DNA from: Anthoceros angustus
Taxonomy: Eukaryota > Plantae > Anthocerotophyta
Direction of reading: 5' to 3'
Assembly: GCA_010909165.1 (NCBI GenBank)
Contig: VJWM01000186.1
Coordinates: forward strand, 186,001-250,000
DNA length: 64,000 nucleotides
Shown here: piece by piece, positions 1 to 64,000 of the stretch
Numbering within the stretch: the stretch's first letter is position 1
How the letters are laid out: every line of letters starts with the position of its first letter
The notes under the pieces: generated by a model
What the model saw: the letters and a program-made list of their open reading frames with translations, nothing else
What the model was told of the DNA's origin: nothing
Database searches by the model: none
Position numbers and translations under genes: made by a program

Positions 1-99
1 AGCAGTGTTCTCAAGGGTCTTCTATACATGGTCTTTTCCAAGGTCTTCTCCATGTCTTTTTCCAAGGCTCCCCAATATGATGCGGGGCCACCCAATCTG

Positions 100-3000
100 T
101 GCCTATCAAGGACACCCCCTGCCCGGTCTGCTCTTAGCTTTGCTCTGGGGTCAAGGGGGTGAAATGTCACATTGGGCACAAGCACAAGGATTTCGACAAG
201 AATACTTGGGAGGCACAAGTACGGCTTGCTTCTTCTTCCGGCGCAGCGGCTCACCCAATCCCTCTTTCGGCAGCCTCCCTTGGGCCACCGCCAGAGTCTT
301 GGAAGTGGCTTTGGAGGTAGTCCAACCACCTGCTGGCGTTATTTCACACTCGTTTCCTGAGCCCCCGTCTTTTTCGGCGGCTCCCGAGGCGTCTTCACAA
401 TGATGTTCGCCTTTCGTACCGCCTTCCATTGGATTGCCTTGCGGGGATGAGGAGGCTTGGACTCTTTTCCTTTTCCTTCCTAGGTGGTGTCTTCGGCGCT
501 CTAGGGGCGGTTCTTCGGGCCATGGGGAGGTGGCTTCCCGCCTCTGCCGCTTTCGGGCAGGGGATTGGGAGGCTCTACAGGTGGAGGATCTTTGGGCGGC
601 AAGATCTAGGTTAGGGATGGCCAAGGTTGACAAGGTTTGTCTGGACCCTGGTAAGGCGCGTCTTCGAAGGTGTCATACGTTGGGTCGGAATGGTGAGTAC
701 GCACGGGCCGCTAGGGCTCTCCGCCCGGAGCCGGTGGTGCCGGCCTCCGAGGACACCATCGCTACGCTCCGTGCCCTTCATCCAGCCCCCAGTGACAGCA
801 TTCCATAGGATACCTTCGACTTCATGCCCGAGGAGCTTTTTTGTCTAGACAGGGCGGTCTTTGGTCGGGCCCTCTCCACTGTCCCCCGGTCTGTCAAGGA
901 CAGTTTATGAACACCTTCGAGATTATTTCTCCCCAGAGGATCCATCTAGTAGTTTTTCAGAGCTTTTCATTCTGGCGGTGGTTGTGGCCAGAGGCGAGGT
1001 CCCTCACAGGATCTCCCAGGGGCTTGCAGGTTACTAGTTTTGGAGAAACTTACATCGAGGGTGCGCCCTATTGCTGTCGGAGAGGTGTTCCTGCGCCTCA
1101 TCAGCCGTAGCATTGCGATTGAACTTCGGGAGCACCTTTGCCCCCACCAATTTGGGATTGCCATTCCAGAGGGTTGTGAGTCTATGGCCTTTGGTATCCA
1201 GGTGGTCCTCGAGTCTCACCCACATTGGGTTGCTCTACAAGTAGATGTCGAGAATGCCTTCAACACTGTGTTTAGGGCCGTCATTTTCTCGGAACTCAGG
1301 GATGCAGGTGGGTACCTAGCGGGCCTCTATGGATCTCCATCCAACTACTATCAACATGGTCCAGCTACGGGAGGCGTTTCGGTTCTCCACTCGGCGACGG
1401 GCAAAAGGCAAGGGGATCCATTACGAGGTGCCCTCTTCGCCATGGCGCACTTCAGGGCGCTGTCCTCCACAACCTCTGCAGTTTGGGAGTGCCTTTTCCC
1501 ATCTGTGGTTGACGATACCCATATCCTCGAGCGAGGGGACAAGGTGAGGCCTGCCTTTGATCTCTTCTCCTTGGAGCTCTCCCGTATGGTATTGAGGGTC
1601 AAGATCGATAAGTGCAGGGTGTGGTCCCCTTTCGGTAATACACCCCCTCTTCACTATCCAGGGGGGGGATATTATTTCTCCGCAAGGGCCTTGGGTCCTC
1701 GGAGTTCCACTGGGTCCCCCTGACTTTATTCAAGGGTTTGTGGACGTGGCTCTGGAAGAAGACGTGTCTCACATTGGGGACCTTTCACAAATTGGAGACC
1801 CTCAGGTTGCGTTTGGTATTTTGTCTTCCTGCTTTGCGCGTCAACCAGGTTATCTTACCAGGACGGTTGCTCCATCCCCGGCCTTTTTATCAAGCTTGAG
1901 ACAATTTGATAGGCAGGTTATGTAGGCTCTTGGGGGCATTATAGGTCCCGGCACCTTCGAATGCGCCGATGGTGACTTGGTGCGGAAACAGGCATCATTG
2001 CCAGTGGCCTTTGGAGGCACTGGCTTGCTGGGCCATGGAGGCCTCAGCTCTGGCAGCCTTCCTTGGGAGTTGGGCCCTCTCTGCCCCAATTTTGGCCTCT
2101 CGATTCTTCTGCAGGACTCCCCGGGCCTTCCCCTTGCAGGTCTCTCTTAGGCGGCCTAGGGACTCCCTTTCCTCAGAGGCTAGGGAAGCCATGCCTCCTT
2201 TTTCCTCTTTCTCTAAGGAAGGGATGCGTGGCCTTCAAGCCTCTCCGGAGAAGCAATATTTACAGCGCAAGGGCCCTCTTTCGACTCCTCCATTCCTGGT
2301 CTTGGGCCCGCTCGTTCTGATTCGGGAAGAGGTAGGCTTCTGGCTCGGCCTTGCATTCCGGCGTTCCGAATCGCACCAGCATCCTTTTCGATCGCGATGA
2401 GGGTCCGCCTTGGTTTGGCTCATCCTCTGGCCTCTTCTCTTTCCACTGCAGTTGTGGAGCTGCCATCAACGATTCCGGATCTCATTTGGCCCGTTGTCCC
2501 ACGGGGGTGCAACGTATTGCTACGCATGACACTGTTCACGACATCATGTTTTCGATAACTATGGAGAGCGGATTTTTTCCGTATAGGGAGCGCTCATATA
2601 CATTGCGTAATGGCGTGTCACTCAGGGCGGACCTTTTTTATACTAGGGGGGAGCAAATTTAAATCGCTAATGTGGTTGTCACGGATCCCACGAGAGACTC
2701 TATATGCGAGCATGTCATCATCAAGCCCCTATGCTGGGCGGTGAAGGGATGCGCAACCAGCGAGACTCACAAGTACTCTCCTATGCAAGACGACCATGTT
2801 TTCATCCCCCTCGCCCTCGAGACTAATGGGGCTATGGGCAAGGACTTCTCTAGGTTAATTAAGGAGTGTGCAAAAGCCTATCACAGCCACAGGAATTGGA
2901 GGGGCCTCCCCCTTTCCTCTGTGGTGGCTTTCTTTCGCCGGCATCCATAGCTCTAGCGCTGGCTACATTTATAGACTGACTACATGCGCAGGACTAGCGG

Positions 3001-3150
3001 CTTCTTCGGCACCAGTGCTAGGTAGGCCCTTCATCATCCCTGATCACGATATCATTGGTGCAGTAGGTAGTTACGAAAAAGGCATTCGAGGGGACTAGAA
3101 CTTCCCCTTTTACTATTAGCCCTTCGACTTCCTCTTTTACTACTAGCCCT
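100..3150 (+). mobile_element. Decayed CRE-like (RLE-type) non-LTR retrotransposon
   Basis: Domain order fits CRE/R2-type elements. N-terminal C2H2 finger at 120-185 (CPVCS*LCSGVKGVKCHIGHKH). RT at ~1040-1700 (RPIAVGEVFLRL, HQFG, DVENAFN, QGDPL, VVDD). CCHC knuckle at ~2445-2510 (CSCGAAINDSGSHLARC), then THD, RAD..VVV and KY..FIPLALETNG of a restriction-like endonuclease (~2520-2830). Many stops and frameshifts. Two 27-bp tandem units at ~3100-3151 may lie in the 3' UTR. Ends are approximate. Confidence 0.8.
1040..1723 (+). pseudogene. Reverse transcriptase domain of the CRE-like element (frameshifted)
   Basis: ORF track 227 aa with RPIAVGE, HQFG, DVENAFN, QGDPL and a VDD catalytic motif. 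Confidence 0.85.
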
Positions 3151-3400
3151 TTTTGGGTTTGTTCCTCCTCGGACTTCAGGGTAGATGGATTCCCCATCCC
3201 GCTTATTAATAACGTCTAGTCTTGGTATACTCGGTAGACTTTCTGAACTTTCTTCTACCAAATATGTACATAAAGGCGGGACTCTCTGTATCCACAATAT
3301 GGTCTTCCACTCCAATCGCCGGAGTAGGCTTCAGACATGAGGGGGGGAGCTAGTTGCCTTCGTCCCCGCTCATCAAACCCTGCACGTGAAGGCGACCGTC

Positions 3401-6400
3401 ATGGATCAGTCTCAGCCTCATGGTAGCGTTATTTGCTGGGGAGACTATCAGTTGCTGCTGCTAGCCAGCGCCGTCAAGAGGCATGGTACTGGAAATTGGA
3501 GGACTGTCTTTGAAGAGCTCAATTCCTGCTCGCTCAAGAACGGCATCCCCCTTGCTTTATCACCTGAGGTGCAAATTTGCTGCTGTCTGCTTCCCTCGAT
3601 GTCGCCATTATGTTACTGTGCCGAAGTTGCTGCAATGTTGTCCATATCTACCGTTGGAGCCGTGCTTGTTCATTTTTTCATGTACCTTGAACTGGGGTTT
3701 TCATACAAGTCTTGACCTTGGCAGGCTTGCAAGCACAAATTCGAGGATTGGCGGGAACAACATGCCAGCAGCAGCAGCAAGAGCAGGTAGTAGGCGTTCC
3801 CTTTCTTCGATCTATGTTAATCCCCGGTCAAGTCGTGTGCCTAGCTACAAGGTAAGGTACATGCAGCTGGGCTCGCAGGATCCTGAACCACCTGCGGTGG
3901 GAACTGTGGAGCTGGATGACTTCTGTTTGCTTCACTGAACGAGCTTGGCATTGATTATCCTGTCCCAGGGATCACGAGATCTGTGAAACAGTGCTGGCAG
4001 AGCTTACGAAACAGAGGGTAACCCGCCTGAAGCGAGAACTTGAAGTCTTCGATGGGAACATCGGGTGAGCCTCTAAATCTGCGAATTGCTCTCTCAAAGA
4101 ACTAGTTTCTTAAGACGCGTGCCGCCATAGACGTTGTCGGGTCCCCTTCGATAATGGGAAATGTTGAAAGCGCACTATTAGGTTTTTAGAGCACAGAGTT
4201 TCCTCCTTGTGCAGGTCTTTGGAGAGGAAAATCAAAAGGCTCCGAGCAGAAAGGGACCAACAGCAGGGCTTAACAGCGAATGAGCTACTGGTGGAGAGTC
4301 TGGCGCCGGGACTTGACCAGAATTTGCCCCCTTTTCTTCAAGGACCTGGCACAAGGTTTATCATTGCAGACTTGGACAGCAGCCTTGAAAATCAGCTTGA
4401 GTCGAAATGCATAAGTGCTCTTCCTGACCCATCGGTGGGTCCAGAATCTTCCAGGACAGGAGATTCCAAGGTGATGTTTTCAGCATCACCTGATGTTGGC
4501 ATTGGAGAGGATCAGGGAACATTTTCAGCTGCCAAGGTAGGGCATAGAATCACCCAGGATGAGGTTGATAGGGATGATGGTAGCACAGCTGTCCGACAGA
4601 AACAAAGTGCCTGTGATAGTCAGTCTGACATTTGTCCTCGGGAGGGACCCATGCGTGTGGAGCAAGCAAGCAGCAACAGTGACTTGACAGTCGTGGATGG
4701 AGCAGTGACGGTACTCAAGTCTTCCATTCAGGGTTGTGAGGGTTCATCAACACCACGCTTGGATCCGTCAGATGGTCAGGATGTGTCCTTGATGTCCTCC
4801 CCTGACCTTGCCGATTGTAGGTCTGTACTGGATACCAATAGAAATCTCAAAGACCTGCCAGTGGGTTGCAAAGATTTGAGAATTTCACACCAGGGACATC
4901 CGGCAGGCACTTCAAGTGGTGATTCTGGTTTTGCAGTGGAGTCATCGTGGGTGGATGCACACAATTCTTGTACTGCGGAGATCCAGGAAGATGGGATAGA
5001 TGATGAAGGCAATCCGCAAGTGTTTGGTCGCGACTGTAAGCCTCAAAATGTACTCCACGGGCCACTCCTCCACAGTAATACGTTTCTGGAAGCTGGGCAA
5101 TCACGGATCTCTGTCATTACATTGGGCCCTGCTGCAGATCTCCTTGAAGGGAACTGCAAAGGAATCAATGTCTGTGTGGTGAAAGATTGCTCCCATTCTC
5201 ACTTAGAACTACATAGTAATAGCATTATTGACGATATCCAGCATTGCTCTGACGTGAAGGGGAGGGCCAAGCCTTCATCTATACCTTCGCCAAGGGCATG
5301 TTGCACGCCAAGGTCATTGCAACATGCAGGCATGTGCCCAGTCCATATTGTTTCTCAAGGGTGCGCAGAGACACTTGAGCACATCACTAAAGATCTGGCT
5401 CTCGCTGCTGTTGACAAACAGCAGGAGGGTGATGGCCATGCAAGTTATGCACATGTCAAGGTAAACGAGGAGGAGCCGAAGACTGATAGTCAATCTGGGT
5501 GGACTGGACGCAGTTCAGATCTGCGTACTGAGAATCCTTGTGAAGATTTGCAGATGCACACAACCAGTTCAGATCTTTCACATTTACCAGGGCCAGTTCC
5601 TTTATGTGGTAGTCATGAGGGCAGTGGTACTGCACACGAGCAAGATAAGGATGGTGAGGACCTCCTGGGAAGCAGGGATTCTGGTGACAGCCAGGTGGAA
5701 AAGAGTGAGGCAGGCTCTCCTCTTGATGGTATTGATGATACTTCACCTAATAGTAGGAGGAGTAAGCGCGAGCCTAGGGTTCCTGGCAAACTTATTCCTC
5801 TACTTGAGTGCCTGCGAGTGATATGCATGCACAAATTTGCACCCTTGTTTAAACAGAAACATGAAAATCAGGTACTTAGTTGGTGTTCATTTGTGCAGCA
5901 AAACTGATTCTGAGCTCAAATTGCAAGCTTGTTATAAGCTGCTGACTGTATGCCTTGGATTGACTGCAGGACAATTCTCGGTACCATTGTTTGATTAAAA
6001 GGCACATGGATCTGAGTGTAGTACGTGCACGACTTGAGGAAGGTGCCTATTCCGGCAGTCTGGAGTTTTTTAGGGACATGCTGCTTATTTTCAACAATGC
6101 TCTCGTCTACTATCAAAAAGATACTCCAGAGTACGTGGCTTCCAAGGTCCTTCGTGAGGTCACTATGCAGGAAATGCAGAAGATTTTCCAAACAGAGGCT
6201 TTAATAAAGCAAGATGGTCCTGCCACCAGAAAGCGAGAGCCCAAGAAGGGAGCTGATAATTCTAGAGCTGTGACTCCCAATACTGGCAGTGATGGACGAA
6301 GAAAGGCAAGTGTGAGGCTCTTGTCAACGGACAATCGAAGTACTGACTCTACTCTGGATTTTGAAGATGTGTCAAAAAGTGCCAGTTTGAGTGCCATGGG

Positions 6401-6896
6401 TCCTAGTAGCAGCAGTAGAGGTGATGGCCCAGGCAGTACAGAGGAAGATGATGAAGTCGTTGGGAGGTTGAAGGATGTAAGAAAGGGCTGTCAAAATGTG
6501 ACACGGGGAAAGGTGAGACAAGAAGTAGAGGTGAAGAAAGGGCAGATGAAGGCACGGCATAGAGCTTCCAAGGATGACCTATCAGTTTCTGGCAAGGTAG
6601 CACCGCTTAGAGGTAAAGGGAAGGAGTACGAAGGGACGCCTTTTGATGAAATCAGGAGGTTTCAAAGAATACCGACCAAAAGTCCGCTGAGGAAAGATAA
6701 AGAAGTAGATCATAATCCCAATTTGATAGCTGCAGGAATGATAGAAGTTAAGCCAAAGGGCCAATCAGGACGACAGCAACCCGCTTCTCCTGAAGCCAAA
6801 GGACGCCCAGGTAGGGGTTCCAAGAGGCCAGGTGCACAGCTGCCAAAGGAGAGCAAGAGAGTTTACAGCCAACCAAGGAAACGAGCCAGAAGATGA
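3401..6896 (+). CDS. Plant SANT/Myb + bromodomain chromatin protein, 5 exons: 3401-3568, 3725-3786, 3969-4064, 4215-5871, 5970-6896
   Basis: GT-AG introns with compatible phases join WGDYQLLLLASAVKRHGTGNWRTVFEEL..LSPE|ACKHKFEDW..|..LAELTKQRVTRLKRELEVFDGNIG|SLERKIKRL. This matches the plant family typified by Arabidopsis At1g61215/At2g42150. Bromodomain: KLIPLLECLRVICMHKFAPLFKQKHENQ|DNSRYHCLIKRHMDL..FFRDMLLIFNNALVYY. Stop TGA at 6894-6896. Confidence 0.88.
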
Positions 6897-7248
6897 CCAT
6901 TTGCCCACAAATCGTTAGTCAGACCTTTGAAGCGGGTGTGAATCCAAGGTATTTATTGTAGCCTTTTTGGCACCATGCTTTCTGTCACTGTAGGAGTAAC
7001 CTGTTCGTTTGTGATCTGTAAAGCATATGAGTCTTTTGTGATACGTGAAGCATTTGAATGTAATTTTATATGTTGCGACGTTTTGTTGTAGTGTTGAATG
7101 GGATATTTCCATTCGTTTTTCTCAATGTAGTCTGTTCACACCTTTGTATTGTGCCTTGATATCAAGAGAGTGGGGATCTTAATGTAAAAAACGCACGTGG
7201 GAGATCCTATCTACACGACTATAGTGAGATCTACATAGCTTGAATATA

Positions 7249-7788
7249 CAGTCCACCCCCTCAAATTGGGACTGGTTCGAAGTGCCTTTACAGGTCCCAT
7301 TAAGGGGGGTGTCCTGATTATATTTTCCCTAATTAAAAATAATAAAAATATTATAAAATTTAAAAAAAAAATAAAAAATACCCAAAAAAAAAATTTAAAT
7401 TTTGATTGATATGTTTCACTAAAAATAACTTTTACCACTTCTCTATATAGTTGTTTGAAAGCTAGCGCTCTCTCTAAGCAACATCAAAAAACCTATACCT
7501 ATCATAAAGGAAAAAGCTTAGCTTAAGAGTCTTCAAGCACACCTAAAAGTCTATTGTGCTCTGAAATAATCAATCCTTTTTTCTTTCTTTTTTTAATTTT
7601 TTTAGTAAAAAAATTAGAAATCCCATTTAGGGAGGTGAAACTAACATGAATGTACCTTTCAAAAGGTCCCAATTATCATTTAGGAAAAAGTCCCATTTAT
7701 TACATTGTAAACTAAAGGGAGTAGGATGGGAGGTCCCATTTAGAGAGGAATCCCATTTATAGAGTTCCCAATTAGGGGGGGCCGACTG
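7249..7788. mobile_element. Tc1/mariner-type MITE (540 bp)
   Basis: Imperfect TIRs CAGTCCACCCCCTCAAATTGGG / CCCAATTAGGGGGGGCCGACTG, flanked by TA on both sides. AT-rich non-coding interior with repeated TCCCATT(T/A)A subterminal motifs. Confidence 0.75.
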
Positions 7789-7815
7789 TAGTGAGATCTA
7801 CATAGCCTGAATATA

Positions 7816-8404
7816 TCATACTCCGAGGGGTGGTTCAACAGGGGTAATGCCAAAACATAAAGGTTCAACATATATATTTATATTTTTTAAATGTTCAATA
7901 TTTATAAAAAAATAATTTTATTAAATTTTAATATTTATTAGAATATATAGGTATCTATATATAACTAATAGATATGTATAAACCTCCTCTAAATAAGCAC
8001 TAATTTTCCACACAAACCCTAGTTTCCCAAACAACCTCTAGCTTTTCAAACAAGCCCTAGCTTCTAAGAAGCCCTAGCTTTTCAAACAAGCACTTTTTAA
8101 ACAAGGTCAACCAAATTTCATTGTGCCTTTCTTGTTTGGGAAAGTGGCTACTCGCAAGCACCCAAACATGGCAACAAACAAACAATCTCTGCTAACAACC
8201 ATGTTCCGTAAAATTGAAAAAGAGGAGAGGGATGCTAAAATTACACGAGATGTACACTTGCTTTCTACAAGTGTAGCTGAGACTTCAAATGAAAAAGTTT
8301 CGAAGCCGACACTGTGCAACGCAAAAGTTTGGGCCGCTGGTTCGGGATGATTTAATTTGGAACCGGTCCAAACTCTTTTGGTTGGAAATGGATTGGTGAA
8401 GACA
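7816..8404 (+). mobile_element. Possible 5' fragment of a DNA transposon, interrupted by the LTR at 8405
   Basis: AT-rich segment, short CCCTAG/CTAGCTT repeats (8016-8080) and a short basic ORF start (MATNKQSLLTTMFRKIEKEE). No catalytic domain is visible. Confidence 0.25.
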
Positions 8405-9515
8405 TGCTGAAACTTTTTCGTTCCTCTTGAAGCTGGAATTATAGGATATTGTTAGGCAAGCATAGAGGATACACAGGGGAAAAGAAACGGGCCAAAATGA
8501 CCTAGTGGTGAAGAGAGTAGGTAGCCTAAGTAGGCTGTTCCCCGACGACGGTAGGCTAGGGAGCCCAAGGGACACGGGCCTCACGGGCCAAAATGACCTA
8601 GTGGTGAAGAGAGTAGGTAGCCTAAGTAGGCTGTTCCCCGACGACGGTAGGCTAGGGAGCCCAAGGGACACGGGCAGCCTACCGCGGTAGGCTGGCAGTT
8701 CACCACCGTAGGCTGAGGACGCTTCAAATAGGAAGTAGGGACATGATATAGCTGCTATATATGCCCACCACCAGTAAATCAAATAAATAGGCTAAAATAG
8801 GGGATACTTAATTAGGAGTATATTAATTAGGGGTTCATTAATTAATGACCAAAATTGAATAGGTAAATAAGTAACCTAGGGGGAAAATAGTATTTTAGGA
8901 CAGTGAACCCAATCTAGGGTTAGGGAGCAGCCACGTGGCGCACATCTGAGAATGAAAGGTGCCGCGCTCTCTCTTTCCCGACCCCTACACCCCATTCTGG
9001 GGAGTGCTGAGGTTTTGAGCGCGAGGAGAAGGGAGGAAAAAAGAGCTGGGCGCCATCGCGAGGATTAGCTGGCAAACACCGGCCTGAAGGCAAGGAAGGC
9101 GCGCGCGCGTGAAGTGGAGGACAGGCGAGATAGGAATTTTGGAAGACGGAGTAGTGCAAAGAGAGTGGAGAAGGAGGGCGTGCAAAGGTGCTGGAAGCGG
9201 CAAGCGTAAGAGCTTCTGGGGCACGACAGTGGTGGAGGAAGTAGCGCAAGGAGGCCAGGACCGCGAGAAGGAGGAGATGCCCCACTTGCTGAGGCGCAAG
9301 GAGATTGGGGAGGCTGAGGGTTTCACAAAGTGGCTTCCTCCTTGGTGGAAAATCGGCGTGGTGGTGAAGTAAGGGAGGCAGCGGTGAAGGCCAGGATTAG
9401 CACCAGAGAAGGATGTGAGGGTTGTGAGAAGGAGGTGATTGAGGAGGAAGCGCTCCAAAATTGTGAAGGGAACTAAGAACTTGGGGAGCAATTTGCTGAC
9501 CTTCTTCCTCTAACA
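8405..9515 (-). repeat. LTR of gypsy element 1 (~1.1 kb; probably the 3' LTR)
   Basis: TG..CA ends (TGCTGAAAC..CTCTAACA). Collinear similarity to the reverse complement of 41206-42278 (e.g. GGGAAAAGAAACGGG(C/T)CAAAA(T/C)GACC, CTATATATGC). No partner LTR in the window. Confidence 0.7.
8487..8675. repeat. 96-bp tandem duplication inside the LTR
   Basis: 8487-8579 and 8583-8675 are essentially identical. Confidence 0.95.
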
Positions 9516-10589
9516 ATTTTTATGCAACCATGACTCGAGGGGCAAAGGGAAAGGGGAAGGAGGCGCCCGCTAGGGGCTCACCCTCAGGCAGCGGCGCAGA
9601 AAGAGGCAAGAGGCCGGTAGCAGGAGGATTGCCGCAAGGTGGTCACGGCCTGGAAATGCCGCAATTCATTTGCTTCACGGGGCAGCTGAACCCCAGGGAT
9701 TTGGTAGATTTCAGGCAGTGGGCGGAGGAGGATAACATTCAATTGGAATGGGTGTATGGCCGCCAATGGGCCTACACCAATTTGGAGCTAATTGAAGAAT
9801 GCTATGTCAATCTTCACCAATCGGAGGCAGCCTTGACATTGCTGGAGAGGAATGCTAGGACCGATCCCCGCTATTGGACAGTTAGGAGCATTCGCCAAGT
9901 GTATGAAAGGCCGGAGGAGGAGGGCTCCAGAATTGCTCTTCTTGAGAGGTCGAATGGGGGGAAAAGAGCCCCCACCATGGACATACCCCAGGAGGTAGAC
10001 CTTGTCGATGGGGAATGAAGGCCAAGACCAAGAATGGCTGGAAGACGCAGAACATGAAGGAGCTCAAGTAGAGGCTCTTTTCCAAAATTGTCTTGGGGTT
10101 GGTGAATTATCAGCGCACCTCTTATTTCAGCACCAATTTCTTGCAATTCTTGTGGAAGATTGTGAGAGGAGCCAAGCCGGATTAGGGAACCATCATGTAT
10201 GAGGCCTACATCCATCACAGGGAGAAGCTCCTTAAACCCAATACGGTAGGTGAGGGAAGTGCGCGGCCATGTTACTTGAGCACCTATTTGGTGCATTTGT
10301 GGGAAACGGAGGGGCTTTTGACTAGCAAGGAGCTCGAGGATTCTTGGCATCCCTTTGAGGTTATTCACCTCAAGCCAAGCTTGGAAAGGCCCTTGCCTTT
10401 CGCTTTAAGGAAGACCTTGGGAGGATAAGCATCCTCAAGCGTCACAGCACTGAAGTCGAGAATTGAAGAGGAGGTGGTAGCAGCACCTATGGGATTGCTG
10501 GAGGTGGAGGATATCCCTCAAATGAGCGTCAAGGGGGCGAGCAGGAAATGCAGGCCAATCAAGGCCAAGTGGTGGTGTATGAGAGGGAA

Positions 10590-10883
10590 TCTACCGTGGT
10601 AGGAGTGCGGCCTACCACAGTAGGAGGGACATCCCCAAGGGTGGGTGGAGTCTCCACCATTTCTTGGGTGCCTGAGGGAGAGGCACCCCGTCACCCTACC
10701 ACGGTAGGAAGGCGGTCTACGACCGTAGGCAATCAGCCTACGACCATAGGCAGTCATGACGCCTACGACCGTAGGCAGAAGCCTACCACGGTAGGCCAGC
10801 AGCCTACGGCCATAGGGAAGCAACCTACCGCGGTAGGCAAGCTACCTATGCCGGTAGGCAGGCAGGCAGGCAACGGCGGTAGG
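10590..10883. repeat. ~21-bp tandem array of palindromic CCTACnnnnGTAGG units (encodes PT(T/A)VG(R/K/Q)Q)
   Basis: About 10 units read directly, e.g. 10695-10708, 10782-10795 and 10824-10837. Confidence 0.9.
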
Positions 10884-12198
10884 AAGGGAGAAGGAAGCAC
10901 AGCGCGAGGCACTAAGAGGCGCGCCAAGGTAGCAACCACCCGCGTCTGGAAGACGGGGAGATGGAGCGTCGGTGCGGGGACCTACCCCATTGTGCGGCAG
11001 CCAGGAGGTCAGCCAACACAACGCTAAGGCTGTGGAAGCCCCCAACCAAGGCAAGAAGGCGGAGGGGTCTGGATTGGGGCCCTTAGGAGAATTGCTTGGC
11101 GTCTGTGAGGCGTTGAGCAGGGTGGATTTGAAGGAGGCCAAGGAAAATGGCAGCCTCCTTGGTGGCCTACCGAGAAGAGGCAAGGGCGAATTGCGCCCGA
11201 GAAGCAGAGGATCGACGAGCCGGGACACGATGGCAAGTGGAGGCCATGTAGGCGGAAGAGAAGGCCACCCAACTTGAGAAGGCCATCGCAACTTACCAGC
11301 AGGAGGTCTTAGACCAGAAATGAGCTGGTAAGGTCTTGGAGGGGAAGATGTCCCTCCTTGAGGAGAGAGCTGCCCGGGCTACCACTCAAAGGGATACATG
11401 GCGGCAGAAGGCGGAGGACCATTATACCCACCTAGAGCAAGAAAGGCGAGTGAAATCAGAGGCTCTGGGAAGGGAAAGGCAAGTGGCTCAACGAGTAGAG
11501 GCACAAGAGCGGATTCTGGCCACACAAGCCCTCAGAATCCGTGAATTGGAAGAGGAATTGCAGAAGACCCAGCTGAGCCTGGAGGTGAGGGGCACCGAGC
11601 TGGTCAAACAAGATCTCCGAGTGTAGAGATGGAACGCGAGAAGAATGCCTAGCAGGAGGAACGAGAAGAACTCGCGAGAAGATTCAAGGAAGGAGAGCAA
11701 GAGAAGGCTCAACAAGAGAAGCACCACCAAGCAGTGGTGCATAGGATGTTGGTGGTCAGGAAGAGAAGATTTCGGGCAGATTATGCCATTCAAGCAAAAC
11801 TGACCAACCAATTGAAGGAGGCCAGGGAAGAAAATATCGCCCTCCATGTAAGAGTGGGGGAATTGACTCTGGCAAAGGATGCCTACAATAGTAGCTGTGA
11901 AGAAGGGGCGTGGCCTCAAGACCTCGACGACCTTGAGATGAAGTACCAGAGCTTGGGAGTTTATCTCCACAATCGAATTCTCAAGGCCAACAACGAGATG
12001 CTATGCCTCACAAAAAGAAGGGCACTAGGGCCTCATGTTGATGATAGGGAGGCTCTCATGAGAGTAAGGCCGGAGGCTTCAGATTTTGATGAGGCTAGGA
12101 GTGACTTGGACTCCGAAGAGTCAGAGGAAGGAATGGAGGGGGAGGATTCCACAGCGTCACGAGAAGGTGAGGGCGCAGGAGTCAAGTTAGGGAGTCAA

Positions 12199-12296
12199 CC
12201 TACGCTTGCAGGGGATCAGCCTACCATGGTAGGTAATCACCCTACCGCAGTAGGTAGGCAGCCTACCATGGTAGAACAAGGACCTACGGGTGTAGG
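12199..12296. repeat. Second array (5 units) of the same 21-bp palindromic motif
   Basis: Units start at 12199, 12220, 12241, 12262 and 12283. Confidence 0.9.
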
Positions 12297-12814
12297 TCTA
12301 AGGGAAGGGACAGGCCATAGAGGACCTGACAAGAGCAACAAAGGGGCGGGGGAACTCAACAACGTACCCCCTGTAGTGGATGGAAAACCGGCGGAAGCAG
12401 TGACAACACCGGAGGAGATGAAGGACAGGATGCAACCCGTCATGGAAAGTAAAGGGGCGGAGATTTTATCCGTCCTACGAGCAAGAGAGGGACTAGAAGC
12501 TGGGGATGAACCCGACGTCAAAAGGTTGAGGAGGGATCAATAGGTACAGAAGACGCGCCCGGTCAGTTGATGGGGAGGAAGGACCACTAAGGGTGCTCTA
12601 TGGTATGTATGGACAAATCCAACAACCGGCAGGAGAGCAAAGGGGATCTTGACCCAAAAGCCCTCCCCAAAAATGGGGGAGAGAAGAGAGCAGCACTGGA
12701 GGAAAGAGACCCGTGATGAAGGCGGGGCGCGACTGGTGGAGGAAAGAGGGAACAAACCCTAAAGCCTAAGAGGGAGGTCGCATGTGAGGATCCCCCTATA
12801 AGAGGGGGAGGATT

Positions 12815-13734
12815 TCACGGAGTTTTGGTTCCTGAGCCTAATGCTTCATGCTGATGGGCTGGGGGTGGAGATCTCTTCCCGGGTGGCCAACTGTCTACCT
12901 CCTCCTGGTCCTTTGCTGCCATGGACGGCTCTCCTTCCACTACTCGGACCAAAGAAGCTTCTATCTTAGCTTCTTCTAGTTCCTCTTCCTTCAGATTTTC
13001 CTCCCTATGGTACAGGTGCACTAGGAAGGTGGAGACAAAGCTGATTTTGGCCTCCTCACTGATCAAATGATTCCTATGAGCCACCGCCTGCTCATAAAGA
13101 ATGCTCGCCCAATCTACCAACTTTCCCTTAGATATCTCATAGATCGTCATAAGGTGGGAATTGCCTATGTAGGTCTTCCTGGCTGCACAGATCAATCCCA
13201 GCCAAATCTTCGTGAAGAGATTGCACTTTCTCTCCTTGAACATAGATACTCGCCAGTCATTGCCAGGGGACCAAACTTCCTCCTTGGGTCGTACGAACAT
13301 TTCCATGGCCGCTTCTGGAATTAGATTCTTGGAAAACTGGGCGATGGGATGATTCCTCCTTTGTGCACCTCGGGTATCAAGTACGTTTGCTGGAAATGGC
13401 GCACCTTCCACATTGCGGGGTGACTTCGGACTGTTACATCCTCGGGCACCCTGGCTTCCCCTCTTGTGGCTCGCAACCGCCGCGCGCACTCTTGAACCAA
13501 TGCTGGGCTTGAAAAGTGCTATCCAGGCACCAAATATAACCACTCCATCTTCAATTCCTCAGCATATCGCTTGAAAGCATCCAGGTCTTGTGGTGAGATT
13601 TGAATGGGGCAGCAGTCGAACTCAAGAATGGGATGCTTTTTGCCTTTGCCTTGACTTGGGGGTGTGGGTGGCACAGTCCTGCTCCCATCCCCTTGAATTG
13701 GGGTGCCACCACCCGTCCTCACAATTCTCACCAT
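12815..13734 (-). pseudogene. Accessory ORF B (sense to pol), paralog of the ORF A N-terminal domain; one frameshift near 13520-13545
   Basis: MVRIVRTGGG..FDCCPIQISPQDLDAFKRYAEELKMEWLY then WRVSMFKERKCNLFTKIWLGLI..VDWASILYE..FVSTFLVHLY, which aligns by eye to ORF A. Confidence 0.65.
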
Positions 13735-14788
13735 CTGCACAAAAGGAGCACACACAAGGATAGAATTTGGAGGGTAAGGGAGAGCAACTTATCAGGCTAG
13801 GAAGGAGAGTAAGTAAGGAAGAAAAAGCACCAAGGCCGCCAATCAATAAGTCTCCCCTCCTTCAGATTGGGACTAAACCCCACGAACTCCTCTCCAACAC
13901 ACGCCAAAAGGCAGTTCCTTCAACACAGATGCATTCAAACGCCGCCTAGCGCCCACTTGCCTCTTCTCCAACAAGTCCTCTTGCCCTCGCTCGCTCAAGT
14001 TCGCGCCTCCTTGCCCCGTGCAAAGCCTCCGCTTCCAGCTCACCTCGCGCCCCTTCTCAATCGCCTCCTTTAGAGAGGTCGCAGCACCGCCTCGCACCCC
14101 CTCTTCTGCGCTTCAGAAGGCACGAGCGGTCTCCCTTCTCGCGAAATCACAGGTCGTCCTTCCTCCTTTGCACGCAAGAATCCCAGCTTGTAGGCGGCAA
14201 TCGATTGTCTTCCTCTTCTTCTCGCAGCCGCCAGCTTCTCCAGTTTACTCCCCAAAGTGTCCAGACCCTGGATTACTGAGGTTATGCTGGTACATGCAAT
14301 CTTAATGGCGATTTTCCAGTAGCACCCTACCGCAATGCCCGCCACGTGGCTCCATCGATGGCGCCACTATTCAAAACTTGATTTGCTATATCCAACCCTC
14401 TTTAGATGCATATATGGTCTTCCTGCATGCACGGGAATTTCGAGGACAAAGGAAGTTACCTTCCTTGCTCTTGGAGATAATTTCTCTACCATTTCACCTG
14501 CCCGAAGTCCAAGGGTCATCTACTCCAACCTCTGAAGATCAAGGTATTTTCTCTCTATGACATCCTACCAAAGCCCAAGGACTTCTTGCCTATAAAACTA
14601 AGTCCTGTTGTCAGTCTACCGTTTCAGTACCCCTGTTGAAAAGTTCTAAGTCCCATCCCCCTACAACCGACCTACCGACGTCCTACCAACTGACTACGAT
14701 GACTCGAGTCGCAACCCTGCCATGTTCCGCAACTATGACTTCCTACCTACGCGACTTTCCTACGACCTACCTAAATGACCAAAATTTT

Positions 14789-15130
14789 TCACTCCACATG
14801 CTCCTCTCCCCATCTCTTTGCGTTCCCGTAAACATCCTGCGGTGTAAGATACTTCTTTACCTTCCATCCATTCACCCTCGTAGGGTGGAGTTCCCCTGTC
14901 AAATCTGCTAGTTGTACAGATCCGTTCTCATAGACCGCTACAACTCGCATTGGCCCTAGCCACCTTAAATGCAACTTCCCCGGAAAATCTAAATACCGAC
15001 TATTATAGAGAAGGACCAAATCACCCGTTTTGACGGGTTCTTGTTTTTAGCTTCTGATCATGCCTCTCTTTTCTAATATGTTGCACCCTCTGAGTTTCTT
15101 CCGGGGCATCCTCTCAATCTAATTCATGTC
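14789..15130 (-). pseudogene. Ty3/gypsy (Athila/Tat-type) integrase C-terminal fragment
   Basis: ..QRVQHIRKERHDQKLK (frameshift) GDLVLLYNSRYLDFPGKLHLRWLGP..VNG.KVKKY. Confidence 0.8.
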
Positions 15131-18100
15131 TGAATGTTGCAGTCTTGCTTCCTGGCTATTTGTTTGTCTTCTACAGAGGCTGAATATGGACCCCTTTCAC
15201 AAGCAGCTAGGGAGATTATCTCGATTCGTTCATCTCTGCGAGGTTTGCAACCACTTTCATAGGGACCCACAAGACTATGGTACGACAACCAATTGGCCAT
15301 CGCGCCCTCAAAAGACCTGGTTTTTCATGCGGGTCTAAACATATTGAGATCACTCATCACTTCATCAGATAGTTAGCAGACACAGGTGAAGTCATGGTCG
15401 AATATGTCCCCAGCTATGTAGATGCTCTCATCAGATGTGCATTGTTGAAATCCTTGCTCCTTTAAGAAGGCATTGATCTTCTCATACCAAGCTCTAGACC
15501 CTTGCTTCAATCCATAGAGAGATTTCTTAAATTTGCATACCAAACTCTCATGGCCTTTTTCGATATACCCTTCAAGTTGCTCCATATAAATGTCCTCCTC
15601 CAAATTTCCATTGAGAAATGCAGTTTTTACATCCATATGATGAATCTCCAAATCATCAATTGCTCCCACTGCTAGTAAAGTCCTTATTGACACAAATTTG
15701 GCCACTGGAGTAAAGGTCTCATTGTAATCGATGCCTTGTTCTTGGCTATATCCATTCACCACCAATCTTGCCTTATATCTCTCCATTGCCTTATAGCTTC
15801 TTTCCATTGCTTTGCATCCTTCCCTTGTAGTGCTTCAGCTGTCGTTCTTAGTTCCCTCCCATATTCCATAGCAATGGATGCAAACTCTGGTCCTTCTCTC
15901 CAATCTCTTAGTGGACGATGCTCCCTTGTTGGATATCTCCTCGGAGGAAGAATTTCTACTCTCAAGGGTTCTTCCTCATTGTTTCTCTCGCTAGGGATCA
16001 TTTCATTCCCATCAATTGGAATGACGTCTTTTCCAATTGGTTCTTGAGGTATCACAACCTCACGAGCATCAACAATAAGAAATTTCTCGCTATCTATAGT
16101 CTCCGCCTCATGAAAAACCACATATCTACTTATGATGATGCGCCTAAATGCCTTATCATACAATCTATAGGCCTTTCTATCAATATCATAGCCCACAAAA
16201 TGCACTCCAATGCCTTCCCTTGAGCTTGCTCGACTTCTTTGGGTTTATGTGCAAAGGCTCTACACCCAAACACATGCGAGTGAGCAATAGAAGGCTTCCT
16301 CCCTAACCAGCATTCCTCCGGTGTCATATCCTCTAGTGATGCACTTGCACTTCTATTAGTTAGGTAGACAGCAATTGCAATGGCTTCCCCCCAAAACTCA
16401 TAGCCCAATTGTTGATGATGAAGCATGCTCCTAGCACATTCTACCAAAGTTCTATTTTTCCTTTCTGCAACTCCATTTTGCTGAGGAGTGTAAGGGCGAA
16501 AATTGTTGCATGATTCCGTGCTCCTTGCAAAAGTTTCAAATCCTTGGACATATACTCACCTCCATTGTCACTCCTTAAAACTTTTATCTTTCTACCAATT
16601 TGATTCTCCACAAGTGCTTTATACTCCTTGAACTTCGATAAACAGGCATCCTTGGATTTGAGGAAGTAAACCTTGGTATACCTTGACTTGTCATCTGTGA
16701 AAGTGAGGAAATACTTGGCCCCTCCTAGAGATGTGGTCTTCATGGGGCCACAGATGTCTGAGTGAATCAAATCTAGCACATGGTTAGCTCTACTTCCTCC
16801 CTTTGGAAATGGAAATCGATGTTGCTTTCCCATCATGCAACCTCTACAAATACCTATATCTTCCTCCTCTCCAAGCTCAAGTCCTCTTACCATCTTTTTC
16901 TTTTCCATGAGCTTGATGTTTTGAACTCCAAGATGTCCCAATCTTTGGTGCCACAATAGTAGCTTGTTGTTGTGCTCTTGTACCACATTTGCCTCCATTC
17001 TTGAGCTTGGCACCACAGTACTCCCACTTAAACAATACATCTTTCCAACCTTCACTCCTTGTGCTCTCACTTCTTCTTTTGCATTCGTGAAGGTCACTCC
17101 AGCTTCCTCAAACTCTCAACCCTTGAGAGGTAGCCACGCTAACGGAGAAGAGGTTTTTGCTCAGGCCTGGCACATAGAGGACCTTCTTTAACATCCCACG
17201 AATAGGCCCTTTAGGAGTGGTCATGGTTAGAAATACAACTCCTTCTCCCTCACATTTTTGAGCCGAATTATCACCCAAGTAAATGTTAGTTGCAGGAGTG
17301 GGTTTGAAAGAGTGAAACCATTCACGCCTATTGGTCATATGCTCCGAAGCTCCTGAATCGATATACCACCTGTCAGCTTCATTTGAGTGGTGATGTGTAC
17401 TCACAAAGGCCTCATCAAAGTCTTCAGCACAGTTGCTTTGAGGTCTTGCTTTCTCGTCCCTTTGCTTCTTGAAACAGTTCCTCGCAATGTGTCCAACCTT
17501 GCCACAGTAGTTGCAAGTTATGTTGGACCTTCTATATCCTCTGATTGAGAAGGACCTTCCCTAGCTTGATGGAACTTGAGTGTTCTTCCGAGGCTTTTGG
17601 CCACAAAAGCTGATTCCTCGATATCTTCCCTTTTCTCTTCTTTTTGTCTCTTCATGTAAGAGTCTGCTCACAAGAATCTCAAAAGTCAAAGTCTCTATTC
17701 TTGACTCCAAAGCCACGATCAAGTTGTTGTATGACTCTGGAAGACTTGCAAGAAGAGTCATCACCAAGTCATCATCTGACACAGGGGCTCCAACAGCTGC
17801 TAATTGTTGTGACAAACTCCTCACTTTGTCTACATGCTCAATGACACTATCATTCTCACCCATTTGAAGAGTGAAGAACCTTCTCCTCAAAAACAAGCGG
17901 TTCACAAGGCTCTTGTTCTCATACAGCGCCTCCAGCTTTTGCCAAGCTTCCCTTGCAGTCTTACAAGAAGTCACATGCATTAGTTGTGCATCTTCCAAAT
18001 TGAAGCAAATGGTTGCAAAAGCTTTGCCTGCATTCTCGTCCCACTTGGATTGTCGCTCCACTTCTATAGGGCACTGCTCAATTCCTGACACTATCCCCCA

Positions 18101-18206
18101 CAAGCCTTTCTCGGCCAACAGCATCTGCATCTTGAACTTCCACAAGTTGAAGTTGTTACCACCAAATTTGGAAATGACTTGTAGTGTCACCATGCCTTGG
18201 GTGTGT

Positions 18207-18218
18207 GGGCCCATAACC
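18207..18218 (-). promoter_or_regulatory. Primer-binding site GGTTATGGGCCC (half-tRNA-iMet type)
   Basis: Immediately follows the LTR end. Same sequence as the known tRNA-iMet-fragment PBS of Drosophila copia-type elements. Confidence 0.85.
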
Positions 18219-18563
18219 TGTTGAGATTGGAAGCTAGCCATGATTCAAGAGGGTCAAAAGTGTCAAGAAAGCAAGTGTTCAGAATTGCAAAACTAAGACC
18301 ACCTAAACAAGGCCTTAAAACACAAATGAAGAGCAACTTTGAGCAAACAACACAAAGATAATAGTCGAAGAGTTGAACCTACTATAGTTAGCTGGTCTCA
18401 CCCCTTTTTAAACTTTAAAAAGTGTCACTCACGTTTCCTACTCAATATGGGGTATATGTTTCCGATTTACCCACTTCTATACACTTATAGTATCTCAATC
18501 ACCTACATCTTTTACGCATAGTCATATCCATCTTAACAAACTCAGTAAGATGCATCCTCAACA
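18219..18563 (-). repeat. 5' LTR of copia element 1 (345 bp)
   Basis: TGTTGAGG..CTCAACA on -. Highly similar to 18754-19083 in inverted orientation. Confidence 0.9.
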
Positions 18564-19083
18564 AGGACAAAGCATATTGATATCCAACATCACTTTGTTC
18601 GTGAAAGGGTGAAATCTTTAAAGGTTGCATTTGAGTATTGCAAAACGGAGGATATGGCTGCAGATTTCTTGACCGAGGCTTTAAGCAAGTTCAAATTTGA
18701 GAATTGTAGAGCGGTAGTTGGATTAAGGCAAACTCAGGTGCGCTGAGTGGGAATGTTGAGGATGCAGCTTACTGAGTTTGTTAAGATGGATATGACTATG
18801 TGTAAAAGATGTAAGTGATTGAGCTTACTATCAGTGTATAGAAGTGGGTAAATGGGAAACATATACCCCATATTGAGTAGGAAACGTGAGTGACACTTTT
18901 TAGGGTTTAAAAAGGGGTGAGACCAGCTAGCCATAGCAGATTCAACTCTTTGACTATTGTCTTTGTGTTGTTTGCTCAAAGTTGCTCTTCATTTGTGTTT
19001 AAGGCCTCGTTTAGGTGGTCTTAGTTTTGCAATTCTGAACACTTCTGACCCTCTTGAAGCATGGCTAGCTTCTAATCTCAACA
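18564..19083 (+). mobile_element. Copia RNase H C-terminus + PPT + 3' LTR (18754-19083), inverted relative to copia element 1
   Basis: RTKHIDIQHHFVRERV..EDMAADFLTEALSK..*, then GAGTGGGAA, then TGTTGAGG..ATCTCAACA. Confidence 0.88.
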
Positions 19084-22000
19084 CTTTAATGTTTTGTACC
19101 CCATTGGCTCGGGGTAGATGGGTTTTCCCATCTTTTTTTTTTTATAAAGTCTCCAGCATGGTTATATAGTAGATTTGAATTCTCCATAAAATTCATACTT
19201 AGAATCCCGTCAGGTGGTAGATAAATACGACTCTATGTCTATAGTGGCAAATAATTAAGACTCTTGTGTCTCTTGTGTGTCCTCGAAGACTGAATTGTGG
19301 TAAAACACCATGAATGAAATCATAGATTATGGCTGAAAACTTCAAGCATAACGGGTGAAGGAGCATGGGTCATTCTTCTCATCTTTCATTATGCTTGTTA
19401 GCAAACGTTCATAGAGTGCCCACAATTGTTCGCAAAAAATTTGTGCTAAAGTTCCAGCAACTTACCCCTGAATACCATTTGTATATCCTGTAGATTGTTG
19501 TTGGAATCAGAAACTGTATAAATATGGGCGTTAGGGAGCATGCCTAGCAGTTAACGAGGAGCCACAACCTCCTCCAAGGCTTGACACAGTGTTGAGAAGG
19601 AGGAGGCATGTTAGTGAAGACCACCATAAGTAGCAGTAGGCAATGCTGTGTAAGCTTCTTTCCTTTGCTAGTTGTATGTTAATTGCTTATTGTCTTTGCT
19701 TTGTTGTCCTCTTCCAACAAGCACACATGGCCAGACAAAGACCCCCAGCGAGAGAGTGTGCGCACAGCAGCCCTCTAGGAAGGGCTGCCACATTGGAAGG
19801 TGAAGCTCCCTTTCACGGGTCAGGGTTCGCTGTAAGTTTACAAGCCATGGTGTGGAGTTAACACAATGAAATGGCCCAGTTGCTACGGAACGGTGTGGAA
19901 GCAAACAGAATGGCCTGGGGCCCGTCACGGTACGGTAGGTAGAGTTATGGGATCACATGACCGGGACACTTCCACTTAGAGTAGTGCTGGCAATGGGTTA
20001 CAGAGTGGAGAGCATGCTAGCATGAAGTAAGACAGGCATACCAGCTTGGTAAATATATTATCCCAGAGCTTGACACAGTCGAGGTCTCTTGTCTTTGTAA
20101 TCCTCTTCATTTTTTTTAGCGGAATTTTGAGAATTTGTAGAAATATAACAAGAGTTGCACAAAGTCCTCGAGTGGGAGTTAGGGGTCCATAATAAACGGA
20201 ACCGAAGACCCAATACAACTCCACCTAGCGGGAATACGAGCAGCAGAAGAGAAAATTGAAAAGAAAAGGAAACGTGCAACCTACTTGAGGGTGCACGTGT
20301 CTCAGAATCACTTCGACAAGCCTTCAGTCTTCACAGAAGGAGTAGGGGCGTTCTGTGTGAGCTGGATCTCAATGGTGAGTTCGTGAAGATAGTCCAACTC
20401 AAAGGGACATGCCGGCCGAGTCCCATCCTCCCCCTGAAGAGCCAAATGCCTTGATTGATGTGGTCTTTCAGGCCGGCCATCTGGATTTTCGACACCATCC
20501 CGGCCTGGGCACCTTGGAGAATTATGGAGGAAAGGTGCCATGCGTAATGCACTCTTCATGTTGCTATCAGTTATGTGTGACAATTTGTTATCAAAGCTTG
20601 GTTGAAGGAAAATGCGGTGCAAGCCTTAGGGAACGCCAAGCCACCAGAAGAGGAACACCCATTCCTGAACAACCGTCGGCGCTTTCCCGCCCTTTCTCGA
20701 CAAGGATTGCTAACCGTTGGGAGGCAGAGAGATGTTTGGAGAGAGAACAAGCGCTATTTACAGAGTTAACCACAGAACCTCTGGTCCGGTTGCTCGAGAA
20801 CTTGGTCGGTTTGCTTGCATTGGGACAACGATACCGAGAGCAAGTACAAGGGGACTGGTTGGTGTGCGGATTGCCTAGGTAGAGGGCGTGGTTGTAGCCA
20901 GAGCCAAGGTGGACGCCGGCACAAAAAGGGGCCTATCGGATTTTGTGTGCTGATTTGGAAAAGGCCTTGGGGTTGGCTGAAAAAGGGTCGGAGAGGTATC
21001 GCCACAATCCGTGGGAAGTCGTGAGGTGATAAGGAGGTGCTAGTGATTGCAAATGTGGAGGCCGCTCAATGTTTTATACAGGGAGTACCTAGTCCTTACC
21101 CTCACACCCCACGTCTCTAGGCATTTGTGGATGTTTTGATCGACAATAACTTCCTTTCCACCTACTTCATGAATAGCAGCATCGTACTCTACTCTCCATC
21201 CTGGCTACTTATGTACATAATCATATTGTGGGTGGGGACGATAACCGAAGTCTTGTTTGTACACCGGTCATTTGGAAGTAGCAAGTGGTATCCAATCCAA
21301 GAACCAGCCTGGTACCTTGCCACTGCCGAATGCAAAAAATTGTTTATTCTCGCTGACAAAGGTGCAGAAAGGTGGCTCTGCTACAACGGCACCTGGGACA
21401 CACCAGCGGCAGTCAGATTCATCGAAGGACAAGGGCTCGGGGAGTGGCTCATTGAACCCTAGTGGAGGTGCCGGGACGAGTACTACGGGGCGGCGAATCG
21501 CTTGTTCGGTCATCTTGGAACAATGGTTCAAGGGGAGCTCTGTGGACTACGACATGGTTACACGACGCCCTCCTAATGTGATTTTGTGTGGATTTTTTTT
21601 TTTTTTTCAGGTTCCATGTGTCATATGAGGAGTGCAAACTGGACTAATAAGGTTAGCAAATAACCAAATAAGGGTCTGGACAGCCGGAGCAGAGCGTGGG
21701 ATGGCATAGACAGCCGGGGGCATCATGGGGATTGCCTGTTTGTGACGAGAGAGCAGTCAGGATGAGGCAAGGCTTTGTCCAGACGGTGCGGACATTGGAT
21801 GGAAGGCACCAACGGCCGGATGAGTCTGCAAAAGACTTGTCTTGGAGATCTTGACAACTAGAAAGGCGGGTCGTCACAAGAAGTCGTGCCCGTCTTGCAT
21901 GCCTATCCAGCGCGGCCGTCCATCGCACCTGTGGGGCACCCGTCTTACATGCCTATTCCAGCTCGGCCATCTATCGTGCATGTCTGTCGCGGCCTTTTGG

Positions 22001-22515
22001 CGGGAACCATTTTGAGGAGGGGACACGTGGCTTTCAAGTGTTAGAAGAGTGCTCTTTCCAATCTAGTGGGGTTGTCACAGCTACCATTTGGGGATGAAGG
22101 GTGGCTTTGGGAAACCCTAACGGACAGTGGCTGACAGAAAAGAGGTCTTTTTAGGGATTGGCATGAGGATAGAGTTTGAAGCTCAAGCTGTGTGGCTGCC
22201 AAAGGGCCAGCAAATCTGACTTCTTTGCATAAGGAGGCCCTTGGCCAAGGATTTGCCCAAGATGCAACTCCCGAGGTGGTTGCTAGCAAGGAGAATAGCC
22301 AGGAATTAGAGATTTTGGAGGGGCCCCAACATATTTTGGGAGATGTGCACTGTGCAGCTTTACCCTGCAGCTTTAGCTGCTCTTTGTGGCAAGCCAAGGA
22401 GCATGGTGTATAAATTGAGGGCTTCACCCCTAAATTAATGTTCTTCCAAGCGTTGTCTAAAGATCACTCCGCTGGGTTGTGGGGTGTAGGCTTTCCCTCT
22501 TTTGTGTCACTGTAA

Positions 22516-23040
22516 CGGGAACATGTAAGGAAAGGATATGAACAGCTCAGAAGCTGGTTGGGCAATGAGTTTATCATTGATGGAGCGCAGACAGGATCGT
22601 ATGCTCATCGTATTCGGAGTTTCTGGATGAACATAGTCAGTGTGGATGTACTCAGGCAACATCGCAACTTGACTGTACCAAAAAAACGATGGGTAGATGA
22701 GATACTGGAAGAAGGTCGGAAGTCGCAACAAGTTCGCAAGATGGACCGATTGCCACACTATCCTGTCAACATGGTGGGTGAACCAAGGCGAGCATGGCCC
22801 ACACTGGTCAGCACGGCTCAGTCATACGCTTTTCGATGAGGAGGAGATGGTATGATTCTGAATTGGAAGGGTAATGAAATCAGGGAACCTCTGATTTCAG
22901 AACGCGAGCAAGCTATGGGCTTTGATGCAGGCAGTACTGCCATGCATGGTGTTTCTGAGGCCAATCGTTGCAAGCTGATGGGACAGGCTTTTGATCCAAA
23001 CTGCTTGCAGTGGTTGATCAACGTAGGGCTAGCAACGCAA
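22516..23040 (+). pseudogene. C-terminal half of a C5 cytosine DNA methyltransferase at the N-terminus of the gypsy pol
   Basis: LGNEFIIDGAQTGSYAHRIRSFWMN (motif VIII-like), WPTLVS, REPLISEREQAMGFDAGST (motif IX) and RCKLMGQAFDPNCLQWL (motif X-like). One in-frame stop at 22837, then the same frame runs into RT. Motifs I, IV and VI are not seen. Confidence 0.75.
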
Positions 23041-25835
23041 GTAGTCACATGTCGTTCAGGAGGCAAAGGGCATCTACAAGTGTCGGGCGGAAAGGTGGAT
23101 CGACCATCCAACGTTGTCAAGGAAAGTTGCGCTGCAGTTGATGTAAAGGCAAGCTGTAAGGACGTCAGTGAGAAGGAATCAAAGGCCAAACATACTTGGC
23201 AGATATGTGGAGACTTGGCTGGGGAGGATCAGCTGAGAATTACCAGCATGTTATAAAGGAATCGACAAGCTTTCGCATTCAACTAGGAGGAGTTGAGAAG
23301 ATATGATTGCATAAAATTCAGAATTGAGACCACCACGACTGAGCCAGTATTCAGAAGAAGACACAAACTCAGTCCCTCAGAATGGGACATTGTAGACAAG
23401 CGATGCAAAGAGTTGGAGGCAGCCAGTTTGATCAGGAAGTCGACTTCTCGGTATGCTGCGGCCACAGTGTTGCCTCTTCAAAAAAGATGAAAATGGCGAG
23501 TGGAAGGATAGGCACATGTGTGGCGATTATCGAGCCCTGAATGAGGTGAATCCCATGGAACGATACCCGATGCCTACTCCTGATGAGATCTTTGATGCCA
23601 TTGGGGAAGCCACCTATTTTACCACGTTAGATTTTCGATCCGGGTTCAACCAATTTGTCATTGAGGAAGGTGACAAATGCAAAACAGCTTTTTGGGGTAA
23701 GGAGCTGTGGGAGTGGGAGAATATGCCGTTCGGACTCAAGAATGCGTCCATCTATTTTCATGAGGGTAGCTGACTTGGAGTTGCAAGGGCTAACATTCGT
23801 GAAATGCTATATCGATGACATTATGGTATTCAGCAACAGCTGGAGGAGCATCTAGAACATCTAGAGATTTTGCTGCAAAGATTATCAAGCTCGGGGCTGA
23901 AGGCCCACTCGAAGAAATGCAAGTTTGCGTACAAGGAAATCGAATACTTGGGACATAAGATTGTGCCGGGAGGAGTACAGCCCCAATTGGCCAAGGTACA
24001 GGCTGTCAATCTTATGCCAAGGCCCAAGGACGTTGCTGCCTTAAGAGCTTTTCTAGGACTTGTTAATTATTATCGGAGGTCCATCAGGAACATGAGCGGT
24101 ACATGTAGGGTGTTATATGAACTACTGAAGAAGGGCACTCAATGGCATTGGGAACAGGAGCATGAGCAGGCATGGAATGATTTGAAGGAGCAACTAGCAG
24201 AAAGACCAGTGCTCATAAGGCCCAACTTTGATAAACCATTCATATTATATACGGATTGGAGTGCAGCGGGCATAGGTGCTGTGCTTGTTCAAACAGACCA
24301 AAGTGGTGAGGAACGAGTCGTGGCATACGCAAGTAGATCTAACAATTCAGCTGAGGCAAACTACTCCTCCTATGAAGGGGAATGTTTGGCTATAGTGTGG
24401 GCCGTCTTGCATTTTCGTGTGTATTTGTTTGGGCGTAGTTTTCAGCTGGTGGTGATCAACGAGGCTAGCAACGCAAGTAGTCACATGTCGAGGCAAAGGG
24501 CATCTACAAGTGTCGGGCGGAAAGGTGGATCGACCATCCAACGTTGTCAAGGAAAGTGTTGCTTGATGTAAAGGCAAAGGACGCCGGAGAAGGAATCAAA
24601 GGCCAAACATACTTGGCAGATATGTGGAGACTTGGCTGGGGAGGATCAGATGAGAATTACCAGCATGTTATAAAGGAATCGACAAGCTTTCGCATTCAAC
24701 TAGGAGGAGTTGAGAAGATATGATTGCATAAAATTCAGAATTGAGACCACCACGACTGAGCCAGTATTCAGAAGAAGACACAAACTCAGTCCCTCAGAAT
24801 GGGACATTGTAGACAAGCGATGCAAAGAGTTGGAGGCAGCTTTGATCGTGAAGTCGACTTCTCAGATGTCAGAAGTTGTTGCCTCTTCAAAAAGATGAAA
24901 ATGGCGAGTGGAAGGATAGGCACATGTGTGGCGATTATCGAGCCTCGAATGAGGTGAATCCATGGAACGACACCGATGCCTACTCGATGAGATCTTTGAT
25001 GCCATTGGGGAAGCCACCTATTTTACCACGTTAGATTTTCGATCCGGGTTCAACCAATTTGTCATTGAGGAAGGTGACAAATGCAAAACAGCTTTTTGGG
25101 GTCAAACCTGTGGAGTGGGAGAATATGCCGTCGGACTCAAGAATGCGTCCATCTATTTTCGGAGGGTAGCTGACTTGGAGTTGCTAACATTCGTGAAATG
25201 CTATATCGATGACATTATGGTATTCAAGCCGAGGAGCATCTAGAACATCTAGAGATTTTGCTGCAAAGATTATCAAGCTCGGGCTGAAGGCCCACTCAAG
25301 AAATGCAAGTTGCAAGGAATCGAATACTTGGGACATAAGATTGTGCCGGAGGAGTACAGCCCCAATTGGCCAAGGTACAGGCTGTCAATCTTATGCCAAG
25401 GCCCAAGGACGTTGCTGCCTTAAGAGCTTTTCTAGGACTTGTTAATTATTATCTGAGGTCCATCGTGAACATGAGTACATGTAGGTGTTATATGAACCAG
25501 AAGAAGGGCACTCAATGGCATTGGGAACAGGAGCATGAGCAGGCATGGAATGATTTGAAGGAGCAACTAGCAGAAAGACCAGTGCTCATAAGGCCCAACT
25601 TTGATAAACCATTCATATTATATACTGGATTGGAGTGCAGCATATAGGTGCTGTGGCTTGTTCAAACAGCACCAAAGTGGTGAGGAACGAGTCGTGGCAT
25701 ACGCAAGTAGATCTAACAATTCAGCCGAGGCAAACTACTCCTCCTATGAAGGGGAATGTTTGGCTATAGTGTGGGCCGTCTTGCATTTTCGTGTGTATTT
25801 GTTTGGGCGTAGTTTTCAGCTGGTGACTGATCAAC
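23015..25835 (+). repeat. Tandem duplication of the RT-RH segment (~1.4 kb x2)
   Basis: Copy 1 is 23015-24452; copy 2 is 24453-25835 and indel-rich. TGATCAAC microhomology at the junction. Confidence 0.9.
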
Positions 25836-26510
25836 AGCCGTTGCACTGGTTTATGACAAACATGAAGTTGAGCGAGAAGCTTGCTAGGTGGGCGCTATTG
25901 CTTTCAGAGTATGATATGCAGATAGTGCACAGGGCAGGCAAGGTGCATCATAATGCTGATGGATTCAGCAGGAATCCGATGATGAGTGAGAAGGATGCCA
26001 CTGGGGCACGACAAGACTTTGGAATAGTGAAATCTATGCCCAGCGTGTTCATGGCGCTCATGGCCACAATGCAAGAAGCTAGCGGGTGGCTTGGTGACAC
26101 TGTCCGAGATATTTGGAAACTTGAGCGAGCTGTACAATTGTTGCAGACCGGACGGGTGGATGGTTTGAATGACGCTGCAACCCAAAAGTTGCAAGATAGA
26201 GTAGCGAGATGCACCTGGAAAGATGGCAAGATGTTCATTGAAGATCATGGTGTGATGAAAGAGGTGCCACCTGTTAATGAGCGAGAGAAAATATTGACTA
26301 AGGTGCATAAAACCCTTGGACACTTTGGGGTGAAGAGAACACGCTATATGCTAAGACATAGTTATTTCTGGTCAGGCATGAGTTCAGATGTTGAGAGAGT
26401 AGTGGCCAAGTGTGCCGGGATCAAGGGAATGAATTTCAAGGGGAATTTCAGGCCCTGCTTGATAGAAGTTTGATCGATCACCGACGGACGTCAAGGGATC
26501 ATCCGCAAGC

Positions 26511-28932
26511 GGATGGACTAGCGGAGAGACTGGTGCAGACGTTCAAGGATTCACTTCGTAAATACTATATGGAGGTTGAACCCAATTGTTGGGATGAATT
26601 ACTTCCTTATGTGGCGTTGGGTTACAGGATCAGTGTACAAGCAGCGTTGGGCAGTTTCAGTCCTTATTTTATCATGTTTGGAAGGAATGCAGTGCTGCCT
26701 AACATTGTCGCAGACACATATTCTAAACCGGTGAACTGGGCCAGAAATCCGAGTGAATGCTTTCAGCAGTTGCAGAACAGGGCCTAGTTGTTGCAGAGGG
26801 TCATTCCAATGGCCATGGATAATTTGGCTATTGCCCAGCACCGAGATCAGCTTAGGTATGCATTTACACGTGGAGGTTCTTAGAAACCCAAGGCAAGAAA
26901 GTTTGAAGTAGGGGACTTTGTATACCTTGAGCATAGACCTTCAGGTACACTCGATGTGAGCACAGAAAGATTGATTTTGAGAGTGGTAGCTATAGGAGAA
27001 CAAGGAGTGGTTGAGCTAGAAGGACAAGATGGGCGTCGTTGCAAGGAACACATGCATTACCTTGCACCGTGTCACTTACCCAATTTGGATACCAGAATAC
27101 AGCCACAGGCTTGGAAGCCGCCGATTGATTTACCATGTGAACTTTGTGGTCATATGACGGAGCCTGAGATGCTTTTGTGTGACCGATGCAACAAAGGGTA
27201 TCATAGTTTTTGCCTACGGCCACCTTTGAAAATGATCCCGGAAGGGGACTGGTTCTGTCAAAGATGTTCGACACGAGTGAATGATCAAAAGGAAAATGAG
27301 GCACCAGGTGGAGATCAAGCAGGTTCAGTGCGGTTAAACCCCAACTTACCATAAGCAAATTAGTCCGAATAAAGCACGCCCGCTTGTGGTCAGTGTCAAA
27401 CAGCAAGGTGCAAACGCGAGCGAAGCGCAATGCTGAGCACACAAGCAGGAGAGGGCAACGAGACCAGGCAGCATAGAAGTAGTGGTTTACCATGTGCTTT
27501 TAGGATCACATATAGAAGAGCAAGCACGATGATTCAAGAAAGATTTGGTAGCAGTGCAGATTGGGTCTCAACTGAAGCTAGAGCTGCGTGCGCGACAGGA
27601 GGGCAAGTCACGGGCGATTACATCTGTGGTGGGAGGTTCCCGGGACCCCCGGAACCCTCAGCCCTGTAGCGGCCACACTTATCCTTGTTGGTTCGTACAG
27701 TGGGTTTCGTTCCCACGAAGGGTGGGGAGCCCTTCCCGCGGATGGACTAGCGGAGAGACGTGACGCTCAAGGATTCACTTCAAATACTATATGGAGGTTG
27801 AACCCAATTGTTGGGATGAATTACTTCCTTATGTGGCGTTGGGTTACAGGATCGGTGTACAAGCAGCGTTAGGCAGTTTCAGTCCTTATTTTATCATGTT
27901 TGGAAGGAATGCTTGCCTAACATTGTCGCGAACATATTCTAAACCGTGAACTGGGCCGAAATCAGTGAATGCTTTCAGCAGCGTAATGGGCCTAGTTGTT
28001 GCAGAGGGTCATTCCAATGGCCATGGATAATTTGGCTATTGCCCAGCACCGAGATCAGCTTAGGTATGCATTTACAGTGGAGGTTCTTAGAAACCCAAGG
28101 CAAGAAAGTTTGAAGTAGGGGACTTTGTATACCTTGAGCATAGACCTTCGTGTACACTGTGAGCATGAAAGATTGATTTTGAGAGTGGTAGCTATAGGAG
28201 AACAAGGAGTGGTTGAGCTAGAAGGACAAGATGCGCCATGGTAAGGAACACATGCATTACCTTGCACCGTGTCACTTACCCAATTTGGATACCGAATACA
28301 GCCCAGGCTTGGAAGCGCCGATTGATTTACCATGTGAACTTTGTGGTCATATGACGGAGCCTGAGATGCTTTTGTGTGACCGATGCAACAAAGGGTATCA
28401 TAGTTTTTGCCTCGGCCACCTTTGAAAATGATCCGGGGGACCGGTTCTCTGCCAAAGATGTTCGACACGAGTGAATGATCAAAAGGAAAATGAGGCACGG
28501 TGGAGATCAAGGTTCGGGCATGGTTAAACCCCAACTTACCATAAGCAAATTAGTCCGAATAAAGCACACGCCCGCTTGTGGTCGTCAAACAAGGTGCAAA
28601 CGCGAGCGAAGCGCAATGCTGAGCACACAAGCAGGAGAGGGCAACGAGACCAGGCAGCATAGAAGTAGTGGTTTACCATGTGCTTTTAGGATCACATATA
28701 GAAGAGCAAGCACGATGATTCAAGAAAGATTTGGTAGCAGTGCAGATTGGGTCTCAACTGAAGCTAGAGCTGCGTGCGCGACAGGAGGGCAAGTCACGGG
28801 CGATTACATCTGTGGTGGGAGGTTCCCGGGACCCCCGGAACCCTCAGCCGTATGCCACACTTATCCCACGCTGGTCTTGACAAGAGGTTTCTGCCCCACG
28901 AAGGAGTGGGGAGCCCTTCCCGCATGGATGGA
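26511..28932 (+). repeat. Tandem duplication of the IN-PHD-3' segment (~1.2 kb x2)
   Basis: Copy 1 is 26511-27739; copy 2 starts at 27740 and is indel-rich. GGATGGA microhomology. Confidence 0.9.
27136..27267 (+). CDS. PHD finger at the integrase C-terminus
   Basis: CELCGHMTEPEMLLCDRCNKGYHSFCLRPPLKMIPEGDWFCQRC is a canonical C4HC3, in frame with the integrase tail (ORF 26956-27354). A decayed duplicate lies at ~28330-28460. Confidence 0.92.
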
Positions 28933-29310
28933 GGTGCGCCCTCCACGGTGACCTCTCGACTCTCTGACCTCCCGTCACAGGCGCCCGTGACTAGCGCCCC
29001 TCCTACTAGCGCCACCTCGGGGTGACACTAGGTAAGTCACACTACCCTCGGCGATGACTCGGTGGCGGACCTCGTCGCGAGAGGCCCAATCTGCTGGCGA
29101 CCCACAGGGACCCCAAATCACCGTCTGGTGGGCAATCCTCCCACCAGCGCAAATCCTACACTTCCTAAGACCCTTCTCTTGACAAATTTGGGGCCTCCCC
29201 TCAAGCTCTTATCCTGACTTGAAATTTCACCTTCCTCTCTTCTAGATTGCTCTCACACTTTTCTTCCTCCTCTCTTCTCTTTTGTCTTTTCTCTTTTCTC
29301 TCTTGCTCCT

Positions 29311-29315
<5 letters not shown>

Positions 29316-29350
<35 letters not shown>
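29316..29350. repeat. (CT)n microsatellite
   Basis: Direct reading. It lies in a pyrimidine-rich tract that reads as ER repeats on -. Confidence 0.95.
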
Positions 29351-29356
<6 letters not shown>

Positions 29357-31812
29357 TTTCTCTCTTTCTCCTCTCTTCTCCTCTCTTCTCTAATCTACCT
29401 CTTCCACTCTTCCTAGCTTCTTCTCCAGTCAACTAGGCGCCCCTCACAGCCTCCAGCCGCCTCGGATCATAGGCGGTGCCCTCACGGACCTAGGCCGGAC
29501 ATTTGGCTGCAGGTCGTCGCTGGATTTTGCTAGGGTCTTCCCTCACCAGCCGCATCGTCTGCAACCACAATGCTCCTCACCAGCCTGCGCCCGTCTGCAA
29601 CCACAATGCGCTCCTCACGCTCGAACACTCCCACTGCTACCTCAACAAAGAAAGGTTTGGGGCCCCGCCCTCACCACAGTCACCGCACCTCAAGACCCTA
29701 CGGACACCATGCACCCTCACCACGGTGCGCGCTTGTGTAGCAAACAAGCACACACATGTCGAGAGCAAGGCATGACATTTTATTATAGAGCTCCTCCCCT
29801 CTTATAGGAGCTCCCCAAACCCTAGCATTAATTAAGTCCGTGGGGTAGGTGGGGTTGCTTCACGGTTTTAAGTAGGTGGCCTCTTAAAGGTTCTTAACCT
29901 ACCTCCTAACAATCCCACTAACCCCTAGGGTCTTAATGACCCCTTCACTCCCCTACCAACTATCTCCTACTTCTTCTTGGCGTTGGCATGGCGGGCGCCC
30001 AACCACCCATCTTCCTCCTCTTGGCTTGGGGGTGTCCCCGTCAGGATCTCTCTCACTCGTCGTCGCGGACGGGAACCTCACACTTCTCGTGATGCTGATT
30101 GATGAAGTGGAGCACGCCCCTCTTGCAGGCGCTCTTGTAGAGCAGCCTCTGTAACCACCTCCGCCCCCAATTACCTCAGGCGGTTGGGTGTTGGTGCAAC
30201 TCACATCCTGAGACACCCCACCAACTCTACTGCTGGAAATCTCTTCCTCTTCCATTGGCTCCTCCACAGCCTTGCATCCATTTCACTCTCCAAGTCACAG
30301 ATCTCGAGGCGGTCTGAATTCCTTCAAAATCTCCATCGTCATCGTGGGGACCCAACAACTTCCTTGTCAACAAGGCGCATCTCCTTGGCAAACTTGTTGA
30401 CCTAGCATGTAAGTGGACTGCATCTCCGGCCCTTCAAACAAATCTCATCAAATTCCTCGAGGCCACTCTCCACAGGCTATCTTGCCATAGCATCCCTCTT
30501 GAGAGTCACCTCACTCAAGCAGGCTGTAGTGACATTTTTGGTGCATCTCTCTTCCATGCCTCCGGTATCCCTTTGCCATGCATAGTCGGCTGGGCGTTGC
30601 TTCTGACGACCCGACATCACGATGCATCATTTTCCTCCGGTGGGCTACCTCTTCCTTCCACCGTTGGTCGACCTCCGTTGCTTGCTTTGTGAGCTCCTCA
30701 CGCTCGAACACTCCATGCTACCTCAACAAAGAAAGGTTTGGGGCCCCGCCTGCCACAGTCACCGCACCTCAAGACCCTACCGGACACCATGCACCCTCAC
30801 GGTTGGCACGCACGCTTGTGTAGCAAACAAGCACACCTGGTCGGAGAGCAAGGCATGACATTTTATTATGGGAGCTCCTCCCCTCTTATAGGAGCTCCCC
30901 AAACCCTAGCATTAATTAAGTGCAGTGGGGTAGGTGGGGTTGCTTCACGTTTTAAGTAGGTGGCCTCTTAAAGGTTCTTAACCTACCTCCTAACAATCCC
31001 ACTAACCCCTAGGGTCTTAATGACCCATTTCCCCTACCAACTATTCTCCTACTTCTTCTTGGGCGTTGGCATGGCGGGCGCCCAACCACCCATCTTCCTC
31101 CTCTTGCTGGGGGATCCCCGTCAGGATCTCTCCGTCGTCGGGGCCTCACCTCTCGGCGTGCGTTGATGAAGCTGGGCAGCCCCCTCTTGCAGGCGCTCTT
31201 GTAGAGCAGCCTCTGTAACCACCTCCGCCCCCAATTACCTCAAGGCGGTTGGGTGTTGGTGCAACTCCTGTCCTGCCAGACACCCCCACCAACCCTACCG
31301 GCTTGCTGGAAATCTCCTCCTCTTCCATTGGCTCCTCCCAAACTAAGCCTTCTGCATCCATTTCACTCTCCAAGTCCTGAATCTCCGAAGCTGAGGGTCG
31401 CAATTCCTCCAAAATCTCCCTGTCGTCATCATGGGGACCCAGCAACTTCCTCGTCAACAAGGAGCGCATCTCCTTGGCAAACTTGTTGACCCTGGCATGT
31501 AGGTGGACTTGCATCTCCTGTCCCTTCAAACAAATCTCATCAAAGTCCTCAGGCTACTCTCCTGAGGCTAACTTGCCATAAAGCATCCCTCTCAGCGTCA
31601 CCTCACTCAAGCAGGCATGTGGTGACATTTTCGGCTGCATCTCTTCCATGCCTCCGGTATCCCTGTTGCCATGCATAGTCGGCTGGGCGTTGCTTCTGAC
31701 GACCAGCATGCATCATTTTCCTCCGGTGGCCACTCTTCCTTCCACCGTTGGTCGACCTCCGTTGCTTGCTTTGTGAGCTCCTCACGTTCCTTGCTCCATG
31801 TGGCTCCTTCCT

Positions 31813-31822
<10 letters not shown>

Positions 31823-31857
<35 letters not shown>
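31823..31857. repeat. (CT)n microsatellite (duplicated copy)
   Basis: Direct reading. Confidence 0.95.
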
Positions 31858-31861
<4 letters not shown>

Positions 31862-34800
31862 CTCTCTTTTCTCCTCTCTTCTCCTCTCTTCTCTAATCTA
31901 CCTCTTCCACTCTTCCTAGCTAACTTCTCATTACAGGCGCCCTCCAGCCTCCACCAGCCTCGGATCATAGGCGGTGCCCTCACGGACCTAGGCAGACATT
32001 TGGCTGCAGCGTCCGCGTGCTGGTTTGCTAGGGACCTCCCTCCGACTGCCGCGTCACGCGACCACAATGCGCTCCTCACGCTCGAACACTCCCACTGCTA
32101 CCTCAACAAAGAAAGGTTTGGGGCCCCGCCCACTGTCACCCCTCAAGACCCTACGGACACCATGCACCCTCACCGGTCGCACGCTTGTGTAGCAAACAAG
32201 CACACACAGTCGGGAGCAAGGCATGACATTTTATTATGGGAGCTCCTCCCCTCTTATAGGAGCTCCCCAAACCCTAGCATTAATTAAGTCTGGGGTAGGT
32301 GGGGTTGCTTACGGTTTTAAGTAGGTGGCCTCTTAAAGGTTCTTAACCTACCTCCTAACAATCCCACTAACCCCTAGGGTCTTAATGACCCCTTCACTCC
32401 CCTACCAACTATTCTCTTCTTCTTGGGCGTTGGCATGGCGGGCGCCCAACCACCGCCTTCCTCCTCTTGGGGGGAGTGTCCCCGTCCGATCTCTCTCACT
32501 CGTCGTCTGACGGGGCCTCACACACTGTCTCGGCGATCTTGTATGATGAAGTGGGCGTACCCCTCTTGCAGGCGCTCTTGTAGAGCAGCCTCTCTGTAAC
32601 CACCATCGCCAATTACCTCAGGCGGTTGGGTGTTAGTGTCACTCTGCCAGACACCCCACCAACTCTACGGCTGCTGGAAATCTCTTCCTCTTCCATTGGC
32701 TCCTCCCAAACTAAGCCGCATCCACTCTCCAAGTCCCGAATCTCTCAGGCAGGGTGTCTTCCAAAATCTGTCATCATCGTGGGGACCCAACAACTTCCTT
32801 GTCAACAAGGCGCATCTCCTTGGCAAACTTGTTGACCCTGGCATGTAGGTGGACCTGCATCTCCTGTCCCTTCAAACAAATCTCATCAAATTCCTCAGGC
32901 CACTCTCCTGAGGCTAACTTGCTTCGCAAAGCATCCCTCTCAAGCGTCACCTCACTCAAACGAAGCTGTAAGGTAACATTTTCGGCTGCATCTCTCTTCC
33001 ATGCCTCCAGTATCCCTTGTTGCCATGCATAGTCAGCCTGGAAGCGTTGCTTCCTGACGACCAGCATGCGATGCATCATTTTCCTCCGGTGGGCTACCTC
33101 TTCCTTCCACCGTTGGTGGTCACCTCCGTTGCTTGCTTCTCCTCACTCCTTGCTCCATGTGGCTGTCCTTCCTCCGGCTCCTTGAGCTTGGCCTCCGATT
33201 CTTCATTCTTGGCTTGGCCTCGGCCTCCCAGGGCAGTCTTGAATCGTCCCCCATTCTCCTCTTCTCGGCTGAAGAATGAAATTCTTCTTGCCACTCCTTC
33301 CCACCAGACGTCTCCTCAATTTTACGATTGAGGTAGCCACTTCCTTCATTCGCTCCCTACTTTCTTGTCTCGGCCTGTTCTTCAATCTTCTTTGAGCCCC
33401 AACCTTCTCTCGGGTCAACTAGGCGCCTTTCGCGCCATCTCCTTGATAGCCTTGCTATCCTTCTCCCCCACTGTGGCAATCGGGCGTCTGACGGCTCTCA
33501 CCTCCAACTCCTCTACTTCCTGTAAGGCCTGCTTCACTAATGGAGTGTCAATTAGGCAGGATGGTGTGAGATCCTTCAAAGCCTTTGTCTTCTCATTTCC
33601 CCTCACAGGTTGACTCTGCCTTTCTCTTGGTGGCGGTCTCTCCACTCGACTAATGATGTTGGGTGGGAACTCACTTGACTCGGTCATCTCACAGGTGGTT
33701 AGTTCCACCACCCTGCTCCATGGGGGTTGCCTCCTGTACACATGGTGGCACTGCCACCTCTTCCTCTTGTGCCTTGTCTCCCCACAGGGCGGCACTTCTC
33801 CTTCCTTGGCGACGGGGTGGTCTCATCATCCAAGATCACCACACGGTGAAGCACTCCCTTGCTCCACCTTGGGTTCCTCCTCCGCCTTCTTCACCTTCTT
33901 GGAGAGGGACCCTGTCTGTCCTCGGAGGGACCACTTCAAGCGGTGGTAAGACTCCTCCAGCTCTTCTTTGTAAGTAACCCATGTGCCCCCTGCGCACAAG
34001 GTAAGTACTCAAATGGTTGTGTCTCGCCCCTCATTATCCACAATGTTTGGCCTCGTGACTTGTCTCGGTGATGCTCATAGGCCTTGACATGGTTGTCCCA
34101 GTCGGTGAGCTCCTTGCTTCAACTTCCACATGAAATGAAAGAATGCCTTTGAAGTGGGTGGTTGTGACTGGTCAGCCCCAAAACTATCCTTGTAAAAGTT
34201 TCCACTTGAGGTCAGCAATCTTATCATCCTCCAGCCTTGAGCTTGGCCTCCGCTTCATTTTTGGCTTGGGCAGCCTCGCCCCTCCGACGCCTTCAACTGT
34301 CCCTATTCTCGCTCTTCTCACCAATGAGAGTTGCTGCCACTCCTTCCACATCGATGCCTCCTCAATTTTCTCTGATTGAGGTAGCCACTTCCTTCATTCG
34401 CTCCCTACTTTCTTGTCTCGCCTGTCTTCAATCTTGCGAGCCCCAACCTTCTCTCCAGTCAACTAGGCGCCCTTCGCCATCCATCTCGATAGCCTTGCTA
34501 TCCTTCTCCCACCGATCAGAGGCACGCCACCGTCCCGACGCGCCTCACCTCCAACTCTACTCTCGTAAGGCCTTCACTAGTGGAGTGTCAATTAGCCGAT
34601 GATGGTCAGCAGATCCTTCAAAGCCTTTGTCTTCTCATTCCCTCCCGTCACCGACCGCCTTTCTCGCTGGGCCTCCACTCCCGACTAATGATATTGGGTG
34701 GGACTCGTGACGGCCATCTCCCGGGTGGGTTAGTTCCACCATCCCGCCCATATGGGTTGCCTCTCAGACACATGGTGGCACCGCCACCTTCCTTTGTGCC

Positions 34801-37800
34801 ACCGCCTCCTCGGAGACAACACTTCTCCTTCCTCAAGGCGACTGGGTGGTCTCATCATCCAAGACCACCACCTGAGGTGAAGCACTCCCTTGCTCCACCT
34901 TGGGTTCCTCCTCTGCCTTCTTCACCTTCTTCGGGAGAGGGACCCCTGTACTATGCCTCAGAGGGACCACTTCAAACGGCTGGTAAGACTCCTCTAGCTC
35001 CTCTTTTGTAAGTAACCCATGTGCCGCCCACAACTGCACCAAGTAAGTGCTCAAATGGTTGTGTCTCGCTCCTTCATTGTCCACAATATTTGGCCTCAGC
35101 AGCTTGTCTCGGTGATGCTCATAGGCCATCAACATGGCTGTCCCCCAGTCAGGCTGAGCTCCTTGCTTCAACTTCCACATGAAATGAAGGAACGCGCTGC
35201 TGAAGTAGGTGGTTCGCTGACAGCAGGTCAGCCCCAACACTATCCTTGTAAAAGTTTCCACTTGAGGTACAATCTTATCATCCTCCAGCCTTGAGCTTGG
35301 CCTCCGCTTCATTTTGGCTTGGGCAGCCTCGCCCCTCCGACGCCTTCAACTGTCCCTATTCTCGCTCTTCTCACCAATGAGAGTTGCTGCCACTCCTTCC
35401 ACATCGATGCCTCCTCAATTTTCTCTGATTGAGGGTAGCCACTTCCTTCATTCGCTCCCTACTTTCTTGTCTCGCCTGTCTTCAATCTTGCCGAGCCCCA
35501 ACCTTCTCTCCAGTCAACTAGGCGCCCTTCGCCATCCATCTCGATAGCCTTGCTATCCTTCTCCCACCGATCAGAGGCACGCCACCGTCCCGAGCGCCTC
35601 ACCTCCAACTCCTCTACTTCCTGTAAGGCCTGCTTCACTAGTGGAGTGTCAATTAGCTGACAGATGGTCAGCAGATCCTTCAAAGCCTTAGTCTTCTCAT
35701 TCCCTCCCGTCACCGACCGCCTTTCTCGCTGGGCCTCCACTCCTGACTAATGATATTGGGTGGGACTCCTGTGACTCGGTCATCTCCTCGGGTGGGTTAG
35801 TTCCACCATCCCGCCCATATGGGTTGCCTCTCAGACACATGGTGGCACCGCCACCTTCCTTTGTGCCACTGCCTCCTCGGAGACAACACTTCTCCTTCCT
35901 CAAGGCGACTGGGTGGTCTCATCATCCAAGATCACCACCGAGGTGAAGCACTCCTTGCTCCACCTTGGGTTCCTCCTCCGCCTTCTTCACCTTCTTCGGG
36001 AGAGGGACCCCTGTACTGCCCCGAGGGACCACTTCAAACGGCTGGTAAGACTCCTCCAGCTTCTTAAGTAACCCATGTGCCGCCCACAACCGCAAGTAAG
36101 TGCTCAAATGGTTGTGTCTCGCCCTTCATTGTCCACAATGTTTGGCCTCAGCTTTGTCCTTGATGCTCATAGGCCATCAACATGGCTGTCCCCCCAGCCG
36201 AGCTCCTGCTTCAACTTCCACATGAAATGAAAGAACGCGCTGCTGAAGTAGGTGGTTCGCTGACAGCAGGTCAGCCCCAGACTATCCTTGTAAAAAGTTT
36301 CCACTTGAGGTCAGCAATCTTATCTGTCCTCCAGCCATTTCGCGTCTTCGCGTCCACCCCTCCGATGAGCATGCTGAGAGCTTCCTCGGGAAGGTCAGCT
36401 ACCACTGCCCTTTTTCCATCTTCATTCCTCTCGGTGGGAGCCACACCATCACTTTCGCTCTCTAGCCTCCCATATACCTTACGAATGTGCTGGACAGTCC
36501 ATCCCTTCGGATCTGTCCGCACGTTCCTCTCCTCCATGTTCTCCGTTTCTCCCTCCGTCAGTTCGAGCTGCCTGTAGCAAGATTCAACCAACTCCACATT
36601 AGAATAGGCCCAGTGCCTATCATACGCCCATTGGAGCTGCACATTGTCGTCAGCAGCCCACAGTCGAAAGTCCCACAAGTCTATGGAGGAGACTTGCACG
36701 CTGAAACATAAAAACCCCGGCCCCTCCTTCTCGGCTTGATCTTTTCGGCTTCTCTTCACACTTCTCCTTCTTCTTCTCCTTGCATGGGCTCGCTCCCTCC
36801 TTCTGCTGTTCTTGCGCCGCCTTCCTCCTCCAGGCGTGCTTCCGTCTCCAACGTCTCTCCGCTATGCGATCGACTTCTTCTCCAAAATTCGGCTCCAGTC
36901 CTCCCTATCGGCTCAAATGGTTGTGTCTCGCCCTTCATTGTCCACAATGTTTGGCCTCAGCTTTGTCCTTGATGCTCATAGGCCATCAACATGGCTGTCC
37001 CCCCAGCCGAGCTCCTGCTTCAACTTCCACATGAAATGAAAGAATGCTCAAGTAGGTGGTTCACGACGCAGTCAGCCCCAAAGACTATCCTTGTAAAAGT
37101 TTCCACTTGAGGTCAGCAATCTTATCCGCCCTCCACCATTTCGCCTTCGCATCCACCCTCCGATGAGCATGCCGAGAGCTTCCTGGAAGGTCACCACCTT
37201 TTCCATCTTCATTCCTCCTGGGAGCCACACCATCACTTTCGCCTCTAGCCTCCCATATACCTTACGAATGTGCTGGATACCATCCCTTCTGACCGCCTCG
37301 CACGCCCTCTCCTCCATGTTCTCCGCTTTCTCCTCCGCTCGAATGCCCGTAAAGATTCAACCAACTCCACATTAGAATAGGCCTGCCTATCATACGCCCA
37401 TTGAGCTGCACACGAGCCCCAAAAGTCCCACAAGTCTATGGAGGAGACTTTTGCATCAAAACACCCCGGCCCCTCCTTCTCGGCTTGATCTTTTCGGCTG
37501 CTCTTTTTCTTCTCCTCACGACATGTGCTCGCCTCCTCCGGCCAACGCCTCACAGACCTCCAACTGCTGCGTCTTCATCTCCAACGCCTCCCGCCGTATT
37601 CCCGACTTCTTCCAAAATTCGGCTCCAGTCCTCCCTATCAGCTCAAATGAACTGATCACTCCCCGACTACTCACATATATAGTGTGATGGGGGATTTTCC
37701 AAAACCCAAAGGCCAAGGACAAAACCCCTACTGCCCGAAGGCTAAGGACTTTTTCCCCCGTTGGCAAACGTTAGAAATTCCTCAACCACCGAAGGCCAAG

Positions 37801-40800
37801 GAAGAATTTTCAGATGTTCACCAATTTGCCAAAGGCCAAGGAAGAAATTTCGACAGACATGTATAAGGTCACCCGCCACGTCAGCCCTAAACCGCCTACT
37901 GCCGCCTTTCTCTGGGCGCCTCCACTCGACTAATGATATTGGTGACTCGTGACTCGGCCATCTCGGTGGGTTAGTTCCACCACCCGCCCATATGGGTTGC
38001 CTCTCAGACACATGGTGGCACCGCCACCTCTTCCTTTGTGCTGCTCCCTGACGACAACACTTCTCCTTCCTCAAGGCCAGACGCCGGGTGGTCTCATCAT
38101 CCAAGACCACCACAGGTGAAGCACTCCTTGCTCCACCTTGGGTTCCTCCTCCGCCTTTCACCTTCTTGGAGAGGGACCTGCATCATGCCTCGAGGGACCA
38201 CTTCAAACTACCGGTAAGACTCCTCCAGCTCTTCTTTGTAAGTAACCCATGTGCCCACAACCGCACAAGTGCTCAAATGGTTGTGTCTCGCCCTTCATTG
38301 TCCACAATATTTGGCCTCAGCTTTGTCCTTGATGCTCATAGGCCATCAACATGGCTGTCCCCCCAGCCGAGCTCCTGCTTCAACTTCCACATGAAATGAA
38401 AGAATGCCTCAAGTAGGTGGTTCACGATGCAGTCCCCAAAACTATCCTTGTAAAAGTTTCCACTTGAGGTCAGCAATCTTATCCGCCCTCCACCATTTCT
38501 GCCTTCGCATCCACCCTCCGATGAGCATGCCGAGAGCTTCCTGGAAGGTCACCACCGCTCTTTTTCCATCTTCATTCCTTGGGAGCCACCATCACTTTCG
38601 CCTCTAGCCTCCCATATACCTTACGAATGTGCCGATACCCATCCCTTCGGATCTGCCCGCACGCCTCTCCTCCATGTTCTCCGTTTCTCCTCCGCCGCCT
38701 CGAGCCTGTAGCAAGATTCAACCAACTCCACATTAGAATAGGCCCAATGCCTATCATACGCCCATTGAGCTGCACATTGTCGCTGCAGTCAGAAAGTCCC
38801 ACATAAGTCTATGGAGGAGACTTGCACTGAAACATAAAACCCCGGCCCCTCCTTCTCGGCTTGATCTTTTCGCCGCTTTCTCCTTTTTCTCCTTGGCCGA
38901 TGTGCTCGCCTCCTTGTCCAACGCCGCGCACTCCTCCGCTGCCTTCATCTCCAACGCCTCCCCTCAGACAACGACTTCTTCCAAAATTCGCCCAGCCCTC
39001 CCTATCACTCAAATGAACGATCACTCCCGACTACTCACATATATAGTGTGATGGGGGATTTTCCAAAACCCAAAGGCCAAGGACAAACCCCTCCGCCAAA
39101 GGCTAAGGACTTTTTCCCCGCTGGCGTTAGAAATTCCTCAACCACCGGCCAAGGAAGAATTTTCATGTTCACCAATTTGCCAAAGGCCAAGGAAGAAATC
39201 AGGACATGTCAAGGGGTCACCCGCCACGTCAGCCCTAAACCGCCTGCCTGCCTTCCGTCATCCGAAATTCACGAGGCCAAGGATGACCAATTTTCCTCCT
39301 CCCAGCGCCAAGGACTTTTTGCTATATATGCCTTGCATGCGCCCTTCTGCTGTTCTTGCGCCGCCTTCCTCACGCGCCTGCCCCGCCTCGCGCCTGTCCA
39401 ACTCGTGCGACTGCCCGCAGACGAATTTCCCTGGCGCCCCAAATGGAATAAGGACTTTACTCTGCTGCATGTTCGTCTGCTGGAAGTGACCAAGGCCACG
39501 ACCTTAGGCCTCGGTACCAACTCGACACTGCAGTTCGGTCCAAGAACTGCCTCACAGAAGTTTTCCGACCCTCCTTCTCGGACCTCCTGTCCGCCTCCGT
39601 CTGACTCAGCTGCTTGGACCTTTCCTCAGCCTGCTTTTTCCCGTCCCGTCTTGGGATTGCCATCTTGTCCGCCTGCTTCAACTCGCAACTTCTCGCTTTG
39701 CCTCACGAATCTCTTGATGAGACAAAGAAAAAAAAAAAAAGAAACCTAACCGATATGAACAAAACTAGGAGGCATCCGCCTCTTCTAACTGTGGACCCAA
39801 AATTGCCCACAACATCCTCATGACTGCAAGGTTTGGAGCTTGATCTTTGAGATTTGACACATGCTTAGTGGTTTGATTATGAAGACATAGCACCTAGTGA
39901 GCCAGAACGCAGCCGATGGCATAAGGAATGTAAGGGCGATTCGAGAGGTAATGGTGTTCTTTTGTTCCTATGATCCGCAAAAGTGGGATGAGCTGCACAT
40001 TGTCGCCGCAGTCGAAAATCCCACAAGTCTATGGAGGAGACTTGCACCAAACATAAAACCCCGGCCCCTCCTTCTCGGCTTGATCTTTTCTCTTCCTGCT
40101 TTCTCCTTTTTCTTCTCCTTGCCGATGTGCTCGCCTCCTTCTTCTGAACGCCCAGACTCCATTGCTGCCTTCATCTCCAACGCCTCTCGCCAGACGCCCG
40201 ACTTCTTCTCCAAAATTGCTCCGCCCTCCCTATCACTCAAATGAACTCGATCACTCCCGACTACTCACATATATAGTGTGATGGGGGATTTTCCAAAACC
40301 AAAGGCCAAGGACAAACCCTACCGCCAAAGGCTAAGGACTTTTTCCCCGTTAGCAAACGTTAGAAATTCCTCAACCAGGCCAAGGAAGAATTTTCATGTT
40401 CACCAATTTGCCAAAGGCCAAGGAAGAAATTTCAAGGACATGTACAAGGTCAGTCCGCCAGCCTTGTAGCCCTAAACCGCCTGCCACTGTGGCCTTCCGC
40501 TTATCCGAAATCAAGGCCAAGGATGACCAATTTTCTCCTCCGAGCGCCAAGGACTTTTTGCTATATATGCCTTGCATGCGCCCTTCTGCTGTTCTTGCGC
40601 CGCCTCACGCGCCTGCTCGCCCTGGCCTGTGTCCAACTGTGCAGCCCGCTGCACGAGAATCTCCCTTGCGCGCGCGTCCTCCAGCTGGAATAAGGACTTT
40701 ACTCTGCTGCATGTTCGTCTGCAAGAGTGACGGCCACGACCCAGCTCGGTACCAACCCTCGACACTGCAGTTCGGTTCAAGAACTGCCTCCCTCACAGAA

Positions 40801-41205
40801 GTTTTCTCGACCCTCCTTCTGGGACCTCCCGTCGCCTCCGTCTGACTCAGCTTGGACCTTTCCTCAGGCCCGTTTTTTCCCCGTCCCGTCCGTCCAGTTG
40901 GGGGATTGCCATCTTGTCCGCCCGCTTCTCAACTCGCAACTTCTCGTTGCTGTCTCCCCGTCAGTAATCTCTTGATGAGACAAAGAAAAAAAAAAAAAGA
41001 AACCTAACCGATATGAACAAAACTAGGAGGCATCCGCCTCTCTTCTAACCGTGGACCCAAAATTCGGCGTTCCACAACATCCTCATGACTGTGCGTCTGG
41101 TTTGGAGCTTGATGCTGAGATTTGACACATGCAGTTAGTGGTTTGATTATGAAGACATAGCACCTAGTGGTTTTCGCAGTCCGCAGCCGATGGCTGCATA
41201 AGGAA

Positions 41206-42278
41206 TGTAAGGGCGTATTCTGAGAGGTAACAGGTTCTTTTGTTCCTATGATCCGCAGCAAAGTGGACAGAGCCTGATGCAATCGCTGTGAGCTCTCCAA
41301 TTTGAAGTGTTGAGAGCTCCAAAACTTCACTCCTAAACACACCCCTTCCTTGTTGTGGCAACAACACTCACCCTGAAACACACGCACATGTTAGCCCTGG
41401 CTTGAGTCCTCCAGCTGCTGCCAATTCCCTCTCGCGATTTCTCCTTCCAGGGCAAGGCACCGCCGGTGAAGCAATCATGGGGCTCCTTCCTGCTCCTTCG
41501 ACCTCCACAGTCCCCACGCTTTCGGTGCTCCAACCTGTGCCTCCCGGCTTTGAACTCCGCTTCCAGCACTCTGGCGCTTGGCGCGCTCCTCACAGTTGCA
41601 CCGAGCTCAAAGAAAACTTCCCACACTCCAGGATGCTGGATGCCTTCCTCTTCCGCTCCGCCGCGCTCAGCTAGGGCTCTCTCTCTTTCCTTAGCTTGCG
41701 CGTCGTCTTCCTCTCGTTCGCAAGTGGCGGCGACAGTGATGGCGATGGCAGCCTACTCTTTTCCTTCACCTTCTCCTCCTTCTTCTTACGCCCCAACTTC
41801 AGTCCGTCGCGAAGTGAAGGAGGCGCTGCCCAAAACCGCACTTTGCCCTCCTTAGATGTCTGCCACCTGGAGGCCTCTCAACCCTGGATTGGGTCTATCA
41901 TTCTAAAATACCTAATCTTGCCTATTTTCCTATCCTATCCGCTACCCCTAGTTAATCGCTTTCTAATTACTTTATTCGTTTATTCCCCTATTGGTGAGCA
42001 TATATAGTGGATATCCCCCCTATTCTAATTTCCTTTTCCGGCCAAGATCTCTCATTCACCACGGTGATGCCTACCATGGTAATCTGCTTTTCCCCTCATC
42101 CTACCGGCGTAGTGTGGCAGCCTACGGCGGTAGTCTGCCAGCCTACCGCCTCTTCGGGTTGCCTTCCTGTCCTGCCTAGGGGTCGTTTTGACCCGTTTCT
42201 TTTCCCAGGATATCCCTCCTGCCTTTCTACTCATATCCTACAGCTCCGGATCCAAGGTTCTCAAAAAAGTTCCTAACA
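41206..42278. repeat. LTR of gypsy element 2 (~1.07 kb)
   Basis: TGTAAGGG..TCCTAACA. Its reverse complement is collinear with 8405-9515. Confidence 0.75.
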
Positions 42279-44499
42279 TGTCCCACTTCAATCGTTTTCG
42301 GCAAAAAAAAATCAGGTTCGTTCTTCCTCTGGCTCTTTGGGCTGGTTGCCCAAACTTTTTCATTCCACACATAGTTGCTCTCACGAAATCACACAAGACG
42401 GGTCAAGGGCAGAATTGCCCATCCAAAACAACGGTTGTGTGGGTTGAAGCCAGAAATACCAACCCTCTTGCCGTGGCGTGACCGATGCTGGTGGGGTTAG
42501 CTACCAAGGTTGCTCGCCACCTCAGTCACAGGACTTGGCTGAGTGGATGCGACCTTGTTCGCTTGGCAATCGTTGTACCGCGACAAATTCGGAGCGTGAA
42601 TTCCGGAGTTTGGCGCCCAATTCTTGCAGTCGTGAATTCTTGAGCGCGACACAATTCTCTCACCCACACAAGCGCTCGTTGCCTTTCGAACCAGGTGAAC
42701 AGTGAAGAGGATGGCGTCGTTACGCTCACTTCAGGTAGGTCTGACAATAGGCAACCCGTGCTTATAATACGGTGCCGCCATGTGTCTATATGGGAGTAAA
42801 CCCTAATTTAGTTGCGGTGACGATGGAAACGCCGTTTTATCGTGGTTAAAAACCATAAATTGGAGCCGCCGTTTTCTGATCCGCTAGATGCAGTAATGAT
42901 GCATGCCTTTCGGCCAAAATATTTTGCGTCGTCTTTACTTCTTGCGAGAAGGGATTGGCCTTTGCCAACTGTTGTTCCTTTGGCTTTCAGGAAACGTGAA
43001 ACCCGTTTTCCACCCAATATTCAATGTTCCATACGGTCTTGAATGTGAGAGAGGTACAACACGAGAGCAAGAAGCGTTGGCTATAGTTTGCGAGGTTGGC
43101 GACTATTGGTGTCACCGGCGAGGTCGTCAAGGTTCTAGACCTCCATCATGCTACAAGCTACGCACATTCTTCATGACAGGTGATACCACTGCGCTTCTTC
43201 TATTGCCTTTGTGGTGAAACTTTACGGCAATGTGGGTCACGTGGTTGCCGATTCGGATGGACCGTGATGGCGATGTTCATTTTGGAGGCGAAGATGCCTC
43301 CCAATATCTCGAGAGATCGATTCGGAAAGAAGAACCAAGCGTCAAGCGAATTTTGCCAGAGATATGACTCGGCCTTTTGCGGCGTGCATGCCTCAACCTT
43401 CTCAGCAAAGTAAGCAATTACAATCGAGCATTGGTGACATGTGTTAAAGCGTGAAGTGGAATTCTCTGTGTGTGGACGCGCTGCACTTCCGCATTGCCTA
43501 ACAAATGTTCACTTCCTGGGTGCAGGTCCACGGTGGAGGAGGACTCATCAGCAGTCTCGTGTGCCTCGCTTTCTTCCTCCCACTCCAAGAAATATGAATC
43601 TCTACACTGCAATGGATAGAAGTCCTGTGGGAGGGAGGGGCGGAAAGTGGCGAGCAGGTTGTGGTGAGTGCATTTAATGGAAATGCTAGTGGTGGAGAAG
43701 CTGGACACCCAAATGTGGATGAAGAGAATGTTTTCCAGACACCACCGGCAGAAGTCCACCTTCCTATCATCAAAACCTATATACGAGCGTTGCGGTAAAG
43801 CGAACACGATATCGGGTTGAGCGCTTCGTTTCGTAAGAGAGGGGACTGTGTTGCGTGATTTTGAAACCATGTTGCAACAAATTGTGCATCAAATGTTGAC
43901 CAAAGAAGGCTTCGAGCGCGGGGCGAGTTCCTGAGGTTGAGCAGCCGCACAGAAACATTTCTTCGGCCCCTTGTCGACAAATTTGAGGCCAACTCAAGAC
44001 AACGAGTTATAACCCATCTCATGGGTGCTGCTCAATGAGATCTGCTGAAAGCCTTGGTGTCTTGCATCGGCTCAACAAGATATGAAGAGTTGAAGAGGAG
44101 GGTATTGTGTAATGCTCCATGGGATGAGAATAAGCCAAGTCCTCGGGTGCAATCCTCCCATGCTTTGGGTGCGATTGCGTGGATGGACTCTACATTTATC
44201 CACTTGGCGGGCGTTTGCCAAGCGTGGAGGTGTATAACTTACCAGACACATTCACTAAGCTAGAGGTCTGGACACAATACAAAGGGGAAATGGAGCACAA
44301 AGGACTGCGCTTTATTTCATATGCCTACTTCTTGCGGCTTTGGGAACAGAACTTCAAACGGGTGAAGATACCCAAGTCCAATAGGTTTTCGACATGTTCA
44401 TTATGCGCAGGATTGAAGTTCAACATAAGAAGCACAGACGCTCGCAGCGACCAAGGGACGACTTTCCAAGCCCACTGCCATTTGGATATTAATCTATAA

Positions 44500-45360
44500 G
44501 TGAAGCAAAGTTGTGGGAAGCAGTGAAAGCCTGCCCGGCCGAGTCCTCACCTTCCCAACAGTGTGGGCGCCGGCATGCTGGTGCCTACCTATTCCTATGT
44601 ATGGTGATTCCGGCAACAGTATGTTGCATGCATGCCACCAGGGAGTAGGGCGCCGGCATGCGGCGCCCGGCTTCTCGTTGTTGCCAACATGCATGCCCGA
44701 CTAGTGGGGTGCCCGAATCTGCGCGATGAACCATTGGGTTACCGGCAATTCAGCGCACATGAATTTGTGGAATGCCGCGCCCACACACTGATCATGTTAT
44801 CTGCACACACGATCATGTTATCTTTGGCGCCCACGCACTTGTGTGTTCATGTTATGCGACCATGTACTAGAGATTACGGCATGCGGCAGCGGTGTCGGTT
44901 GTTCCGGCATGCGCACCCATGGTGCGGCATGCGGCGCCCACACACTGTGATCATGTTATGCCGCCCATGGACATGTGGCGGCATGCGCCCATGGACATGT
45001 GGCGGCATGCGCACCCATGTACTTGTGATGCGCCCATGGCGGCACGAAGGTACTTGTGCGCGGCATGCGGCATGCGCACCCATGGTGCGGCATGCGCCCA
45101 TGGACATGTGGCGGCATGCCGCACCCATGGTGCCGTGCAGCGCCTAGGCACCCATGGTGCGGCATGATGCCCAGTACAAGAGCCGGCTGCTGCCCTATCT
45201 CTATTGCCGGCCGAGCTTAGGCTCCAATGGTGCGGCATGCATTACTCAAACTAGTGTGTCGACATGGTCGATTGGAATGCATGCATGATTATGCGTCTTT
45301 GGGAATTTTGGCATGCATGCAATGGCATGTTTGCGGACCTTTCATTGTTTGATCATGCCT
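44500..45360. repeat. CGGCATGCG / CCCATGG-rich degenerate minisatellite inside the transposase locus
   Basis: Dozens of GCATGC and CCATGG palindromic units, sitting between two coding blocks. Confidence 0.8.
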
Positions 45361-46276
45361 TGCATCCGCCTCTTGAGTTCCAGTTCTTGTCCCCCTAACA
45401 TTGTACTTTCATTTGTGGATATCGGGATCGTTGGATAAGCATCGTATCCATCGATGGATGAACGGAAAAAGCTTCACAAGCATCGCACAAAAGGGTACAA
45501 GGAGCCACACAAGTATATGTTATTATGTATCGATGGAATGGATCAAAAAGCGTCTCTCCCCATATCTTGAGGTGGCGAAGGACTTAAAAGAGGACGACAA
45601 GATTACGATTGCATGTAGTGGGTTGCATGATTCATAATTACACATTCAAGGCGTATCTCCACTATCGAATTTGAGGAATGATGCAAATTTGATTTCTATT
45701 ATACAGGATGTGATCCTCACTTATGAAGGGTTGCTTCCTAAAGTTTTATATTTGCAGCTGGACAACACATGCAGGGAGAACAAGAATCAGCTGCTCTTTG
45801 CTTACCTCAACATGCTCGTCGACCTGGGAACGTTTGAGAAGGTGAAGGTTGGTTTTCTTCTTGTTGGGCATACACACGATCAAGTCGACCAAATGTTTTC
45901 TTGTTTCTCGAAACATCTGAAACACAAAGAGGCTAGAACCCTACCAACTATGCAGGACATTTTGAGAAACACACGAACCCAGTGAAGGTGGTGGAAGTTG
46001 CATTTCCGTTCATTTGTGTGGCCGATGCGATCGAAGGAGGTCGGAAGTACAAAGCTGCGGCGAAGTTAAACAACCTTCGTTCCAACACCGGTTCAAAATT
46101 ACCCAAGAAGACAAAGTGGACGGGAAAGGTAGCGGTCATTCGAGTAAACAATACTCGACTTCTCCATTGTGGGAAGCGAAGATGGCACAGGTTCTTGTCG
46201 TTTGTGCCTAAGCACCATCATTAACTCCTAATGGCATTGCAGGCGAAAGACAAGAAAGGGAGTGGAGGAGGCTTGA

Positions 46277-46832
46277 GTGCACGTGATGGCGTAGATCACT
46301 TGAAGAAAGGGATCTTGAAGTTACCAACTTATGTTAATCTGTTGAGGGGAGTGGTGGGATGATTTGGAAGGATCAAGAGGAGATCATAGCGATCGTGGAC
46401 CATAACATCGGACTTGTTTTGAAAACCCGTGGAAGTGGTATGATAGGGCGGCGGAAGCAAATGTGCCTCCTTGCTGGTTCGGATGAAGCTCTCTGGGCAA
46501 GCATTATTGCGGGATGTACCACAGGACATGTGCACAGGAGCATATCGAGCGTTGAGCACGTGATGGCGTAGATCACTTGAAGAAAGGGATGCTGAAGTTA
46601 CCAACTTATGTTAATGCTGTTGAGGGGAGTGGTGGGATGATTTGGAAGGATCAAGAGGAGATCGCAGCGATTGTGGACCATAACATCGGACTTGTTTTGA
46701 AAACCCGTGGAAGTGGTATGATAGGCGGCGGAAGCAAATGTGCCTCCTTGCTGGTTCGGATGAAGCTCTCGACGAAGCATTATTGCGGGATGTACCACAG
46801 GACATGTGCACAGGAGCATATCGAGCGTTGAA
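46277..46832 (+). repeat. ~278-bp tandem duplication in the transposase C-terminal region
   Basis: GTGATGGCGTAGATCACTTGAAGAAAGGGAT occurs at ~46283 and ~46560. Confidence 0.9.
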
Positions 46833-48227
46833 CGTGATGAGGAAGTGGAGAGGATGAATGGTGACATCATGGAGATTAAAAAAGATATGTTCATTGTAAC
46901 GCCTTGTGAGGGCGATACTCACAATAGGGCGTTGTGGGTGGCCAAGGATGTTGGTGTCCACTTCACCGTCCCCGGCCCCTATTTCCTTGTGCACTGGTGG
47001 CAGACCGAACACACAGATGCTTTTGAAGGGAAGTATGTAGGGGAATACTTTCTCAGGTCTGATAGCGACATTGCAGCACCTTTGAAAAGCAAGGCGGGAA
47101 AAGGTTTCAGGCCTCCGAACATCCAAAAGCTCTTCGTCCGTAAAACCATTATTGTATATTATGGGTTCAAGTGACATCCGAACATCTCTGCAGACAAGAA
47201 AAGCAATCAAGAGAAATTGAATGCTCTTGACCTCATATCGTGCCTCCTCCATAGATGCACATCGATAGCGAGGATGATGGTGATGAAGTTGTCAGTCGAG
47301 GAAGAAGGTTTAGAGTCGTGAAGAGTGAGGATGTGATTCTTGGTTGGTACAAGATAAGTGAGATAGATTGGATGGTGTTGTCATGGCCAATGGGAAGAGG
47401 AGCGTAGTATCAGTTGAGTGAACTTTTTATCTCCGTATCCCAAAGAAAATGTTACTACTACGGGCATGCACTTACATGAATCAAATCGATTTCTTCATTG
47501 AACATTCTCGCGATGAATTAGAGTTCCCAAATCCCTAGGGTTCATCACACTTTGTTTCCCCAACCATAGTTTGAGGCGTGTTGCTCAAAGAGCAGCGGGG
47601 ATAAAAACTAAGGCCCTCCGCTCATGTGGACCCAAGCGAGAATTCAGTTCACTATGGCATCGGTTTGGGACGGTGGCACCATCTCATTCATGACCTTGCA
47701 AGGGAGGCGGGGTCGGCTATATGCGCGGCGCGCATTACCGACCCGCTCTCCTTGCACATTCGAGCAAGTGACCATGGCGTTAGGCGCCGACATTAAAATG
47801 GCGCCGGCATGCGCGCCTAACCCTCTCACCCGACGCACGGTGTCCTCCATATTGTGTGTGCGATGTATTCCCTTTTCCGAAAGTCCATGTATTATATAGT
47901 TTTTGGGTTGGCGAGGTCGTGAGGACATACATAAATAAGCCGCAATTACTACAGCGCACAGATTCATACGTTCTGCGTCTATGCAATTTGTTACAACATG
48001 GGTCTCCATTCCCTTGGAATCATGTATTGTGTCGGCGTGCACACCATTCTTGGTCCAATTGTCATCCATGGATCCTATGATCCACATGTTGAACACCATA
48101 ATTTTTCAGTGTTTTCAGCTATCTATGTAGCATAGAACCAATTTGATACCCATCACAAACCTTGTTCAGCGTATATTGGCCTATGAAACCGCTTGATGTA
48201 TATTCAATCCCTTCAAATATTACCATG

Positions 48228-48705
48228 TTAAATCATCTTAAAGTTATTCCACACATCACTTGAAGTGGCAGCACCCAAGGTATGTGTCATCATATTCGGA
48301 TCTAGAGCAGAAATAATAATAGTTCTCGCACGCCGATCCTTTTGTTGCCATTCCAAAATAAGATCAGGGGCGGCTCCTGAAGCATGAGCAGGTTCAGACC
48401 CGTCTTCAACCCCCATCAACTCATTTTCTTCTCGAATTTGGGACACCCGCATTGCCCATATAGTGTAATCTATTAAATCCATTAAATCTATCTCTATCCT
48501 TGAATTCTATCCTAAGAGGAGTAAGAAAAGCGGGAGGCAAAGGAGAAGGTCTCGACATGTTTAATCTAGATTGTACAGCTCGTGGAGAAAAATCCCATGC
48601 AGAATACTCTATAGGTGTTTCTGTCTCTAAAGTTTCAAATAAATTGCCAAACAATGTATTGAATGCTTCACTATCATCACTATCATAATTGAGGTCAAAA
48701 TACAT
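48228..48705 (-). pseudogene. Ty1/copia gag N-terminal fragment
   Basis: EFKDRDRFNG..IWAMRVSQIREENELMG..EWQQKDRRARTIIISAL..SSDVWNNFK. Similar to the gag start at 53897-54178. Confidence 0.75.
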
Positions 48706-48793
48706 AAAAAAGAACGATCAGTACCAAAGCATATTGAGCTAAGAAAACTGATATGTATTTAGTAAAAGAAAAGTTGGAGCAAGAAAATGCTTT

Positions 48794-48852
48794 GGTATAA
48801 GTAATTCCGCCTATCACTTGTGACACCCAGGTTCGATTCCCGACAATTGTGG
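48794..48852 (+). pseudogene. tRNA-Asp(GTC)-derived relic (3' two-thirds; anticodon now ATC)
   Basis: AAGTAATTCCGCCTATCAC..ACCCAGGTTCGATTCCCGACAA resembles plant tRNA-Asp AAGTATTCCCGCCTGTCAC..ACCCGGGTTCGATCCCCGGCAA (recalled consensus). B-box is intact and T-runs follow. The 5' acceptor strand is missing. Confidence 0.55.
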
Positions 48853-50380
48853 CGTCGTCTGTTTCGAGTTTTGTTTTCTTCTCTTTTTTTTAATCTGCGA
48901 TTGGGGGCATGTGATAACCGTCTTGTCTGAGGTAACCGCCACCTTTGTCTATGACTGGTGCTGCTGCACCTTGTTGTTTCTTAGAGCGCACCCGCTTCAG
49001 CCTCCCACCAACATATCCGAATTCAACAATTCTGCTCCTGTGCCGCGCGCCTGCTGCGCGTTCAAATCGCGCGTTTGATGTGCCTACAGATCGCGGCTGT
49101 AAGTGGCAAGATTGTAGCTGCAGGATGCCTCCAAAATGGGCCGCCGTGGTGTGCGCTGCTCGAGCAAATCTCCGGGGTGCAGTCGCGGCGGTCCGTGGCA
49201 CGTCCGTGGCGGTTTCCTCCTTATAGGTTTTGGGGACAGCGTCGCCGCTGTGCGTGCGGCTGCCCTATGGGGCAAAACTGCCGTGGTTCTGTTTGTGTCC
49301 TCGGTGGAGGAGGCTTCACGGACACAGTGGTGCAGACGTCACTGATTCACAATTTTGGGATTGGACGATTTGCCGTGGTGGCCTTGCCTGTTTCATTCCT
49401 TTTAAGTGCTCTTGAGGAAAGGATGCCGAGGTGTATCAGCTGCATGTCTCCAGGAAGTGCGGCTGGGGCGCACCTTCCACGCCCTAGCTGCCTCCCTGTC
49501 ATGCTACAGCCCCCGGCAACATTTTTCTCCTTTTCTCCATTCTTCCATATTTGCTATATTGCCTCGTTTTAGGCGAGTGCTATTTTCTCATTTTTTGTTT
49601 GAAGAAAAAAAAACAGGGGCCTTCCTCGCGGCCTTCCACGAGGCGGCCCGCCCTCGTGGAAGGCGCGAGGCACGACCAAGGAGGTCCTAGCAAGGCGAGC
49701 CGCCACGCCAGCAAGTGAGCCCATGGGCGGGCACCTGGCACCGCCGCCTCATCCGACCAAAGCGGCGACAAGAGTAAAAGCCCATCTTTGTTAATCCCGA
49801 TTTCGCTTTTCCGAGAATGAGACTAACCCACAGCGAAGAGCCTAGCTTTCCTAAGCACAGATCATTCAAGGAGACTCGGATCGTCTCTATGGCTCCATCA
49901 AGCATCCGCGCAGCCCTACGTAGTGCAGGGGTTTATGTGGGCGACAAAGCCGTGATGAGACGTGTCAAGATCGAAAACTGCTGGGCTTACCCATTTCATG
50001 TTGTCAGCTCTTATAGTAAGATCCCAGCTTCAATACTCGTTGCAATCTTTTACTGTTGTGCATGTGAGATGCTAGACTAAGCTCCCACTGTCCGTGGCAG
50101 GATCCAACATACGCCTGGAAGAAGAATCGAACCTCCAATCTGAAGACAGGATTTCAGGCCAAGCAAGGAGAGAGTGGAAGGAAAACCACCGCTCCTATAG
50201 CAGCCCTGATCCTTCTGAAGATGAGGAGGAGAGTCACAGCTTGCAGTCTGGAGAATCGGAGTCCGATGGGGATTTCTATTCTTTGAAATCTCGTGATGAG
50301 ACAAACTTCAACGACTACACCGACGACGAATGCTCTTCTTTCAGCGGCCGTAGCTAGAATGCTGCCAGAATGGCTTGACT

Positions 50381-53300
50381 TTATGCACTACTACCTAGGG
50401 ACTCCGAGGAGTCACCTAGGCCTAAAAACTTTACATGCTTCTCATGTAGATCCCTGCCTAGAGCCTTTGTGAAAATGTCAGCTGGGTTTTCTTGAGTTGC
50501 TATGTATTCCAGAGATATTGTGCTTGCAGCTAGTAGCTCTCTAATCCAGTGGTATTCCACTGCCACATGCTTTGTCCTGGAGTGGAAAACGGGATTTTCA
50601 GCTAGTGCAATTGACCCTTGGTTGTCGGTTCTGATTCTTGTGCAAGCGAGCAACTCAATGCCAAGCTCCGAAAACAGCAGTTTTAGCCAAATAACCTCCT
50701 TCGCTGCAGCGGTAAGTACTCTGTATTCCGCCTCTGTGCTTGAGAGTGCAACTGTTGGTTGCTTTTTGCTTGACCAGCAAATAGGTCCTCCAGCATAGCT
50801 CACCACATAACCTGAAACTGACCTCCTCGTATCTATGTCACCTGCATAATCGGAATCGGTGTATACGTCGAGGTCTGCCACACCATCTTTGTGAGTATAC
50901 ACAATACCCCTGTTAGGTGTGCCTTTCAGATACCGGAAAACTCTCTTAACACAAGTCCAATGTGTCTGCCCAGGGTTTTCGAGATACTGGGACAGAGCAC
51001 TTGTCGAGTACGCTACCTCTGGTCGTGTTGTGTTGGCAGCATATATGAGTTTGCCCACACCTTGCTTGTATGGCACATTTCTCATATCGTCCTTCTCGGA
51101 CTGTGTAACCTAGAGCTCGCAACTCCTTGTCCAGTGCAGCATTCCATTTCATTGCGGACTGCTTAACCAGGAATTTGTGTGAAACCTCTAGCAACCAATC
51201 TGGCCTTGTATCTATCAAACGATCCATCCGCCTTGACCTTCAATTTAAAGACCCATTTACATGACACAGTTTACGCCTTGGGCAACTTTGCTAGTTCCCA
51301 AGTTCCATTCTCGATAAGAGAATCATATTCTGACTGGATTGCCTTCTCCATTCCTTGTGATCAGGCCTGCTGAGAGCTTCCTCATAAGACTATGGCTCTA
51401 TGGGATCTAATCTGTGGCGCATAAGCCTTCACATGAGAAGAGGTAATCCTGAAGTCTGGTGCATGATAGTAGTCAGGAGGTCAACGTTCACGTGTAGGGT
51501 AACGTCAGACAGGCTTTGGCTCAGGTTCAGCAGGAAGTACATCATCAACTTCCTCTAATTCCTCGTCAGTAGCATCCTGATCAGCATCAGCTTTGCATCA
51601 TCGACTGCTATCCCTGGTTGAGGAATGTGATCCTGTAGATCTGGCAGTGGCATTTCAGGTTGAATGTCGAGTTCAGGTTGTTCTTCTCCTAATCTTGCTG
51701 ATTGCCCCCTCCTGCAGGAGCATGTTCCTCAACAGGTGGAGTATGAGCAAGAGTGCCATGATCTGTCAGGTCATAGTGAGAGAGTTCAAAGGTTTCCTCA
51801 CTGTCTTCACGTTGGGGAACATGGGTGTGTGCTCCCACTGACGCCCAAGTACTTGTTTCATCGAATGTAACACTTCGAGCATAGATGACTCTGTTTGTGG
51901 GGACATCATATAGCTTGTAAGCTTTAATCCCCTCTGTATACCCCAGCATAAGCAGCTTGCGTGCCTTATCTGACAGCTTATCCGTTTCTGTTTAGGGATG
52001 AAGGCATATGCGAGACAAAGGTCCTCAAGTGTTGAATAGAGGGCTTCCTGCCTGTAAAAGCCTCATAAGGAGTTTTGCCTTCAACTGCAGTGGTGGGTAA
52101 CCTGTTCAGTAGAAAAGTTGAAGTCATCAAAGCCTCCCATAGGGTAGTGGCAAATGAGCATCATGTAACAATGAGGAGACCATCTCCTGCAATGTGAGGT
52201 TCAAGCGCTCTGCCACTCCATTCTGCTGTGGAGTGTATACGACGGTGAGTTGGCGTCCAATGCCTTCATCTTTACAGAACTGCTGGAATTCATTAGATGT
52301 AAATTCCCCCCATTATCAGATCTCAGGGTCTTGAGCTGTTTTCCTGTCCAACGCTCAGCGAATTTGATGTATTCCTTGAAGTAGGAGAAACATTCGCTTT
52401 TGTTCTTCGAGGATATAGGTGGTGACAAATCGCTCTTGTCATCTCAGAACGTTAGAAAATAACGTCCACCTCCTATGGACGCTTGAGATAAGGGTCCACA
52501 TAGGTCAAGATGTACAAGCTCAAGGAGATCATCGGACGATGAGGTGCTTTGTTCTTGAAGGCAGCTTGGTGTTTCTTCGACAACACACAAGCCTCACATA
52601 AAGGTATGGCAGTCAAAGGGCCAATAGGTCCATCTTGATACAGGTCACTCACAGCCAATTTTTGCAGCTTTGCCATGTGAGGGTGACCCAAACGTGCATG
52701 CCACAACTTAGACTTTCTTTGTTTGTTGTGCGGATGCAAGGGACATCTTGTGTCGTGGGACTCGCTACTCCATGCAAATGGAGCGGACAGATCGTGGTCC
52801 AAGACCCATGTGCAAGGACCTTTCTAGGGTCAATAGCATCTATGATTCTACAATCATCCTAGTGAAAACAACGTGATCGTTATCTCGCATTCAATCTTCC
52901 GAAATAAGGTTTCTAGTCATTTCGCACATAGTAGACTTCTAACAACATGAGTGTGATCCACAGAACTAGCAACTCAAGCGTGCCACGACCAGGTGAGACT
53001 AGAGACTGTCGTCCCCAAGGTAAACATCTTGATCTGGAAAAGACCTATATGTTTTGAAAGCATTTCTATCAAAAGCGGATGTGTGCGAGCACCGTATCTA
53101 AATACCATTCATCTATTGGTTTCATTAGCTTTGGCGAAGGCAAGTGGGAAGCGACAATGGACTAGCAAACTCCCTAGTCCCAATTGTAAGAGCTGATGGG
53201 GTATTAGCCTTCTTTACCACAACATTGGCGTCAGCGCTGGTGCCCTCCTTGCGAGGAATTCCAGCTTGCTTTTTGCGACACTCTTTTTCCCAATGTCCAG

Positions 53301-54345
53301 GCAGCTTGCACTAGTTGCAGGTGCCTGGCTCTTTAGTCTTCTTCCCAGATGAGGATCCGCCTGAGCTACCTCCCTTGGAAGGATTTCCACCACCTCCTTT
53401 GGAGAAGGATTTCTTGCCTCCTCGCCCTTGATTTGAGGTGTACAGGGCCTGTTGTTTCCCTGCTTTCTTGTGATTAGTTCTGCTTGCCTCTTCTTGCAGC
53501 ATGGAACTCACAAGTTGTGAGAATGACATCTCAGGCATCTCTATGCCTTGCTTCTTAGCTAACAGTGTAGCTTGTGTCTGAGCAGCTGTGTGGGAGGTCA
53601 CGAAGTGTGACCAAGACTCAGGAAGCGAAAGAAGGAGCCTCATCACCATCTCATCATCCTTGATGGCAACTTTAGAGGCACCCTGAAGCCGGGAGGCTAG
53701 GGTCCTAAAGGTACTCACGTGCTTCTCCACCGAGTCCCCATCCTTCATTCTCAAGTTCGAAATTTCTTAAAGTCATTGCACCGACCATGTTCGCTGAGAG
53801 TTCCTTTAGGCGATTCATGATTTCGCTGAAGTTTCCACCCCATATGCCTCAACATTTCGGTTGTCGCCATGAATGAGGTACTTGGCTCCGCTATCCTTAG
53901 CTAACCATTCTTCTTCTCCGAAGATCCTCGTCTGGTTTCACTACCTTTCCGGTTGCATGTTTTGAGCCCCTCATTTCGAGGACGCCCTCCATCCGGATCT
54001 GCCATATGTCAAAGTCATTGCCATTGAACCGATCCTTCTCCTTGAAGGATTCATTACCTCCATAGTTTGGAGTTGAGGCTGCGTCTGCCATATTTATGGC
54101 TTGTTGTTCGACCTCAGGTTCAAATTCAGCTGTATTGAATATATCCCCAAAACCGTCCTGATCGGACACACTGCTCATAACGCTTGTTGATTCTGGCGTT
54201 GCAGGTTTTGATCCCAGATCCTCCTCGTAGCTGCAATTTTGGAGCTCCTCATCTCGAACCTATTGTAGGCATACGTGGAGCAAGATGGACACGAGTTAAG
54301 TGAGCTAAAGCTTCGCTCACGATTTGTCTTACTTGCGTGTTTACA
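50381..54345 (-). mobile_element. Ty1/copia element 3, decayed, with internal RT deletions
   Basis: gag (KDRFNGNDFDIW; LLLSLPESWSHFVTS), knuckle [96 protein letters not shown]. Putative short 5' LTR at 54185-54345 (TGTAAA..TCAACA) followed by CGTTATGAGC; no matching 3' LTR found. Confidence 0.85.
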
Positions 54346-57300
54346 GGCCGTGTTTCTGAACACTGGATTTTTGAGCATCTCGGGCTTCAGCAGCATAACC
54401 AGCTTGTAGTCCAAGTGTGCAACTTGCTCCTTCAGATCATGTAAGTCAACGCTTGCTGTAGACAAGTGTCCATTAATTTGTGTGCAGCGTCTGTCCACTA
54501 TCCTGTTATTTGCTTCGATGCGATTAATTATTGTGCTGACACTCGTGTTTGTGGCAGCTTGAGTTGTGATGAAACCACGGGCTGCCGTTTCCATCAAAAG
54601 CTCTTTGTACACGCCGCAAATTTAGTGGATTTCTTGGAGGAAGAGTAAACACCAGTTACGCTCTTGAGGATAGAGAAATTCCACAATAGTATTAAATGCT
54701 CTCGGATCAGCAATTTGCATAGGTCTATTTTGGTTTTGTTGGCTCCATTGTAGGATGCGAATGTGGCGAGAAGCAATTGTGTGCCCATCAATTCTTGACC
54801 TATTTTGCCTAGGATGATTACGAGTAGCGGGGTTGTGTGACGCTGGTGCGCATCTAAATTGGCCATGTGCGAGCGATTTGTGTTTTATAAGTGCGAAATT
54901 GCATCTTATATTTCTTTTGTATTTTTCTATATATAATTTTGCCATTGGGCATTGTTCTAGTGTATGTTCATTGCAATTGCTCAAGGAGCAATTCAATGAA
55001 TGCACGCTAGAATGGCTACCTAATGCAGCAAGAATTTGTATAGATTTTTAAAGAAAAACAACACAAAATTCATTTCTTGATGTTTCTTTAAAAGTTCCTT
55101 TTCAAGAACATGTTATTATTCAAAACAATAATAAAACACATCTTTCGCACATCTTCTAATGCAGAAAATTTGTGTGTGCATACTAGATGCATCTCCATCT
55201 ATCCATTTCGATACCATGAAGATTTTATGTGAATTGAATTAATAAAACACAATTACATTATTGATTGAATTGAAAGATCGAATAAAAGAGTAACTTGCTT
55301 ATGCTTAAAAACCTAATTAAGATACCAAGTGTTACGTCACTGTAAGAGTCACAACCCTACCGAAAGGGTACTAGGTGACTAGACCTAGTTTACACATCGA
55401 GATGGGTTAACTAAACTAAGGTAACCTAACCCTAGCATGAGTCAACACATAAACAATAATTATTTCTTCACTAGCATCGCTTTAAAGCCTAGCATCCTTG
55501 AACTCATTCACATCGCCTAGCAGCAAGCCTAGCACACTAAGCCTTGCGTGGCCTAGCGTCGCTAACTCAGAAGCAATTGTGTGCCCATCAGCTGCTACAC
55601 AAAATTCCTTTTCAAGAACATGTTATTATTCAAAACAATACCAAATTCCTTCTTATTTCTTGGAGGAAGAGTAAACACGATTCGCTCTTGAGGATAGAGA
55701 AATTCCACAATAGTATTAAATGCGTCTCTCGGATCAGCAATTTGCATAGGTCTATTTTGGTTTTGTTGGCTCCATTGTAGGATGCGAATGTAATCGAGAA
55801 GCAATTGTGTGCCCATCGCAATTCTTGACCTATTTTGCCTAGGATGATTCGAGTGGTTGCGCCACCGTGCGCATCTAAATTGGCCATGTGCCGTCAGGAT
55901 TTGTGTTTTATAAGTGCAGAAAATTGCATCTTATATTTCTTTTGTATTTTTCTATATATAATTTTGCCCATTGGGCATTGTTCTAGTGTATGTTCATTGC
56001 AATTGCTCAAGGGAGCAATTCAATGAATGCACGCTAGAATGGCTACCTAAGCAAGAATTTGTATAGATTTTTAAAGAAAAACAACACAAAATTCATTTCT
56101 TGATGTTTCTTTAAAAGTTCCTTTTCAAGAACATGTTATTATTCAAAACAATAATAAAACACATCTTTCGCACATCTTCTAATGCAGAAAATTTGTGTGT
56201 GCATACTAGATGCATCTCCATCTATCCCCGCCCGATACCATGAAGATTTTATGTGAATTGAATTAATAAAACACAATTACATTATTGATTGAATTGAAAG
56301 ATCAAATAAAAGAGTAACTTGCTTATGCTTAAAACAACCTAATTAAGATACCAAGTGTTACGCCTACTGTAAGAGTCACAACCCTACCGAAAGGGTACTA
56401 GGTGACTAGACCTAGTTTACACATCGATAGGTTAACTAAACTAAGGTAACCTAACCCTAGCATGAGTCAACACATAAACAATAATTATTTCTTCACTAGC
56501 ATCGCCTAGCAAGCCTAGCATCGCCTAACAAGCCTAACATCGCCTAGCAAGCCTAGCACACTGCTTCCTAGCCTTTAAGACGCCAGCATACTTAGCACAC
56601 TCAAGTACGCTAATGCCTGCATTGCTAGCATCGCCTAACTTGCATACAGTGTTTTATCAATCTAGACGCGCCTGGCGTATACACGAGATCATCAGAATAA
56701 CAAGAGGTATCTGCACGTCGCCAAGACAAACACTCTTCCCAAGAACACACACAAAATTCCTTTACACATCGCTTCTTGGAGTCATGGCTTTGGCCTCCTC
56801 ACAACACTCTTCATTCACATATGTAGAGGATATGATCCAGGTTGTCCTCTGTGAAGAGATACATATATCTTAGCCTTGGCGTCGGTATCACCAGGTATCG
56901 TATTAGGCGGCATATCCTAAAAATATCATAAGAATACACTATAATGTGGAAGGAATATGCTAAAGCATATTCGTTGAGCTTATCCACTTAGCTATTGCTA
57001 ACAATGTTTAATTAACACTAATCAGAACTTAATTAACATAAGTATTTTAGATTAATTAATACTGATTATATACTTAAAGATGAGTAATTAGATTAATTAA
57101 TTCTAATCAAATACAAAATCCAAGTGTAGAGATTAGTGTCACACGACATGACAGCTGCCCGCTCGGGTCCTTGAGCTCATTCACATATGTAGAGATTAGT
57201 GTCACACGGCATGACAGCTGCCCGCTCGGGTCCTTGAGCTCATTCACATCTGTAGAGATTAGTGTCACACGGCATGACAGCTGCCCGCTCGGGTCCTTGA

Positions 57301-57590
57301 GCTCATTCACATCAGCTGCTCTAGCATCCTTGAACTCATTCACATCAGCTGCTCCAGTGTCCTTGAATTCATTCACATCAGCTGCTCCAGCGTCCTTGAA
57401 CTCATTCACATCAGTTGCTCCACCTTCCTTGAACTCATTCACATCGTCCTTGAACTCATTCACATGAGTTGCTCCACCATCCTTGAACTCATTCACATCG
57501 GCGGCTCCAACGCCCTTGAACTCATTCACTGATTCGCAATGTTGTAAGATTCTCAACTATATCTACTATAAAATACATGTCATCGTGACA
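54346..57590 (-). mobile_element. 5' part of another LTR retrotransposon (LTR, PBS, leader, start of a gag-like coiled-coil ORF), cut by copia element 3
   Basis: LTR at 56356-57590 with TGTCACG..CGTAACA ends. TGGTATC (tRNA-iMet PBS core) at 56347-56353. ORF MYKELLMETAARG..LHDLKEQVAHLD from 54612. Leader and part of the LTR are duplicated (54628-55560 vs 55655-56530). Confidence 0.65.
57125..57530. repeat. Compound minisatellite in the LTR: 3 x 63 bp followed by ~7 x 33 bp (core TCCTTGAACTCATTCACATC)
   Basis: 63-bp units start at 57125, 57188 and 57251; 33-bp units from ~57314. Confidence 0.92.
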
Positions 57591-57797
57591 AGACCTAAAA
57601 AATGGGTGAGAAACGCAACGTTCCACCGATACTCGTTTCATGTGCCTCGTTACACCGCCACCAGGCACAAATCTTGTCCCGAATAAGGTCTCATCCTCCA
57701 GTGTTTATGTAATGGAAACATTGGGCAAAGCGGGTGAAAAATTGCACTTTGACTGCGCGCGCACCTTCCAGAAAGGAACCAGCATAACTACGGCACA

Positions 57798-60700
57798 CTA
57801 CACTAATTTTCTGCTTCTTCCCTTTCCCCTCCCGCTTCCACCTTTCCTCTTTTTTTCCGCCCACTCTTGATCATCATCTTCTTCTACTTCGGCATCCCCA
57901 TCGGTCTCAAGATCAGAAACAGCAACCAAAGTACCATCTTTCCTTTTCAGGGTCTTGTGTGATGGGTGCCCATTACTGGCACCTGCACCACTAACCGCCT
58001 CACAATGGCCTGAGCGGAATCTCTTTTTTGAACTGCTAACTGAGTAAACAGAGTAATCCATTGCGTCTTCTTTCAGCAGCCGTTTGAAAGTCTGCACCAG
58101 CCAGAAGGATTGGTTCAGAAAACGAGAAGTACAAGAGTTTACCAACTACATCACCACAATCAAATCCATGGAGTACCTGATACTGTTCCAGCATTCCACG
58201 AATTGTAGTTGGAGATGCCACGGGGAGCTCTCGTGGGCTAAATTCCTTTATGTTCTCTTTCCTCTGAAGAGCTTCTCCTGTCTTCACATGTTCAGTAGGC
58301 ATAAATGCCTAAAGCATGTTTGCCCATCAGCCCATCAGCTGCTACACAAATTACAAGTGTGCAAGAACAGGCAAGATAAAGCATGAACATATTACTCCAT
58401 AGAAGAAATTCATCAAAATATAGTCATAGTGGCCTCACCTGGCATCGAGCATCATTCAAGCCGTAGACGATCTTTAAATGTCGTTTCAATCGCAGCAGCA
58501 AAGCTAGAGCAATTGCGGCACGACATTCCTCCTGAGCAACAATACACCAGTGTTTCAGCTCTCCCCATGCTCAGCTACATTCTTCCATATGTGAAAAGGC
58601 ATGTTCGTGGATGTGTTGTAAAGATGCTAGGAGCTTCACCTTCAATTTTGCTATAGCTACCTCTGAGATTTCTCCACTTTCCTCACCGACCACAACATTC
58701 CTTTTGCAGTCATGACTGCTCGTGTTGTAGTCATATGCATCAACTCCTTCTTGTACCCTTTCTGCAGCCATAGCACCTAAGATTTTTGCCGCGACACTCC
58801 CAAGAGGTTCCTCCGAGATTGTTACCTTCAAACTTGACTCAAGAGCCCCACCGCGCACTTGCACTATGCGGTTAATTGACCAGATAACATAAAGAGGTTC
58901 TTCCGGCAGGCTAAATGGAAGTGAAGCTATTACTTCAGCACAGTACCTGGCCAGATCAGTAGCAATGGTGGTCATTCATCTTTCCATCCCAAACACTGCC
59001 TGCGATATTCAAAGCACTCATTCCCAGGCCCACCACTCCCTTCAGGTTGGTAATGAGTGCAAGGACCAAAAAGAACAAACACAGAAGAGACAACCAGACA
59101 ATTGACAATTGATATTCAAGACTTTCAGTCAGCCTCTGCATTGCAAAGTCACCATGATTGCACAAGTTTGACCAAGGAAACAAATGGATCAGGCACTCTA
59201 AGACCAGCCCGAATAGTAGACCACTTTATAAGGCTAGGTGGCTCACACTAGGAAGGGGATAATTGGTAGACCAGTCGCCACAGAATCATATTTCCGAAGA
59301 ATAGATCCAAGAAACTTATTCCTCGCAACGCGGGTGTTCCTGATAAGTTTGTAGATCCGTGCAATCCCAGCTTTTGCCGAGACTGCAGTACTGCAGTCTT
59401 CATTCACCTTAGGGCAATGCTCTATTGAGCTCAAATCCTGTGTGGAAGCAGCAGCCCCAGACTGTATGAACGTGAACGACAACTGCAAACCATCACCCAA
59501 ACGAGATTCGAAAAAAGATGGGTACCTGCACCAGATACACCAGCAATAGTCAGCATACAGAGAAAATATACCAAACAACTTTCCAAATGAGTGGCATACT
59601 TTTCGTTCATGTGGATCACAAGGCGATGTGCGAGCTTTGAGGTCGATTCCTGCTGATCCACCTCCAGCGCCACGAGTTGAGGAACGCAGGACATTGGATG
59701 AACTAGGCCCTGCCGAAGTACAATTTCCAACACCTGTGGAGACACTAAAACTTGTTACGAACGAAAAAGAATATTGTTCTGCAAATCATAAATTCAGACA
59801 ATAAAACCATATCAAGAAGAACATTGGCAATCAATGCAACCTTCAGTGCAGACAGTCGCACATCATTATTCATATCCAAACACCTCTCCAGAATAAGGTC
59901 CCAATGCAATTGGATGATTCCACCACCAACATTACTATCTCCTGCACCCGCTGCAACTGGAACGATGTTGTATCTGTCCTTGCCAGCTTCATGTGCACCC
60001 ATTTGATCCTCGACATCAGACAGATAGTCACAAAAATTTCGGAGCGTTTGCAGCTGCACATCAGAACCTCCATCAAGTTGTAGACAAGACCAGCTGCCTC
60101 CAATGTCAACAGCAAAGCCTACCTTTAGCCTAGATTCTGCAGAAGCGCAAAGAGAGGCCTCCAAGATTTTCCCAGTCTCCTTCTCCAACATAAAGCTAGG
60201 GCGAGCAATGAAGAAAACTCCTAGGGCCTTCCAACAGGCATATACCAAATTAGGAGACTTGAAGGTTGACAAGCCTTGTAATTCCCCACTTGATAGAATG
60301 AAATACTCAGAAGAGCAGAACAAATCACACCAAAACAAGCACCAGTTCTCCTCTGGATTTGCCCCAGTACAAGTACCTGTAATGCCTTGGATTTCACATC
60401 AAACTCTGGTAACCGAAGGTAATCCTTCAGGAGGTCTAAAACTCGCTGCATGGAAATTCCCTCTTGACTCATGCAATCCACCAAATCAGGGCAATAGCGA
60501 GAAAGCATACCGAGGCAGTAAAGGCAGCGAAGAATATTCTGCAGCGACCACCACTGGCCCATCAATAAGGGGGTTCAATATGCAATGAAGCTAATGAGAA
60601 TAAGACAAGGCTGCACACGTAGCAGTAGGGTGACAAAAAAGAATGAAAAAATGAAAAAAATGATGAAAAACCTCCTCAGGAACCAAATGCACTAGTCCTC

Positions 60701-63700
60701 ACCGCCTTCTCAGCGCCCAGAAATTGACCTCCACGTTTTCCATCCAAGACTCTAAAAAACCGCCGAACCAGGAACTCGTATGAGGTAACTCCCTTCGGAG
60801 TAACTTTGCTCAGCGAACAAAGACACCTACAAGATTGCTCTCCAATGAGATCCCTCACCTGCCTTAGATGAAGGACTCCCAAACAAACTGCAATTATAAA
60901 TACAACACAAATCTCTTTGATCCAAATCATGTCTCATTTACAACAGGTTCAGAGGAGGCAAGGTTATGGACTTCATGGAAACGTACTTGATGCTGGCATG
61001 TATAACAGTCTGAAAAGAGTAGCGCTGAATAAGTTGCCTTAAATCCTTGGAAAGCTCTTCCACGAAGGTTTGAGGAGGTCTTCGCAACATTGGAAGTACT
61101 GCATCTACTACAAAAACAATACTCTGGAGCAATTGTGCTACTTCCCGATTATCCACCTGCCAGAAGATAATGTCACTTCCTGAGACCTTAGCTAAAGCTG
61201 CCATGTCAGTGAAACTTAGAAGATAAGCGCAAGCACCTGCGTCTTTAGATAAGGCTGCAATGTGACGGCAAAACAAGCTGGGTCAGAGGCCGGGGCACAT
61301 AGCGTTGGATCAACCATGCAGAAAGCGTGCAGCGCTGAAACATAGGGCAAAGCACGAATCTCAGGTTCTTCTGTGGACGCCTCCTCAGCCTGTGGACATG
61401 CCACCAGATATGATATAATCCATGGATTAAGTTTAGTGAATCTGCTAGGCTGTGCACCATCCAAATCAAGGCTATGTGAGGCTGCTGAATTTCAATGGAT
61501 GGCAACTCAGTTATCCCCAATTGTACCTTTAGGATGCTCTCCAGTAAACACCTGCACATAAGTTCACATCTGCCCCTGATGGCAGCTTGACTGACTGCCA
61601 GTGTAGCCGCAGTTTTAGCAGCTTGTGGGGCAAAATCAAGAGATAGACTCCGTTTTATGATTGTGACTATTGGCTGGTTCGTTGGCAGGCTTTTCAGTAC
61701 ATCAACTAACTGCTGAGTAGATGTAGCAATCTCAATTGGAACAGCGCTTCCATCCGCACCCTGGTAAGAGTGATGCCCTACATGCTCTTCAAACCACAAC
61801 TCGTAAAAAGTCCTGCCCACAAGATCCTGAGATCAAGAGCCAACCACATAACTGTTCAGCCTTGAAAAAAACTATCATGGAAATAGCAATATAATCCCTC
61901 CCTCTAACATGTCAGCATAATGCTGAACAGAGTGCTTGTGAGCGTCTGCACACCTGAATAGTGCTCTCCTCATCATTGATGCGAGAAATGATTTTCACAC
62001 AAGCGTCTGTTGATTTTGTGAACCCTACATTTGCTACACAGACATCCCGAATGATCTTTATAACCCTTTTCCGCACACTTACGCCTGTGTCCATTATACG
62101 CTCTGCTAATTTTTCGAAGTACTGCCAAAAACCGGTGCACGATGTATAGTCAACACACAGATACCAGCAGCAAAGATTGACAGCAGTCCACAACTGGAAG
62201 ACTGATGCTGACTAGCTTAGACACGTACACTTAACACTTGTCGAGAGCAAAAGCACATGTAGCTACACACAAATATACTAGCATAGCATAGCTACAGACC
62301 AGCACAGAGTTGCACATACATTTCCATACCTTTTCAGCAACATGAGGAAGCCGAACAATGTGCCGACCTACAAGTTCCATGGCTGCCTCACGGACTGAAA
62401 TTGCTGAATCTAAGAATCTACCTTCTACTGCGAGCCGCACTCGTTCATCACCTAGCACGCCAGGGTCGACTTCGACCAGGGCACTCACCTAAAGGAAATT
62501 ACAAGCCAGCATAACAAATCACTCAGGAGTTGCACAAAAGATCTGCACACACGAACTCCAGTCCTGCGTCAAGATAACACTGCTGGTTTTCACCAATATC
62601 ACCAAGTCACAAAGTTCAAAGATGCGCTCAATGCAAGAACCCTGAATGCAGAGCGTGAGAGCACACACCGCTCGAAGGGCTTTGGCCCTAGGGCCTGATG
62701 AGTTTTCCTGCAGGCTAGCCTGCATATCGAGAACTCACGGTTAAGACTGGCTAACTTGTGCCGGCTTCAGAGCGTTCTCAGCCTAACACCACTACTGGTT
62801 TGCATAAATCTGCATGTCCCCTTACAAAGTAAACCTAACAGTGCATAGAAATTATTTGGAACAGCAAATGTGCAAATGAGGGATCAGAAGACATACCAGC
62901 AACCTTTCAAGTATCCGATCATATCCTTTTGCGAGAGGCCTTTGCTGCCCTAGAACAGCCGAAAGCCGAGTAATCACATCCCTGGAAAGAGGAGCAGGTG
63001 CCACTCCAAACTCCTGACCTGGTGGCCTAGAACTGAGTCTTCTGAGATGGTAGTCAAGGGTTTCCAACCCCTGTGCTTCATCATCACGGTACCATTGACA
63101 CAAGTAGAACCTGAAAGAGAAGGTACAGTTCAGTGTTCATCTCTTGAAGTCTTGTAATAGAATTCTTGAAATGCTATGCAAGTTACCCTTCTATAGTAAA
63201 TACCGACCTGCGAGCAAAAGATGCCACAATATCACTCTCACCAGCCTCTTGCAAGTAGTTTAACACTAATTGCTGAATAATAGCCATCCCTTCTACGGAA
63301 AACCTGCCAACTACGTCCCTTTGCTCGTCAACACCCTCTACAGACTTCCCACCAACATCATGCTTCAGTTTAAAGGAACTCGTACGTGCAGCAGCACCTG
63401 AATTGCTTCCATTCCTAAAGCATACGAGTTGTTTCTTACACAGGCAGCAACAGCAAAGCCAACCACGGCCTAGCAAATCATGTCCGCCCAACCCAATACA
63501 ATCTCCATGAAAGATTCTTGTGCATTCTGCACATGACACGACAATCTTCACTCCTTTTTTTGTGCCACGACAGACTACACAACCCTGGTGTATAGAGGGG
63601 TTGTTACATATCTCCTCAGATTGCCCTGTTACTTTCTTGTCAAGAACTTCTGAAAAAATCCACAGAGTATCTTGACCACACGTGACTGCATCTTGCTTGA

Positions 63701-64000
63701 GGCGCGCAGCAATAAGACCAAACAGCTCAATGGCTGCTCCTCTAACATTTGCATCCTTCGACTTGAGGCCAGCGGATGAAAAAAGAAGAATGCAGAGAAT
63801 CTACACAGACAACGAGTTGGTCAGCAAGCCATATCTTTCCACAAGGTCCTGACATCTATTCTACTGGGACTAGTTAGGTGATTGCCTGGAGCATAAGGCT
63901 GGCCGCTGGAAACTCAGGGGAATTGAGGGAGGTCAGCAAGTCAACCACAATACTTTCTACAATTCCCTTCACATCAATACCATCCTGTGACCTGGGCGCT
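57798..64000 (-). CDS. SCC2: Cohesin loader SCC2 / Nipped-B-like (NIPBL), multi-exon, 5' part outside the window
   Basis: Plant-type PHD ([23 protein letters not shown]), [128 protein letters not shown]. Short GT-AG introns. Stop TAG at 57798-57800. Confidence 0.95.

Follow-up and report, generated by a model that had tools for sequence, protein, structure and literature searches.

Known retrotransposons with cytosine methyltransferases

Several retrotransposons carrying a cytosine methyltransferase have been described. KnitGypsy-Dnmt3 of Klebsormidium nitens resembles the element analysed here in that a Dnmt3-type domain is joined to a Ty3/gypsy pol in a streptophyte host (PMC5890265). According to the available excerpts of that report, KnitGypsy-Dnmt3 gave no methylation in yeast, which its authors deem inconclusive, and human DNMT3B likewise failed in the assay; the methylome of K. 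nitens is described there as ordinary and plant-like. Only SymbioDIRS-Dnmt3 from the dinoflagellate Symbiodinium methylated CG in yeast, and in the same excerpts its enzymes are the sole retrotransposon DNMTs with demonstrated de novo CG methylation (PMC5890265). An earlier note on this DNA had credited the charophyte gypsy DNMTs with de novo CG methylation, an activity that these excerpts assign to SymbioDIRS-Dnmt3 and not to KnitGypsy-Dnmt3. The DNMT3-type domain of SymbioDIRS-Dnmt3 also lies within the Pol frame, but the element is a DIRS with a tyrosine recombinase, whereas the one analysed here has a gypsy RT and a DDE integrase with a PHD finger.

The EpiLTRs of Euglena gracilis and Cymbomonas tetramitiformis are likewise LTR elements with a cytosine methyltransferase and a chromatin reader (bioRxiv 10.64898/2026.05.21.726589). 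They differ in that their DNMT is sister to DNMT4, an adenine methyltransferase is added and the reader is a chromodomain; in the part of the preprint available, the streptophyte Gypsy-DNMT3 is treated as a separate acquisition. Chromoviruses and CopiaMBD also place a chromatin-reading module on the integration machinery, with a proposed role in steering insertion, but in the present element the reader is a PHD and a DNMT is found as well (PMC6673714). The sections of that paper at hand call retrotransposon PHD and chromodomains widespread.

The window, a stretch of 64 kb from Anthoceros angustus, holds a copy that by its sequence belongs to the Gypsy-DNMT3 kind known since de Mendoza 2018. 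Compared with KnitGypsy-Dnmt3 as excerpted, it lacks the catalytic half of the methyltransferase and both ends, and the A-coding-B-A-B repeats of that element were not found in it (PMC5890265). Such repeats were present in one relative (L012) and not seen in another (L013). The comparison with KnitGypsy-Dnmt3 follows its text description.

The element in the window

The following features were located, all on the plus strand.

22516..23034, plus strand: DNMT3-type C5 methyltransferase, C-terminal half by family profile, from just past motif VI to beyond motif X; stop at 22837
22594..22632, plus strand: motif VIII, GSYAHRIRSFWMN, paired by the family profile with DNMT3A SAAHRARYFWGN
22900..22938, plus strand: motif IX region, EREQAMGFDAGST, with EREQAMGF paired by the family profile with DNMT3A EMERVFGF
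22975..22995, plus strand: motif X, LMGQAFD, paired by the family profile with DNMT3A LLGRSWS
23035..23485, plus strand: linker and pre-RT region in the frame of the DNMT half, about 150 codons; stops at 23254 and 23284, each shared with the duplicate
23486..23959, plus strand: Ty3/gypsy RT core with YIDD (Pfam RVT_1, local profile, motif), broken by frame changes
24227..24454, plus strand: RNase H, first copy (Pfam, local profile), ending where the duplication begins
24449..25835, plus strand: tandem duplicate of 23010-24460, 93% identity, many small deletions
25625..25912, plus strand: RNase H, second copy (Pfam, local profile), continuing into the single-copy part
26270..26709, plus strand: integrase, zinc-binding start and C-terminal part of the core (profile positions 1-50, then 134-237; motifs)
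27133..27270, plus strand: PHD finger, C4HC3 intact (Pfam PHD, E 8e-11), at the integrase C-terminus; the frame ends at 27354
27738..28932, plus strand: second copy of 26509-27746 in tandem, with the end of the integrase, the PHD and the 3' tail, 92% identity

The pol order RT, RNase H, integrase and the RVT_1-type RT place the copy among the Ty3/gypsy LTR retrotransposons, as the earlier note had proposed. Pfam confirmed RVT_1, RT_RNaseH, Integrase_H2C2 and PHD, and gave a weak rve_3 match (E 0.06). The three motifs VIII, IX and X were recovered in one frame, which continues into the pre-RT region and changes near 23480. In this the DNMT half is collinear with P0010, P0046, P0055 and L013, and the linker and pre-RT region of about 150 codons compares with 100-328 residues in 21 continuous relatives. 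With a profile of 11 intact relatives, 22516-23034 scored 172 bits (E 5e-54) over positions 157-330 of 334. In a shuffle control the real stretch reached 182 bits, compared with at most 3.9 bits for 500 shuffles and one reversal. The identity to intact relatives was 37-40%. By these scores, 22516-23034 is identified far beyond chance as the C-terminal half of a DNMT3-type cytosine methyltransferase.

The absence of a PF00145 match, which the earlier note had named as a refutation, was indeed found, even at E<=1, yet the methyltransferase identity holds by the family profile. On intact relatives the PF00145 matches fall mostly on model positions ~48-160, in the half that is absent here, so the Pfam result is misleading; two relatives with the C-terminal half only (P0121, P0125) also had no Pfam score. 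Pfam is thus blind to the C-terminal half of gypsy-borne DNMT domains, and domain-based counts under-report the family. Two word-based homologue searches with the DNMT stretch proposed 243 and 23 candidates, of which none scored; this reflects their low sensitivity, since a full HMMER scan then gave 603 relatives. When solved structures were searched with the single sequence, two weak matches were obtained, both unrelated.

The profile of intact relatives detected motifs I, IV and VI in none of the six frames of the window, and the FxG of motif I, the Cys of motif IV and the Glu of motif VI are not present in the copy. Lacking motif I, which binds SAM, together with the catalytic Cys of motif IV and the Glu of motif VI, the copy as written is incapable of the functions proposed below. 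At ~26410 the integrase core is shorter by about 87 residues, a gap that takes out the last zinc Cys as well as the first catalytic Asp; against ORF2 of L013, residues 660 to 748 are skipped. The earlier note mentions neither this gap nor the duplications. By match to relatives and by Pfam, no gag and no aspartic protease were found in the copy, whose 5' part is lost. The copy is dead or mis-assembled: gag, protease and motifs I, IV and VI are missing, three stops and the integrase gap interrupt it, and it contains two internal duplications. The earlier note was right to call it dead.

Terminal repeats were found neither in the two 3' tails nor upstream; the copy has no 5' end, and its 3' end occurs twice. 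No Pfam family was detected in nine upstream reading frames or in four more, and no feature was assigned within 19083-22515. When 300 relatives were compared with the 64 kb, only copia integrase cores and one marginal match (E 0.009) lay outside the element. A neighbouring bromodomain gene narrows the host lineage no further than Streptophyta.

Both internal duplications are likely assembly artefacts, as from long-read errors. Between 23010-24460 and 24449-25835 there are 21 substitutions, 11 of them transitions and 10 transversions, and of 42 gaps 36 fall in the second copy. The pair 26509-27746 and 27738-28932 differs by 27 substitutions and 37 gaps, 30 of which fall in the second copy. In both pairs gaps outnumber substitutions, and transitions are about as frequent as transversions. 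The LTR pair of a copia element, in contrast, shows 12 transitions, 5 transversions and 3 gap openings. Six adjacent duplicate pairs of unrelated sequence occur across the window and differ mostly by gaps of 1-6 bases, and the frame changes near 23760 and 23840 are not the same in both duplicate copies. We put slightly less than even odds on the real locus being more intact, a noisy long-read assembly having introduced the duplications, several of the frame changes and perhaps also the 5' junction at 22516. Against this, the stops at 23254 and 23284 are common to both duplicate copies, gag, protease and the N-terminal half of the DNMT left no trace in the whole 64 kb, and the homology begins sharply at 22516. 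Among contigs from one DNA sequencing run (7% of words shared), 21 matched the RT and a short part of the DNMT; 17 of these were less than 90% alike to the window and none spanned 22516. No RNA run was listed as sharing words with the window. A more intact locus is compatible with the explanation that we favour below.

Relatives of the element

Among the 120 RT/RNase H relatives listed, 15 align to 22516-23040, and 12 of these have a PF00145 match, 11 above the curated cut-off. The 603 proteins found with the DNMT stretch (E<=0.001) came from 1.84 billion, and in 77 of the best 150 the chain also includes RT, RNase H, integrase or PHD. Within these best 150 of 603, the motif IV Cys is kept in all 102 covering relatives, the motif VI Glu in 120 of 121 and the RxR of motif VIII in 139 of 146. 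Motif I reads FxG in 65 of 82 relatives and CxG in 15, and motif IV reads E-C-Q, not P-C-Q, in 57 of 102. Against solved structures, a family profile of 24 sequences found DNMT3A first (E 3e-24), followed by DRM-type enzymes (5e-15 to 2e-12) and HhaI (2e-10); DNMT2, which acts on tRNA, scored far lower (E 1e-6). The predicted structure of P0131 (pLDDT 86.7) matched DNMT3A/B in Foldseek (E 1e-15). In sequence and predicted fold, the methyltransferase of the intact relatives is closest to DNMT3, and its motif order is unrearranged.

In the RT tree (FastTree) the window sequence was sister to P0003 (95), at the edge of a DNMT/PHD clade of 128 rows (support 89). The Klebsormidium RT-RNase H proteins P0043 and P0063 fall inside the same broad clade; P0043 is only 53% identical to the window in RT-RNase H. 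The kinship with charophyte DNMT-bearing gypsy elements claimed in the earlier note is supported. In the DNMT tree (FastTree) no starred group contains the window. On these trees the element is assigned to the wider Gypsy-DNMT3 group and not to the Klebsormidium family.

A protease is found in L013, P0055 and P0134, and a zinc knuckle in P0055 and P0134. The DNMT occupies either of two positions in pol. L013, intact and circularly assembled, has the same order as the window (PR-DNMT-RT-RH-IN-PHD), and its Gag-PR-DNMT frame stops at UAG-CAA-UCA, a readthrough-type context. The window has 13 TRR-CARYYA matches, none of them between DNMT and RT. Beyond Klebsormidium, the one alga from which the kind was described, gypsy-borne DNMT3 was found in the liverworts Marchantia and Calypogeia, the desmid Closterium and the chlorophyte Scenedesmus; for these hosts no report was found in a literature search that mostly excluded subscription papers. 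A viral-contig scan with P0030 gave no matches, and one with the RT alignment gave 22 loci, none with a DNMT.

From these sequences we give even odds to Gypsy-DNMT3 being a large, old green-plant clade, from chlorophytes to liverworts, with a catalytically intact DNMT3 and a PHD-bearing integrase. The DNMT would have moved between two places in pol, and one subfamily would make DNMT at the level of Gag and reach RT-integrase only by leaky UAG-CARYYA readthrough, with many methyltransferases per particle. The window copy, a fragment of the kind described in 2018, adds little to this and the relatives weigh more. New are the hosts Marchantia, Calypogeia, Closterium and Scenedesmus, the two domain orders and an intact copy with a readthrough-type stop.

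Proposed function of the methyltransferase

We think it probable that the element is a broken member, truncated at its 5' end, of a Ty3/gypsy family of green plants that encodes, when intact, Gag, protease, a DNMT3-type enzyme, RT, RNase H, integrase and PHD, and whose methyltransferase marks newly made cDNA of the element itself. Established are the order of the domains, the kinship to DNMT3 and the conservation of the catalytic residues in relatives, along with their loss from the window copy. The DNMT would enter the virus-like particle within the polyprotein, be released by the protease and methylate cytosines in the cDNA ahead of integration or in its course, and the new copy would arrive pre-marked like host chromatin. 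The best solved relative of the PHD is that of ATXR5 (E 3e-15), followed by fingers of CHD4, KMT2C, KDM5B and KDM5A; the target of most of these is unmethylated H3K4. The integrase PHD may bind H3 tails without K4 methylation and, by analogy with the chromodomains of chromoviruses, might turn integration away from active promoters. The earlier note's pairing of writer and reader concerns a DNMT remnant and a PHD, the latter confirmed at the integrase C-terminus. Their coupling is unproven, since the two are about 1,000 residues apart in intact relatives and likely parted by the protease.

Counting against self-marking, no gypsy-borne DNMT3 has demonstrated activity in the excerpts available, the Klebsormidium enzyme being silent in yeast (PMC5890265). 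The frequent E-C-Q motif IV, the position of the window at the clade edge of the RT tree and its place outside every starred group of the DNMT tree, both from FastTree, also count against the favoured explanation. The observed/expected CG ratio was 0.57 in the element, 0.27 and 0.50 in two copia elements of the window and 0.77 in L013; the element is no CpG-poorer than its neighbours, and its composition therefore gives no sign of extra CG self-methylation.

Less likely, the DNMT is active in the nucleus, after replication or independently of it; methylation of the inserted copy, its flanks or other host DNA would there dampen host defence or the element's own expression. This is consistent with the conserved catalytic residues and with L013, where a DNMT in the Gag frame before a readthrough-type stop would yield far more enzyme than one cDNA requires. 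In moss, the host DNMT3b acts de novo on CG and CHH sites of heterochromatin, as excerpted from PMC6453930. Against this reading, the DNMT shifts between two pol positions but never leaves the packaged polyprotein, which fits a job in the particle, and the methylome of K. nitens is ordinary and plant-like.

We regard it as improbable that the domain was retained to bind nucleic acid or SAM, or methylates RNA, with DNA methylation not its task. The Klebsormidium enzyme without activity in yeast, the frequent E-C-Q reading of motif IV and the CpG loss that is not raised would agree with this. Yet the catalytic Cys, Glu and Arg are near-invariant across proteins less than 50% identical, the fold and best sequence matches point to the DNA-acting DNMT3 and not DNMT2, and human DNMT3B failed in yeast too. 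Chance motifs or a stray host gene fragment adjoining a gypsy element, to which the Pfam, word-based and single-sequence structure results would conform, are already refuted by the frame, order and spacing shared with collinear intact elements, by the profile score against shuffles and by the 603 relatives.

Intact copies such as L013 would make it directly testable in a land-plant-like system whether retrotransposons methylate their own cDNA, and the relatives offer complete enzymes for the kind of activity assay that gave no clear answer with the Klebsormidium protein.

The methyltransferase stretch and its kinship

The region at 22516-27354 had been described in an earlier note as a Ty3/gypsy element with C5 DNA methyltransferase (DNMT) motifs ahead of its reverse transcriptase (RT). 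The three motifs were found as claimed, all in one frame:

22594-22632, + strand, motif VIII
22900-22938, + strand, motif IX
22975-22995, + strand, motif X

This frame opens behind a stop at 22513-22515 and continues into the pre-RT region, with stops at 22837, 23254 and 23284. Pfam recognised RVT_1, RT_RNaseH, Integrase_H2C2 and a PHD finger (E 8e-11) in the element. For the DNMT stretch the note had proposed a comparison with PF00145, and no DNA_methylase match was obtained in Pfam at E<=1. Two word-based homologue searches with the stretch were negative, for 243 and 23 candidates respectively, and a single-sequence search of solved structures gave just two matches, weak and unrelated. When a profile was built from the DNMT domains of 11 relatives, the stretch was matched with 172 bits (E 5e-54, profile positions 157-330 of 334), and no other match was found in the six frames of the window. 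In a shuffle control the stretch scored 182 bits, against a maximum of 3.9 bits for 500 shuffled versions and one reversed version.

Relatives were collected with the stop-free RT/RNase H piece as a query, which found 245 proteins at E<=1e-40; the best 120 were examined. The segment 22516-23040 could be aligned to 15 of these 120. These 15 and 5 others were scanned with Pfam, and PF00145 was detected in 12 of the 15 (11 above the cut-off), mostly at model positions ~48-160, the half that is absent from the window. A full HMMER scan of 1.84 billion proteins with the DNMT stretch yielded 603 relatives at E<=0.001, of which 338 also passed 1e-10. Among the best 150 of the 603, RT, RNase H (RH), integrase (IN) or PHD was present in the same chain in 77; the other 73 had just the DNMT, and many of these were short fragments. 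The best 150 keep the catalytic cysteine in all 102 that cover it, the motif VI glutamate in 120/121 and the motif VIII RxR in 139/146. Motif IV of relatives P0121-P0270 read E-C-Q in 57 of 102 and P-C-Q in 34; to our knowledge, an acidic residue preceding the catalytic cysteine is unusual among C5 methyltransferases.

With a 24-sequence family profile, DNMT3A was the top solved structure (E 3e-24), followed by DNMT3C/3B, DRM-type enzymes (5e-15 to 2e-12) and HhaI (2e-10), and the three motifs of the window aligned to motifs VIII, IX and X of DNMT3A. The predicted model of the relative P0131 (pLDDT 86.7) matched DNMT3A/B with E 1e-15. Since P0131 groups in the DNMT tree with proteins that have the DNMT between RH and IN, and not with the layout of the window, this fold evidence applies to the family and not to the window's own subfamily. 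The element is a real but broken further member of the already known Gypsy-DNMT3 kind, lying in a noisy assembly, and its assignment to that kind is almost certain.

Hosts, layouts and a readthrough-type stop

The significance lies mostly in the relatives, which show a wider host range, a second layout and a readthrough-type stop. Klebsormidium and Coleochaete also supplied RT relatives.

Table. Named relatives bearing a DNMT
Marchantia polymorpha: P0050, P0071, P0125
Calypogeia fissa: P0124
Closterium: P0207, P0231, P0159
Scenedesmus: P0153

Two layouts were observed, DNMT before RT, as in the window, and RH-DNMT-IN. They were counted 7 and 70 times, respectively, among the best 150 of the 603 matches; in 111 fetched loci the DNMT was present in 11, with 2 and 9. 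In loci L001-L006, L008, L009 and L011 and in P0153, RT-RH-DNMT-IN-PHD follows a gag-protease frame that overlaps it. In a FastTree of 172 RT-RH rows (matches covering <170 residues excluded), the RH-DNMT-IN layout formed a single 45-row branch with support 100, Scenedesmus included. The window paired with the protein P0003 as its sister (95) and sat on the margin of a clade of 128 rows (89) that contains every DNMT-bearing row. In a FastTree of 166 DNMT halves (matches <140 residues excluded), it fell within a 17-row group (89) with locus L013, Marchantia and Calypogeia, and in no starred set. Both trees suggest kinship and leave the direction of change unfixed.

The earlier note held that intact members lacking the DNMT would point to a chance juxtaposition. 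Such proteins, RT-RH-IN-PHD with no DNMT in the chain, made up 26 of the 120 listed RT relatives. In 22 of the 26 the chain starts 97-207 residues upstream of RT, a distance covered by the DNMT-RT linker, which is 100-328 residues long in 21 continuous relatives. The upstream DNA was read for one cluster, that of L013, where Gag-PR-DNMT (3-3488; PR, protease) and RT-RH-IN-PHD (3492-6632) share one frame with a single TAG between them. Since the DNMT of L013 lies upstream of this TAG, a predicted protein without the domain can still come from an element that encodes it. At L013:3489-3497 the TAG is followed by CAA TCA, matching the type I readthrough consensus UAG-CAR-YYA given in the available text of PMC3542737; with even base use, a given stop would show this by chance about once in 512 cases. 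In the 226-member cluster of L013, 9 of 15 listed members begin at the same place, just behind the TAG. No such readthrough signal lies between DNMT and RT in the window, and its element belongs to the continuous type. L013 (CADCWO010000201.1) is a eukaryote-type retrotransposon on a contig of a cyanobacterial MAG, with ORF2 named as a cyanobacterial protein; bin contamination is likely.

The available text of PMC5890265 describes KnitGypsy-Dnmt3, the Klebsormidium nitens element, with its DNMT in Pol and DIRS-like repeats. Locus L012 has the same arrangement, A ... B-A-B (L012:1272-1576, 12577-13098), around a decayed DNMT-RT-RH-IN-PHD element. In PMC5890265, de novo CG methylation is reported for SymbioDIRS-Dnmt3 only, so the earlier statement that it is established for charophyte gypsy DNMTs was too strong. 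In the portions available, 10.64898/2026.05.21.726589 mentions streptophyte Gypsy-DNMT3 and EpiLTRs with a DNMT4-like module, PMC12344493 points back to the 2018 report (one supplement file gave no match), and PMC6673714 describes retrotransposon PHDs as widespread. No account of the family was found in the accessible parts of PMC6317226, PMC11982613, PMC6453930 and PMC3441728. No publication on Gypsy-DNMT3 in liverworts or chlorophytes, on the two layouts or on the readthrough-type stop came up in the literature search, although figures and supplements may cover some of this.

Possible roles of the DNMT and the PHD finger

The family has a defined domain order, kinship to DNMT3 and catalytic residues that are conserved in the relatives. 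From general LTR-retrotransposon biology, the polyprotein would be packaged and cut by its own protease, which would bring the DNMT next to newly made cDNA. The new copy, methylated there, would then arrive pre-marked. We regard this as moderately probable. Against it, the sole gypsy-borne DNMT assayed showed no activity in yeast, according to the available text of PMC5890265. Also against it, CG observed/expected was 0.57 in the element versus 0.27 and 0.50 in the neighbouring copia elements, so the element is not CpG-poorer than these.

The PHD finger is located at the integrase C-terminus, and its best solved relatives are fingers of ATXR5, CHD4, KMT2C, KDM5B and KDM5A, most of which read unmethylated H3K4. 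Because of this position and these relatives, the finger more probably serves to direct integration than to guide the DNMT.

State of the copy and its surroundings

Homology to the relatives begins abruptly at 22516, about nine codons past the expected motif VI site, and gag, protease and the DNMT N-half were not found elsewhere in the 64-kb window. The integrase is short by about 87 residues at ~26410. No terminal repeats of the element were found in the window, and in the one sequencing run that shares words with it nothing spans the 22516 junction. Two segments are duplicated in tandem:

23010-24460, again at 24449-25835, 21 substitutions and 42 gaps between copies
26509-27746, again at 27738-28932, 27 substitutions and 37 gaps between copies

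Transitions about equalled transversions in both pairs, and four further pairs elsewhere in the window were likewise gap-rich. This pattern is, we infer, typical of long reads left uncorrected; some of the frame changes may thus be sequencing errors. Both duplicate copies contain the stops at 23254 and 23284, which are probably real. Many adjacent duplications of 0.3-2 kb, differing largely by small gaps, were seen at 29305-41266, 46279-46839 and 54629-56562, and the window resembles an unpolished long-read assembly throughout. Further features were noted:

953-1723, + strand, fragment presumably similar to a non-LTR reverse transcriptase
3341-6896, + strand, host gene encoding a bromodomain, whose closest atlas clusters are mostly Streptophyta and point to a streptophyte host; an exon upstream is, from its motif, presumably Myb-like
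15373-19083, - strand, element that we take to be copia; its LTR (18219-18563) lies opposite a second copy in inverted orientation (18754-19083), with an apparent RNase H end between them
50381-54259, - strand, second, broken element, presumably copia-like from its motifs
58571-63800, - strand, multi-exon gene that we assume to have a PHD-like exon and to be similar to plant NIPBL/SCC2
57260-57529, minisatellite with six copies of a 33-base unit
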